In this document: positions 1-64,000 of the stretch, piece after piece
How positions within the stretch are numbered: the stretch's first letter is position 1
Layout: every line of letters starts with the position of its first letter
Assembly: GCF_013167455.1 (NCBI RefSeq)
Contig: NZ_CP038328.1
Direction: 5' to 3' (one strand)
From: Escherichia coli O157:H7
GTDB taxonomy: Bacteria > Pseudomonadota > Gammaproteobacteria > Enterobacterales > Enterobacteriaceae
DNA length: 64,000 nt
The notes under the pieces: generated by a model
What the model was told of the DNA's origin: nothing
Seen by the model: only the letters and a program-made list of their open reading frames with translations
Databases searched by the model: none
Program-made: the position numbers and the translations under genes

Positions 1-493
1 GTGCCATGGTGCGCCAGAAAGGCGTGGTTGCATGGGCCTCCACTTTGCCAAGGAACGCACCACACCAGGGTAACAGATACTCACTGAACAGTGTTTCCAG
101 TGCTTCGCTCTCATCTTCCGTTGACTGATCTTCCAGCCAGGAAGCCGCAAGCAGCAATGTGCCGATGTGATCGGCAGGCGTATCCGCTAATGGCATCCCT
201 CGTTCAGAAAGAAAAGCGCGCACTTCCGCTTCCGTTGCGTCCTCAACCCATGCGCTACGATATGGCGGCACGGCACATTCATCGCCGATAAACAACGCAT
301 TGTAATCGGCAGAGACTTGCGTCATATCACAGCTTTTCTGCAAACGTGTCAGCAACTCATCCTGCTCCAGTGGCCAGTTCGCAGCCAGTTTCCCCTCACG
401 AATCAGGGTAAACAGCGGCACCAGTAAAGGATCTTGCGGTTGGCGGTAATAGAGCGAACCCAGCACACGACAGAGGATAGAAAACTCGTTCAT
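1..493 (-). CDS. ycdY: YcdY-family chaperone, partial (3' end runs off the window edge)
   Basis: Minus-strand ATG at 491-493; translation MNEFSILCRVLGSLYYRQ... matches remembered E. coli YcdY; lies upstream of ycdX as in the core ghrA-ycdX-ycdY arrangement. Confidence 0.8.
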   Translation of the reverse strand, partial: MNEFSILCRVLGSLYYRQPQDPLLVPLFTLIREGKLAANWPLEQDELLTRLQKSCDMTQVSADYNALFIGDECAVPPYRSAWVEDATEAEVRAFLSERGMPLADTPADHIGTLLLAASWLEDQSTEDESEALETLFSEYLLPWCGAFLGKVEAHATTPFWRTMA

Positions 494-516
494 TAATATA
501 TTTCCATTACTAGTAA

Positions 517-1254
517 TTAAAGGTCTGCAAATTCCGCAATCGGTGCCATACCGCGAGATTCAAGGAAGTTCAGTAAGCGGCGCGGAGAAACATTCAAAAT
601 GCGCTCTGGCGGAAAATCTACCGCGTCGAGGATTTTAAGACACTCTTCAAATTCCCCCATGGTAAACGCGGTGTGAGAATCCGAGCCTAATGCCACCCAA
701 CCTCCAGCATCACGTACCGCTGCGGCTACCGCACGACAGTTGTCTTCACTGCCCTTACGTGAGTGTAAAAATGAGGAATTATTGATTTCCAGCGCCACCT
801 GATGTTTCGCGGCTGCTTCAGCAACGGCTTTAACATCTATCTCATATTTCGGATTTCCGGGATGGCTTATTATATGCACATTGCCGCTGGCGATAGTGGC
901 GATCATCGCTTGTGTATTGGTCGCTTTGTCATGTGGTGCAAAAACCGGCTCATGAAAACCGGCAATAATCAGATCCAGCGAGTCAAACATTTTACCGCTG
1001 CAATCAATTTCACCATCAACATTTTTAATGTTAGCTTCGATGCCGCGCAGGATCCCTACCCCATCAACCACTCGCGGCCAGATACGCATGTTAATGAAGT
1101 GCCAGTGATGCGGCGCATCTTCCATGTCCGGGCCATGATCGGTAATCGCAAAAAGTTTAATGCCCTTTTGTTTGGCCTGGGCAATGTAATCACTCAATGT
1201 GCTATATGCATGTGTGCTGGCAACGGTATGCATATGAAGGTCGACGGGATACAT
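517..1254 (-). CDS. ycdX: PHP-domain phosphatase YcdX
   Basis: 245-aa [47 protein letters not shown]..., His-rich PHP motifs, expected size and neighbours. Confidence 0.9.
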
Positions 1255-1308
1255 AACTCTCTCCTGTATTCAATTCCCGCCAAGGATAGCAGGAATCCTG
1301 ATGCTTTA

Positions 1309-2286
<978 letters not shown>

Positions 2287-2480
2287 TTATCGTTATGATC
2301 TACAAAGACCACCAGCATAACAAATCCGTGGTCGGTGGCCAAAAAAGCAGATTTTGCTTATTAAAACTGCATATTGATTGAAGTTTGAATAAACGCGCGA
2401 TTTTTTAAAAAAGTTTGTTGACCTCAGGTCATGATTTCCCTAAATTAGCGCCCGTTCCAGCAAGACAGGAACGACAATTT

Positions 2481-2568
2481 GGTGAGGTGTCCGAGTGGCT
2501 GAAGGAGCACGCCTGGAAAGTGTGTATACGGCAACGTATCGGGGGTTCGAATCCCCCCCTCACCGCCA
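2481..2568 (+). tRNA. serX: tRNA-Ser (anticodon GGA), 88 nt with long variable arm and encoded CCA
   Basis: GGTGAGGTGTCCGAGTGGCTGAAGGAGCACGCCTGGAAAGTGTG...GGTTCGAATCCCCCCCTCACCGCCA; anticodon loop CTGGAAA; adjacent to ghrA as for serX rather than serW. Confidence 0.9.
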
Positions 2569-2575
2569 GATTATA

Positions 2576-2607
2576 AGCGCATGTTATTGTTTAACATGCG
2601 CTTTTTT
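2576..2607 (+). terminator. Rho-independent terminator after the tRNA
   Basis: Hairpin GCGCATGTTATTGTTTAACATGCGC followed by TTTTTTATTTT. Confidence 0.55.
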
Positions 2608-2717
2608 ATTTTCCCTTCCAGACAGTATGCCATCGGGTATGCCATCTGAAACCGGTTTATATGCCCCGCGATCATATCTTATCGGACAATTTCCGATCTT
2701 TGAGCATACTGGCAAAG

Positions 2718-3560
2718 CTATACTGCCAGCATATCAGGATAGTGTTTTGCGATAATATCATTCAGTCTGTCAACCAGTTCTGGTTTTCTGAACGTGATAT
2801 GCGCGGAGCCCTTCTTAAAGTATCTGATGCTGAACATCTCATCTTCATAGCTCTCTTTACCCTGAACAGACTGAATGTGATCATCCAGACGAAGGGTGAT
2901 GTTTCCCCGGTTGTCGGGGATTGGTTTACCGCTGAACAGGTGCAACATTCTTTCCAGATCGGCGAGTCGGTCAGCCTGTTGTCCGGTGATAAGATGAAAT
3001 CCCCACCGGTCCCATCTCACCAGATTGTTGACGATAATTTTACTGCCAAATTTACAGGGGCAATTGGTTTTGTAATTCCAGTTCAGCCCTCTGAAGACGT
3101 TGATCACCCCTCGCTCAAACACCTCATCCTTATTCTGGTGCAGTTGTTCAAATGTGCTCAGAATGTTCGCTTCGCTGATTTCCGGAAAATTATCGTACTC
3201 CAGTGACCGGTACCATGTATCACGGGCCTGCGTATCCATTAATGACAGCATCCCGGAACGTTGCATCAGGTCACGCCAGATTTCGCGATCAAGATTCCGG
3301 GTAATGGCTTTCATTGCTGTTTCGGGTTTCTCCATCAGCCAGCAGCCGCAGCGAAAATCCTGTTTCATGGCCCAGTCCGGGGCAGTTTTACCTCCGATGC
3401 TTTCCGTCAGCACCGAGATTTCAGCCAGTTGTCGGATAAGTGTGTCGATTTGCAACAGTGTACTCTTTCGTACAGCCAGAATGTGGCGAATGCTGGTTGA
3501 GCAGATAACGTCCGTATGCCCGTTGACCACTTCCGGACGGGAGATTGTGATATCTGACAT
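2718..3560 (-). CDS. Hypothetical protein, DUF4942-like, commonly found beside CbtA/CbeA modules
   Basis: 280-aa ORF; domain assignment from memory of similar island proteins, not verified. Confidence 0.5.
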   Translation of the reverse strand: MSDITISRPEVVNGHTDVICSTSIRHILAVRKSTLLQIDTLIRQLAEISVLTESIGGKTAPDWAMKQDFRCGCWLMEKPETAMKAITRNLDREIWRDLMQRSGMLSLMDTQARDTWYRSLEYDNFPEISEANILSTFEQLHQNKDEVFERGVINVFRGLNWNYKTNCPCKFGSKIIVNNLVRWDRWGFHLITGQQADRLADLERMLHLFSGKPIPDNRGNITLRLDDHIQSVQGKESYEDEMFSIRYFKKGSAHITFRKPELVDRLNDIIAKHYPDMLAV

Positions 3561-3644
3561 AATCGATATTCCTTTTTGCAGATAAATGAAAACGCTAGCC
3601 CTGTGCAGGCTGGCGTCAGAGGAATGAAGTCTGGTGAGTGAGCT

Positions 3645-3842
3645 TCACCGGTTCTGGTGCAGAAGCTGCAGATGACGCAGGGTACGGACATCCTCCCGGG
3701 CCTGTTCGATACAGGGCAACAGTGCTGCTGAATCCGTTTTATCCTCATCGTTGTCAAAGATAATTCCCGATCCGCAGTCGATATTGTCCTGCAGCCACGC
3801 AATCAGAATATCCAGCGCTGTTTCCGTGGTTAATGATTTCAT
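3645..3842 (-). CDS. Small hypothetical protein (about 65 aa from internal Met MKSLTTETALDILIAWLQ)
   Basis: ORF 3645..3887 overlaps the YeeW-like ORF; internal start is more plausible. Confidence 0.35.
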   Translation of the reverse strand: MKSLTTETALDILIAWLQDNIDCGSGIIFDNDEDKTDSAALLPCIEQAREDVRTLRHLQLLHQNR

Positions 3843-3853
3843 GTTGTTCCTGG

Positions 3854-4345
3854 TTACCAGTCGAAAGTGGGTAAACCCGGCAGGCATTCAGCGCTGGCAT
3901 CCAGATGAATGAGACTGACGCCATAACGCCGGATGAGTGTGACGACCAGACGACGGAACGTTTTTGACAGACCCAGGCGTTTAAGCCGCAGAACCGGGTA
4001 CGACCACGCATCGGTACGCAACAGATAGCCGTTACCGGTAAAATGAATCCATTCTGATTCACCGAAGTCACTGGTCTGGTGTGACAGCGAGTACAGCCAG
4101 GCGTTGTCCGTTTCCGTGATATGTGCGGTACTGCAGCGTATGCCGGTAAGGGTAGCAAATGGTGGCGTGCATTCTGCTGAGGTCTGGTCAGATTCATCAA
4201 CAACACGAAGGGAGTAGCCGTTATCGCAGACCATGTTAATCAGTTCAGCGAGCTCAATACCATCGACGTCAACGACAATGCGCCCCATGTTCAGTGCCTG
4301 TACGTTAACGCTGTCGGCTTCCAGTGTCAGGGCCAGTTTCATCAT
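3854..4345 (-). CDS. YeeW-like protein
   Basis: 163-aa ORF immediately downstream of cbtA in the same orientation, as in CP4-44-type modules. Confidence 0.55.
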
Positions 4346-4716
4346 TTCGCCTCCGGATACTTACCCAGGGTAATGTTATTTACCGTTCTGTAATTGTCGC
4401 GGGTCATCAGGCCGGTCGCCCGGCGAGCCCGGAGGATATCAATACTGTTTATTAACTGAGAGCGGGGACAGGTGCTGAATCCCGGCTGGTCGGTACGCAC
4501 CAGCGCGTATTTTTCCACGAGAAAATTAACTGCATCACACAGTGAAATGCCTGCCTCAATATGCTGCTCAATCACACGTTCATCGGCAAACGGTGTGTCA
4601 TTCAGTGTGAGGCCATAATGCTGGTCCAGCAGTCGGATGAGCAGTGTCTGCCAGATGGTGACGGGAGACGGGCAGCGAGATACCTCCCGTACATGTGTGT
4701 CGGATAATGTTTTCAT
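4342..4716 (-). CDS. cbtA: CbtA/YeeV-family toxin (type IV TA, cytoskeleton-targeting)
   Basis: ORF 4342..4818; probable start [26 protein letters not shown] (ATG at 4714-4716); 124 aa; follows antitoxin. Confidence 0.85.
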
Positions 4717-4762
4717 CTTAAGTTCTCTGTAACTGGTAGTGCTAAAGGTGAGAGCTTCGGGG

Positions 4763-5137
4763 TTATGAGGTGGTTGCGGGTGCTGGTGTCGGATAAACAG
4801 CCAGATAAACGTAACCACAGGAGCCGAGGGTGTCGGCTTCGCAGGTCAGCCCTTTTGCATTCAGCGTGACGGTATGCTGATATCGGGGATTCAGTTCACC
4901 GCTGGTGAGCATGAGTTCCAGTTGTTTCATCAGCAGCGGAAAGGCCTGGTCCAGATGGTATGCATCTGCGTCGCTGAAGCGGCCTCTGATACCGGCGCGG
5001 TCGGCAAGGTAATGCAGGCGGTTACCCTCTTGCACCAGACGAGCGCCAAAACAGGGCCTCACTGTGCAGGGAAGCCCCCACCAGGGGCGGTCGTGATTGT
5101 CATCGGGATGAGTTATCCCGGAGAGTTTGTCTGACAC
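4763..5137 (-). CDS. cbeA: CbeA/YeeU-family antitoxin
   Basis: 124-aa ORF with [41 protein letters not shown]..., close match to remembered YeeU. Confidence 0.9.
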
Positions 5138-5299
5138 GATAAAATCCTCTCTGAAAAGTGGTTAAGAATGGTTTAACGATGACAGGTCAGCCGGCGCGCT
5201 GACCGGTTTCGGTGAAGATGTATGCATTGATGAGAATGGCCTCATCCACAGCGGCGTCTGAGGTCATCTGGTCGTACTCGTTTCCCGGGTGACGGAACA

Positions 5300-5521
5300 T
5301 CAGTTCAGGGTGACACTCATCAGCCGGACATACGGGCCAAAACTGTCCTTACGGCGTTCTGCAAACACGGCAAGAACGCCGGGAATATCCTGCACTTCAC
5401 GACCAGTATACGCTTCAGCACTGCCGTGCCAGCGATACTTACCGGTACAGAACGGAAAAAGACGGGATGCAGGATGCTGTTGGTGAATACGCATGGCTTC
5501 ACCACGGGTGATGATTCTCAT
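5300..5521 (-). CDS. YeeT/YkfF-like small protein
   Basis: 73-aa ORF between the RadC-like gene and the antitoxin, same strand. Confidence 0.6.
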   Translation of the reverse strand: MRIITRGEAMRIHQQHPASRLFPFCTGKYRWHGSAEAYTGREVQDIPGVLAVFAERRKDSFGPYVRLMSVTLN

Positions 5522-5583
5522 GATGTGATACCTCTGAAGACAGAAGATAAAAGTGAAAACAGGTGTGATGTGGTTGTGACGGG

Positions 5584-6075
5584 TTAAAGCAGACCATGTT
5601 CGGCAAAGGAGAAAACCTGGTTGCCACCGACTATCAGATGGTCCGGCACCCGGATATCCACCAGGCCCAGTGCCTGTACCAGACGTTCGGTGATAAGCCG
5701 GTCTGCCTTACTGGGTGTGACTTCACCGGACGGGTGATTGTGCGCCAGCACCACGGCAGCGGCATTGTGGTACAGGGCGCGTTTAATCACTTCCCGGGGA
5801 TGAACTTCCGTACGGTTGATGGTGCCGGTGAAGAGGGTTTCACCGGCAATCAGCTGATTCTGGTTGTTCAGATACAGCACCCGGAACTCTTCCCGCTCCA
5901 GTCCCGCCATGTTCAGAATCAGCCATTCCCGTGCCGCACGGGTGGAGGTGAAGGCCACGCCGGGTTCATGAAGATGGCGGTCCAGGGTTTGCAGGGCCCG
6001 CAGAATGAGACTGCGCTCGCCGGGCGTCATCTCTCCGGGCAGAAAGGAAAGCTGCTGCATTGTCCCTGCCTCCAT
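5584..6075 (-). CDS. RadC-like JAB-domain protein (YeeS/YkfG/YfjY family)
   Basis: 163-aa ORF with JAMM-like motif HNHPSGEVTPSKAD. Confidence 0.85.
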   Translation of the reverse strand: MEAGTMQQLSFLPGEMTPGERSLILRALQTLDRHLHEPGVAFTSTRAAREWLILNMAGLEREEFRVLYLNNQNQLIAGETLFTGTINRTEVHPREVIKRALYHNAAAVVLAHNHPSGEVTPSKADRLITERLVQALGLVDIRVPDHLIVGGNQVFSFAEHGLL

Positions 6076-6561
6076 TCAGTCAATGATGCGCATAATGGCG
6101 CTGCATTCCGGATGCTGCAGGGCGTAATCCCGCAGCCGGTAATAGTGGACCGTCATGGCATAACACTCCGTACGACAGGCATGATGACTGTACGTCATCA
6201 GACAGGCAGCAATACCGGCGGCTTCCGGGCTCATTTCAGCGCGGTTGCCGTTCATGGCATTGAACAGTACCCATGTTTCGTCATCATCGTCATCCGGTTC
6301 GGGTGCCATAAATGCCCCGCCGTTGTTCAGGGTGTACAGATTCCAGATACCACCGCAGTAGTCTTCGCAAAGACGGTCCATCCAGCCGAAGACACGGGGC
6401 TCCAGGGTCACCCACTGTGGAATGAGGCCAAAATGCTGCGGCCAGAAGCTGATGCGCTGTTCATCAGGGACGGGAGTGGCAACCAGCTGAGGTGGGTTAT
6501 TCCCTGATGCAGTGGTTACGGAAACAGAAGGTGTGGTGGAATTATGCGAAACGGTTGTCAT
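6076..6561 (-). CDS. Antirestriction protein (KlcA/ArdB-like, YfjX/YafX family)
   Basis: 161-aa ORF with acidic DDDDDE patch; position upstream of the RadC-like gene as in CP4-type modules. Confidence 0.75.
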   Translation of the reverse strand: MTTVSHNSTTPSVSVTTASGNNPPQLVATPVPDEQRISFWPQHFGLIPQWVTLEPRVFGWMDRLCEDYCGGIWNLYTLNNGGAFMAPEPDDDDDETWVLFNAMNGNRAEMSPEAAGIAACLMTYSHHACRTECYAMTVHYYRLRDYALQHPECSAIMRIID

Positions 6562-6651
6562 GAGGTTATTCCTTATAAAAAGTAAATGAATGGAAGAAGC
6601 CCCGGGGCAGGAACAGATGTGAGTCAGGACTGCACTTTCAGTGAAACGGCA

Positions 6652-7470
6652 TCAGCGCATGCTCTCCAGCAGCGTTTCTGCCATCACCCACAATGCGCGA
6701 TTGAGCTTAATGTCGGTATCAATGCTGTGAATGGCCCGGGTATGGATACGTTTTCCTTTTGCACTGCGACCGGAAATCCCGCCTTTCAGCATATTCTCCT
6801 GGATGGTCTGATAAGCACTCCACAGGTCCTTACCGTAATCCTCCCGGCGTCGTGGTGTCAGAATGTCGGCGGTGGTGACGGGCTGATGTTCGTCACCATA
6901 ACGGTAAGTCAGTGCCGCCTGTGCCAGCGCCTGGCGTGCCGGTGGCGGCAGGACCAGCGACTGCATGGCATCACGCTTCTCCTCTATCCGGTCAAAAACG
7001 CCCACCACCTCGTAAGCCCCTTCAATGACTCTGTCCACCACATTTCCCCGGTGTGGAACACGCAATTCTCCCAGAGACTGACCGCAGACCAGTCCATTGG
7101 TACAAATGGCACGAAAATATCCGGGTAACATCTGGTAGCTGGATGAACCGTCATGGGAGTTGAGCAGAATAATTTCAGGGACATGCTGACCGGTTATCTG
7201 TCCGGCCCGCCGCAGACGCAGCATGTGTTTTGTGTATTCCCGGCGGCTCTGGTCGCGCACGCGGGTCTGGCAGGCAAAGAACGGCTGAAAGCCTTCCTGC
7301 TGCAGATTTTCCAGGACGGTGATAGTGGGAATGTACGCATAGTGTTCACTGCGAGAGGTATGTCGGTTTTCCCCAAAAATACTCGGTACATGGCGCATCA
7401 GTTCTTCGTGTGTCAGCGGACGATCACGACGTATCTGGTTCGCATAACCAAAACGACTGGCTAATCTCAT
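6652..7470 (-). CDS. DUF932-family protein (YafZ/YfjQ-like)
   Basis: 272-aa ORF; conserved position in CP4-like islands. Confidence 0.65.
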   Translation of the reverse strand: MRLASRFGYANQIRRDRPLTHEELMRHVPSIFGENRHTSRSEHYAYIPTITVLENLQQEGFQPFFACQTRVRDQSRREYTKHMLRLRRAGQITGQHVPEIILLNSHDGSSSYQMLPGYFRAICTNGLVCGQSLGELRVPHRGNVVDRVIEGAYEVVGVFDRIEEKRDAMQSLVLPPPARQALAQAALTYRYGDEHQPVTTADILTPRRREDYGKDLWSAYQTIQENMLKGGISGRSAKGKRIHTRAIHSIDTDIKLNRALWVMAETLLESMR

Positions 7471-7501
7471 GATTTGCTCCTTATGAATGATTAAGCGATA
7501 T

Positions 7502-7537
7502 AAATGAAAAAGCCGCGTCTCCCGGAGAAGACGCGGC
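7502..7537 (-). terminator. Rho-independent terminator on the minus strand, downstream of the patatin gene
   Basis: Stem GCCGCGTCT / AGACGCGGC with a U-run on the minus strand (A-run at 7506-7511 on plus). Confidence 0.55.
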
Positions 7538-7809
7538 CTGATGGGTGAAATGAATGAGGTTTATTGTCTGAGAAGCCCTTCACTGGCGAACCACGTATTA
7601 AGCTGTATTCCGGCATCGCCAGTGCAACTGACCTTCAGCATTGCGGATAACCCGCCGGAAATATGTTCACTGGTTGTTTTTGTATCTTCCCCCAAAATTA
7701 AATAAATTCATCTTAACCATCACCCAGATAATATATATCTGAAAATATTTTCAATAACACCAGACAGGAAAAACACCACCACAGGCGGTGGCGTTTCTTT
7801 GGGGCGTCT

Positions 7810-8880
7810 TTATTTAATCCGGGCCATCGCGTTTCTCAGTGCCAAATCTGCCTCTTCCGTTATATCCAGGCTTTTCTGCAATACCGCCTCTGACCGGGTC
7901 AGTGCCTGACGTGCTGCCAGCGGTTTCCGGATATGCTCCATCGCCAGCATCGTGTCTTCATAGCCCTGCTGACGCCAGGCGTCGGTATGTGCCGATGTAA
8001 AACTGAGCAGACCGCCGCTGTTGCCACCATCACCTGCATATTTCAGCCTTTTCCGGGGACGGATCTCAAGGATTGTGGTGTCCGGAAAAGCCTGGCGATC
8101 CCATAAAGAACCGTCACTCAGATGCGTCACAATCACCATATTGCATCCGGCATCGACCAGAGGCGTCACAGGGGTATTTCCCTGCATATTTCGCCATCCT
8201 CCCATACCACCATCACCGAACATTGTCCCCTGAACCTCACGGGGACGGAACAGCAGGGGCAGCGCGGCTGACGCAAGCAGAGCCTCTTTCTGCTGTCCGC
8301 GGGGCAGGCTCTGGATATGCTGAAAAACGGCGTTTTTCGTGGTTCCGACACCCAGTTCAGCACGAATGCAGTCAATAATATCCTGCATGCCCCCTTCTGT
8401 GGGGTACAGCGACACATACAGCGGTAGCCCGTCTGCCAGAGCATCAGTATCAAGATAATGATCCATCAGCGCTGTCAGGGGCTCATCTGACAACAACGGC
8501 TGAGCCATCAGATTGTCAAACCCGTTGATTGTCGATATATGGCGAAGAAGCGTCGTAAGCAGTGCTCCTGCACGTCCGGGGATCTGGCAGAGGTTCATTG
8601 CCTGGAACAATTTTTTCAGCAATGAAAAGTAAACCAATCTGTTTACCGACAGCACCTGATTATTCCCCAGATGCTCCCAGAGCGCCTCCAGGCGTACGGC
8701 AGCTTCTGACAGATCGGGAGAGGCCGCGATAATGGCACCATTGAATGCGCCAATGCTGGTCCCTGAAACCATGCTGATCTGTGTACCACACTCTGCCAGT
8801 GCCTTAACCACTCCCGCCTGATAAGCGCCCACCGCCCCGCCACCGGACAGCACCAGCCCCGTTTTCATTTCTGTACTCAT
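7810..8880 (-). CDS. Patatin-like phospholipase
   Basis: 356 aa; GGGAVG oxyanion-type motif near N-terminus, GTSIG (GxSxG) nucleophile, later DGG; 4-nt overlap with upstream gene. Confidence 0.8.
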   Translation of the reverse strand: MSTEMKTGLVLSGGGAVGAYQAGVVKALAECGTQISMVSGTSIGAFNGAIIAASPDLSEAAVRLEALWEHLGNNQVLSVNRLVYFSLLKKLFQAMNLCQIPGRAGALLTTLLRHISTINGFDNLMAQPLLSDEPLTALMDHYLDTDALADGLPLYVSLYPTEGGMQDIIDCIRAELGVGTTKNAVFQHIQSLPRGQQKEALLASAALPLLFRPREVQGTMFGDGGMGGWRNMQGNTPVTPLVDAGCNMVIVTHLSDGSLWDRQAFPDTTILEIRPRKRLKYAGDGGNSGGLLSFTSAHTDAWRQQGYEDTMLAMEHIRKPLAARQALTRSEAVLQKSLDITEEADLALRNAMARIK

Positions 8881-9782
8881 GCAGCCCCCTTCTGAAATAT
8901 TTCATCGACCATACTTTCAGAGAGGCGTTCTGCAGAGCAGAGGCGAGGCATGCGAACCGGTAAGTGTTCTGCAGCCTGCGTGGTTGACCAGATCACCGGA
9001 TGCTGCTCTTCACTGCACCAGTCTCCCAGCCAGTTAATCGCGTCATGCCACTCGTTATCTGCCTGCTCCCGGCCCTGACCACCAAGCCAGTCCAGAGTGT
9101 TCAGACGCACGGTTGCACTACCGCCACTCTCCTGTGCCATCTGCGTTAATGCTTTATGTCTGAGAATATCCAGTAGCTGGTTAACCTGGCCTGTTTCGCC
9201 CTGACGTATCACATCACCAAACGCGCCCCAGCGAAGCTCTTCAAGTGCCACATAACAACGTCCGGCAGGGGAAAATGACGCATATCGCCCGGCGCTCCAC
9301 CATGAGAATATCTGCTCAAGATGTAACTGCGCCCGCTGAACCTGGTCAACACGGTGGAGTTTTTCTTCAAGATGATTCAGTTTATGGTGAACCTGATCGG
9401 CCAGGGTGAGTAACTGCTCCCGCGTATCTGCGGAATAATGCGCCAGCCTGGCTGTATCACTGACCAGTGAACTGACCCTGTCGTTTACCCGGGTAATCGC
9501 GTAGTTTGTGGTGGCAAGTGACGTTGTCATCTCCGTCAGCCAGCGCAGGGACGCCTCAACGCCCTGTGCAAGCGACGCATTGATGGCATTCTGCCGTGCA
9601 GCGCCTTCGCCGGTCAGCCCCTCTTTTAAACGCCGGAAGAACGTGCGCTCTCCGGCCGTGCGGATATGCTCCTGTGCAACATCGATTCCGTTTGCGAAAT
9701 CAACCACAAATTTTTCAGGAAGACAGGTGAGTACCTGACATACCCGGTTATCAGCAATTTGTTGAATAAATGGTGAAGTCAC
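8877..9782 (-). CDS. YjcZ-like protein (partner of the dynamin-like GTPase)
   Basis: 301 aa; resembles remembered YjcZ; translationally coupled (overlapping start/stop) to the flanking genes. Confidence 0.6.
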   Translation of the reverse strand: MTSPFIQQIADNRVCQVLTCLPEKFVVDFANGIDVAQEHIRTAGERTFFRRLKEGLTGEGAARQNAINASLAQGVEASLRWLTEMTTSLATTNYAITRVNDRVSSLVSDTARLAHYSADTREQLLTLADQVHHKLNHLEEKLHRVDQVQRAQLHLEQIFSWWSAGRYASFSPAGRCYVALEELRWGAFGDVIRQGETGQVNQLLDILRHKALTQMAQESGGSATVRLNTLDWLGGQGREQADNEWHDAINWLGDWCSEEQHPVIWSTTQAAEHLPVRMPRLCSAERLSESMVDEIFQKGAA

Positions 9783-12166
9783 AGCATTGTCTCCAGCTCT
9801 TCCCTCAGCGCCTTACTGTCAGTAATGAGCTCAGGAACCCTTTCATTTAATGCCTGAAGTCGCCCGGTAAGCCGTTCCTGCGCCTGCTGATCGCGTTTAT
9901 GATCTTCAGAGCTCTGAATCAGCGTGTTACGCAGTTGTTCAACTTTCTCCCTGAATGCGCAGAAAAAGGCATCGATTTCCTGGCGGACGGGCTGGTTAAT
10001 ATCCTGCTCAATGGATGCCTGCAGCTCCCCGAAATATGCCCGGGTCAGTGACATAACTTCCTCTCTGGCCTTGTTGATATTGATCACGCTGCGACTCACA
10101 TCCTCGTCATAGTTTTCCCAGCCCAGGTCACTGGTGCCAAACCATCGACAAACGGTTCCCCATACGCCACTCTGCCGACGGCGACGGGTGACGGTCTCCG
10201 TTCTTTCCTCCATAAGCGCACTCAGATTTATTTTTACCGCGAGCCGGGTCTGTAACTGGCTGACTGCCGGAAAACTGATTTTTACGGTAAAGCCCTCATC
10301 CTCCAGGCGGGCATTGATGCGACCGGCAATGTTTTCTGTGGCGTACAGGGCCGTGCCACGAAAACCTGTTTCAATCCCGCTGACGATTTTCTCCAGCTCA
10401 GGCCGGAACTGTGCTTCAGCCTCACGGTGCAGGCTGGTCACGGTCGATTCGATTTGCGTCATCAGTTCAAGGGCTGCCCTGCGATCACTGAATTTTATTT
10501 CGGGGCTGTCCGGATCAAAGTCCCGCATCCTGTCATGCTGATTTCCGGTTCCGAAAATATCGTGAAAGAAAGCGAATGCGTTTCTCTCCCGGGGCTGCGC
10601 TGAATTTTCTTCCTCCAGCATTTGCTGTTCTTTGCGTTTACCGCTTCTGAAATAGTCGTTCAGCTCCTCCTCCAGTGAGGCACAGACCTTCGTCAGTAAT
10701 TCCCCGGTTTTGGTATTGATGTCCTCCATGGCCATTCTGACATCACCGGTCACCTGATTCTGACATTCCTCAATCTCCTGGATATCCGCCAGCAGGCTGG
10801 TAATATGCGCCTGTAGTGACTGAATGCTTTGCTGCAGCCCCTGATGACGTAATGACAGATATTCGCTGACATTTTCTGCATTCTGCATCAGTTTTGCGGC
10901 GGCAGAGTCAACCGCCAGTGCCGCCGCTCTGGAATGGGAGCTCTGTATGACTTCCGTTATCAGTTGATCGATCAGAGATATATTCCAGAGTTTTTCTGCC
11001 TTTTTATTTACCTTAGTGCTGTCTTTCCAGTCGTCCTCTTCCACCATAGGTCCGAAAGCTTCCCTGATAAAATCATCGACCCAGGCTTCATCAACCGGAA
11101 GCGCACCGTTTTTTCGTAACTCATGAAGCGCACGGTTAGCCAGGTACGCCTGACGTGATGAGCCGGGATAAACGCGGGAGGCGGGCAGCACATCGCTGTT
11201 CAGCATTGCTGGCACCTTCTGGCGTACGGCATCCGCACCATCACCATTGCGATCTTTTTCATCGAATTTATTGACCAGCACAAACAGACGACCGGCTGAG
11301 ACGTCAGCAATGGCATTAAGCTCTTTACGAACCTCCTCATCGGCTTTCGAGTTCATCTGGGTGTAATCCATCACCGCCAGCACCGCAGAGGCTTTCTGTA
11401 GTTGATCCCGCATCATCATTTCCATCTGTGGTTGTCCGGCTTCATTAGGGCCGGGGGTATCCAGCAGTGTGAGTGTTCCCTGACATGCATCCATTCCCAC
11501 CAGGTGGCTGAACGCCACGTCGATCACCGGTAGTTTCTGCACTTCTGCGTATTCGTCAAAAGGAAATTCAGTCCCCATTGCCGCAGCAAGACGAACCAGG
11601 TCATTTAACGATGCCAGTCCGGTAAAGATTTCGTCTTCCCCGTGGTATTCATTTTTAAGCCAGACATCATCCGCCAGAATATCCAGTAGTTCGCGGGTAT
11701 CCCCGGTTTGCTGCAGGGACTGTGCGACTTGCTGCCCTGCCGGGGTGGCGAGTTTTTCCTGCAGTGTGATTAATAAATTGCGGACGGGCTGAATATGTTC
11801 CAGATGGAGGACCGGTTCCGTTTTTCCGGGAACGTGGCGGATCAATGTCGGTACCGAGGTCATGGGGCGGTTACGGTTGGGCAGAATTTCCTGCCCCACA
11901 ATGGCGTTGATGGTGGTTGATTTGCCCGCCTTCATCGTGCCGACCACAGCCAGCACCATCTCCCTGCGGGCGGTTTTGATTTGTTCGCCCTCCAGCTCCT
12001 CAATTCTTTTCAGCGCTTTCCGTTTATCAAAAAGCAGCCCGTTTTCGTTCTTACTGTCAGATAACACATCCGGCTCATCAACCATTTGCCGGAGCAGATT
12101 GATATTCAGTTGCAAAAGCCGGTCGGCTTCATCACAAAGCAGGGCGATGTTCTTTTCGTGCATCAT
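9779..12166 (-). CDS. Dynamin-family large GTPase (CrfC/YjdA-like)
   Basis: 795 aa; G1 GTMKAGKST, G3 DTPGPNE, G4 NKFD; extensive coiled-coil C-terminal region. Confidence 0.8.
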   Translation of the reverse strand: MMHEKNIALLCDEADRLLQLNINLLRQMVDEPDVLSDSKNENGLLFDKRKALKRIEELEGEQIKTARREMVLAVVGTMKAGKSTTINAIVGQEILPNRNRPMTSVPTLIRHVPGKTEPVLHLEHIQPVRNLLITLQEKLATPAGQQVAQSLQQTGDTRELLDILADDVWLKNEYHGEDEIFTGLASLNDLVRLAAAMGTEFPFDEYAEVQKLPVIDVAFSHLVGMDACQGTLTLLDTPGPNEAGQPQMEMMMRDQLQKASAVLAVMDYTQMNSKADEEVRKELNAIADVSAGRLFVLVNKFDEKDRNGDGADAVRQKVPAMLNSDVLPASRVYPGSSRQAYLANRALHELRKNGALPVDEAWVDDFIREAFGPMVEEDDWKDSTKVNKKAEKLWNISLIDQLITEVIQSSHSRAAALAVDSAAAKLMQNAENVSEYLSLRHQGLQQSIQSLQAHITSLLADIQEIEECQNQVTGDVRMAMEDINTKTGELLTKVCASLEEELNDYFRSGKRKEQQMLEEENSAQPRERNAFAFFHDIFGTGNQHDRMRDFDPDSPEIKFSDRRAALELMTQIESTVTSLHREAEAQFRPELEKIVSGIETGFRGTALYATENIAGRINARLEDEGFTVKISFPAVSQLQTRLAVKINLSALMEERTETVTRRRRQSGVWGTVCRWFGTSDLGWENYDEDVSRSVININKAREEVMSLTRAYFGELQASIEQDINQPVRQEIDAFFCAFREKVEQLRNTLIQSSEDHKRDQQAQERLTGRLQALNERVPELITDSKALREELETML

Positions 12167-12273
12167 TCACCTTTATAAATTCAATAATTCAGAACTGCGG
12201 TGAACAGCAATGAGCGTCCTTTCCCATTACTGCATGAATTTTCCTGAAATCGTATTTCCGGGATACCGTATAA

Positions 12274-15123
12274 TCAGAAAGTCATATTCAGCGTAGCCTG
12301 ACCGTTATAGCCTTCAGCGCTGCTGCCGCTGACGCTGTGGGCATAACCGGCCTGAACGCCCAGGGTGATATTTTCCCGGATACGGGCTTCCAGTCCGGCC
12401 TGCAGGTCCAGTGACGTGCCATTCCGGGACGGTGAGAACGTCATGTTACTGCCGGCTGCGGCTGTCCCCATGCTCATGTCACCCCGGGAGCTGAAGGTGC
12501 GGATAACAGAAGGCTGTACCCACCAGTTCACCGGCAGTTCACTCACACTGTGTTTTGCACTGTCGCGCAGGGTGTCACGGGATGAGGTGCCTTCACCAAA
12601 GGTCATATCGTTGTGGCTGCCCAGACGGAAACCGGCACGCACATGTTGTGCACTGCCATGCCCGAACTTCACATAACCGGCGTTATCCTGGCCGTCATCC
12701 AGGGAGAGTCCCTGCCAGGTGTACTGCAGTTGTGGCTCCAGCATCAGATTGTCAGTGATACTGAAGGGCAGACCGGTTTCCAGTGAGCCCAGCCAGCCCC
12801 AGCCCCGGGCGCGGAAGTCGTTATTGTCCGATGACGCTTTCATGCTGTGACGGGTTCCCTGGGCCACAATGTCAGCCCACAGGCCGGAGGATGTGTGTAC
12901 CAGATTCAGGTATCCGCCCAGACTGCCGGCATCATCCCGGACCGTGCCGGCGCGGGAACCGTCATCATCCTTAACATCAACGGAAGAATGGCCTGCAGCA
13001 CCATACACCCCTGTCGTCAGAGACATACCGGCAACCTCTGTTCTGAGCAGGTCACCCTCCAGACGGACGAAGCCATAGCTGCCGCTGCTTTCCGGCGTGG
13101 CTCCACGGGCAATACCGCCGTTGTTATCGTGACCGAGATGACCGCCCTGAATGCTGAGACGGACGCTGTTATTTTCACCGTTTACACCGGTCTGATGGCT
13201 GCGGGAGCCTGCCAGAATCCGGTCATAGTCCATTGCCTGTGTCAACATGGATGTATACAGGGGGACTTCAGCACGATAAGCATTTTCACTGCGCAGGTAC
13301 CAGTCTTCATCGCTGTCACGGTTCAGGGTGTAGTTAAAGGCGCCGGCCTGAAGCGGGCGACTCAGGGCAAACGCACCTTCTTCTGTGGTGGCGCCATTCT
13401 GTGCATCCACAACCCGGATACCCTGTCCGGTGGTTGCCACCCCGAGGTTGCTGTTTCCGACATTTGTAAACGCAAGCCAGGTTTTGCCGGTTGCCTGACC
13501 ACCATTAATCACCAGCTGGTCAGAGGCATTGCTGCCATCAAGGCGAACACGCATATTGATGGTGCCGCCCTGGCCGGTGAGGTTCGTGGTGGTCAGTTTA
13601 TGGAACGTTACCGGGGAGTTACTTTTTGCAACAGCACGGCTCAGCGCGGCATTCGGTGTCGTCTGATTATCAAAGCGAATCTCCCCTGCGTTAACAATAT
13701 CGCCGGTACTGACCACATCACCATTCAGTACCATACTGGCGCCTTTACTGAGCTGTGTTCTGCCACTCAGACTTCCCCCGGCAGCCAGCGTCAGTGTTCC
13801 ACGATGTCCGACAGTGGTGTTGCCAGCCTGTCCCCCGGCATTAACCGTAAAGCTGCCGCCATTTTCCAGCAGCAGGCCGCTGGCCTGACCGGATGTGCCA
13901 TCAATACTGAACTTACCGCTGGCATTGGTCCCCTCAACAGTGGCACCACTGTCTGCAATCAGGGCACCACCGGATGTTATGGTGACACTTGTCGCCTTAC
14001 CGCCGGCAGACACTGCCAGGGTACCGCCGTCATCCACTAGGGTATTCTGTGCTGAATGGCTCTCCAGTACATCCAGACGACCGCCGGATTCCAGAACAAC
14101 ACCGTCAGCCTTACCGTTTTCCACCGTGAAATTCCCCAGACGGTTTGTGCCGATGACAGTTGCAGCAGTACTGGTAACCAGTGCACCGCCCGTGTTCTGG
14201 GTGACTGCAGTGGCTTCCCCGCCGGCATGTACCCTCAGTTCACCGTTCTGATTTATGGTGGTGTTACCGGCAGCGCCACCTGCCTTAACAACCTGCCAGC
14301 CCCCCTCGTTAATTACCGTGTTCAGCGCAAGTCCGTCCCTGTGCACATATTGGTAACCGCCATTCAGTGTGGTATTCAGGGCCCTTCCGTGTACCGACTG
14401 GTCACCACCTGCGTAAATGAGAGTGTCACGGGCTAGCCCGGAAAATAAGATAATCTGCCGTCCATTTTTGTTGATGGTGGTGGATTCTGCTGTTCCCTGG
14501 ACCTTCTGACCCGTATACGAGTTGTCAGAATCAGGGCCGCCTTCTGCGCCGGTGTTGATGATGGTTCCTGTTGCCAGCCCGCCACTTTTAACGCTCTGGT
14601 AACCGTCGCGGTTGATAATTGTACCGGTGGCAACCCCGCCCTCATGCACCCACTGCTCGCCTCTGTTATTCAGTGTGGTGTTCACCGCCAGTCCGTTCAG
14701 GCTCTGTCCCCCGCCGTCACGAATAACCGTATCACTGGCTGTTCCCCCCTCCAGCACGACCTGACGACCATTTGTGGTGACAGTGGTGTTTCCGGCTATC
14801 CCGCCATTCTGTATCCATTGCCCACCGGTGTTTTCTTCACTGTCCGGCCCCAGTTCCAGCCCGGTACTGATGGTCATTCCGTTGGCCGTACCGAAGACAA
14901 TCTGGTTGTCATGATTTGTCAGTGTTCCATCGTTCACGGTTTCTCCCGCCTGTACAACCTTGTCAGCAGCCAGTGCCGGGACTGATGTGACAGCAGCAAG
15001 AGACAGCGCAACCGCCACACCGGCGCGTTTTCCCCGTGAGCGGGCCAGTTCGGAGGCCACCACCAGGGTGCCCGTAATGTGATTCCATACCAGCCTGTAG
15101 CTGGTGTTCAGATGTCGTTTCAT
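12274..15123 (-). CDS. flu: Antigen 43-family self-associating autotransporter (Cah-like)
   Basis: ORF track 12274..15291; start at MKRHLNTSYRLVWNHITG (ATG 15121-15123); 949 aa; passenger repeats and C-terminal beta-domain ending ...ATLNMTF. Confidence 0.9.
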   Translation of the reverse strand: MKRHLNTSYRLVWNHITGTLVVASELARSRGKRAGVAVALSLAAVTSVPALAADKVVQAGETVNDGTLTNHDNQIVFGTANGMTISTGLELGPDSEENTGGQWIQNGGIAGNTTVTTNGRQVVLEGGTASDTVIRDGGGQSLNGLAVNTTLNNRGEQWVHEGGVATGTIINRDGYQSVKSGGLATGTIINTGAEGGPDSDNSYTGQKVQGTAESTTINKNGRQIILFSGLARDTLIYAGGDQSVHGRALNTTLNGGYQYVHRDGLALNTVINEGGWQVVKAGGAAGNTTINQNGELRVHAGGEATAVTQNTGGALVTSTAATVIGTNRLGNFTVENGKADGVVLESGGRLDVLESHSAQNTLVDDGGTLAVSAGGKATSVTITSGGALIADSGATVEGTNASGKFSIDGTSGQASGLLLENGGSFTVNAGGQAGNTTVGHRGTLTLAAGGSLSGRTQLSKGASMVLNGDVVSTGDIVNAGEIRFDNQTTPNAALSRAVAKSNSPVTFHKLTTTNLTGQGGTINMRVRLDGSNASDQLVINGGQATGKTWLAFTNVGNSNLGVATTGQGIRVVDAQNGATTEEGAFALSRPLQAGAFNYTLNRDSDEDWYLRSENAYRAEVPLYTSMLTQAMDYDRILAGSRSHQTGVNGENNSVRLSIQGGHLGHDNNGGIARGATPESSGSYGFVRLEGDLLRTEVAGMSLTTGVYGAAGHSSVDVKDDDGSRAGTVRDDAGSLGGYLNLVHTSSGLWADIVAQGTRHSMKASSDNNDFRARGWGWLGSLETGLPFSITDNLMLEPQLQYTWQGLSLDDGQDNAGYVKFGHGSAQHVRAGFRLGSHNDMTFGEGTSSRDTLRDSAKHSVSELPVNWWVQPSVIRTFSSRGDMSMGTAAAGSNMTFSPSRNGTSLDLQAGLEARIRENITLGVQAGYAHSVSGSSAEGYNGQATLNMTF

Positions 15124-15348
15124 CAGCTTTTCCTTACAGAGGGTGAATAAAAAAGCCGGTACCCACAAAAGTGGATACCGGCAGGTACAAAACAGAGTTA
15201 TCGGGCACAGCGATACGTCCCGGGCGTAAACGCTCTCCCCCTTCATCAGACAGAGAAGTATCAGTCTGTTGTGTGCAATTCCGTTCTGCATGATGAAGAG
15301 ATTCAGCTGCCTTTTCGCAGGCCATTAACCACTATAAACGATCGATAT

Positions 15349-15384
15349 AAACGATCGATACCTGTTTTATCGATCGTTTTATTC
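15349..15384. promoter_or_regulatory. Three closely spaced GATC sites upstream of the Ag43 gene (Dam/OxyR phase-variation switch)
   Basis: GATC at 15349-15352, 15362-15365, 15381-15384 within ACGATCGATATAAACGATCGATACCTGTTTTATCGATCG, about 230 bp upstream of the start. Confidence 0.65.
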
Positions 15385-15494
15385 TATTAACAGTAGAGCA
15401 GTCACGCAAGAGAAACAGGAGGGGCATGAGGTGTTTGTATCATGTTTTCAGTTGGTTAACGCAATGTAATCAGACATTTCCCCTGGCAGACTGT

Positions 15495-16367
15495 TCAGAA
15501 GAAAATCCAGTTCCATACCGCGCGGGCAACAGAGACCACCGTGTCACGGACGGCACGCAGAACTGTGCGTGCAACAGAGGCAACACAGACGCTCTCCACC
15601 GTGTCAAATATCCGGTCCACCGCACCGGTAAACTGTTCACGGGCCTGCCCCCAGACAGATTCCGTGCACAGCTCGTCCTGCAGGCGGGTCATCAGGGGAC
15701 TGGCGGCATGGTCGGGAAGCGCTGTCATGAGCGCACTGACCAGCGTATCCAGTTCCCAGCCGGTGCGGGCCGATACGGCAACAACCGGATGTACGGGCCG
15801 GAACAGCCGGAATACCGCATCTGTTTTTTCGCGAATGTTCTGTTCCTGTGCGGGAGAAGGCTGAATACCTGCCATATCCCATTCATGGCAGGGCTCTGTT
15901 TTGTCGGCCTGCGTCACCACAAACAGCACCTGCTGATGTCCCCGGTGCAGTATGTGTCGCCAGAAATACTCATCCACAGACAGGGCACGGTCATCGGCTT
16001 TAATCAGCCACAGTACCAAGTCCAGTTCAGGCAGAATGTCACGGTACAGGGCTTCATACTCTGCATCCCTGTCCCGGCTCTCGCCCACCCCGGGCAGGTC
16101 AGTGATAACCATGCTGTGACCATGGCCACTCAGACGGAAGCGCCGCACTTCCCGGGTGCCGGCGTGAACATCACTGACCGGGGTGACCTCCCCCTGAAAC
16201 AGTGCATTACAGAGTGAGGATTTACCGGCCCCGCTTTTACCCATAATGCCAATCACGGGTTCGTGACTGGTGAGTTTGCGCAGATGTTCCAGGATGTGAC
16301 GGGAAAGCGAGTAAGGCAGGGAGGAGAGCGGTTTTTCAATTGCCTCAATGGCATCAGACGGATTCAT
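15495..16367 (-). CDS. YeeP/YkfA/YfjP-family GTPase (50S ribosome-binding GTPase family)
   Basis: ORF track 15495..16406; likely start MNPSDAIEAIEK (ATG at 16365-16367); P-loop GKSGAGKSS, DLPG motif. Confidence 0.75.
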   Translation of the reverse strand: MNPSDAIEAIEKPLSSLPYSLSRHILEHLRKLTSHEPVIGIMGKSGAGKSSLCNALFQGEVTPVSDVHAGTREVRRFRLSGHGHSMVITDLPGVGESRDRDAEYEALYRDILPELDLVLWLIKADDRALSVDEYFWRHILHRGHQQVLFVVTQADKTEPCHEWDMAGIQPSPAQEQNIREKTDAVFRLFRPVHPVVAVSARTGWELDTLVSALMTALPDHAASPLMTRLQDELCTESVWGQAREQFTGAVDRIFDTVESVCVASVARTVLRAVRDTVVSVARAVWNWIFF

Positions 16368-16695
16368 ACATGTATTCCCGGTGAAAAAAGACAAAACCCC
16401 GCGCACCGGAAAGGTGGCGGGGGATTCACAACGATAATATCTGTCTGAAATTATTTAGGATGCAGGTATCTTCTGATAATCATACATCCCGAATTTTGTT
16501 CTTAATAGTTGAGTAGTGGTATTTGGTTTCCCTGAGAGAATATAAAGGTGAATCATGCTGCATTGAGTTTGATTCAATTTGTACTGAGACAAGTATCTTC
16601 ATGATTATAATCAAAAGTTGGGTGGATTGGTCTGGCGCTCATCATTTTTTCGAATAAACTCACTAATTATTGCCCCCCCCAAAGGAGATGATTTC

Positions 16696-16878
16696 ATGTA
16701 TAATTGTGGTGAATCATATTCAGAATACGACATATCATTATCTGACGATGAAAACTATGACGATGACTATTATCGTGAACGCCCGTGTCCGGGAGAAGTT
16801 TTCGGCTATGATAATACTGAGGATAATGATGAGGCGGCATCTGATTATGCATTAAAAATAAATGAAAACTCTGATTAA
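16696..16878 (+). CDS. Small highly acidic hypothetical protein (60 aa)
   Basis: ATG 16696 preceded by AAGGAG at 16682-16687; MYNCGESYSEYDISLSDDENYDDDYYRERPCPGEVFGYDNTEDNDEAASDYALKINENSD. Confidence 0.35.
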   Translation: MYNCGESYSEYDISLSDDENYDDDYYRERPCPGEVFGYDNTEDNDEAASDYALKINENSD

Positions 16879-17108
16879 TACGGGGATAGCTGATAATAAG
16901 ACAATCAATGACAGATATTAATGAATAAACATAATCAGGCGCTCAATACTTGGTTTAATCTGGGCGCCTGATTAAAATCTGAGGAAACATATAATAATTT
17001 TCATCAAAATAGTATTTATGTACTAACTAAGCTGGATTTGAACCTCTATTTCTGGGTATTTGTTATCACTTAATCCATTACTGCTCCTCCTTCAGCATAT
17101 GTCGTATC

Positions 17109-17690
17109 CGTTGAAGGATTTACGCATATCGGTAACGTCGGCAACGAGCCAGATGCGGGTACCTGACGGGAGTGAGATCATCGTCCCCTCCCGGTCAGTT
17201 CACGGATCAACAGCGTGAGCAGCTCTGGCGATGGATTTTCCAGCGTCATGTTACCGTGACGGAACTCCACCTTGCAGGAGCCGGCACTGACACTGGTCTG
17301 AGTGGAAGTGGATAAAGACGGCGCAATGGCCGCCACCGGTTCTTTCTGCTCATCCGGCGTTATTTCTACAGGTAATAATTCAACGCCAGTGTCAGAAGAG
17401 GTCGTTACCTGAAGACGCCGTGATATACGCCCTTCGTTCTGCCAGAGCCTGAGCCATTTGAACAGGAGGTTATCATTGATATCGTGTTCCCGGGCAATAC
17501 GGGCAACAGAGGCTCCTGGTTGTGATGCCAGTTCCACCATACGAAGTTTGAATTCATTCGAATAGTTTTTACGAGGTTCTTTTCGCCAGTCCTGTAATTC
17601 CATACTTAGATGTCCGTCTATATCAGATGGGCGTCTAAGTTACCAATTTTCGTCTGATGGCTACATACGGCGGTCAGTTTACGCTTACTG
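17109..17690 (-). mobile_element. Truncated IS66-family element (3' tnpB fragment + tnpA + terminal inverted repeat)
   Basis: 17109-17690 aligns to 56289-56866 of the intact IS66-family copy; terminal repeat GGCTACATACGGCGGTCAGTTTACGCTTAC at 17661-17690. Confidence 0.8.
17178..17603 (-). CDS. IS66-family accessory protein TnpA
   Basis: 141 aa, strongly similar to the 56355..56780 ORF. Confidence 0.85.
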   Translation of the reverse strand: MELQDWRKEPRKNYSNEFKLRMVELASQPGASVARIAREHDINDNLLFKWLRLWQNEGRISRRLQVTTSSDTGVELLPVEITPDEQKEPVAAIAPSLSTSTQTSVSAGSCKVEFRHGNMTLENPSPELLTLLIRELTGRGR

Positions 17691-17905
17691 ACAACGCGAT
17701 GGCGGAGAGCATCAATGGTCTTTACAAAGCGGAGGTAATACACCGTAAGAGCTGGAAAAACCGTGCAGAAGTGGAACTGGCCACACTCACGTGGGTGGAC
17801 TGGTATAACAATCGACGATTGCTGGAAAGGCTGGGCCATACTCCTCCGGCAGAAGCAGAAAAAGCTTATTATGCTTCCATCGGAAACGATGATCTGGCAG
17901 CCTGA
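17691..17905 (+). pseudogene. C-terminal fragment of an IS3-family transposase (OrfB), truncated by the IS66 remnant
   Basis: Translation ...DNAMAESINGLYKAEVIHRKSWKNRAEVELATLTWVDWYNNRRLLERLGHTPPAE resembles IS3-family OrfB C-termini. Confidence 0.55.
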
Positions 17906-17944
17906 GTTCACAGATAAAACACTCTCCAGGAAACCCGGGGCGGT

Positions 17945-18287
17945 TCAAACCTGATTCTGGAAAAGGACTTTGTGGATTGTTGCTATTGCCAGTGAGATTG
18001 AATGAAGTCGTTTTAACTCGCTTTGAATACGTCTTGCCCCCAGATTTCGCTGAGAACGTAACTCCAGAATCAGAGCGACTTCGCAAGTGCCGGTTTTCGT
18101 TGATGGTGAACGCTTGGGGCGACGGCTGTGGCTTTCCAGACCAGCGATGCCCTGAGCCAGATATCTGCGCCACCATTTTACGCAATGTGGGCCGAGAAAT
18201 GCCACAGCGACGGCATACAAATCCCGCATCACCGGACGTTTCATAGAGTTTTACCCACTGTAGCCGCTGCTGAATTTCCCTGTTCAT
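17945..18287 (-). pseudogene. Frameshifted N-terminal fragment of a DDE transposase (IS481/IS3-like)
   Basis: Two overlapping frames, MNREIQQRLQWVKLYETSGDAGFVCRRCGISRPTLRK and ...WWRRYLAQGIAGLESHSRRPKRSP, consistent with a disrupted transposase N-terminus. Confidence 0.45.
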
Positions 18288-18602
18288 AATTTGGCATTAG
18301 TTCAGCTCAATCCCGACTTAAAAAGTCCCTACAGGATGTTCCGGACCTGAGGCACAGTTCATATCCTTATCCATAAAAAATTTAGCTATGTCTATAGCAT
18401 TAATCTTGACAAGACGACGTTAGGGCCTGGCGATGAATCATTTCCCCTGCCAGATATCCTTTGGGGTGCACCAGAACTACCGTTTTATATCTATATAACT
18501 GAAACGTCCCTCGCCATCCTTCATATTTTGATGTAGTAACACCATTCACTTTCATCTACCCCCCGTTTTATTAACATATAGTAAAAATCACCTCGCCGCA
18601 TT

Positions 18603-19247
18603 TTATTCTTTTGAAGTAAAATCATTTACCAGTTCACTTAAAGCTCTCTTTTGTTCATCATCATACAGAGATTGAATCCGGAATTTAATCTCTTCTGCAA
18701 CCAGTCTTGCATCGGGCTCATAAAATATTTTTGTTATTCGCTGTTTCTGATGTTCAGGCTGGTCTTCCATATTTCGTAAAACCAGATGAAATAATATATC
18801 ATAAAGTGCGCAATGCCATGAATAACCATCATTGGTTAAAATAAGCTCCCAAACCCGCTCCTGCTCGGCAATAAGCTGCAGAACAAAGGACTCAACCTGT
18901 TCTGTTTGTTCGGGGGCAACACGGTATAGCGGAGCAATCACAGCAAAAGATAGTTCATTTAACCAGGATTCCGCTTCCTTCTCGCTCCTGAACGGTGGAC
19001 AGTTTTGTATTCTTCGTTCGTATTCACGGGTAATCTGCTCCAGAATATCCTCCGGCGGTGTCAGCCACTTATTCCTGAGCAATACACTGGTTGATGGATG
19101 ACAGCTGGCTATTTCAGCAATAATTTCACGTAATGTCTCCGGGCTGAACTTCTTCAGCTGATTGTAGTGCTCCCGGGTAAAACCATGTTCATCGCATAAA
19201 AGTTGCCATGTCATTGATATACTGTTTGCCATTCCTTGCTTCATCAT
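18603..19247 (-). CDS. Hypothetical protein (214 aa), co-oriented with the IbrAB-like genes
   Basis: ORF only; no motif recognised. Confidence 0.45.
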   Translation of the reverse strand: MMKQGMANSISMTWQLLCDEHGFTREHYNQLKKFSPETLREIIAEIASCHPSTSVLLRNKWLTPPEDILEQITREYERRIQNCPPFRSEKEAESWLNELSFAVIAPLYRVAPEQTEQVESFVLQLIAEQERVWELILTNDGYSWHCALYDILFHLVLRNMEDQPEHQKQRITKIFYEPDARLVAEEIKFRIQSLYDDEQKRALSELVNDFTSKE

Positions 19248-19267
19248 TAATACCTGTTACCTGAATA

Positions 19268-19576
19268 TCAACAGACCGGTGTACCTTTTCTGAATACCTC
19301 CCCGGACGGAGTGGCAATCCCCATTCGCCTCAGCGTGGCATCTGCAGCTTTCGCCACCTCGCTGATATCCAGCGTTTCAGGTAGCGGCGGGGACGATATC
19401 TGCGCCAGACAATAATTCCGGCGCAACAACAACCACTCCCGTTGTGCTTCTGTACATTCAACATTTCCCATAACAAAAAGCCAGCGGTCAGAAGCTCTGC
19501 GCCAGCAACCAGCAGCCTCCAGTTTCTGCGCAACCATGTCTTCCACAACTTCCGGGGTACTCTTTTTCCTGCTCAA
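19268..19576 (-). CDS. Hypothetical protein (102 aa)
   Basis: ORF only; 21-bp gap to the next ORF suggests co-transcription. Confidence 0.4.
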   Translation of the reverse strand: MSRKKSTPEVVEDMVAQKLEAAGCWRRASDRWLFVMGNVECTEAQREWLLLRRNYCLAQISSPPLPETLDISEVAKAADATLRRMGIATPSGEVFRKGTPVC

Positions 19577-19615
19577 AACATTAACTCACTGAAATAATAT
19601 ACATATCTGACGGTC

Positions 19616-42183: not shown

Positions 42184-43224
42184 TTAACTCCCCTTTTCCT
42201 CAGATTCAGGTTTGCCCGGGAACATGACGCTTGCGAGAATGCCCAGCGCCAGTACACCCAGTACAACATACAGGCTGGTTGTTGCCGCGATGCTGTAACC
42301 ATGATGCCAGATGTGATCGGTCGCATTCAGGCCGAGTTTTGCCGCGATGAAGAACAGCAGCACGATAACGGCCTTCTCCAGATGAACCAGGTACTGTTTC
42401 AGTGCCTCAAGGACAAAATACAGAGTACGCAGACCCAGGATAGCAAACATCATGGCACTATAGACGATAAGCGGTTCACGACTGACGGCAATGATTGCCG
42501 GTACCGAGTCAAACGCGAACATTACGTCCGAGAGTTCAACCACAGCCACACACAGGAACAGCGGGGTCGCATACAGCGCCGCTTTTTTACCACGGCCAAT
42601 GGTGACATCGCTGTTTTCTGGTTTCGCCAGTTCAGCATCCACTTCCTTCTGGTTAAGTAGGAAGGCATGCCCTCTGAGCTTCGGCCAGATAGGGAAGAAG
42701 CGTTTAACCATACGGTAAGCCAGATGCTGGGAGTAATCCTCAATTTCATCATCGTCATCACCGCTTTTAAGCATCATGACCGCCGTCCAGGCAACGATAA
42801 TAGCGAAGACAACTTCAACGTACGGCCCCAGACTCAGCAGGCTCGTACCGATGGCGACAAAGATGCCCCTGAAGACGATGGCACCAATGATCCCCCAGTA
42901 GAGAACACGGTGGCGATAACGATCCGGAACGGCGAACCAGGAGAAGATTGCCATCATGACGAACAGGTTATCGACCGACAGCACTTTCTCCAGCGCATAA
43001 CCCGTGACAAACAGACTGGCAACCTCAGCACCGTGGTGGATATAGAGGAAACCGGCAAATGCCATCGCAACCACAACCCAGAATACGGACCAGAGCGCAG
43101 CACTCTTCAGCGAGATTGGCTTGTCATCACGGTGCATAAACAGGTCAATAAAGATGGCACCGACTGAAAGCGCAATAAAAACAATGACCGTTTCAGTCGG
43201 GAAGCCGATGTGTGTGGAAACCAT
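42184..43224 (-). CDS. terC: Integral membrane protein TerC
   Basis: 346 aa polytopic membrane protein. Confidence 0.9.
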   Translation of the reverse strand: MVSTHIGFPTETVIVFIALSVGAIFIDLFMHRDDKPISLKSAALWSVFWVVVAMAFAGFLYIHHGAEVASLFVTGYALEKVLSVDNLFVMMAIFSWFAVPDRYRHRVLYWGIIGAIVFRGIFVAIGTSLLSLGPYVEVVFAIIVAWTAVMMLKSGDDDDEIEDYSQHLAYRMVKRFFPIWPKLRGHAFLLNQKEVDAELAKPENSDVTIGRGKKAALYATPLFLCVAVVELSDVMFAFDSVPAIIAVSREPLIVYSAMMFAILGLRTLYFVLEALKQYLVHLEKAVIVLLFFIAAKLGLNATDHIWHHGYSIAATTSLYVVLGVLALGILASVMFPGKPESEEKGS

Positions 43225-43246
43225 ATTTTACCCTTAGGGATGTGGA

Positions 43247-43702
43247 TCAGAGGCCAAATTCAGCCGGGTCGAAGCCCAACGCGATAGCGATCTCGCGGGA
43301 GGCCAGTTTCTCGTCCTGATCGAAGTTACCGTCACTTTTCGCAACGGCAATACCAACACGTAAGGCCAGCTGAGCGGCCTCAGGCTGATCTTTCAGCGCC
43401 AGGATGTATTTCATGGTTTCGCCCTTGCCAATTTCAACATCGAAATCGAAGCTTGAAACCAGTTTATTGAAGAACTCAATCACCTCATTGGTATCGAAGA
43501 CCTTCAGCTCTTCTGAAGAGCGCAGAAAGCCCATCATTTTCTGCTTTTCTTCCGAACTTACGCCGTCACTCGATACGGCAATACGGGCACATACAGCAAC
43601 GGTGCCCTGCATGAATTTTTTGTTTTTGAAACGGCCAACCTGGCGGGTCAGTTCGTCACGGCCTGAGTTAATGGCACCTTTAACTTTGTCGAAAAAGCTC
43701 AT
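43247..43702 (-). CDS. terB: Tellurium resistance protein TerB
   Basis: ORF track 43247..43762; start at MSFFDKVKGAINSG (ATG 43700-43702); 151 aa. Confidence 0.9.
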   Translation of the reverse strand: MSFFDKVKGAINSGRDELTRQVGRFKNKKFMQGTVAVCARIAVSSDGVSSEEKQKMMGFLRSSEELKVFDTNEVIEFFNKLVSSFDFDVEIGKGETMKYILALKDQPEAAQLALRVGIAVAKSDGNFDQDEKLASREIAIALGFDPAEFGL

Positions 43703-43724
43703 ACCTGTTTCCTTTGTTGCTGTG

Positions 43725-44882
43725 TTATTTAGAACCGGCGCTCCAGCGAAATCCCCAGCCAAATGCCCGGTCCATTTCGTCCTGGCCTTTGAAGTACTGG
43801 TTAATTCGCTCGACTTTAATTGCGCCGTTTTCGTTTACGAGTCTGGCAATGGCGCACAATGTGCGACGGTTCTCACCTTCGGTCAGGCGGGTCTCAATGG
43901 GTGGTTGATCCGGCACATGAATGGTGACTACACCATCAGTCTTGTCCCAGCTGGGAACACCTTCATAAATAAAGGCGTAAATCAGCACTTCGCGGATATG
44001 CTTCCATTCACGTCCATTGATATGCAGCCACTCGCCGTCTGATACATCACCCGTCCGGTCATCGCCCTTGAGCTGAACATACGGTTCATCGCGATAATCA
44101 CCGAATGCATTACCGAGCGCCTGAATGACCGATTTATACCCGTCCTGAAGCTCAACAAAGGCCCCCAGATCCAGGTCGATTCCTTTGGAGCCGAACATAC
44201 CTGCAAAGCCTGATTTGCTACTGCCCCGGTGCCAGTTCAGGTTGATCCGGATTTCACCGAAGTTATCCCGTTTGGTCAGGCTGATTGCAGGCTTCTCTTT
44301 TGTCAGCGATACCTTGCTCAGGCTGATTTTTGTCTCAACTGGCGGAGGGGTTACAACCGGAGGAGTTGGGGCTGCGGGAGCCGGTTCGTCGGCAATATTT
44401 ACGCCGAAATGCTCTGCCAGCGGTTTAAGTCCACCGTTGAACCCCTGCGCAACGAAGCGGAATTTCCAGTCATTATTACGACGGTAAAATTCCCCCAGAA
44501 TTAAGGCTGCTTCCTGACGGCCGCTCAGTTCGACACTGCCGCTAACCAGGCCGGTAGCCCCTTGCTCCACGTCGATGGAAAGATTACGAAGACCGGACAC
44601 CGTCTGCCCACCGTCACAGGTCACGGTGAACGCAATTTTCTGGACATCAGGTTTCAGCCGGTTGAGCGCGACAGTAAAGGTTGAGTACTGGCCTTCACTG
44701 ACCAGGCTGACGGTACCATCATCGTTACGTGGCTGACCATAAAACACCATGTCCGCATCACCCTGCACCTTCCCGTCGGCATACAGGCGAAACGCCGAAG
44801 CATCCACCTGGCCGCCCGAGGTGATCCGGACCCGCAACTCCTGGGCTGGAACGGGGGCATTGCCCCCCGGCGTCAGGTTCAT
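43725..44882 (-). CDS. terA: Tellurium resistance protein TerA
   Basis: 385 aa with TerD-like domains. Confidence 0.9.
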   Translation of the reverse strand: MNLTPGGNAPVPAQELRVRITSGGQVDASAFRLYADGKVQGDADMVFYGQPRNDDGTVSLVSEGQYSTFTVALNRLKPDVQKIAFTVTCDGGQTVSGLRNLSIDVEQGATGLVSGSVELSGRQEAALILGEFYRRNNDWKFRFVAQGFNGGLKPLAEHFGVNIADEPAPAAPTPPVVTPPPVETKISLSKVSLTKEKPAISLTKRDNFGEIRINLNWHRGSSKSGFAGMFGSKGIDLDLGAFVELQDGYKSVIQALGNAFGDYRDEPYVQLKGDDRTGDVSDGEWLHINGREWKHIREVLIYAFIYEGVPSWDKTDGVVTIHVPDQPPIETRLTEGENRRTLCAIARLVNENGAIKVERINQYFKGQDEMDRAFGWGFRWSAGSK

Positions 44883-45463
44883 TAGCGAATAACCGCTGAA
44901 ACGATATCGGAGTGCATATCGTCAATTGTGCGGCCGCGACAGGCATGGCCAAGGGCGGTAAAGTCCCAGTTGCCGTTATTACGGCGCAGCGAAGAAATAA
45001 CGATCCCGGTATGTGAGCCCTGCTCAGTCAGCTTGTAGCGAGCCAGCTCTTTGCCGGTTTGATCGACAACGCGGCAGAAAGCGTTTTCGACGTCATTGAA
45101 CGACTGACCACGGAAGCTGTTTACCGTAAACGCCAGGTATTCAACGTTTGCAGGCAGGCGGGAGAGGTTGACCTTAATCACTTCATCGTCACCGTCACCC
45201 TCACCGGTCAGGTTATCGCCACTGTGCACAACAGCGCCGCAGGTGGATTTCAGTTTGCGGAACCAGATGGTGTCAATTGTTTTACCTGTGCTGTCCATTA
45301 ATACACAGCCAGCATCGAGATCGATTGAGTCGTTGCCTCCAAACAATCCTCCAAGAAGACCTTTTTTCTTAACCGGATCCCAACCGAGACCGAAATGAAG
45401 CTGGCTTAATGCAGATGATTCTTTGCTGAGTGATACCGTCTGGTTCTTAACTAATGAAACCAT
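44882..45463 (-). CDS. terZ: Tellurium resistance protein TerZ
   Basis: 193 aa MVSLVKNQTVSLSKESSALSQ...; first gene of the terZABCDE string. Confidence 0.9.
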   Translation of the reverse strand: MVSLVKNQTVSLSKESSALSQLHFGLGWDPVKKKGLLGGLFGGNDSIDLDAGCVLMDSTGKTIDTIWFRKLKSTCGAVVHSGDNLTGEGDGDDEVIKVNLSRLPANVEYLAFTVNSFRGQSFNDVENAFCRVVDQTGKELARYKLTEQGSHTGIVISSLRRNNGNWDFTALGHACRGRTIDDMHSDIVSAVIR

Positions 45464-45709
45464 GTTTTATTCCTTAAAATGGTAATGACCGAGACAATCA
45501 AAGGTATATTTAGTAACTGACGAAGAAAATCATATCATGATGAAGTTCTCTGACAAGGGAAATTTTTGTGGTTTTCTGTAAAAACACAAAAAGAAATCCT
45601 TTTCAGGGTGTTAGTTTTTCTATTTTTAATTTAAATATCAATGTGTTATAAGGAATCCAAAAAACACTGACGCACTCCATAACCACAGGAGTTATTAATC
45701 ATATTATGA

Positions 45710-45738
45710 TTGACATGTAGCTTAGACACTCATAGACT
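45710..45738 (+). promoter_or_regulatory. Candidate sigma-70 promoter for the ATP-grasp operon
   Basis: TTGACA at 45710-45715, 17-bp spacer, TAGACT at 45733-45738; about 48 bp upstream of the ATG. Confidence 0.35.
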
Positions 45739-45785
45739 CACTTCTCAATCATAAATTTGCATGGCGTTCCGGATAATTAAAAAAA

Positions 45786-46844
45786 ATGAACAAGAAAATT
45801 TGGTTTATGGAAGGTTTATCCTCCCAGCGAGATATTATTCAGGGGGTAAAATCATTTGCACAAAAAAATAATTTTGCCATTACCGTTTTTGCCTCCCACC
45901 GTAACGAAAGAAATGAAATCCTTTCCGTTGCCGATTATTCTTTGACTGAACCTGAAGATCCTCAAAAACGTCTTCAGTTTATCCAGGAAACCATTCAGAC
46001 CTACGGCATCCACCATATTCATACTGGCCGTAACAGCCAGTGGTTTGAAGAACACCGTTCAGCCATTGAACCGACCGGTGCCACCCTTACTACCGGTGCA
46101 ACGGGCGTCGACTGGTTAACTCTGGCTGACGAAAAAGTTACTTTTGCTCAGTTTATGGAGCAAAAGGGTCTCCCGGTCGTACCATCCTGGCGGGTGAATA
46201 CGCTGGCAGAATTAAAGACACACCTCGCGGCCCCGCCGTTCACTGACAGCCCGGTATGCGTGAAGCCGGTGACGGGTATCTATGGCATGGGATTCTGGCG
46301 CTTTGATGACAGTGCTTCGCCTATGGCCGTCTTTAATCATCCCGAACATCGTCTGGTCAGTCCGCAACAGTATATTGCAGCAGCATCAGCTGCTGAGTCG
46401 TTTAAACCCCTTGTTTTGATGCCGTACCTGCCAGGCCCGGAATTTTCCGTCGATATCCTCGCGGATAAGGGCGAAATACTCGCAGCCGTGGGACGCCGTA
46501 AGGAAGGGGCTATCCAGTATCTGGTAAACGAAGGAAGCGCCTGGGAACTGGCGTGTGACTGCGCCCGTGTTATGAAGGCCGACGGGCTGGTGAATGTTCA
46601 GACGCGAAACGATGTGAATGGCAACCCGGTGCTGCTTGAAACCAACATGCGTCCGTCAGGGGGGGTGGGTTATACCCTTCACAGCGGTGTGAACCTTCCT
46701 GGGTTATTTGCTGCCTTTAAGCTCGGTCTGATGTCTGAAGATATGGTACGCCAGAGCGCTAAAAACACCTTTTCTCCGGTTGCGGTGAGATCCATTACGG
46801 ATGTAATTGCATACCCGGAATCACTCTCTAACCTTCTGAATTAA
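45786..46844 (+). CDS. ATP-grasp domain protein (ter-associated biosynthetic operon)
   Basis: 352 aa; first gene of a co-directional, tightly spaced operon. Confidence 0.7.
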   Translation: MNKKIWFMEGLSSQRDIIQGVKSFAQKNNFAITVFASHRNERNEILSVADYSLTEPEDPQKRLQFIQETIQTYGIHHIHTGRNSQWFEEHRSAIEPTGATLTTGATGVDWLTLADEKVTFAQFMEQKGLPVVPSWRVNTLAELKTHLAAPPFTDSPVCVKPVTGIYGMGFWRFDDSASPMAVFNHPEHRLVSPQQYIAAASAAESFKPLVLMPYLPGPEFSVDILADKGEILAAVGRRKEGAIQYLVNEGSAWELACDCARVMKADGLVNVQTRNDVNGNPVLLETNMRPSGGVGYTLHSGVNLPGLFAAFKLGLMSEDMVRQSAKNTFSPVAVRSITDVIAYPESLSNLLN

Positions 46845-46853
46845 GGCGTATTT

Positions 46854-47996
46854 ATGTCTGATATCCTCGAAGATATGATTTATCGCCGTACCCTCTCATG
46901 CGGTACGATTCAGGTAACCCGTGACCAGGGTGAAGTTTCGCTCGATGACCTGTTTGACATCGCTGAAAGACGTAACCCGAAACGCGCCTTTCTGTTTGTC
47001 AGCAAAGTACTCGGCAGGCACATTCCCGTGCCACCCTCAGTCATGCGGCAGGCCTACAGACAGCTTGCCAGCCAGTTCCCCTCGACACTGACAGGACCCG
47101 TACTGTTTATCGGTATGGCTGAAACCGCCGTTGGGCTTGGGGCCGGTGTATTTGATGAAGTGCGCCACCAGCATCGTGAATCTGTCTATCTGACCTCTAC
47201 CCGTCACCCGGTTGATGGCACGTTGCTTTGCGAGTTCAAGGAAGAACACAGCCACGCCACCGATCATCTGATCTATCTGCCAGATGATGAAGAGAAAAGA
47301 CGTCGTGTTACCAACGCACGAACGCTGGTTTTGATTGATGACGAGGCAACCACCGGTAATACCTTTATTAACCTGCTTTCTGCCCTGCGTAATACCGGCA
47401 AGCTTCAACATATTGAACAGGTTATCGCCGTAACGCTGACCGACTGGAGTGGCAATGCCCTGTCGGAGCGCACCCCCTTGCCCGTCACTTCGGTTTCGCT
47501 TGTAAGCGGTCAGTGGGGATGGACCCCATTACCTGATGCACCTGTCCCGGACATGCCGAAAGTCAACGTAACTTCACGAGGAGAATGGGACATCCAGGGG
47601 AAACAGTCATGGGGCCGACTGGGGATGCTCGCACCTGCGGCCGATCTCGGCCATGAGGTCTCCGTCCACAAGGGGGAACGTATTCTGGTTCTCGGGACCG
47701 GGGAATTCGTCTGGGAGCCGTTCCTGCTTGCTGAACGGCTCGAAGCTGCCGGAGCACAGGCATTTTATGGATCGACCACCCGCTCCCCTGTCGCCGTTGG
47801 TTATGCCATTGAGTCCGCCATTTCCTTTACGGATAACTACGGGCTGGGCATCCCCAATTTTGTCTATAACGTCGCCCACCAGCAGTTTGACCGCATTCTT
47901 GTGTGTACTGAGACACCCGCAGAAAGTATTGACACGCAGCTTCTTAAAGCGCTGGCTGAGGTTGCGCCCGTCGTGGAGATTGTTACCTATGAATAA
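46854..47996 (+). CDS. Phosphoribosyltransferase-domain protein
   Basis: 380 aa; PRPP-binding type motif VLIDDEATTGNT. Confidence 0.75.
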   Translation: MSDILEDMIYRRTLSCGTIQVTRDQGEVSLDDLFDIAERRNPKRAFLFVSKVLGRHIPVPPSVMRQAYRQLASQFPSTLTGPVLFIGMAETAVGLGAGVFDEVRHQHRESVYLTSTRHPVDGTLLCEFKEEHSHATDHLIYLPDDEEKRRRVTNARTLVLIDDEATTGNTFINLLSALRNTGKLQHIEQVIAVTLTDWSGNALSERTPLPVTSVSLVSGQWGWTPLPDAPVPDMPKVNVTSRGEWDIQGKQSWGRLGMLAPAADLGHEVSVHKGERILVLGTGEFVWEPFLLAERLEAAGAQAFYGSTTRSPVAVGYAIESAISFTDNYGLGIPNFVYNVAHQQFDRILVCTETPAESIDTQLLKALAEVAPVVEIVTYE

Positions 47997-48762
47997 ACCC
48001 GTTGTTCTGAGCGACCTTGACGACACGCTCTTTCAGACCCGTCGTAAAATGGTGGACGAGCTGGCCCTGGAGCCATTCCGTACCGGTGCCGTTGATCGCA
48101 CCCTGAATCCACGAAGCTTTATGACGGAAGAACAGTCCATGTTGGTGGACTGGCTCCTGGAGCAGGCTGAACTCATACCCGTTACCGCACGGGGAACTGA
48201 AGAAATCAGCCGCGTACGGATCCCTTTCCACTCCTGGGCAATCACAACGCACGGGGCCGTCATTCTCACGCCTGAAGGCAAACCCGACGAGGAGTGGAAG
48301 GCCCATATGCTCGGCCAGCTGGCTCCCTACCAGGAAAAGCTGACATCGATGCAGCGTCTGATCACTGAAATGATGGACGCAAAAGGAATCAATGCCTGGG
48401 CAAGGCTGAACTTCGAATACGGTGAAACGGCGGTTTATATGGTGATGAAACACCGCGACAGCACCCGCCTTGACGAGCTCAATGCCATTGCAGATGAGAT
48501 AGAAACGGTGTTTCCGACCGAGGGCTTCTACATCCACCGCAACAGTAATAACGTGGCCTGGCTTCCCACCCCGGTTGAGAAAGGGCTGGCAGTCAGCTGG
48601 CTGCTTGAAAAACTTCGGGCTGAACGAGGAGTTTTCCCCGTAATTGGTTTGGGCGACAGCCTGAGCGATCATCGTTTTATGAAACTGTGCAGCTGGTTTG
48701 GCATCCCGCGTCAGAGTCAGTTTGCAGATGCCATTTCACAGCGAATTTTTGGAGAAAATTAA
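47989..48762 (+). CDS. HAD-superfamily hydrolase
   Basis: ORF track 47653..48762; start at MNKPVVLSDLDDTLF (ATG 47989, overlapping the upstream stop); DxDxT motif. Confidence 0.75.
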   Translation: MNKPVVLSDLDDTLFQTRRKMVDELALEPFRTGAVDRTLNPRSFMTEEQSMLVDWLLEQAELIPVTARGTEEISRVRIPFHSWAITTHGAVILTPEGKPDEEWKAHMLGQLAPYQEKLTSMQRLITEMMDAKGINAWARLNFEYGETAVYMVMKHRDSTRLDELNAIADEIETVFPTEGFYIHRNSNNVAWLPTPVEKGLAVSWLLEKLRAERGVFPVIGLGDSLSDHRFMKLCSWFGIPRQSQFADAISQRIFGEN

Positions 48763-48763
48763 A

Positions 48764-49843
48764 ATGCAGCCACATGAAACATTTACCGGCTCATACCAGC
48801 CCGGTGACGTGGAATTTCTGCTAAAGCCGGTTGTCATTGAGATGACGCCGGTTGAGAAAAAAGAAGAACTGATTCAGTCCGGGAAGAAACATTATTCGGA
48901 CATGCTCAGCCAGGAGCCAGCGCCTACACAATGGCATCTTGATTTGTTTCACCGGGCGCTGGATCGGGGCGCAGAGAGGCTTGCAAAAGAAGTCACACAG
49001 CTCGCTATTGCTCTGGCCGAACGCTTCGGTGATGAGCCCATTGTACTGGCCAGTCTTGTCAGGGCTGGCGTTCCGCTCGGCGTTATGCTGCACCAGGCCC
49101 TGCGTGACATGGGGAAAACCTCATGGCATTACGGTATCAGCATTATCCGGGATCGTGGAATTGACGGTGCAGCCCTCGACGTCATTGAAGAGCGGCATGG
49201 TACCAGCGGTATTGTCTTTGTTGACGGATGGACAGGTAAAGGCGCAATTACCGGAGAGCTTGTACGCGCACTGAAAGATCGCCCGGGCTATCCTGAGCAG
49301 CCGCGACTGGTTGTCCTGGCCGATCCCTGTGGCTGCTCCTGGCTTGCAGCCAGTGATGATGACTGGCTCATTCCTTTTGGCATCATGGGGGCGCCGGTAT
49401 CAGGCCTGATCTCCCGGTCAGTATGGTCCTCTGAAGGATTACACGGGTGCATGGTTTGCGAGCATCTCAGTGAATTCGAATGCAGCCGGATGCTTGCCGA
49501 TACCGTCGCTCATTTCCGTAAGAAGTTAACACCGTCATCCCTCGCTCCCCTGAGCTGGAATACGGAATCAGCCCGGGTCTTATGGCAGACAAGTCGCGAC
49601 GTTATCGCGTTCCTGGCCGATGAATTTAAAGTGGACAGCGTCAATCGTATTAAACCCGGTATTGCTGAAGCAACCCGGGCTGTATTACGTCGGGTACCGG
49701 ACCATGTATTTGTGCGTTCTATTGACGACCCGGACGTTGCCTTGCTTGTAGGGCTTGCTCGTGAAAAGGGAATAGTTGTTACAGAAATGGGGGGAACCCT
49801 CGGCCAGTATCGGGCTGTAACCATTATCAAGAAGGTACTCTGA
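48764..49843 (+). CDS. Ter-associated protein of uncertain function (possibly StiP-like / PRTase-like)
   Basis: ORF track 48698..49843; start at MQPHETFTGSYQPGDV (ATG 48764, one base after the HAD stop). Confidence 0.5.
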   Translation: MQPHETFTGSYQPGDVEFLLKPVVIEMTPVEKKEELIQSGKKHYSDMLSQEPAPTQWHLDLFHRALDRGAERLAKEVTQLAIALAERFGDEPIVLASLVRAGVPLGVMLHQALRDMGKTSWHYGISIIRDRGIDGAALDVIEERHGTSGIVFVDGWTGKGAITGELVRALKDRPGYPEQPRLVVLADPCGCSWLAASDDDWLIPFGIMGAPVSGLISRSVWSSEGLHGCMVCEHLSEFECSRMLADTVAHFRKKLTPSSLAPLSWNTESARVLWQTSRDVIAFLADEFKVDSVNRIKPGIAEATRAVLRRVPDHVFVRSIDDPDVALLVGLAREKGIVVTEMGGTLGQYRAVTIIKKVL

Positions 49844-50799
49844 TGAAAAATCGTCTTTCTCCCTGGAATCTGGGAGCCACGCTATACATGCCTGCAACAC
49901 GGGAAGATATTGCTGATGCCGTCCTGCACGGGAAAATCCCGGGCTTGCGCTCTCTGGTGATTTGCCTGGAGGATGCTGTCAGTGAAGCAGACATCCCCGT
50001 CGCCCTCAAAAATCTGGAGCACCTGCTGCACGAGCTCAGTAACAGCATGAGTAGCCTGGGTAAAAATGACTGGCCTCTGGTGTTCATTCGCCCCCGGCAT
50101 GCCGAAATGGGCAGATGGTTAAAAGCGCATTATGATCTTTCCGCTGTCGACGGGTTTGTGCTGCCTAAATTTACCCTCAGTTCGTTAGCTGAATGGTGGG
50201 ATATCATGGTCGGGACTCACCTGTGCATGATGCCAACGCTGGAAACAGAAGATGTCTTTGACGTGGTTCAGATGCGCGAGCTGGCTACCCGTCTGGAGGA
50301 ACATCCCTGCCACGACCGCATTATTGCGCTTCGAATCGGCGGCAACGATCTTATGAACGTTGTGTCGCTTCGCCGTCCCCGGGACCTGACGCTGTATGAC
50401 AGCCCGATGGGCTACGTCATCAAAATGCTCGTTTCGGTCTTCGGCCCGCGTGATTTTGCCCTGACCGCGCCTGTATGTGAGCATATTGACGATCATGCCG
50501 TTATGGCCAGAGAGCTGGCTCTTGATATGGCACACGGGCTTGTTGGGAAAACGGCCATTCACCCGGGTCAGATAGAGGTCATTCAAAACGCGCTGATGGT
50601 CACTCAGGGTGAGCATTCTGACGCTCTGCGGATCCTGAACTCTACCCAGGCCGTGTTTAAGTCGCAGGGAGCAATGTGTGAACCCGCCACACATCGCCGC
50701 TGGGCGGCTGGCATTCTGGACAGGGCTCGTTTTTATGGGTTACAGAACGAGCAAAGCGCTGATGGAATCAGATTACTTACCGTGACCCAGCATCATTAA
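49843..50799 (+). CDS. HpcH/HpaI aldolase / citrate-lyase beta-subunit-like TIM-barrel protein
   Basis: 318 aa; start overlaps the upstream stop (TGATG). Confidence 0.65.
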   Translation: MKNRLSPWNLGATLYMPATREDIADAVLHGKIPGLRSLVICLEDAVSEADIPVALKNLEHLLHELSNSMSSLGKNDWPLVFIRPRHAEMGRWLKAHYDLSAVDGFVLPKFTLSSLAEWWDIMVGTHLCMMPTLETEDVFDVVQMRELATRLEEHPCHDRIIALRIGGNDLMNVVSLRRPRDLTLYDSPMGYVIKMLVSVFGPRDFALTAPVCEHIDDHAVMARELALDMAHGLVGKTAIHPGQIEVIQNALMVTQGEHSDALRILNSTQAVFKSQGAMCEPATHRRWAAGILDRARFYGLQNEQSADGIRLLTVTQHH

Positions 50800-50809
50800 G
50801 GAAATCATA

Positions 50810-52018
50810 ATGGGGTTCAGGTTCAGAAAGTCGATCAACATTATTCCTGGCGTTCGCCTCAACCTGAGTAACGGTGCACCGAGCCTGAGTGTCGGGCCGA
50901 GAGGTGCTTCCGTTTCTTTTGGTAGCCGGGGGACCTATGCCAATCTGGGCTTGCCCGGTACCGGGCTGAGTTACCGTACCCGGCTTGACCGGGCCGCGCG
51001 TTCCAGAGGTGAAAACCGGACGGCAACCGACCCGGGGCTCAGACAGGCGCTTGAGCAGAAAGCCGCTGAACTCATGTCAGCGGTAACCGCAATCCGTAAT
51101 ATTCACGAGCTGACGCCGGATCCAAAAACAGGCATCAGCTGGGCAGAGCTGGAAGCAGTATACCTGCATAACAGAACGTCGCCTTTTCAGGTTCCGGCAC
51201 CGGTGCGTCCAGAAAAGCCAGACTACCTTGTATTGCCGGAAAAGCCTGCCGAGAGCGAAGGCATTAGTTTTTTGGGTAAATGGTTTGAATCGGAATCAGC
51301 TAAAGCTGAGCGCCACGCCGAAAATCTTCGCCGGTGGCAGCAGGAGCTGATTGATGTGGAGCGTGAGAATACCCTTCGACAGCACCGGTACCAGCAACAA
51401 CGGACGGCCTGGGCCGAACAGTATGCAAACTGGAAGTTTGAAGCTGAAGAACATGAAAAACGGCTCGCCACGGCTCAGGCAGATGCCCGGCAGCAGTTCC
51501 GGACAGACGCCGCGTTTTTCGAATCATACCTGGCGGGTGTGCTGGCAGAAACTGAATGGCCGCGTGAAACGCTTGTTGCATTTGAAGTAAAGCCGGAGCT
51601 ATCAGCAGTCCTGCTGGACGTTGATTTAGCTGAGATTGAAGATTTCCCTGATAAGATTTACGGCGTTAATGCCCGGGGAACGGAGCTGACGGAAAAAGCC
51701 ATGACGCAAAAAGCCGTACGCGAAAACTATGCCCACCACGTCCATGGCTGCTTGTTCCGCCTGGTCGGTATCGTTTTACATACGCTACCTTTCGACAACG
51801 TGATTGTGTCAGGCTTTACGCAACGGGTCAGTAAGCGGACCGGCTATCTGGAGGATGAGTATATCCTGTCCTGCAAATGCACTCGCAGCCAGATGTCGTC
51901 AGTAAATTTTGCAGGCATAAAACACATTGATCCGGTTGAAGCGTTAGGCGATCAACCGGTTATTCGAAAGATGAGCAGTACCTTCATTTTTCAGCCTATT
52001 GAACCACTAACCCTTTAA
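50810..52018 (+). CDS. DUF4236-like protein with a coiled-coil rich middle region
   Basis: 402 aa; N-terminus MGFRFRKSINIIPGVRLNLSNGAPSLSVGPRGASVSFGSRG. Confidence 0.5.
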   Translation: MGFRFRKSINIIPGVRLNLSNGAPSLSVGPRGASVSFGSRGTYANLGLPGTGLSYRTRLDRAARSRGENRTATDPGLRQALEQKAAELMSAVTAIRNIHELTPDPKTGISWAELEAVYLHNRTSPFQVPAPVRPEKPDYLVLPEKPAESEGISFLGKWFESESAKAERHAENLRRWQQELIDVERENTLRQHRYQQQRTAWAEQYANWKFEAEEHEKRLATAQADARQQFRTDAAFFESYLAGVLAETEWPRETLVAFEVKPELSAVLLDVDLAEIEDFPDKIYGVNARGTELTEKAMTQKAVRENYAHHVHGCLFRLVGIVLHTLPFDNVIVSGFTQRVSKRTGYLEDEYILSCKCTRSQMSSVNFAGIKHIDPVEALGDQPVIRKMSSTFIFQPIEPLTL

Positions 52019-52035
52019 GCAGGCTAAATCTTACG

Positions 52036-52503
52036 ATGCAATTAAATACCAGACAGGCCCGGATTTTTAAGCTTGCCAACTTACTGGGCACCGGCAAGCC
52101 CGTTTCCGCTGCCGACATTATAACCAGTCTGGAATGCTCTGAGCCGACATTAACCCGGGCCCTCAAAGAGCTACGCGAGTCATATTCTGCGGAGATCAAA
52201 TACAGCAAGGCAGGTCATTCCTATCATCTCGTTAATCCGGGCCAGTTGGATAAAAAGACCCTCCGCCGGATGAATGAAGCGCTCGCACAGAATGCTGAAC
52301 TGAAAACCGGTGAGTCCACAGGGAAGGTCGTACTCGATAAGGATAAAAAAACAGCCGTGTCATTATCGCTACGCATGCGGATTCTAAGAAAAATTGACCG
52401 TCTGGCTGCGCTGAGTGACTCGACCCGAAGTGAAGCGGTAGAGAAGCTGGCTCTGCACTCCGTTGATGAACTGATAAAAGAATACAGCGCTAAAAAGTCC
52501 TGA
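52036..52503 (+). CDS. terW: HTH DNA-binding protein, TerW-like
   Basis: 155 aa, size and position consistent with the TerW regulator of ter clusters. Confidence 0.6.
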   Translation: MQLNTRQARIFKLANLLGTGKPVSAADIITSLECSEPTLTRALKELRESYSAEIKYSKAGHSYHLVNPGQLDKKTLRRMNEALAQNAELKTGESTGKVVLDKDKKTAVSLSLRMRILRKIDRLAALSDSTRSEAVEKLALHSVDELIKEYSAKKS

Positions 52504-52516
52504 CGCTAAATCTCAG

Positions 52517-52540
52517 ACCGGGGTGAAAACTCCGGTTTTG
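52517..52540 (+). terminator. Possible terminator after the TerW-like gene
   Basis: GACCGGGGTGAAAACTCCGGTTTTG. Confidence 0.4.
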
Positions 52541-52574
52541 TCATATTTCACCTCTGTATTGGCGTGATGCAAAA

Positions 52575-64000: not shown

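Follow-up and report, generated by a model that had tools for sequence, protein, structure and literature searches.

The serX junction and its gene block

Within the window, by which we mean the whole stretch of 64,000 nucleotides from Escherichia coli O157:H7, ARAGORN finds a single tRNA gene, an intact tRNA-Ser(GGA) whose sequence is the same as that of K-12 serX and whose flanks, ghrA and ycdX, are those found in K-12. Homology to the empty site of K-12 ends precisely past the CCA end, at 2568/2569, and the empty-site sequence agrees with both flanks of the island, in keeping with the claim of the initial annotation that foreign DNA starts directly 3' of an intact tRNA-Ser. Beyond this break lie a predicted island-supplied terminator, which is invariant in four diverged junctions, a tandem pair of GTATGCCAT motifs and a gene block on the minus strand that reads toward the tRNA gene (Table 1). 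The genes named for this block at the outset are all present in that orientation, but they number nine rather than eight, what had been called YeeW being a DUF957 and a DUF5983 gene.

Table 1. Features at the serX junction, in the adjoining end module and in the interior of the window
Feature	Position	Strand	Basis and remarks
serX, tRNA-Ser(GGA), intact	2481-2568	+	ARAGORN; Rfam tRNA, 53.8 bits; chromosomal target gene
att core CCCCCTCACCGCCA, 14 bp, last 14 nt of serX	2555-2568	+	direct repeat at the integrase end, beyond the window
SpLE1 / OI-48, part inside the window	2569-64000	.	cah, pchD-like, iha, ter, start of ure
Predicted replacement serX terminator, island-supplied	2575-2613	+	terminator scan; 12-bp stem, then T-run
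Tandem GTATGCCAT pair, candidate arm-type integrase sites	2625-2633, 2637-2645	+	tRNA-side arm of attP
DUF4942 protein	2718-3560	-	PF13708, 231 bits; 'restriction methylase' in Sakai; last gene of the outward-reading module
DUF957 small protein	3645-3842	-	PGAP name; no match in Pfam or NCBIfam
DUF5983 protein, YeeW-like position	3854-4345	-	PF25638 and PF19419
CbtA-family toxin, type IV toxin-antitoxin	4342-4716	-	PF06755, 204 bits
CbeA/YeeU-family antitoxin	4763-5137	-	PF06154, 182 bits
DUF987 protein (YeeT/YkfH/YpjJ-like)	5300-5521	-	PF06174, 135 bits
RadC-like JAB-domain protein	5584-6060	-	PF04002, 152 bits
Antirestriction protein, KlcA/ArdB-type, YafX/YfjX-like	6076-6561	-	PF03230, 127 bits
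DUF932 protein, YafZ/YfjQ-like	6652-7470	-	PF06067, 165 bits
AlpA-family small HTH protein, internal	32532-32729	-	PF05930, 39.4 bits against a cutoff of 21; beside a YagK/YfjJ-type pseudogene fragment

From the interior outward, the block runs in the order DUF932, antirestriction, RadC-like, DUF987, CbeA/CbtA, DUF5983, DUF957 and DUF4942. The toxin and antitoxin genes are adjacent on the same strand with the antitoxin upstream, a type IV pair as predicted from their families. This gene order is that of the integrase-distal end modules of CP4-6 and CP4-57, with the genes reading outward toward the att site; judged by order and family matches, the module is the conserved right-end block of a backbone of the CP4-6, CP4-57 and CP4-44 type. 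Family annotations and position suggest that it would serve establishment, through anti-restriction, and stable retention, through the toxin-antitoxin pair.

To which element does this end belong? Over positions 1-9000 the window shows 100% identity to a large number of O157 genomes, among them O157:H7 Sakai and EDL933; identity to Sakai extends over positions 1-19414, and from there on the two are collinear but for one IS629, a copy at about 26065 which Sakai and most O157:H7 genomes carry and which the window lacks, the sole structural difference. In the Sakai annotation (NC_002695.2), the phage-like element SpLE1 spans 1370598..1456845 (86,248 bp) and abuts serX. The element is known as SpLE1 in Sakai, as OI-48 in EDL933, which has a duplicate, OI-43, at serW, and also as the tellurite-resistance and adherence-conferring island (TAI). 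It agrees with the element of the window in the junction at serX and the gene block, in the 14-bp repeats, in the P4-type integrase of the far end and in a cargo of cah, iha, ter and ure. Junction, core and integrase are nearly identical to those of the published SpLE1, OI-43/48 and SRL-PAI elements. On this sequence evidence, the segment 2569-7470 is, with a probability of about 95%, the integrase-distal end of SpLE1 / OI-48, integrated at the 3' end of serX. It is thus an island already known, and its integrase-distal layout is ordinary and documented.

The integrase end of the island

Searches with the island's own integrase (tblastn and phmmer --max, on the window and its six-frame translation) detected no tyrosine integrase or remnant in the 64 kb (best E=0.4), and across the same extent the PGAP annotation of a near-identical strain shows only fragments of DDE transposases, labelled 'integrase core domain'. 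The sequence past position 64000 was read not from the window but from Sakai, CDC#03-98 and PNUSAE151637, the last with 2 mismatches in the last 5 kb. In Sakai and other near-identical O157:H7 genomes, the island continues for another 23.5-24.8 kb or so and then ends with an intact integrase next to ycdU. This protein (ECs_1299 / WP_000279869.1) is a P4-type integrase of 400 aa with the domains Arm-DNA-bind_3, Phage_int_M and Phage_integrase; it retains the catalytic motifs R246, H337-x-x-R340 and Y373 and is identical among Sakai-like strains. It is adjoined by YfjI/Gp2-type genes and, at about 3 kb, by an AlpA-family gene (PF05930, 68 bits), by family a candidate recombination directionality factor of the AlpA/Rox type.

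The start codon of the integrase gene lies 160 bp from a second exact copy of the 14-mer, at Sakai 1370598-1370611 next to ycdU, and the native terminator of serX has been displaced to this end, where it stands 3' of the repeat as in K-12. Inside the window, the core has no other copy, even of the last 10 nt of serX. In the literature the same repeat is given as TGGCGGTGAGGGGG, both for OI-43/48 and for the SRL PAI, with serX intact at one end and cryptic at the other and with an OI-43/48 integrase gene 99% identical to that of the SRL PAI (PMC3064760). The interval thus has what an Islander-type test looks for: an intact tRNA gene at one end, its cognate 3' fragment in direct orientation at the other, past the window, and a tyrosine-recombinase integrase (400 aa, R/H-x-x-R/Y motifs) in between, though likewise beyond the window.

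The two ends also share a second repeat. The interval from the 14-bp repeat to the integrase start codon contains a GTATGCCAT pair that matches the one at serX in orientation and in its 12-bp spacing; within the 64 kb, GTATGCCAT occurs three times against 0.57 expected. The pair is fully kept at five integrase-side loci; at the serX-side junctions the first copy reads GTATGCCAC in two of three diverged strains and the second is invariant. Paired GTATGCCAT motifs on both island ends are what a complete attP would be expected to have, and they may be bound by the integrase.

These findings bear on two alternatives left by the initial annotation, which had correctly reported 64 kb without an integrase gene and proposed to look past them for an integrase and a direct repeat of the tRNA 3' end. 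Both are found in the near-identical genomes, as foreseen by the second alternative, an integrase at the distal end outside the window; this is the result that the initial annotation had set as refuting an anomaly, save that the integrase is some 23 kb off rather than immediately past the window. According to the first alternative, the island would be immobilised, a fixed remnant anchored at serX whose integrase was lost or has decayed. The lack of an integrase in the window, the abundance of IS fragments and pseudogenes and one study of Sakai in which, whether mitomycin C was added or not, no excised circle of any SpLE was detected (PMC2669165), could be read in this way, but the full-length integrase with its domains and catalytic motifs intact, the two perfect 14-bp repeats and the published precise excision of OI-48, which restores serX and was measured in about 2x10^-4 of cells, Sakai and EDL933 being among the strains (PMC3064760), contradict it and make it very unlikely. 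From the missing Sakai circles it follows that mobility is low or condition-dependent; for strain 95S, a deletion of the integrase end has been described (PMC3064760). The island is neither integrase-less nor immobilised, and the window stops about 23.5 kb short of the integrase gene.

A separate question is posed by the interior of the island. The AlpA-like gene and the IS remnants reported there are genuine, the former by its match to PF05930 and the latter as annotated fragments of IS66, IS3, IS1 and IS30 throughout the window. Together with the adjacent pseudogene, which matches YagK/YfjJ-type genes elsewhere, the AlpA gene might be what remains of an integration module that came with another, older island fused with the present one, which would then be composite: the order int-alpA-yfjI-yfjJ is the canonical one in CP4-57, and the surroundings are IS-rich, mosaic and low in GC (0.36-0.44). 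Yet no integrase-like sequence is found near the internal AlpA gene, the window contains neither an internal copy of the serX core nor a match to the 3' ends used as queries for five other common target tRNA genes, and in one other genome the same AlpA/YagK block sits in an island without an integrase within 7 kb. Moreover, several AlpA-type regulators are often present in such islands. We consider a composite origin doubtful, as the internally decayed older module originally suggested finds no positive support in an adjacent integrase remnant, a second att core or a fragment of another tRNA. The internal gene is in any case outside the working integration module, and the composite reading leaves the main conclusion unaffected.

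Orientation of the island in related genomes

Is an integrase at the far end unusual? Among 5426 complete E. coli genomes, the island integrase is present in 1267 and the junction of serX with DUF4942 in 1323. At all four loci inspected, in Nissle 1917, E2348/69, an ETEC strain and a plasmid-annotated record, the integrase occupies the tRNA-distal flank, where the native serX terminator comes after the repeat; at all three diverged junctions, ghrA and serX lead into the same block of genes, encoded on the other strand. The comparison with serX islands of related strains that had been advised at the outset thus returns a shared orientation, and across the genomes compared the integrase-distal layout is the norm for this island family. 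One might suppose that int once lay beside serX and that the island was later inverted or rearranged, since IS-mediated rearrangements and deletions are frequent in OI-48 (PMC3064760). However, the core copies are direct rather than inverted repeats, the native serX terminator stands 3' of the integrase-side repeat as simple integration predicts, and the orientation does not vary among the diverged members examined and is shared by about one in four E. coli genomes; such an origin has next to no probability.

Other elements put this layout into perspective. In CP4-6 of K-12, the topology is the same: an intact thrW is followed directly by a CbtA-family toxin, its antitoxin, DUF987, RadC-like and antirestriction genes and, further on, DUF932 and GTPase genes, all reading toward the tRNA gene (on the opposite strand, ykfI/yafW/ykfH/ykfG/yafX...yafZ), and intF occupies the far end. 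CP4-6 differs from SpLE1 in its tRNA target and cargo, in the absence of the DUF5983/DUF957/DUF4942 tail, and in an annotated boundary that cuts into thrW at 49 nt from the 3' end, where SpLE1 abuts the 3' end of serX. CP4-57 of K-12, at ssrA, shares the backbone of int, alpA, yfjI (DUF3987) and yfjJ up to the yfjP GTPase, DUF932, antirestriction, RadC-like, DUF987, antitoxin and toxin genes, and its last block reads outward at the end distal to int, as in SpLE1. Unlike in SpLE1, the annotated genes begin with int at the prophage boundary after smpB, where we take ssrA to be located; the att core in CP4-57 would then have a polarity opposite to that in SpLE1 and yield the usual picture of an integrase beside its tRNA gene. 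The premise that the integrase lies next to the tRNA gene describes a tendency, but not a rule: in CP4-6 it is distal to thrW, and for the Islander algorithm it is enough that an integrase be somewhere in the interval, whether or not it adjoins the tRNA gene.

A close relative outside the O157 elements is the SRL PAI of Shigella, whose flanking 14-bp repeats are identical and whose integrase is 99% identical at the nucleotide level (PMC3064760). Its excision depends on int and is precise (PMC7545054). As to cargo, the SRL PAI, according to its published description, carries antibiotic resistance along with fec and aspartate metabolism, whereas SpLE1 carries ter, iha and ure.

A geometry for integration

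How could this arrangement come about? The island is most probably a P4-type integrative element, and its attP core is the 14-nt 3' terminus of tRNA-Ser(GGA). When the element is excised as a circle, int lies 160 bp to one side of the core, and the module from DUF4942 to DUF932 ends 149 bp to the other. As the integrase sits beside attP in the circle, the polarity of the core decides which end of the integrated element it comes to occupy; and since this polarity is fixed relative to int, integration always sets the antirestriction and toxin-antitoxin end against the regenerated, intact serX. Integration thereby supplies serX with a new terminator, and int, the native terminator and the 14 bp displaced from the tRNA gene end up at the far junction, beside ycdU.

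The same geometry allows a more speculative link between excision and expression. The terminator scan detected no terminator-like site on the strand of the end-module operon, and in the circle this operon would point across attP into the int promoter region and int. From consensus scans and position, it is conceivable, if improbable, that excision is coupled to expression in this way. In a consensus scan, the integrase-side GTATGCCAT pair lies between a candidate int promoter and the int start codon, and an integrase bound there may autoregulate its gene, as the integrase IntS of KplE1 reportedly does by binding. If true, expression of int would differ between the integrated and the circular state.

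The island is of medical relevance through tellurite resistance, the Iha adhesin, urease and the IS-excision enhancer, which have each been described before; tellurite resistance serves the selective isolation of EHEC. A fixed window of 64 kb cut through its 86 kb, and a window lacking the integrase was at first taken for a possible biological anomaly. Throughout the family, comprising SpLE1 and OI-43/48, the SRL PAI and many serX islands of ExPEC, int is always at the end opposite to the intact tRNA gene, as it is in CP4-6 at thrW.

The serX junction and the identity of the island

To which element does the gene block beside the tRNA belong? Positions 1-9000 of the window match E. coli O157:H7 Sakai, EDL933 and many further O157:H7 chromosomes at 100% identity, and positions 1-19414 are the reverse complement of Sakai 1440000-1459413, with every base matching; the rest of the window is collinear with Sakai except for one IS629 copy. 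In the Sakai record, a 'phage-like element SpLE1' is annotated at 1370598..1456845 (86,248 bp), abutting serX. SpLE1 is OI-48 of EDL933, with OI-43 at serW as its duplicate, and is also called the tellurite-resistance and adherence-conferring island, whose cargo includes cah, pchD, iha, terZABCDEF, a urease cluster and an IS-excision enhancer. The window takes in only the first 61.4 kb of this island and ends inside ureE. At about 26060-26065, where the window has no IS629 copy, one is present in Sakai, CDC#03-98 and most O157:H7 genomes; an uninterrupted match is found in a minority only (e.g. 2010C-3142 and PNUSAE151637), and PNUSAE151637 has another IS elsewhere.

On comparison with the empty K-12 site, similarity ends exactly past the CCA end of serX, at 2568/2569. 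An Rfam scan of 1-9000 at E<=1 returned nothing besides the tRNA. As the initial annotation had stated, the first island genes run toward the tRNA: nine genes in 2718-7470, assigned by Pfam matches and PGAP names, all lie on the - strand. A literature search on the role of these end-module genes yielded nothing useful. Just inward of them, 7810-12163 holds an operon that encodes a dynamin-like, CrfC-like GTPase (567 bits, yet under the equivalog cutoff) together with an RdcB-family protein and a patatin-like phospholipase.

Genes at the serX locus and in the tRNA-side end module of the island
Feature	Position	Strand	Basis or remark
ycdX	517-1254	-	upstream of serX, as at K-12 serX locus
ghrA	1309-2247	-	upstream of serX, as at K-12 serX locus
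serX, tRNA-Ser(GGA)	2481-2568	+	sole tRNA gene in window by ARAGORN; Rfam agrees; identical to K-12 serX
DUF4942	2718-3560	-	Pfam/PGAP
DUF957	3645-3842	-	PGAP name
DUF5983	3854-4345	-	Pfam/PGAP
CbtA-family toxin	4342-4716	-	Pfam/PGAP
CbeA/YeeU antitoxin	4763-5137	-	Pfam/PGAP
DUF987	5300-5521	-	Pfam/PGAP
RadC-like JAB protein	5584-6060	-	Pfam/PGAP
PF03230 antirestriction protein	6076-6561	-	Pfam/PGAP
DUF932	6652-7470	-	Pfam/PGAP

The far end and the internal AlpA gene

Searches of the window and its 801 six-frame peptides with the island's own integrase (tblastn, phmmer --max) gave nothing below E=0.4, and over the window's extent the PGAP annotation of a near-identical strain holds DDE-transposase fragments only, in agreement with the earlier claim that the 64 kb contain no integrase. 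The accompanying suggestion, which placed the integrase past the window at the island's distal end, proved correct. Past the window end, the island runs 23.5-24.8 kb further in Sakai, CDC#03-98 and PNUSAE151637 (which differs at 2 positions from the window's final 5 kb), ending at the integrase gene int beside ycdU. Its product is a 400-aa tyrosine recombinase with Arm-DNA-bind_3, Phage_int_M and Phage_integrase domains and the motifs R246, H337-x-x-R340 and Y373. At 160 bp from the int start codon lies a perfect 14-bp direct repeat, CCCCCTCACCGCCA, equal to the last 14 nt of serX, and directly past it follow the native serX terminator and flank, matching the sequence downstream of K-12 serX. 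One gene each of the AlpA family (68 bits), the DUF3987/YfjI type and the Gp2/YfjJ type adjoin int and form with it a canonical P4-type integration module, as in CP4-57. In the source genome, the stretch past 64000 would be expected to hold, in order, ureE-ureD, an eptA-like gene, traT, IS66/IS30/IS600 fragments, IEE, Gp2-like, YfjI and AlpA-family genes, a membrane-protein gene and int; the far junction, some 23-25 kb on, would then read GGCGGT-CCCCCTCACCGCCA-TATTTAAAGAAGAGCTCGTACG, followed by ycdU.

The initial annotation had further proposed that an older integrative module decayed internally, citing an AlpA-like regulator at 32532-32729. This ORF is a genuine PF05930 match, and adjoins a YagK/YfjJ-type pseudogene in surroundings that are low in GC and rich in IS elements, but no integrase-like sequence was found near it, and not even the final 10 nt of serX recur in the window, as they would at an internal att site or a tandem-island boundary. 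Nor did any fragment of at least 11 nt match the 3'-end sequences of pheV/U, selC, leuX, aspV and ssrA, as we presume these to read. In other genomes the AlpA gene travels with YagK/YfjJ fragments, with no integrase within 7 kb at the one locus examined. These results argue against a decayed second integration module, which is unlikely and unsupported, and nothing requires it as an explanation.

Elsewhere in the interior, a gene for an MGT-family glycosyltransferase (30678-31802, -) and an alpha/beta-hydrolase fragment (30276-30536) flank IS1F within 29562-31802; these may be remnants of a putative salmochelin (iro) cluster, like iro on ExPEC serX islands. At 60661-61366, the annotation of a related O157:H7 stretch reaching the integrase end (L004, 16973-17678) places a Hok/Gef-family toxin gene and a type-B ribosomal protein L31 paralogue, near IS fragments.

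The att arms and the origin of the layout

The island supplies serX with a strong terminator, a hairpin at 2575-2603 plus a T-run, to 2613, while the native terminator is displaced to the integrase/ycdU junction. Shortly beyond, the 9-mer GTATGCCAT forms a tandem pair at 2625 and 2637 (2625-2645), its copies spaced 12 bp apart and oriented alike; with one further copy, it occurs three times in the 64 kb, versus 0.57 expected. A pair of identical spacing and orientation lies on the int side between the int start codon and the far repeat (L004 43665/43677), where it is placed between a promoter-like site and the start codon (L004 43665-43685). The int-side pair is kept in the five loci examined, one of them a 94%-identical variant. 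At the serX-side junctions of three diverged strains, which are 98% conserved overall, the first copy reads GTATGCCAC in two, and the second copy is invariant. These motifs probably serve as arm-type integrase sites. The replacement terminator and the mirrored GTATGCCAT pairs mark 2569-2717 as a working att arm, not as an edge in decay.

Once circular, the island has int at 160 bp on one side of the 14-bp core and the DUF4942 stop codon at 149 bp on the other, so that both 'ends' of the island adjoin attP. Only the polarity of the tRNA-identical core with respect to int decides which end meets the regenerated tRNA gene. In SpLE1-type serX islands, the core is oriented such that the antirestriction/toxin-antitoxin end is joined to intact serX, and int goes to the ycdU side along with the 14-bp fragment that is displaced.

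Prevalence of the orientation and mobility of the island

The integrase-distal orientation is common. Among 5426 complete E. coli genomes, int is found at >=90% nucleotide identity in 1267, and the tRNA-Ser/island terminator/DUF4942 junction in 1323. Int occupies the tRNA-distal chromosomal flank in Nissle 1917, E2348/69, an ETEC strain and a plasmid-annotated record, each time with the repeat and then the native serX terminator beyond it. Three diverged strains carry the same gene block after ghrA-serX, on the opposite strand. K-12 CP4-6 has the same topology, with thrW followed by ykfI, yafW, ykfH, ykfG, yafX ... yafZ on the opposite strand and intF at the far end, 33 kb away. CP4-57 shares the internal order of the island, but in it int occupies the smpB-proximal boundary, presumably the location of ssrA. 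Islander mapping requires an integrase anywhere between a tRNA gene and its fragment; adjacency to the tRNA gene is not needed. With integrase and repeat beyond the window and the orientation common, the layout is no anomaly; it appeared as one because the window cut an 86-kb island.

The plasmid-annotated record, NZ_CP194962.1 (243 kb, strain EC16), has this integrase too, along with the repeat and the chromosomal ycdU flank, and could be a misassembly, a chromosomal fragment or a locus capture. At the empty K-12 site, three extra tandem units of ~181 bp lie downstream of serX (positions 1523-2079 of NC_000913.3 1095500-1099500). Every unit opens with the tRNA 3' end, in which the 14-bp att core is contained, and continues with the terminator, which brings K-12 to four cores; O157 has a single unit of this type, at the island's far end. 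The K-12 units could stem from duplication or be scars of past integrations.

The feature is already known in detail. Perfect 14-bp repeats, TGGCGGTGAGGGGG, which comprise the final 14 bp of serW/serX, bound OI-43 and OI-48; the Shigella SRL PAI has identical repeats, and its integrase is 99% identical to the P4-family integrase of OI-43/48; intact serX lies at one end and cryptic serX at the other (Bielaszewska et al., 2011; PMC3064760). What our analysis adds is small: the GTATGCCAT pairs of the two att arms and an explicit account of the island-supplied serX terminator, neither of them surprising for a P4-type attP.

Precise excision restoring serX was reported in 1.97x10^-4 of cells for OI-48 and 1.81x10^-3 for OI-43, in strains including Sakai and EDL933 (PMC3064760). 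Excision of the SRL PAI is int-dependent according to a review (PMC7545054), which together with PMC3064760 forms the basis of our comparison with that island. As circular forms were detected for no SpLE (Asadulghani et al., 2009; PMC2669165), the mobility of the island is low, though it is not integrase-less.

Follow-up and report, generated by a model that had tools for sequence, protein, structure and literature searches.

The closest described relatives of the proteins considered here are the GTPase RdcA and its partner RdcB (YjdA/CrfC and YjcZ) of Escherichia coli K-12, which bind and activate the diguanylate cyclase DgcE directly, and only when RdcA is GTP-free, GTP being inhibitory. The target of the pair is the MASE1 domain of DgcE, the outcome being a raised c-di-GMP level, and RdcA itself was reported to be a soluble regulator of an enzyme (PMC6510439). 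Another well-described element of relevance is the phase variation of agn43 (flu) by Dam and OxyR, in which three GATC sites that overlap the operator of OxyR come after the promoter, upstream of the regulated gene (PMC3764049). The three-gene operon analyzed in this work (hereafter, the trio) has already been presented as a putative dynamin defense operon in a 2026 transcriptomics paper (PMC12922286). No characterization of the trio was found in the literature, nor did we find its recovery in systematic E. coli defense screens, although 45% of genomes carry it.

The window, that is, the whole 64,000-nucleotide stretch of DNA that was analyzed, corresponds to the tellurite/adherence island of E. 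coli O157:H7. The ORFs of three coupled minus-strand genes were recovered in it exactly as the initial annotation had claimed (Table 1); in RefSeq the GTPase gene starts one codon later, at position 12163. Both junctions are 4-nt overlaps preceded by a Shine-Dalgarno sequence, GTGA between the GTPase and RdcB-like genes and ATGA between the latter and the patatin gene. The annotated flanks are cah (an Ag43 homolog) on the upstream side and, on the other, DUF932, JAB/RadC, DUF987, YeeU/CbtA and an antirestriction gene, all downstream. The dN/dS values of the trio genes (0.07-0.35) point to purifying selection and, together with conservation in 2,442 E. coli genomes, far exceed what is expected by chance, i.e., these are real genes.

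Table 1. Position of the trio and adjacent elements in the window.
Feature	Coordinates	Strand	Basis
Strong hairpin, GC-rich and with T-run (terminator of the initial annotation)	7510..7539	-	Consensus scan
Short O157-specific filler	7614..7724	.	blastn vs L002, ORFs, annotation
Terminator-like hairpin with T-run, directly 3' of the patatin stop	7774..7790	-	Consensus scan, sequence
Predicted cytoplasmic patatin-like phospholipase	7810..8880	-	ORF, 356 aa, ATG start
RdcB/YjcZ-family partner	8877..9782	-	ORF, 301 aa, GTG start
Dynamin-like GTPase, RdcA/CrfC paralog	9779..12166	-	ORF, 795 aa, ATG start
Spacer from cah stop to GTPase start, 107 bp	12167..12273	-	Scan, sequence
cah, calcium-binding Ag43-family autotransporter	12274..15123	-	RefSeq annotation, ORF
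agn43-type regulatory switch	15340..15390	-	Sequence; alignment with K-12 flu region, L002/L004

All three proteins were recognized by the Pfam models expected for them. The GTPase matches Dynamin_N (5e-18) and contains the complete motifs GTMKAGKST, DTPGPNE and NKFD; its G1, G3 and G4 motifs are kept in the alignment of orthologs. The likeness to CrfC/YjdA noticed at the outset is borne out by 33% identity to K-12 RdcA over 764 aa; the score against the NCBIfam CrfC equivalog NF007368 is 566.7 bits at a cut-off of 1146. In the AF2 model (pLDDT 79) the G domain (approximately residues 69-350) is followed by four long stalk helices, and the Foldseek matches include BDLP (2.2e-13), SynDLP (2e-12), IniA (5e-11) and mitofusins. 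Judging by this predicted fold, the protein is a member of the dynamin superfamily of the BDLP/mitofusin type, composed of a G domain and a long helical stalk/trunk. A Trp-rich beta-hairpin element (~653-696), conserved among orthologs, is placed by the model at one tip of the stalk; the AF2 model and the ortholog conservation revealed no helical paddle of hydrophobic character in the GTPase.

The second protein covers the full Pfam YjcZ model (3e-70), in line with its first assignment, and is 30% identical to K-12 RdcB over nearly the full length; RefSeq names it 'diguanylate cyclase regulator RdcB family'. It is all-alpha, with a confidently modeled C-terminal domain (~140-298) and a disordered N-terminal half.

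The third protein, rightly taken for a patatin-like lipase, matches Pfam Patatin (PF01734) at 2e-24 and possesses the features by which this family is defined: the GGG oxyanion motif (G13-G15), the GxSxG nucleophile (Ser42 in GTSIG) and the DG[GA] aspartate (Asp222 in DGG), all of these residues being invariant in 27 orthologs. It is thus a predicted phospholipase, and no signal peptide is visible in its sequence. The N-terminus resembles PlpD (5e-13) and, weakly, VipD, the likeness to known defense and virulence patatins being limited to the N-terminal 50-70 residues. Some patatins are gated by a partner or a ligand: CapV is latent until cGAMP appears, and VipD until it meets the Rab5 GTPase.

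The trio is present in 2,442 of the 5,426 complete E. coli genomes (45%), which does not agree with its being a special island cargo of the O157 strain, as was initially supposed; plasmids carry it too, and its taxonomic range covers Gamma- and Betaproteobacteria. Synteny demonstrates that throughout the clade the patatin gene moves with the GTPase-RdcB pair, directly following it in 26 of 26 loci from Gamma- and Betaproteobacteria, whereas it is found at none of 50 core-type (housekeeping) rdcAB loci; the K-12 rdcA-rdcB locus has no lipase either, as the initial annotation stated. Since it is the clade of wide taxonomic range that possesses the lipase, the version with two genes in Enterobacteriaceae is probably the derived one. 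Only the three genes are conserved across loci, with differing flanks, and 4-nt overlaps predominate at both junctions. Since the most distant YjcZ-family members, even a GTPase-less DUF3944-YjcZ fusion, keep the patatin, the link between RdcB and patatin is the tightest one. The distance matrices of the three proteins correlate (r = 0.85-0.89, Mantel p ~0.0005), i.e., the proteins co-evolve. The carriers are tRNA-linked islands, integrase/DUF927 elements and plasmids (many of them predicted to be conjugative), with the trio at up to 5 places per genome; neither 50,697 phage records nor IMG/VR contain the module. The island and core clades are reciprocally monophyletic in NJ trees, and core rdcAB is also present in O157 and nearly all E. 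coli. Taken together, these data characterize the three genes as one autonomous, horizontally mobile module.

In the PADLOC census, a small one with a single representative per neighbor family of core rdcAB as the control, known or candidate defense genes were found among the three nearest large ORFs in 8 of 20 non-Escherichia trio loci and near core rdcAB in 0 of 10 control families. The eight loci hold BrxC, JukAB, JukA, mad3, a type I methyltransferase, PDC-S17 with Fic, PDC-S24, or an SNF2 DrmD/DpdE-like helicase; BrxL/PglZ, SIR2 with BrxR, and DndB/TGT lie near some trio loci. WYL/BrxR-type regulators recur upstream of the trio in many loci, in Gallionella at 13 bp from the GTPase start. 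The systems named around the trio loci are BREX, Juk, MADS, type I R-M and PDC candidates, with SIR2/BrxR and Dpd-like surroundings in addition. Klebsiella L090, Methylomonas L083, L024 and L032 have no mobile or defense context, and the immediate neighbors of the E. coli trio are antirestriction, RadC and CbtA/CbeA genes, not classical defense genes. On this small sample (8/20 versus 0/10), the trio is a frequent resident of defense islands.

In O157, cah stands between a phase-variation switch and the trio. This agn43-type switch, missed in the initial annotation, comprises the -10 element TAGAAT (15386-15381) and GATC sites at 15375-15372, 15356-15353 and 15343-15340, all invariant, and at the same spacing, when flu of K-12, cah of O157 and the stretch directly preceding the GTPase gene of the loci L002 and L004 are aligned. 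In 1,982 E. coli genomes, as well as in E. albertii, this switch immediately precedes the GTPase gene. Strains without Ag43 lack both the long agn43 leader (isrC region) and the adhesin gene, so that there the trio would be under direct control of the switch. Homology to Ag43-less strains stops about 7 nt before the GTPase start codon (megablast coverage to query position 4774), and the consensus scan detected no terminator-like or promoter-like site in the spacer between cah and the GTPase gene. It is a new observation, made by sequence comparison, that the trio in most E. coli is situated directly behind the Dam/OxyR phase-variation switch of agn43, which is probably the real control element of the trio. 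Due to this position (via cah in O157), the trio would probably be expressed in a subpopulation only, that is, in a phase-variable manner. The link to the Ag43 switch was seen only in Escherichia.

At the opposite end, the terminator placed initially at 7502-7537 proved to be a real hairpin (~7510-7539), but the second one (Table 1) is nearer to the patatin gene. The distal hairpin ends a five-gene version of the unit, because its surroundings are common to O157 and strains having two extra genes after patatin: positions 7300-7613 of the window align to L002 8901-9227 (blastn). The O157 filler replaces ~1.23 kb, lost from O157, which elsewhere in E. coli holds two small signal-peptide genes between the patatin gene and DUF932.

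We tentatively propose, short of real confidence, that the trio is a GTPase/RdcB-gated membrane lipase, with anti-phage defense of the abortive-infection type as its most likely role. The soluble BDLP-type GTPase and its RdcB-like partner would constitute a nucleotide-state-dependent switch, the co-encoded cytoplasmic lipase being its output. By analogy with RdcA/RdcB acting on DgcE, the pair may keep the lipase inactive until a trigger (a fall in GTP, membrane perturbation or a phage component) frees or activates it, after which the Ser42-Asp222 dyad would hydrolyze inner-membrane phospholipids. The defense reading offered by the initial annotation gains from the co-inheritance and the defense-rich mobile surroundings; any kinship with the Eleos/LeoABC systems mentioned there is at the superfamily level only. 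Against defense speak the closest characterized relatives, RdcA/RdcB, which serve signaling and not immunity, and the coupling to the Ag43 switch, which suits a biofilm or aggregation role equally. The absence of the trio from PADLOC-DB v2 and, as far as found, from the yield of defense screens, the loci devoid of mobile or defense context, and the kind of immediate neighbors in E. coli also count against it.

Such a role is part of a rather unlikely alternative, in which the GTPase and the lipase act on the inner membrane for its homeostasis or remodeling (repair, vesiculation, lipid turnover, lysophospholipid curvature), being co-expressed in E. coli with the Ag43 adhesin as an aggregation/biofilm state rather than as immunity. 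The fold shared with the membrane-active BDLP, SynDLP, IniA and mitofusins, the conserved Trp-rich tip element, the membrane lipids as targets of patatin enzymes, the position of the E. coli module behind or downstream of the agn43/cah switch, and the participation of bacterial dynamins in vesicle formation and membrane stabilization (PMC12922286) are all consistent with it. However, core RdcA is soluble and regulates an enzyme, with no membrane remodeling (PMC6510439); the Ag43-switch link is confined to Escherichia; and a housekeeping function is unlikely to be patchy, multicopy, plasmid-borne and situated amid genes of the BREX, Juk, R-M and PDC types, accompanied by WYL regulators.

It is improbable that the trio is a signaling paralog of RdcAB, whose pair feeds the c-di-GMP or another pathway by cross-talk with a MASE1 protein, be it DgcE or a different one, and whose lipase is a regulated metabolic or signaling output (fatty-acid, lysolipid signals) tuning biofilm and motility. 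This agrees with the near-full-length homology to both RdcA (33%) and RdcB (30%), with the RefSeq name of the 301-aa protein, with the location shared with the Ag43 biofilm adhesin, and with the carriage of core rdcAB by O157 and nearly all E. coli, due to which the DgcE partners are present. Nevertheless, the two clades are reciprocally monophyletic, the CrfC equivalog cut-off is missed by half, the surroundings are of the defense/mobile and not of the signaling kind, and in many taxa the partner that is conserved is invariably the lipase; a cyclase never takes this place, and none of the loci examined has a cyclase gene in linkage with the trio. An addiction module, in which the GTPase/RdcB pair restrains a lipase toxin and post-segregational killing stabilizes islands and plasmids in the manner of the neighboring CbtA/CbeA and CcdAB, is very improbable: the island and plasmid locations with toxin-antitoxin genes as neighbors, the tight gene coupling, the several copies per genome and an effector potentially lethal by its Patatin domain would fit it, but addiction systems do not typically span 4.4 kb and three genes, one of them for a large GTPase, no sign of a labile antitoxin is seen, conditional deployment accounts for WYL regulators and phase-variable control better than constant addiction does, and the mechanism overlaps with abortive infection to such an extent that the two may not be truly separate.

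For a GTPase/RdcB-gated lipase in defense, no matching named system was found in PADLOC-DB v2, NCBIfam or the literature, in agreement with the initial annotation. PADLOC yielded weak partial matches only: LeoBC (9.2e-6, 23 bits, no stretch passing), ZorA, and a CBASS-type lipase (6e-6, N-terminus only); the RdcB-like protein matched none of the PADLOC-DB v2 profiles. Eleos (LeoA/LeoBC) and DynA of B. subtilis resemble the trio in having a dynamin-superfamily GTPase, island-borne and with a proposed or demonstrated role in phage defense, and LeoA is among the fold matches of the GTPase (Foldseek rank 23, E = 1.5e-7); however, Eleos has two or three dynamin paralogs against one dynamin-like gene in the trio, and both systems lack the RdcB-like partner and the lipase effector. 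The identity of the trio with Eleos was rejected on the LeoBC match without a passing stretch, the lack of a LeoA match in PADLOC and the single dynamin-like gene. The patatin effectors CBASS CapV, Legionella VipD, PlpD and RssA share the patatin fold, the Ser-Asp dyad and the GGG oxyanion motif with the lipase, whose proposed activator, a co-encoded GTPase/RdcB pair, is undescribed for characterized patatins. CBASS with a patatin effector was rejected too: the CapV equivalog NF041079 gave the lipase 22.5 bits where 200 are required, in a match confined to the N-terminal 65 residues, and no CD-NTase/cyclase gene is annotated in the O157 island or other trio loci. The agn43 (flu) switch has its counterpart, with the -10 element and three GATC sites at the same spacing, upstream of cah and, in Ag43-less strains, of the GTPase gene, the latter arrangement differing in the missing long leader (isrC region) and adhesin gene.

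The K-12 RdcA/RdcB pair is likewise encoded by an overlapping operon in which a dynamin-like GTPase gene with the same G motifs precedes a YjcZ-family gene, and both proteins are alignable with those of the trio over nearly the full length. Orthology is ruled out by the CrfC equivalog score (566.7 against 1146 bits), the separate NJ clade and the core pair kept alongside. The patatin gene always accompanies the trio clade and never the core locus; the latter is fixed, whereas the trio is accessory, mobile and multicopy, has WYL regulators or the agn43 switch as its upstream control, and resides in defense-rich surroundings. What the two likely have in common, by analogy, is the logic of a switch that depends on the nucleotide state and works on a partner enzyme.

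The stretch is 100% identical to E. coli O157:H7 genomes, and the trio resides there in a tRNA-Ser-integrated tellurite-resistance and adherence island with cah, iha, ter and ure. ORF calling placed the three minus-strand genes exactly where the initial annotation had put them (see the table); they meet at GTGA and ATGA junctions, with a Shine-Dalgarno sequence ahead of each. The rho-independent terminator that had been noted at 7502-7537 was found with slightly shifted limits, together with an additional hairpin nearer to the patatin gene. As had been supposed, no named system was matched: PADLOC, NCBIfam and Pfam profile searches reached the domain level only. The lipase sequence displays an intact Ser-Asp pair and no signal peptide, and its GGG, Ser42 and Asp222 are unchanged across 27 orthologues; orthologues of the GTPase preserve its G1, G3 and G4 motifs, and dN/dS of the trio genes is 0.07-0.35.

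Coordinates of the trio, its regulatory elements and neighboring or compared features (L-numbers denote compared loci)
Feature	Locus	Coordinates	Strand	Description
Dynamin-like GTPase	window	9779-12166	-	795 aa; Pfam Dynamin_N 5e-18; RefSeq 'dynamin family protein'
RdcB-like protein	window	8877-9782	-	301 aa, GTG start; Pfam YjcZ 3e-70, full length; RefSeq 'diguanylate cyclase regulator RdcB family protein'
Patatin lipase	window	7810-8880	-	356 aa; Pfam Patatin 2e-24; RefSeq 'patatin-like phospholipase family protein'
Terminator-like hairpin	window	7774-7790	-	directly after patatin stop codon
Hairpin terminator	window	~7510-7539	-	distal to 7774-7790 hairpin
agn43-type switch	window	15340-15390		-10 TAGAAT and three GATC; upstream of cah
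agn43-type switch	L002	14906-15125		directly upstream of GTPase gene
agn43-type switch	L004	5390-5607		directly upstream of GTPase gene
GTPase gene, compared allele	L002	12509-14905		
Replacement segment	window	7614-7724		stands in for ~1.23 kb of other E. coli
Replaced ~1.23 kb	L002	9228-10454		two small signal-peptide genes
YeeP/YfjP-type GTPase	window	15495-16367	-	
YeeP/YfjP-type GTPase	L085	1333-2208		
YeeP/YfjP-type GTPase	L089	11915-12889		
IbrA/IbrB-like pair	window	19616-21471	-	PAPS-reductase-like and ParB-like
Helicase	window	21972-24140	-	722 aa
Gene of unassigned function	window	24137-24652	-	171 aa
Plasmid-borne trio variant	L092	6773-10991		Enterobacter hormaechei IncFIA plasmid
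GTPase-less variant	L096	7001-9630		DUF3944-YjcZ fusion, then patatin
Methylomonas extra ORF	L083	9617-9916		99 aa
Methylomonas extra ORF	L084	1774-2073		99 aa
Secreted/lipoprotein-like protein	L014	4139-4591		Betaproteobacteria
Secreted/lipoprotein-like protein	L008	2565-2975		Betaproteobacteria
Secreted/lipoprotein-like protein	L023	2404-3426		Betaproteobacteria
Cedecea/Enterobacter two-gene subclade	L026	4787-5503		

The scan of one genome per species with the RdcB-like alignment yielded 77 loci, and a dynamin-like gene preceded the RdcB-like gene in all of those long enough to show it. In the island-type clade, all 26 loci have a full-length patatin homologue (42-94% identity) as the immediately following gene in the same orientation, while none of the 50 loci of the two-gene clade carries a patatin gene; the patatin gene therefore moves with the dynamin pair, as the initial annotation had proposed to verify by synteny. 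These 26 loci include E. albertii, Pantoea, Erwinia, Budvicia, eight Pseudomonas, Thiodictyon, Allochromatium, Macromonas, Aquaspirillum, Comamonadaceae, Paenacidovorax, Gallionella, Yanghanlia and strain HdN1, among others. Overlaps of 4 nt predominate at both junctions, and the distance matrices of the three proteins are correlated pairwise (r = 0.85-0.89, Mantel p about 0.0005). Conservation is limited to these genes, the flanks being unrelated between loci, and flank clustering revealed no conserved fourth gene. Two Methylomonas loci contain an extra ORF without family match between the GTPase and RdcB-like genes.

Among 1.84 billion representatives searched, the small YjcZ family accounts for 475 clusters at 50% identity; even beside its most distant members the patatin gene is still next. 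A design with one sensor and swappable effectors was rejected for this family, since patatin was present with every distant member examined. In one variant lacking the GTPase gene and adjoining parE/parC, a 532-aa DUF3944-YjcZ fusion is followed directly by patatin; RdcB-patatin is thus the tightest link of the module, in which the RdcB-like protein is an obligate partner. The N-terminal extension of the fusion was considered as a GTPase remnant and rejected, being unrelated to the GTPase.

In a structure search, none of the three proteins had a close solved counterpart. In its AF2 model (pLDDT 79) the GTPase has a G domain and four long stalk helices, together with a beta-hairpin element at residues 653-696, which bears a conserved Trp-rich motif; the nearest folds in Foldseek were BDLP (2e-13), SynDLP, IniA and mitofusins, with LeoA at rank 23. 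The RdcB-like model is all-alpha, with a confident C-terminal domain and a disordered N-terminal half, and fold search returned no informative relative for it. The K-12 relatives of the pair, RdcA and RdcB, bind and activate DgcE in the GTP-free state only (PMC6510439). Among the weak sequence matches of the lipase are both CapV and VipD. As a rule, bacterial patatin lipases, including these two, are latent until a ligand or a partner activates them, the VipD lipase being activated by Rab5. Considering this general latency and the exclusively GTP-free activation of DgcE, the GTPase/RdcB-like pair would, by analogy, gate the co-encoded patatin lipase. Of the roles considered, abortive-infection-type defence ranks first and seems to us quite possible, if short of probable.

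The trio is found in various mobile and defence-rich surroundings. In E. coli it resides in CP4-44/CP4-57-like, tRNA-linked islands, and plasmids of Klebsiella, Enterobacter and E. coli carry a variant of 62.5% identity; on the E. hormaechei plasmid IS1 lies immediately upstream, abutting a GTPase gene annotated about 50 residues shorter. The Pectobacterium trio lies in a CP4-like element, a Pseudomonas one in an integrase/DUF927 element and the Plesiomonas one in an integrase/polB element; in Allochromatium the trio, with Uma2 and Fic genes, looks like an insertion between ileS and lspA. The Vibrio vulnificus trio adjoins BrxL/PglZ in an element with resolvase and relaxase genes, that of P. 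fluorescens adjoins SIR2 and BrxR, and one on a metagenomic contig adjoins DndB/TGT-like genes. Searches of IMG/VR and of 50,697 phage records revealed no phage carrying the module.

When the three nearest large ORFs of 20 non-Escherichia trios were compared with PADLOC profiles, defence or candidate genes were detected near eight: BrxC (E = 0), a complete JukAB pair, JukA, mad3, a type I methyltransferase, PDC-S17 with a Fic protein, PDC-S24, and SNF2 DrmD/DpdE-like helicases at two loci, one being the JukAB locus. The control, representatives of the ten neighbor families of the two-gene clade, gave no PADLOC match. An 'RTasPolA' match at locus L020 was left out of the count, being a 933-aa PolA-like, probably housekeeping protein. 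A dedicated HTH-WYL-WCX regulator family precedes the trio on the same strand at six of the 26 loci (in Gallionella 13 bp from the GTPase start codon), a shortened version stands ahead of all five Cedecea-type two-gene loci, and other WYL regulators accompany the Vibrio and further Pseudomonas loci.

Several neighbors in the window deserve separate mention. Close to the trio, elements of E. coli, Pectobacterium and P. fluorescens repeatedly carry a YeeP/YfjP-type small GTPase weakly similar to LeoBC (4e-8) and LeoA. A helicase matching the helicase parts of Mokosh MkoA (5.5e-44) and MkoC (1e-40) is encoded by a gene overlapping that of the 171-aa protein, and the two may represent a further defence gene pair of the same island. 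Beside a PerC-family regulator lies an IbrA/IbrB-like pair weakly similar to BrxP (9e-8) and DndC.

Between the O157 and L002 alleles, dS is 0.22 in the GTPase gene and about 0 in the RdcB-like and patatin genes. Divergence of the GTPase is concentrated at residues 361-400 and 521-560 when allele classes are compared, and at 661-700 inside a single class; its alleles in E. coli appear to be mosaic. Because recombination mosaicism, judging by the same contrast in dS, explains these hypervariable patches, real as they are, at least as well as an arms race, they were set aside as evidence of the latter.

Most other trio strains lose homology to O157 about 7 nt ahead of the GTPase start codon. In them, as in E. 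albertii, the GTPase gene is preceded by 215 bp homologous to the agn43/flu regulatory region; when this segment is aligned with K-12 flu and O157 cah, the -10 element TAATAGAAT proves invariant, as do three GATC sites with conserved spacing. At agn43, Dam methylation of the GATC sites and OxyR repressor binding are in competition (PMC3764049). The switch-then-trio junction was found in 1,982 genomes and the O157-type junction, with cah/Ag43 ahead of the trio, in 634. In O157 the trio starts 107 bp past the cah stop codon, and since a scan of this spacer detected neither a terminator-like nor a promoter-like site, read-through from the switch ahead of cah is likely. From this arrangement we infer that the module would be phase-variably expressed in E. 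coli, which offers an alternative reading of the only available expression data: the published 'lysogen induction' of the trio (PMC12922286) could be a clonal ON/OFF difference. As a rival to the defence role, the trio might have a membrane-remodelling or biofilm-associated function and be co-expressed with Ag43, which we regard as unlikely.

Two small genes for signal-peptide proteins (136 aa and about 227 aa), situated between the patatin gene and DUF932 in other E. coli, are missing from O157. They probably correspond to genes four and five of the five-gene unit described in PMC12922286, the trio being the remainder; no family match was obtained for them in PADLOC or NCBIfam, and no relatives were detectable beside other trios. 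In three Betaproteobacteria only, a different family of small secreted or lipoprotein-like proteins, with no detectable relation to these two, separates the WYL regulator from the GTPase gene. Both extras are treated here as local additions.

The K-12 rdcA-rdcB locus has no lipase gene, in agreement with the initial annotation. The island GTPase shares 33% identity with K-12 RdcA over 764 residues, and its partner 30% with RdcB over 281 residues; against the NCBIfam CrfC equivalog model the island GTPase scored 567 bits (cut-off 1146). The core pair was found in 5,404 of 5,426 complete E. coli genomes and the trio in 2,442, a single genome having it at as many as five places. The trio is thus an accessory paralogue that does not replace the core pair. 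That such a paralogue would serve signalling, in cross-talk with c-di-GMP control, is in our opinion improbable, and its acting as an addiction module highly so. Lipase-bearing and two-gene architectures were reciprocally monophyletic in neighbour-joining trees of both proteins with midpoint rooting, the two-gene clade being restricted to Enterobacteriaceae. Given the wide taxonomic spread of the lipase-bearing form and the narrow one of the two-gene form, we infer, on trees that are themselves unrooted, that the housekeeping pair is the derived state. The Cedecea/Enterobacter two-gene subclade (L026, L027, L028, L029, L031) has no patatin and retains, about 100 bp ahead of its GTPase gene, a shortened HTH-WCX protein related to the WYL regulator; this subclade may represent an intermediate linking the mobile trio with housekeeping RdcAB.

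Carried further, the defence reading would make the trio the founding, ancestral form of an unrecognised immune or suicide class, in which the GTPase and the RdcB adaptor detect infection, perhaps by way of membrane state or the GTP pool, and turn the lipase against the cell's own membrane; RdcAB would be its domesticated lipase-less descendant, and E. coli would hedge its bets via the Ag43 Dam/OxyR switch, only a fraction of cells being armed. This wider picture is tentative and, taken whole, rather doubtful. Should the model of a gated lipase in defence hold, it would reveal a mechanistically new immune arrangement, with a dynamin-superfamily GTPase gating an enzyme effector, parallel to the eukaryotic immune dynamins (GBPs, Mx) and to Rab5-activated VipD. 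It would also provide a function for genes that nearly half of all sequenced E. coli carry, with O157, ExPEC lineages and resistance plasmids among the carriers, and would explain how the RdcAB-DgcE biofilm switch arose in evolution. The Ag43 phase switch would then control more than an adhesin, and clone-to-clone transcriptome differences, such as the 'lysogen-induced' dynamin operon, could mirror ON and OFF colonies. The trio is in any case noteworthy for its prevalence, clean architecture, evolutionary tie to RdcAB and unexpected coupling to the Ag43 phase switch.

In the literature we found descriptive mentions only, two of them from 2026 (PMC12922286; PMC13182975), and no naming, comparative analysis or test of the trio. 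Checked against Eleos, CBASS and the orthologous RdcAB system, the trio lacks defining features of each and belongs to none of the three; it draws on known kinds of components, namely dynamin-like GTPase modules and patatin effectors.

Follow-up and report, generated by a model that had tools for sequence, protein, structure and literature searches.

The region upstream of cah in Escherichia coli O157:H7 as a probable agn43-family Dam/OxyR phase switch

Known Dam/OxyR switches and the cah upstream region

In the published model of the agn43 switch, OxyR occupies the unmethylated operator, where it represses transcription and keeps Dam out, whereas methylated GATC sites can no longer be bound by OxyR; the competition is reopened at each replication, giving heritable ON and OFF states with a switching rate of about 10^-3 per generation (PMC3764049, PMC4872104, PMC13337833). 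At agn43 the reduced form of OxyR binds and suffices, and switching does not depend on the oxidation state (PMC2909390). Similar systems are known from Salmonella. In opvAB and gtr, OxyR half-sites overlap GATCs, as the putative half-sites do at the locus described here, and opvAB would further resemble it in a 32-bp half-site spacing, described as canonical for reduced OxyR (PMC4856963), and in switching that is independent of the OxyR oxidation state. The Salmonella switches differ in having two alternative OxyR sites upstream of the promoter, four GATCs and an OxyR that is also an activator, whereas cah would have a single putative operator overlapping the -10 and +1, acting as a repressor site only.

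We analysed a stretch of 64,000 nucleotides of E. coli O157:H7 DNA, referred to here as the window. A preliminary description of this DNA had placed three GATC sites upstream of an Ag43/Cah-like autotransporter gene, and these sites are real: they begin at 15340, 15353 and 15372, 217-252 nt upstream of the cah start codon, whose ATG is at 15123. The 38-mer quoted for the region, CGATCGATATAAACGATCGATACCTGTTTTATCGATCG, occurs verbatim on the + strand at 15339-15376. As cah lies on the minus strand, the quoted 38-mer shows the strand opposite to the sense of the gene, and "upstream" was the correct word for its position.

We consider it probable (roughly 0.85) that this locus is the cah promoter-operator of E. 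coli O157:H7 and an agn43-family Dam/OxyR epigenetic phase switch. The cis elements of the published agn43 model are all present at the locus, the OxyR site as a consensus match. Neither oxyR nor dam is located in the window; each gene is present in 5425 of 5426 complete E. coli genomes. The preliminary description had called the switch known biology, and we agree: all the sequence-level features of an agn43-type switch are present, the gene downstream is a full-length Ag43-family autotransporter, and what we add to an already described type of regulation are small refinements. A literature search for cah in connection with OxyR/GATC regulation or methylation found no report. By homology with agn43, we infer that the cah allele in the window would undergo ON/OFF phase variation.

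In the mechanism that we propose, a sigma-70 promoter (-35 TTGCGT, -10 TAGAAT) would drive transcription from the G of GATC-I. A reduced OxyR tetramer seated on two half-sites 32 bp apart would block RNA polymerase and shield the GATCs from Dam (OFF); if instead, once the DNA has been replicated, Dam methylates the three GATCs before OxyR can bind, OxyR would be excluded and cah transcribed (ON), and either state would be inherited. Transcripts would then have to pass an intrinsic terminator in the 252-nt leader, a passage probably aided by translation from an in-frame upstream ATG, and those that terminate would make up the IsrC/IS102 RNA. Ag43/Cah drives cell aggregation and biofilm formation, and with ON/OFF switching the cells of one O157:H7 population would differ in a surface adhesin and antigen, a point that bears on colonisation studies, on vaccine targets (Cah is among the candidate antigens) and on phenotypes scored from single colonies. 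For the window itself the outcome is mostly one of annotation, namely an intact cah with a complete regulatory region. For specialists, the refinements suggest that the K-12 operator, the basis of all mechanistic work, is a minority form and that an extended OxyR site is common to all alleles. The features of the region are collected in Table 1.

Table 1. Coordinates of the cah regulatory region, its neighbours and other annotated elements of the 64-kb window. Signed positions are relative to the predicted transcription start; fractions of 119 refer to the metagenome alleles described in the text.
Feature	Position in window	Strand	Remarks
GATC-I	15372..15375	both	+1..+4; retained in 117/119 alleles
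GATC-II	15353..15356	both	+20..+23; retained in 115/119 alleles
GATC-III	15340..15343	both	+33..+36; retained in 118/119 alleles
-35 hexamer TTGCGT	15404..15409	-	3/6 to consensus; 17-bp spacer to -10; aligned K-12 counterpart TTGTCC
-10 hexamer TAGAAT	15381..15386	-	-11..-6; same in K-12 and 9 other alleles
Predicted +1, G of GATC-I	15375	-	by homology to the K-12 isrC RNA start
Proposed extended OxyR operator	15341..15387	-	consensus match 16/20
Putative OxyR half-site A, ATAGAATAAAACGAT	15373-15387	-	-12..+3; consensus 8/10
Putative OxyR half-site C, ATCGTTTATATCGAT	15341-15355	-	+21..+35; consensus 8/10
Perfect 12-bp inverted repeat, AAACGATCGATA / TATCGATCGTTT	15349..15379	-	arms carry GATC-I and GATC-II
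7-bp loop AAACAGG	15361-15367	-	flanked by the two arms of the 12-bp repeat
Perfect 13-bp tandem duplication, TATCGATCGTTTA x2	15335..15360	-	carries GATC-II and GATC-III
cah 5' leader, IS102/IsrC family (Rfam RF00124)	15142..15377	-	77 bits, gathering score 46, E = 2.3e-12
Upstream in-frame ATG	15289..15291	-	168 nt upstream of cah; frame open through the terminator
Second upstream in-frame ATG	15244-15246	-	123 nt upstream of cah
Intrinsic terminator in leader	15149..15182	-	12-bp stem, 8 G-C pairs, 4-nt loop, T-run; ends 25 nt before ATG
cah, 949-aa Ag43-family self-associating autotransporter	12274..15123	-	ATG 15123, stop 12274
Regulatory intergenic region			372 bp, between the cah ATG and the stop codon of the YeeP-like GTPase gene
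YeeP-like GTPase gene, upstream neighbour	15495..16367	-	its stop bounds the intergenic region
tRNA	2481-2565	+	Rfam gathering-level match; tRNA-Ser at the island boundary by comparison with EC4115
Esr41 (EHEC sRNA)	35481-35554	-	Rfam gathering-level match
STAXI RNA	58759-58910	-	Rfam gathering-level match

The flu (agn43) region of K-12 was retrieved and aligned with the upstream region of the window. In both, the GATCs stand at +1, +20 and +33, with a start-to-start spacing of 19 and 13 bp, and the window's sites at 15372, 15353 and 15340 fall in the alignment columns of K-12 positions L001:2318, 2337 and 2350. The two regions also have in common the -10 TAGAAT together with the next five bases and a 17-bp spacer to a TTG-type -35, the putative half-sites A and C, the GATC-II/III spacer GTTTATATC, the leader terminator and Shine-Dalgarno region, and a homologous autotransporter downstream. 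They differ in the -35 itself (TTGTCC in K-12, TTGCGT in the window), in the base after GATC-I (A in K-12, G in the window), in the length of the leader (222 nt as against 252 nt), in the upstream in-frame ATG (counted from the start codon, at -156 in K-12, at -168 and -123 in the window) and in the size of the protein (1039 aa in K-12, 949 aa in the window). The GATC-I/II interval reads AATATCTATTTTATC in K-12 and GATAAAACAGGTATC in the window, and within it the 7-bp loop TCTATTT of K-12 is replaced by an inverted AAACAGG. The earlier statement that the spacing and sequence match agn43 can thus be kept for the number and spacing of the GATCs, for the promoter and for the GATC-II/III part, but not for the GATC-I/II spacer, which matches K-12 at only 23 of 31 positions.

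The K-12 isrC RNA is annotated as starting at L001:2318, the G of the first GATC, and the agn43 transcription start was reportedly mapped by Wallecha, in 2002, to the G of GATC-I. On this homology, transcription of cah would start at the G of GATC-I at 15375. A generic promoter scan of the cah upstream region found nothing, since the scan needs 4/6 matches and the -35 has only 3/6, and the promoter was therefore assigned by homology and by its conservation pattern. Among 70 unique regions of the majority type, there is essentially no variation in the -35 and -10 hexamers, in contrast to the 17-bp spacer between them and the DNA upstream of -36, both of which are hypervariable. Downstream, +1..+36 is conserved in these regions except for the five bases +25..+29, which are N positions of the OxyR consensus, and +37..+100 is conserved as well; across alleles, the five bases at +25..+29 are hypervariable, with 17 spacer variants. 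This pattern of hexamer and operator conservation looks like the signature of a working promoter and operator. From sequence and conservation, and with the start carried over from K-12 isrC, the region has a sigma-70 promoter, and the candidate operator adjoins or overlaps its -10 and +1.

Loop inversion and the proposed OxyR operator

The loop of the window matches that of K-12 at 0 of 7 positions when read forward and at 5 of 7 as its reverse complement, and reverse-complementing it raises the match of the whole GATC-I/II 31-mer from 23/31 to 28/31. Judged from this alignment, the divergence of the GATC-I/II interval from K-12 is an inversion of the 7-bp loop. Natural alleles also include the loop variants AAATAGG and CCTATTT, which are exact reverse complements of each other. 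For an unbiased view of allele variation, we used 120 metagenome contigs anchored on the leader terminator, an anchor independent of the switch, 119 of which have the region present. The window's loop orientation is found in 103 of these 119 alleles and the K-12 form in 16, making K-12 the minority. Of ten alleles sampled at regular intervals along the BLAST ranking, nine share the loop orientation of the window and three have lost one GATC.

Alleles of agn43/cah of the majority type (e.g., the Nissle 1917 allele and 28RC1 cah) share with the window the loop orientation, the promoter, the three GATCs and the downstream leader sequence GTTTATAGTGG. They differ in the GATC-II/III spacer, which is mostly GTTACTATC or GTTGCTATC rather than the GTTTATATC that gives the window its perfect 13-bp tandem repeat. 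Outside the window, K-12-type alleles were the only ones found to have GTTTATATC; the O157 core in its exact form occurs once among the 119 metagenome alleles. One metagenome contig (L048) carries a coding sequence 99.97% identical to the cah of the window next to a different switch variant, in which the II/III spacer is of the majority form and GATC-III is mutated to TATC. This pairing of a near-identical cah with another switch suggests recombination or rapid change at the switch.

Candidate OxyR sites were called by matching to the consensus ATAGnTnnnAnCTAT-N7-ATAGnTnnnAnCTAT, which is said to come from Toledano in 1994, and such calls must be read with the degeneracy of OxyR sites in mind. 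The form of the consensus quoted in PMC2909390 has one extra inserted letter. In the compact, 22-bp-spaced register of K-12, the window matches at 10 of 20 positions and K-12 at 14, a score that in this register is reached only by 15 K-12-type alleles; the match is lost because the loop inversion removes the CTAT quarter-site. We therefore dropped the compact site as a family-wide operator and preferred an extended arrangement, in which the centres of half-sites A and C lie 32 bp apart. The extended match of 16/20 is the top score on either strand of the 64-kb window, the runner-up being 14, and the extended motif scores 15-17 in all 119 alleles, those of the K-12 type included. Its four recognition elements would be ATAG (over the -10), CGAT (GATC-I), ATCG (GATC-II) and CGAT (GATC-III). 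As the candidate site spans the -10 and all three GATCs, it would explain both the occlusion of the promoter and sensitivity to methylation at each of the three sites, and would account for the tolerance of a loop in either orientation. Whether the family-wide operator is this extended site of the reduced-OxyR type (-12..+35), with the compact K-12 site a lineage-specific by-product of loop inversion, is in our judgement an evenly balanced question. The best compact (22-bp-spaced) match in the window is elsewhere, at 16994-17030 (14/20), where the DNA upstream of the GTPase gene is AT-rich; this candidate, too, is a match to the consensus only.

The leader RNA, the cah gene and alternative readings

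The match of the cah leader to Rfam RF00124 is full-length (model positions 1-206 of 206), and the leader folds with an energy z-score of -4.26. The terminator hairpin, which was also detected independently of the Rfam model, is part of the minimum-free-energy fold and is conserved in nine of ten alleles inspected. In all ten, an in-frame ATG lies upstream of the terminator with its frame open through it, although the positions relative to the start codon differ (-75, -123/-168, -156). Expression of agn43 is higher when translation begins at an upstream start codon, and the conserved in-frame upstream ATGs fit this. A second layer of control, consisting of an IsrC/IS102 leader with its terminator and upstream ATGs, is present at cah, and in either state of the switch the terminator could leave cah largely silent.

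The preliminary description had gone on to take the switch as confirming that the gene is probably functional. This step cannot be made from the switch: strain E2865 (L002 20338-23187) has an upstream region 100% identical to that of the window and an internal stop in cah, strains Z1835 and Z1836 (hits H31 and H32) have an identical switch and an IS1203 insertion in cah, and among the 94 metagenome alleles that have three GATCs and a reading frame ending inside the contig, 7 have a truncated frame. With broken cah genes behind an identical switch, the integrity of the switch and that of the gene are independent. Mutations in cah are said, from work by Carter et al. in 2018, to occur in about 31% of STEC. 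Nevertheless, the gene in the window is intact on its own evidence. Its 949-aa product has the full Ag43-family architecture in four Pfam domains, namely ESPR (signal peptide), AIDA (four copies), the autochaperone AC_1 and the Autotransporter beta-domain, and the 3.2-kb stretch with cah and the DNA upstream of it has 100% identity to many O157:H7 chromosomes, including EC4115, TW14359, Xuzhou21 and SS52. The annotation of the gene in these chromosomes reads "cah: calcium-binding autotransporter Cah"; that of EC4115 is annotated as intact (WP_000820483.1), in an island that adjoins tRNA-Ser, ghrA and the csg genes. Related upstream regions are present in 4012 of 5426 complete E. coli genomes.

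We weighed this reading of the locus against three others. A chance cluster of GATCs without regulatory meaning would not be surprising from clustering alone, since three GATCs within 36 bp turned up in about 70% of 64-kb windows simulated with a Markov model; clustering being insignificant in simulation, the case for a switch rests on homology and conservation. The exact gap pattern of 9 and 15 nt is rare (2 of 200 simulations), and the 35-nt switch word, for which zero chance matches are expected, occurs once in the window, with no second copy of the switch in the 64 kb. The sites are homologous base for base in position to those of the characterised K-12 switch and coincide with three of the four predicted OxyR recognition elements. 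All three are present in 112 of the 119 metagenome alleles, two in the remaining 7 and fewer than two in none. The comparative data refute the chance-cluster reading, to which we assign next to no probability.

Two further readings accept the switch and change its output. If the loss of CTAT meant that OxyR binds poorly in the allele class of the window, then cah would be constitutively ON or strongly biased towards ON at the promoter level, as the poorer compact match (10/20 here vs 14/20 in K-12) might lead one to expect. We find such a weakened operator improbable: the same loop orientation prevails in most alleles, within surroundings so strongly constrained as would not be expected of a dead operator, the extended site (of the 16/20 type) is intact in every allele, K-12 included, and three GATCs would not persist in 94% of alleles without a function. 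Alternatively, the main product could be the short IsrC/IS102 RNA, with the switch mainly gating a small RNA and cah decided downstream by antitermination. The full-length Rfam match above the gathering score, the strong terminator 25 nt before the ATG and the listing of isrC as an ncRNA in the K-12 annotation all speak for this, as does a passage in PMC5389530 which, citing Wallecha 2014, reports flu to be under antitermination control of IsrC. This is compatible with our main explanation, to which it would add a layer, and the upstream ATGs whose frames read through the terminator in 10/10 alleles suggest that read-through is provided for. Cah protein was, moreover, reportedly detected in O157:H7 by Torres in 2002. 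As an account that makes the small RNA the main product, we see it as having only a slim prospect of being correct, and we retain the agn43-family phase switch of cah as the preferred reading.

GATC depletion around cah and other GATC clusters in the window

On both sides of the switch (12274-15339 and 15376-17175), the window is almost devoid of GATC and TCGA, and over about 5.3 kb there are no Dam sites other than the three of the switch. In the coding region of cah there are 0 GATC in 2850 bp and 0 TCGA, and K-12 flu likewise has 0 GATC in 3120 bp, while 6-9 GATCs per gene are expected with the protein and codon usage held fixed. In 91 unique Ag43/Cah coding sequences (88-100% identical to cah), we counted 3 GATCs where about 640 would be expected and 1 TCGA where the expectation is about 405; ATCG and CGAT show mild depletion only. 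Among natural polymorphisms, GATC-creating substitutions are rarer than class-matched ones (1 vs 8.6, P = 0.0017; 2 vs 8.0, P = 0.014), and TCGA-creating substitutions are likewise under-represented. In this comparison of substitutions, eight control palindromes were near expectation overall, two of them being borderline low in one class each (CCGG among the 948-aa alleles, ACGT among those of 1039 aa; both P = 0.049). The GATC-free zone ends at a median of 60 bp past the stop codon.

One explanation would be that selection keeps the phase-variable transcription unit free of extra Dam sites, which would protect the contest between Dam and OxyR at the operator from the activity of Dam, SeqA or MutH recruited by nearby GATCs. 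We regard this as doubtful. The depletion is common to the island backbone, being found in the YeeP-like GTPase gene, the ibrA/B-like genes, the gene for the AAA protein and the JAB/antirestriction/CbtA module, whereas the dynamin-RdcB-patatin module and core genes are normal. A Dam-specific explanation is weakened by the equal depletion of TCGA and by the depletion of these backbone genes, which makes the desert a signature of the module or backbone that may be unconnected with the Dam switch. Restriction avoidance is a poor fit as well, because genes with normal GATC counts adjoin cah in the same island.

Over the whole window, 157 GATCs were observed against about 261 expected from dinucleotide shuffles, and multi-kb GATC-free stretches also occur at 17891-23114, 26662-30770 and 3769-7422. 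In a GATC cluster at 26187-26240, the palindrome TGATCATTATAGAATAATGATC precedes a word that resembles agn43, TTATCGATCGATAT; when its coordinates are transferred to EC4115, this cluster lies at the end of an IS3-family element, and Dam control of IS3 transposition is reported in the literature. Further GATC triplets, with a regular spacing of about 24 bp, lie at 52588-52635 and 62746-62794, the former within a short repeated GATCA...GTTTGGCATC motif.

Follow-up and report, generated by a model that had tools for sequence, protein, structure and literature searches.

ECs_1394, a conserved acidic mini-gene at an island edge of Escherichia coli O157:H7, and its most likely neutral poly-C leader run

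Contingency loci, such as the Neisseria opc and porA promoters, genes of Haemophilus and Campylobacter and the poly-C tract of Bordetella fim, carry a C/G run of 7-10 nt near the start of a gene, which slips by single units among related strains. Their tract lies inside the open reading frame (ORF) or between the -35 and -10 boxes, and each step switches expression. DNA mimics, among them T7 Ocr, ArdA, T4 Arn, phi29 p56 and AcrF2/AcrIIA4, are small and strongly negative proteins that are built on folded scaffolds. Surveys of O157:H7 by RNA-seq and Ribo-seq have described orphan small genes that are short, lineage-restricted, weakly expressed and AT-rich (PMC4765031; PMC5597208). Finally, the gene of the Ag43 adhesin (flu/cah) is subject to a Dam/OxyR phase switch.

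The small gene ECs_1394 has traits in common with these systems. Like the contingency loci, it carries near its start a C run of 7-10 nt, a hypermutable repeat that differs by single units among related isolates. However, this tract is situated in the transcribed leader 5' of the Shine-Dalgarno (SD) sequence, and thus neither inside the ORF nor between a -35 and a -10 box, and no effect of its length is predicted; its variability does not exceed that of a control tract, and most alleles lack it. Like the DNA mimics, the product is small and strongly negative, and the mobile element on which it is encoded also carries a KlcA-type antirestriction gene and restriction-modification (R-M) cargo. 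In contrast to the mimics, it is predicted to be disordered, is not phage-borne and shows no sequence or structure similarity to them. Like the O157:H7 orphans, ECs_1394 is short, lineage-restricted, weakly expressed and AT-rich; it differs from them in having been annotated before, in its wide distribution in E. coli and in a clear signal of purifying selection. The Ag43 switch is present in the same island, two genes away; it works epigenetically, by GATC/OxyR in the flu leader (about 15291-15495), and has no connection with the poly-C run. We consider it likely that ECs_1394 is a real, E. coli-restricted gene at the edge of an island and that the poly-C run in its leader is recent, slippery and neutral.

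The window, i.e. the whole stretch of 64,000 nt that was analysed and to which all positions refer, matched the SpLE1 / OI-43/48 island of E. coli O157:H7 at 100% identity. It contains the following features in and around the gene.

16696-16878, + strand: 60-aa acidic ORF, hypothetical protein, ECs_1394 (Sakai) / EDL933_RS05535 / WP_000282125
16682-16692, + strand: extended SD sequence AAGGAGAUGAU, with AAGGAG at 16682-16687, 8 nt before the ATG at 16696, as read from the sequence
16673-16680, + strand: C8 homopolymer in the 5' untranslated region, +8 to +15 from the transcription start site (TSS), length-polymorphic from C7 to C10
16743-16772, + strand: imperfect 15-nt tandem duplication in the ORF (ENYDD/DDYY), which expands or contracts in other strains
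15495-16367, - strand: ECs_1395, which encodes a YeeP/YfjP-like GTPase; neighbour of ECs_1394 in divergent orientation and first of the conserved backbone genes

The initial annotation had described a 60-aa ORF of which about one third of the residues are D or E, preceded by a strong AAGGAG site and an uninterrupted C8 tract, in AT-rich DNA next to a YeeP-family GTPase gene and Ag43. Direct reading of the sequence confirmed this description. The peptide contains 11 D and 8 E (19/60; 31.7%), 8 Y and 3 K/R, has a net charge of about -16.5 and a pI of about 4, and the stop codon ends at 16878. No other ATG-started ORF of 50 aa or more in the window comes close to this acidity, the runner-up having 18.7% acidic residues. 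The GC content around the gene is 0.33-0.39 compared with 0.49 over the whole window. In AAGGAGAUGAU the UGAU that follows AAGGAG extends the pairing, so that 10 of 11 positions match the anti-SD complement, and this SD sequence is unchanged in all 59 pattern-matched copies. In Sakai, ECs_1394 is located between the divergent ECs_1395, which is followed by the Ag43/Cah adhesin gene, and a truncated IS66-family element. Because of the imperfect tandem duplication inside the ORF, the ENYDD segment has expanded or contracted in some strains: one or two extra units are present in the variants P0022 and P0008, and one unit is lost in P0020.

ECs_1394 is a genuine conserved gene under purifying selection. 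For this analysis 59 copies were pooled from a metagenome pattern scan, complete genomes and contigs that encode the two common protein variants. They comprised 12 haplotypes, and the frame was intact in 57 copies. In the annotated frame 12 of the 20 distinct polymorphisms were synonymous and eight nonsynonymous, against a mean of 5.07 synonymous changes when the identical base changes were re-placed at random within the ORF (P = 0.0006). In the remaining frames 3-5 of the 20 changes were synonymous, with the exception of the antisense frame that shares the wobble positions. The pairwise dN/dS (Nei-Gojobori) was 0.16 in the annotated frame and 0.34-1.6 in the five others. Apart from this frame-specific purifying selection, the gene possesses the ribosome-binding site and the TSS that are expected of a coding gene. 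The conservation that had been proposed as a check on the ORF is thus evident.

Two alternative open frames overlap ECs_1394, one on the + strand from the ATG at 16688 (16688-16855; 55 aa) and one on the - strand (16852 to 16694; 52 aa), and both are open in most strains. They were rejected as genes, since 3-4 of the 20 changes are synonymous in them; because this substitution pattern is non-coding, they are regarded as by-products of composition. Initiation at the upstream in-frame TTG at 16618, which would give an 86-aa ORF that encloses the C8 run, was likewise rejected, as this codon is upstream of the TSS and has no SD sequence. In a minority of copies one-base frameshift alleles were observed, which recur around 16780-16800 at the CGCCCGTGTCCGGGAGAA segment and yield 52-aa products (P0017, P0018 with 19 members, and P0024-P0027). 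Such alleles suggest that the gene is now and then pseudogenised or that short C/G runs were misread in sequencing.

Transcription start sites were taken from the Cappable-seq study of EDL933 (PMC10469882, Table S5), the coordinates of which are those of NZ_CP008957.1; the position in the window equals 1145553 minus the record coordinate. Gene 5535 has a gTSS at 1128887(-) that was found in one of eight conditions, stationary-phase LB only, and gene 5540, the GTPase gene, has one at 1128956(+) that was found in six of eight. In the window these correspond to the first two positions below.

16666, + strand: TSS of ECs_1394 (Cappable-seq, PMC10469882), 7 nt upstream of C8 and 30 nt upstream of the ATG; EDL933 carries the island twice, which makes read mapping for this TSS ambiguous
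16597, - strand: TSS of the divergent YeeP-like GTPase gene (Cappable-seq, PMC10469882)
16605-16610, - strand: perfect TATAAT -10 box, 8 nt upstream of the GTPase TSS and part of the near-palindromic ATTATAAT (16604-16611)

The start sites of ECs_1394 and the GTPase gene are therefore arranged back to back, 69 nt apart. A candidate + strand promoter CTGAGA-16-TATAAT (16584-16611; TATAAT at 16606-16611) was discarded, as there is no matching + strand TSS and the same box serves the GTPase TSS at 16597. No promoter-like site spanning C8 was detected on either strand in a promoter scan, and a hand search of both strands yielded no acceptable pair of -35 and -10 hexamers with C8 as the spacer. Because transcription starts at 16666, the run is part of the transcribed leader and not of a promoter spacer. 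This leader is 30 nt long, AUUAUUG-C8-AAAGGAGAUGAUUUC-AUG, and the run ends 15 nt before the ATG. Since it is upstream of the SD sequence, it cannot alter the SD-AUG spacing or the reading frame. On the opposite strand the run (G8) is found at -76 to -83 from the GTPase start. The initial annotation had suggested a slipped-strand switch that would change promoter spacing or leader structure. With the run at +8 to +15 the former does not hold, and the latter received no support from structure prediction: when the mRNA was folded from the TSS with C6 to C11, the mean predicted accessibility of the SD sequence was 0.54-0.55 throughout and the ensemble energy shifted by about 0.6 kcal/mol at most. 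In the predicted fold the C run forms the loop of a weak 5' hairpin. Nevertheless, a C-rich stretch directly 5' of the SD sequence could affect the binding of 30S or S1 in a manner that is beyond the reach of folding models. A riboswitch or other structured leader was also considered and rejected, as models of a 108-111-nt leader were no better than shuffles (z +0.3 to +2.3); a search of Rfam with the leader gave sub-threshold noise only.

In strand-specific RNA-seq of EDL933 under 11 conditions, Z1213 and Z1653, which on the basis of gene order correspond to ECs_1394 in the two island copies, had RPKM values of 0-2. Translation of ECs_1394 had no entry in the Ribo-seq and proteomics supplements that were searched (PMC4765031; PMC5597208). 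Expression of the gene appears to be low and its promoter weak.

The length of the run at 16673-16680 was determined with exact-length synthetic queries against 5,426 complete E. coli genomes, and individual cases were confirmed by reading the sequence. The records were distributed as follows.

C7: 45 records
C8: 381 records
C9: 35 records
C10: 3 records

Sakai and EDL933 have C8. C9 is common to TW14359, EC4115, RM6067W and other O157 strains at near-identical coordinates, and because it is shared by this lineage group the C9 allele appears to have been inherited. One C9 allele was also seen in a metagenome assembly. In Rafaela_II one island copy has C7 and the other C8, and near-isogenic assemblies differ as well (C8 in RM9872, C7 in RM9873-C1). 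These differences could reflect switching that is faster than assumed, or assembly errors. The window has one further long C/G run, which served as a control.

40826-40834: C9 run, intergenic, downstream of a TerD-family gene and its terminator-like hairpin

This control tract was more polymorphic (C8 in 186, C9 in 226 and C10 in 87 records). Because it varies more, the variation from C7 to C10 in the ECs_1394 leader is at the level of an unselected run in the island, and an excess over a comparable non-functional repeat, as would be expected of a contingency locus, was not found. A comparison of tract length among related genomes had been proposed as a check on the switch: the tract is indeed not invariant, but its variation does not rise above that of the control.

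The leader segment that includes the run differs among the 59 loci.

TAACCATCCC: 36 of 59 loci
TAACAATCCC: 6 of 59 loci
TAACCACCCC: 3 of 59 loci
TACCCCCCCC: 3 of 59 loci
Pure C (C7-C9): 11 of 59 loci

The flanks diverge from the window in a nested fashion: those of C7-C9 are essentially identical to it, each flank of TAC8 differs at 0-4 sites and each flank of TAACCATCCC at 2-8. From this order it follows that the pure C run is a recent derivative. An ancestral, interrupted TAACCATCCC was converted stepwise, within one haplotype, to TAACCACCCC, then to TAC8 and finally to C8. The pure run is confined to this haplotype, which ter/SpLE1-type islands of O157, O55, O145, O26, O103 and O111 STEC carry. 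In a first-order Markov model 1.5 C/G runs of at least 8 nt are expected in the window and two are present, so that a C8 run is in itself no surprise. Within 10 nt there were at least four C-ward events, compared with only some 6-16 differing sites over the 320 nt of flanks. Extension of the run by transient misalignment would account for this local excess; instead of such a mutation bias, the run may have been favoured by selection.

In one sub-lineage of YeeP-Ag43 (CP4-44-like) islands, ECs_1394 closes the backbone and adjoins a cargo/defence slot. This follows from the end of the homology between islands near 17035, about 157 nt past the stop codon, and from the K-12 elements CP4-57, CP4-6 and CP4-44, in which neither a homolog of ECs_1394 nor a comparable small acidic ORF upstream of yfjP or ykfA was found. 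In 16 of 16 distinct places, which cover two protein variants, the gene is flanked on one side by the same backbone, from which it diverges. This backbone is composed of the GTPase, Ag43, DUF932, Antirestrict-family (KlcA-like), RadC, DUF987, CbeA, CbtA and DUF5983 genes. The far side of ECs_1394, beyond about 17035 of the window (loci L044-L059, at 8340-16183), is variable: it holds a type I R-M system and an AAA_13 protein in some strains, an MmeI-like enzyme with a helicase and a T5orf172 protein in others, and in still others the ter operon, or eptA with a PAP2-family gene. At the equivalent relative position K-12 CP4-57 carries abpAB and rnlAB. Within the backbone block one further element is conserved downstream of the gene.

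16932-16974, no strand assigned: conserved hairpin with 14-nt arms (93% complementary) and a 15-nt loop, 55 nt after the ORF stop

A T-rich tail accompanies this hairpin on the - strand only, and it may terminate transcription that enters from the cargo side. The region is also a repeated target of insertion sequences, as IS1 or IS3-family elements were seen, in different strains, either in the intergenic DNA that separates the ORF from the GTPase gene or just past the ORF (loci L005, L007 and L046).

ECs_1394 is an E. coli-restricted accessory gene with a 7-kDa, polyanionic and Tyr-rich product. A search of 5.8 billion proteins returned 29 clusters, mostly full-length or frameshifted copies, and every named one was from E. 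coli. An exhaustive HMMER scan of 1.84 billion representatives gave fragments of the ORF, most of which had already been found, and two low-complexity matches in giant proteins. Six plasmid-labelled records carry the gene at 98-100% identity, one of them from Salmonella. No match was present in Pfam, NCBIfam, PADLOC or PDB, PHROG gave a single match with E = 0.31, a search for phage homologs found none, and the locus tags of ECs_1394 retrieved nothing relevant from the full-text literature. The AF2 model, computed from a shallow alignment of nine near-identical sequences, had a pLDDT of 52.9, a pTM of 0.12 and no secondary structure, and in the charge-hydropathy plot the protein falls on the disordered side (H 0.34 versus a boundary at 0.51). 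It is probably disordered.

Could the frame nevertheless be a non-functional one, i.e. a chance ORF in AT-rich, repeat-like intergenic DNA that is conserved for the GTPase promoter or for an RNA? This is very improbable. It would be in line with the three overlapping open frames, the very low RNA levels, the recurrence of frameshifted alleles in some lineages (P0018, 19 members), the failure to find translation in the supplements that were searched, and the fact that the non-coding DNA upstream (16520-16695) is conserved about as well as the ORF itself. What it does not explain is a synonymous excess that is specific to the annotated frame (12/20 against 3-5, the wobble-sharing antisense frame excepted), the dN/dS of 0.16, an optimally spaced SD sequence with a TSS 30 nt upstream of the start codon, and the intactness of 57 of 59 copies over diverged haplotypes. 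As to the run, it is hardly credible that the tract is in truth invariant and that its length differences stem from homopolymer errors in long-read assemblies. Many of the genomes are indeed PacBio or Nanopore assemblies and some supposedly near-identical strains differ, but C9 is present in the older finished genomes of TW14359 and EC4115 and in their relatives, with C8 in Sakai and EDL933, it reappears in a metagenome assembly, and the alleles group by lineage. The run might act as a contingency switch or a rheostat that tunes translation of the acidic protein or, as G8 at -76 to -83, the divergent GTPase/Ag43 promoter. The run abuts the SD sequence, its length spans C7 to C10 in closely related STEC and differs even between two copies of one genome, and several C-ward changes within 10 nt were needed to create it. 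A switch is quite improbable all the same: given the TSS at 16666, neither the ORF nor any promoter spacer contains the run, the predicted accessibility of the SD sequence and the AUG is constant, more variation is seen in an intergenic C9 of the same island that presumably has no function, the alleles follow lineages (C9 in the group of TW14359, EC4115 and RM6067W), and the majority of the gene copies have no run at all and carry TAACCATCCC. As the tests of position and of excess variability both fail, a switch is not supported.

For the protein, a role as a DNA-mimic anti-restriction or anti-defence factor can be envisaged, which would titrate restriction enzymes or H-NS when the island enters a new host. 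This is a guess from charge and neighbourhood alone, and we regard it as unlikely. With 32% D/E and a net charge of -16 the protein has the high negative charge of such factors, and the known mimics Ocr, ArdA, Arn and p56 are likewise acidic; the gene is under purifying selection, the element also carries a KlcA/ArdB-type antirestriction gene, and the adjoining slot often holds R-M systems. However, strong acidity is common among disordered proteins of many functions, and the protein has no confident fold that could display a DNA-like array of charges. It resembles no Pfam, NCBIfam, PHROG, PADLOC or PDB entry and has no phage homologs, and its weak transcription, seen in stationary phase only, is unlike that of an early-entry gene. 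As a working guess, the protein may be a polyanionic decoy for a nucleic-acid-binding partner. An elaboration of this, in which the island-encoded decoy neutralises a nucleic-acid-binding protein of the host or the cargo (a restriction enzyme or H-NS) at the backbone/cargo junction and the poly-C leader of STEC is a newly evolved rheostat of its dose, is given very little credence. Because the gene is located beside R-M cargo and a KlcA-type gene is present in the element, the DNA-mimic reading is still the most useful hypothesis for testing.

In the preferred reading, that of a real island-edge gene with a neutral run, ECs_1394 would be transcribed divergently from the GTPase gene, from a weak promoter in stationary phase, with a 30-nt leader and a very strong SD sequence. 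The pure run would undergo single-base slippage as often as is expected of C/G runs of its length and give rise to heritable C7, C9 and C10 alleles. These changes in length would leave the promoter geometry, the SD-AUG spacing, the frame and the predicted ribosome access unaltered. The tract polymorphism is thus most likely neutral.

The finding is largely ordinary, as an uncharacterised orphan small gene of an island and a neutral homopolymer polymorphism both belong to known classes. It does carry a caution, since a strain-variable homopolymer near the start of a gene is not in itself a phase switch; the position of the TSS and a matched control tract decide. Both poly-C runs are potentially useful as lineage markers in STEC typing. 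ECs_1394 itself could reasonably be included, at low cost, in screens for anti-defence or silencing-related functions. It is a widespread and selectively maintained mini-protein gene of E. coli only, which marks a fixed boundary between the conserved backbone of the island and its exchangeable defence and resistance cargo.

Follow-up and report, generated by a model that had tools for sequence, protein, structure and literature searches.

The seven genes that run divergently from terZ in the Escherichia coli O157:H7 tellurite/adherence island are best read as a Ter-associated biosynthetic module making a nucleoside-like molecule, a reading to which we assign a probability of about three in four. 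The cluster itself is already known: it was described in 2012 and is present in thousands of genomes. The comparative-genomic prediction of a pathway that the sequence-only reading mentioned does exist, and in it the module is predicted to produce a nucleoside-like molecule (Anantharaman, Iyer and Aravind, 2012, Mol Biosyst 8:3142).

Organization of the Locus

The window, by which we mean the whole 64-kb stretch of DNA analyzed, shares 100% DNA identity with the E. coli O157:H7 tellurite/adherence island, and the module within it is 98–99% identical to plasmid copies in many enterobacterial genera. Seven co-directional ORFs occupy positions 45786–52503 of the + strand and coincide with the RefSeq gene calls in the identical O157:H7 chromosome. 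They encode, in order, an ATP-grasp ligase of a Ter-specific family (352 aa, 45786–46844), a PRTase_2 phosphoribosyltransferase that ends in a TRSP domain (380 aa, 46854–47996), a IIB-like phosphatase of the HAD superfamily that RefSeq calls a “hypothetical protein” (257 aa, 47989–48762), a protein that combines “StiP” (PRTase_1 in earlier Pfam naming) with PELOTA_1 (359 aa, 48764–49843), a predicted HpcH/CitE-like C-C bond lyase with a TIM barrel (318 aa, 49843–50799), a DUF4236 protein (402 aa, 50810–52018), and TerW, a small putative winged-helix DNA-binding regulator (155 aa, 52036–52503). With gaps counted as positive and overlaps as negative, the six junctions measure 9, −8, 1, −1, 10 and 17 nt in order, and the set is flanked by one promoter-like and one terminator-like site. 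Near-abutting genes starting 322 bp from terZ had been described from the sequence alone; the RefSeq calls and coordinates match that description, and profile searches reproduced each of the gene-family assignments made with it.

The divergent partner on the − strand (40104–45463), recognized from ORFs and RefSeq annotation, is the terZABCDE operon with a short terF-like gene: terZ (44882–45463), terA (43725–44882), terB (43247–43702), terC (42184–43224), terD (41557–42135), terE (40913–41488), and the short TerD-family gene (40104–40490).

Distribution and Synteny of the Module

The same cluster occurs on ∼1,250 plasmids. Among 5,426 complete genomes of E. coli, 1,178 gave a match, and the genes are confined to islands and plasmids. 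The Ter linkage of the enzyme set holds across 80 genomes, with ter genes at 75 of the 80 related loci. Among loci with enough flanking sequence, which included Enterobacterales, Pseudomonas, Burkholderia and others, the order PRTase-HAD-StiP-lyase was kept in 73 of 74, and this four-gene core retains its synteny with ter genes in two classes of Proteobacteria. The module diverges from terZ in 37 loci and lies co-directionally upstream of it in 35. Neighboring enzymes are also joined by gene fusions, namely PRTase with HAD (P0122, P0135, P0188), ATP-grasp with PRTase (P0176), and HAD with StiP, while a two-gene form consisting of a PRTase and a putative HAD was found at the one distant locus examined. 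Two Pfam names, ATPgrasp_Ter and StiP, are themselves tied to the Ter context, with PRTase_2, TRSP, PELOTA_1, and C-C_Bond_Lyase alongside.

Genes and gene order are identical to those of the module of Anantharaman et al. (2012), carried by IncHI2 plasmids (e.g., R478) and Klebsiella virulence plasmids, which reads ATPgrasp_Ter, PRTase_2-TRSP, HAD, PRTase_1(StiP)-PELOTA_1, and C-C_Bond_Lyase, divergent from terZABCDE(F), followed by terW. The genomic features that define that module are present here: PRTase_2-TRSP, an adjacent HAD gene, StiP-PELOTA, the lyase and ATP-grasp, and linkage to terD-family, terC and terB genes. The ter modules of Pseudomonas and Burkholderia, including a P. aeruginosa plasmid locus whose HAD protein has been crystallized as a “trehalose-6-phosphate phosphatase” (PDB 6CJ0, 6D3V, 6D3W), share the four-gene core at 36–55% protein identity, with the HAD protein orthologous over its full length. 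They differ in being co-directional with and upstream of terZABCDE, in having, in many cases, an extra TerD-like gene, and in lacking terW, DUF4236 and the palindromes described below; the P. aeruginosa plasmid locus also has an annotated extra HAD-IB gene.

The O157:H7 island departs from the plasmid module downstream of terW, where the plasmid version continues with terY1-terX-terY2-TerY-C-PP2C-kinase genes that are missing from the island. Homology to the plasmid versions ends at 52567, 64 bp past terW, and the segment at 52568–52763, which lies outside the system, marks the start of inserted mobile DNA, with four ∼23 bp repeats (52584–52673) followed by IS66-family genes. A single E. coli genome may carry this repeat segment at as many as 34 sites. 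Inserted IS66-family DNA has replaced the terY-terX-TerY-C-PP2C-kinase genes in O157:H7. Repeats at 52575–52673 had been suggested for a TerW binding test in the sequence-only reading; because they lie in inserted mobile DNA, they are not sensible TerW targets. Against the anti-phage models of PADLOC-DB v2.0.0, the module gave weak matches only (PRTase_III-A, E 1e-3; WYL, E 3e-5 for TerW), and the plasmid terY-to-kinase proteins gave none.

Core Enzymes and Predicted Chemistry

The phosphoribosyltransferase matches Pfam PRTase_2 (PF15609, E 3e-63) and TRSP (PF12500, E 4e-23), and its PRPP loop, LVLIDDEATTGNT, follows the type I phosphoribosyltransferase pattern of a hydrophobic strand, two acidic residues and then T/S-G-x-T. 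Among 50 sequences of 34–61% identity, the motif D162-D163-E164-x-T-T-G-x-T varies little or not at all, with D162, D163, E164, T167, and T170 conserved across the set. The ATP-grasp protein was assigned to ATPgrasp_Ter (PF15632, E 4e-37) in a profile search with a concatenated query and shows weak matches to CPS-like ATP-grasp families in NCBIfam; K160 and the signature E285-x-N287-x-R289 are invariant among 31 homologs. Since its gene is present in 55 of 73 loci, we regard it as accessory. The DUF4236 gene, found in 2 of 80 loci, is likewise accessory and frequently lost.

The lyase has a strong match to Pfam C-C_Bond_Lyase (PF15617, E 4e-113). A profile search against the PDB returned CitE, RipC, and malyl-CoA lyase chains (best E 6e-10), aligned mainly over the C-terminal half. 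Acidic and arginine residues are conserved in the protein; the invariant E43, D44, R83, R85, E134, and D169 are candidate metal-binding or catalytic residues. Its scores lie far under the NCBIfam equivalog cut-offs (34 bits vs. 375 for RipC), and its N-terminal half can barely be aligned.

In the proposed pathway, PRTase_2 would couple an acceptor to PRPP to give a 5-phosphoribosyl compound, from which the HAD enzyme would then take off the 5-phosphate. The C-C lyase would make or tailor the acceptor or a side chain, ATP-grasp, where present, would add an amide-linked group, and StiP-PELOTA may either add a second ribosyl group or serve as a PyrR-like nucleotide-sensing RNA binder. A precedent for the two-step chemistry is CriT/CrpP, a structurally solved pair of PRPP-dependent ribofuranosyltransferase and HAD phosphatase from capsule/O-antigen synthesis (Bcs3, PDB 8A0C; 7SHG). 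Were the StiP-type PRTase itself to work as CriT does, the product would be something other than an N-linked nucleoside: the enzyme would place ribofuranose-5-phosphate, taken from PRPP, on a hydroxyl of a sugar, riboside or RNA, after which the HAD enzyme would dephosphorylate it like CrpP. We consider this unlikely. No sequence relation to CriT/CrpP is detectable, the ter locus contains no glycan-assembly genes, and Foldseek does not place CriT/CrpP chains near the top.

The StiP-PELOTA Protein

The fourth protein carries Pfam StiP and PELOTA_1 domains, and fold searches resolved it into a PRTase fold and an L7Ae/Pelota-like fold. Behind the label “StiP-like” stands a second PRTase-fold domain attached to an L7Ae/Pelota-like domain, with no demonstrable protease. 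The loop VFVDGWTGKG contains a single acidic residue (D154-G155) vs. two in the type I PRTase loop, which leaves catalysis by StiP uncertain, and in a profile-profile comparison it matches PRTase_2 poorly (E 0.008, probability 5%).

The protein may instead be a PyrR-like sensor, its PRTase-fold pocket binding the nucleotide-like product and its L7Ae/Pelota-like domain binding RNA, such that Ter would be regulated at the RNA level. PyrR, the UMP-sensing RNA-binding regulator of pyrimidine operons, has a PRTase fold 22–24% identical to that of StiP in structural alignments, and the attached L7Ae/Pelota-like domain makes an RNA-binding role plausible; PyrR differs in using the PRTase fold itself for RNA and in having no PELOTA domain. 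No known RNA families were found in the locus, and the HAD+StiP fusions suggest an enzymatic partnership, leaving the sensor as an outside chance. PyrR itself retains PRTase activity, so sensor and enzyme roles would be compatible.

Taken at its RefSeq name, StiP would be a cysteine protease that processes Ter proteins instead of contributing to biosynthesis. The name in RefSeq and Pfam goes back to work on the StiP protein of Acinetobacter baylyi (Reichert et al., 2013). Two cysteines, C189 and C229, hardly vary, as would suit a Cys-His pair, and H122, H145, H227, and H234 are invariant, but the PRTase and L7Ae/Pelota-like folds are not those of a protease, and we consider this candidate highly improbable.

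The HAD Phosphatase and Trehalose

All four HAD motifs, I (DxDxT), II (T/S), III (K), and IV (GDxxxD), are present in the phosphatase, and D9, D11, T13, T66, K198, D223, and D227 show little or no variation across 35 sequences, among them a distant member of a putative two-gene system. The protein is a full-length relative (E 3.7e-43, 36% identity) of the “trehalose phosphatase” of PDB 6D3V/6D3W/6CJ0 and is the ortholog of this crystallized Pseudomonas aeruginosa “trehalose-6-phosphate phosphatase,” whose gene sits within a ter module on a plasmid. The name comes from the PDB depositors and some GenBank records. Cross and co-workers are said to have assayed the recombinant ortholog with trehalose-6-phosphate in 2018. 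The published in vitro substrate is trehalose-6-phosphate rather than a ribotide, which counts against the ribotide reading and would suit a true trehalose-6-phosphate phosphatase in a cluster serving trehalose or osmotic-stress metabolism.

Such a role appears very doubtful to us given the surroundings of the gene. Neither the 31 kb surrounding the module nor the P. aeruginosa module has an annotated gene for trehalose-6-phosphate synthase, the partner that an OtsA/OtsB-type pathway would need, and Pfam Trehalose_PPase matches the protein only at E 0.018. Scores against the NCBIfam HAD-IIB, MPGP, and sucrose-phosphate-phosphatase-subfamily models are far under the curated cut-offs. In 73 of 74 loci the HAD gene lies between two PRTase genes, to which it is fused in several genomes. 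The published biochemistry and crystal structures of the ortholog do not settle the pathway. The statement that the product is biochemically undefined agrees with papers of 2021–2025, which say the same, and with the absence of a reported product from the papers of 2015–2025 consulted here; it needs amending in that the HAD ortholog has published biochemistry and structures.

TerW, the Control Region and Transcription

The last gene (52036–52503) is named “tellurium resistance protein TerW” in RefSeq, and its HTH matches are weak. TerW was detected in 32 of 80 loci, only among Enterobacterales, and is described in citing papers as controlling ter transcription (Valkovicova et al., 2011). The 322 bp that separate terZ from the ATP-grasp gene (45464–45785) form a divergent control region, with two sharply conserved blocks across 24 Enterobacterales. 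It contains a + strand promoter-like site (45710–45738, 10/12 matches) 48 nt before the first ATG and a − strand one on the terZ side (45556–45529, 10/12 matches), although promoter-like and terminator-like matches are no more numerous than in shuffled sequence. The palindrome AATCATATCATGATG (45528–45542) overlaps with the terZ promoter-like site at its −10 hexamer, and AATCATATTATGATT (45697–45711) with the + strand site at its −35 hexamer; these are the only two matches to the motif in the 64-kb window. The palindrome occupies the same relative position in 32 of 32 TerW-bearing loci and is missing there in 45 of the 48 loci where no TerW was detected, every Pseudomonas and Burkholderia locus among them. 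This co-occurrence is confounded by phylogeny in that every TerW-positive locus belongs to the Enterobacterales. A Pectobacterium paper equates the conserved palindrome with the TerW-protected region of Valkovicova et al. (2011). The palindromes at 45528 and 45697, in the terZ intergenic region that the sequence-only reading also named for a binding test, are likely candidate TerW operators and sensible TerW targets, and through them TerW probably represses both divergent promoters.

In Pectobacterium RNA-seq data the five enzyme genes form one operon that is co-repressed with terZABCDE; terW, preceded there by a 350-nt gap, is regulated on its own. Junctions of ≤17 nt are compatible with the seven-gene operon proposed from sequence, which stays putative as a single transcript given this separate regulation of terW. 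A terminator-like hairpin with a T run (52515–52538, + strand; dG −14.9 kcal/mol, z −3.3) starts 12 nt past the terW stop, and its sequence also comes after terW in a Citrobacter plasmid. The counter-possibility named in the sequence-only reading, that seven unrelated housekeeping enzymes, each transcribed on its own, came to lie side by side by accident, would sit well with the chance-level promoter and terminator counts but is refuted by synteny and fusions, and the overlapping junctions, the confinement to islands and plasmids, and the co-regulation in Pectobacterium leave it practically no chance.

Place of the Module in the Ter System

In E. coli K-12, terZ-F alone confers tellurite resistance, so the enzyme module is dispensable for the phenotype that gave the system its name. 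The predicted nucleoside-like product would act on the membrane complex of TerB, TerD and TerC.

Gene Content and Genomic Setting of the Ter-Linked Module

The seven ORFs at 45786–52503, divergent from terZ (44882–45463, − strand), all lie on the + strand with junctions as stated in a sequence-only reading, and agree with the RefSeq gene calls; consecutive junctions measure +9, −8, +1, −1, +10, and +17 nt, and the distance to the terZ start is indeed 322 bp. A mechanical ORF list offers longer alternatives for the third and fourth genes (47653–48762 and 48698–49843); both would run into the preceding gene, and alignments with homologs favor the shorter RefSeq starts.

The first gene (45786–46844) encodes an ATPgrasp_Ter protein (Pfam E 4e-37) retaining K160 and E285-x-N287-x-R289, and the second (46854–47996) a PRTase_2 plus TRSP protein with an intact PRPP loop, DDE-x-TTG-x-T. 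The third product (47989–48762), “hypothetical” in RefSeq, gave weak HAD-IIB matches, and its four HAD motifs are conserved (D9, D11, T66, K198, D223, D227). The fourth (48764–49843) is assigned by Pfam to StiP, formerly named PRTase_1, plus PELOTA_1, and the fifth (49843–50799) to C-C_Bond_Lyase (E 4e-113; this value and that for the ATP-grasp protein come from a single artificial concatenated query). The lyase retains E43, D44, R83, R85, E134, and D169 and aligns, mostly over its C-terminal half, to solved CitE, RipC, and malyl-CoA lyase chains. The DUF4236 match of the sixth product (50810–52018) covers its first 56 residues only, and the seventh (52036–52503), TerW according to RefSeq, gave weak winged-helix matches. 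Pfam family descriptions themselves name the Ter operon. When the ATP-grasp, PRTase_2, StiP, and lyase proteins were searched as single sequences against the PDB, no useful match was returned, and PADLOC gave no meaningful match for the seven proteins or for the terY-to-kinase proteins of the plasmid-borne locus. The sole Rfam match in 39500–53500 was a sub-threshold anti-hemB, so that no RNA family was identified there.

Many E. coli O157:H7 chromosomes match the 7.3 kb around the module at 100% identity. A match to this stretch occurs in 1,178 of the 5,426 complete genomes of E. coli, and the region is 98–99% identical to ∼1,250 plasmids from Escherichia, Salmonella, Enterobacter, Klebsiella, and Citrobacter. 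The region belongs to the O157:H7 island for tellurite resistance and adherence; in the RefSeq annotation of an identical record, that island also holds iha, urease genes, and terZABCDE. Within it, the iha siderophore receptor/adhesin gene (37500–39590) lies upstream of the ter genes, and the last ter-side gene (40104–40490), encoding a short TerD-family protein of 128 aa, adjoins a transposase remnant.

Synteny, Gene Fusions, and Co-Regulation

We collected 80 genomic loci with a PRTase_2-TRSP relative, from Enterobacterales, Pseudomonas, Burkholderia, Shewanella, Photobacterium, and others, and mapped the window’s proteins onto them. The order PRTase-HAD-StiP-lyase was found in 73 of the 74 loci with enough flanking sequence, and ter genes accompany the module in 75 of 80; it is divergent from terZ in 37 loci, as in the window, and co-directional upstream of terZABCDE in 35. 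Of 73 loci, 55 have an ATP-grasp gene; terW occurs in 32 of 80 (all Enterobacterales) and DUF4236 in only 2 of 80. Fusion proteins join PRTase with HAD (three independent clusters), ATP-grasp with PRTase, and HAD with StiP (two genomes). The last are single HAD/StiP-PELOTA ORFs in loci from Pantoea sp. IMH (L034, 11106–12956, 617 residues) and Hafnia psychrotolerans (L080, 11112–13022, 637 residues); they are apparent gene fusions, with sequencing error possible. In Pectobacterium versatile, published RNA-seq places the five enzyme genes in one operon that PhoP represses together with terZABCDE; terW responds in the opposite direction and has its own PhoP site. Because of the synteny counts, the fusions, and the Pectobacterium co-regulation, the alternative that these are unrelated housekeeping genes is excluded. 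The comparison defines a four-gene core and a set of accessory genes.

Several loci vary on this arrangement. A Xenorhabdus japonica locus (L082, 11128–11453) is the only one of the 74 in which HAD went undetected between PRTase and StiP. Of two distant PRTase_2 representatives on short contigs, one probably has a two-gene form, with just the PRTase and a neighboring 231-residue product that keeps the HAD motifs, and the other an unrelated context. Pseudomonas loci differ from the window in carrying genes absent from it: the P. aeruginosa plasmid CP109686.1 has an extra gene, for a HAD-IB hydrolase, separating the C-C lyase gene from terZ (L089, 11787–12515), where other Pseudomonas loci such as L049 show a similar-sized gap (∼750 bp), and in many an additional TerD-like gene sits between those for ATP-grasp and PRTase.

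The DUF4236 protein is Ter-associated and accessory, and forms no core step of the pathway. Full-length relatives occupy the same position in Aeromonas, lie among TerD-family genes without the enzymes in Psychromonas, and in Truepera occur in an unrelated context. In Yersinia nurmii the sequence separating the lyase gene from terW (L010, 13962–14245) retains fragments matching residues 272–295 and 315–402; the gene was therefore lost there by decay.

The HAD Phosphatase and a Crystallized “Trehalose Phosphatase”

Along its whole length, the HAD protein matches the “trehalose phosphatase” structures 6D3V, 6D3W, and 6CJ0 (36% identity, E 3.7e-43). The crystallized protein is 99.6% identical to the product of a gene on P. 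aeruginosa plasmid CP109686.1 (L089, 8995–9753) that sits in a ter module, flanked by PRTase and StiP genes, and 93% identical to the module counterpart in ∼115 P. aeruginosa plasmid records (370–417 kb among the matches listed) and in Pseudomonas defluvii. The enzyme was reportedly published by Cross and colleagues in 2018 as a trehalose-6-phosphate phosphatase. Neither the window locus nor the P. aeruginosa module has an annotated trehalose-6-phosphate synthase gene, so trehalose-6-phosphate is more likely a surrogate substrate and the natural one a glycoside phosphate supplied by the neighboring PRTase; the trehalose annotation is probably a surrogate-substrate label. A solved precedent exists in CriT/CrpP of capsule synthesis, in which transfer from PRPP is followed by HAD-type removal of the 5-phosphate. 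The sequence-only reading had allowed for published biochemistry that settles the pathway; partial biochemistry does exist for this HAD ortholog, and it leaves the pathway unsettled.

The StiP-PELOTA Protein

RefSeq names the StiP product a cysteine protease. Two fold-search programs argue otherwise: their lists show a PRTase-type fold, with HGPRT and PyrR at the top of the Foldseek ranking (probability ∼1), and contain no protease fold. The assignment of a type I PRTase fold with an attached L7Ae/Pelota-like domain is robust and agrees with the 2012 prediction. The two programs disagree on the nearest kin, one favoring O-ribosylating CriT-like enzymes and the other PyrR-like sensors. The StiP PRPP loop has one acidic residue only, and hhalign aligned the expected loops of StiP and PRTase_2 at low confidence, which made the fold search necessary.

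The Ter product might differ from a plain N-nucleoside, an unlikely reading to which we give roughly one chance in seven. StiP-PELOTA and HAD would then carry out a CriT/CrpP-like O-ribosylation of a riboside or RNA, or StiP-PELOTA would couple product sensing to RNA binding, the outcome being an RNA-linked or doubly ribosylated signal.

The terZ Control Region and TerW

Conservation of the 322-bp control region, profiled across 24 Enterobacterales, peaks in two blocks, both copies of the palindrome AATCATATYATGAT (45528–45542 and 45697–45711) and its only matches in the window. The first overlaps the −10 hexamer of a promoter-like site for terZ and the second the −35 hexamer of a + strand promoter-like site. 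Each of the 32 loci with terW has the motif at an equivalent position, and it is missing there in 45 of 48 without detected terW, including all from Pseudomonas and Burkholderia, a co-occurrence that is confounded by phylogeny; the three exceptions, from Enterobacterales and Shewanella, retain a copy. The two palindromes are likely candidates for TerW operators.

A stable hairpin followed by a T run, conserved on the plasmid, comes after terW. Upstream of the plasmid terY1, no copy of the terZ-region palindrome was found within 3 mismatches. The terW-terY1 interval of a Citrobacter plasmid (L002, 17290–17325) has a different palindrome, ATGTATGA-N6-TCATACAT, upstream of terY1, which might correspond to the third TerW site reported for Pectobacterium; the stretch holding it has been lost from the window.

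Homology to the plasmid locus stops at 52567. The plasmid has terY1, terX, terY2, TerY-C, a PP2C phosphatase, and a kinase after terW; in the window their place is taken by an IS66-family element (52568–57600; tnpA at 52764–53093, tnpB, and a split tnpC) with a complete IS682 (54364–56780, − strand) nested inside tnpC. Four direct repeats of ∼23 bp ending in TTTGGCAT (52584–52673) lie near the start of the inserted DNA; no inverted copy of this segment was found at the far end of the insertion within the window. The repeats at 52575–52673 had been put forward as TerW targets. They fall beyond the end of plasmid homology, in inserted DNA, and the segment recurs at as many as 34 sites in other E. 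coli genomes, so they do not belong to the ter locus and the proposal is abandoned.

Implications for the Ter System

A Ter-associated pathway had been anticipated from comparative genomics. Papers from 2015 to 2025 citing Anantharaman, Iyer and Aravind (2012) bear this out, relaying from that work the prediction of a nucleoside-like metabolite as the module’s product. The fullest account among them (2021) describes the module’s function and link to the TerC complex as unclear, and our literature search found no paper identifying the product, in keeping with the earlier view that it is biochemically undefined. Since terZ-F alone suffices for tellurite resistance in E. coli K-12, the module’s role is a different one or a modulatory one.

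The finding is real and was correctly interpreted; the system was already described and the locus is very well known. Our additions are incremental: the split between core and accessory genes, fold evidence for StiP, the “trehalose phosphatase” link, candidate operators, and the truncation of the O157:H7 locus by IS elements. Enterohaemorrhagic E. coli, hypervirulent Klebsiella, and IncHI2 resistance plasmids widely carry the ter locus, which has been tied to gut fitness as well as to resistance against tellurite, phages, and colicins. The window contributes no new kind of system; the re-analysis sharpens how the product question can be tested, by separating core from accessory genes, showing StiP as a PRTase-fold protein with an RNA-binding-type domain, pinpointing likely TerW operators, and connecting an already crystallized “trehalose phosphatase” to the Ter pathway. 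If the O-ribosylation or sensing reading held, the Pseudomonas enzyme published as a trehalose-6-phosphate phosphatase would be the dephosphorylating step of that pathway, and an RNA-linked or doubly ribosylated signal would drive Ter-mediated resistance to phage, colicins, and stress.
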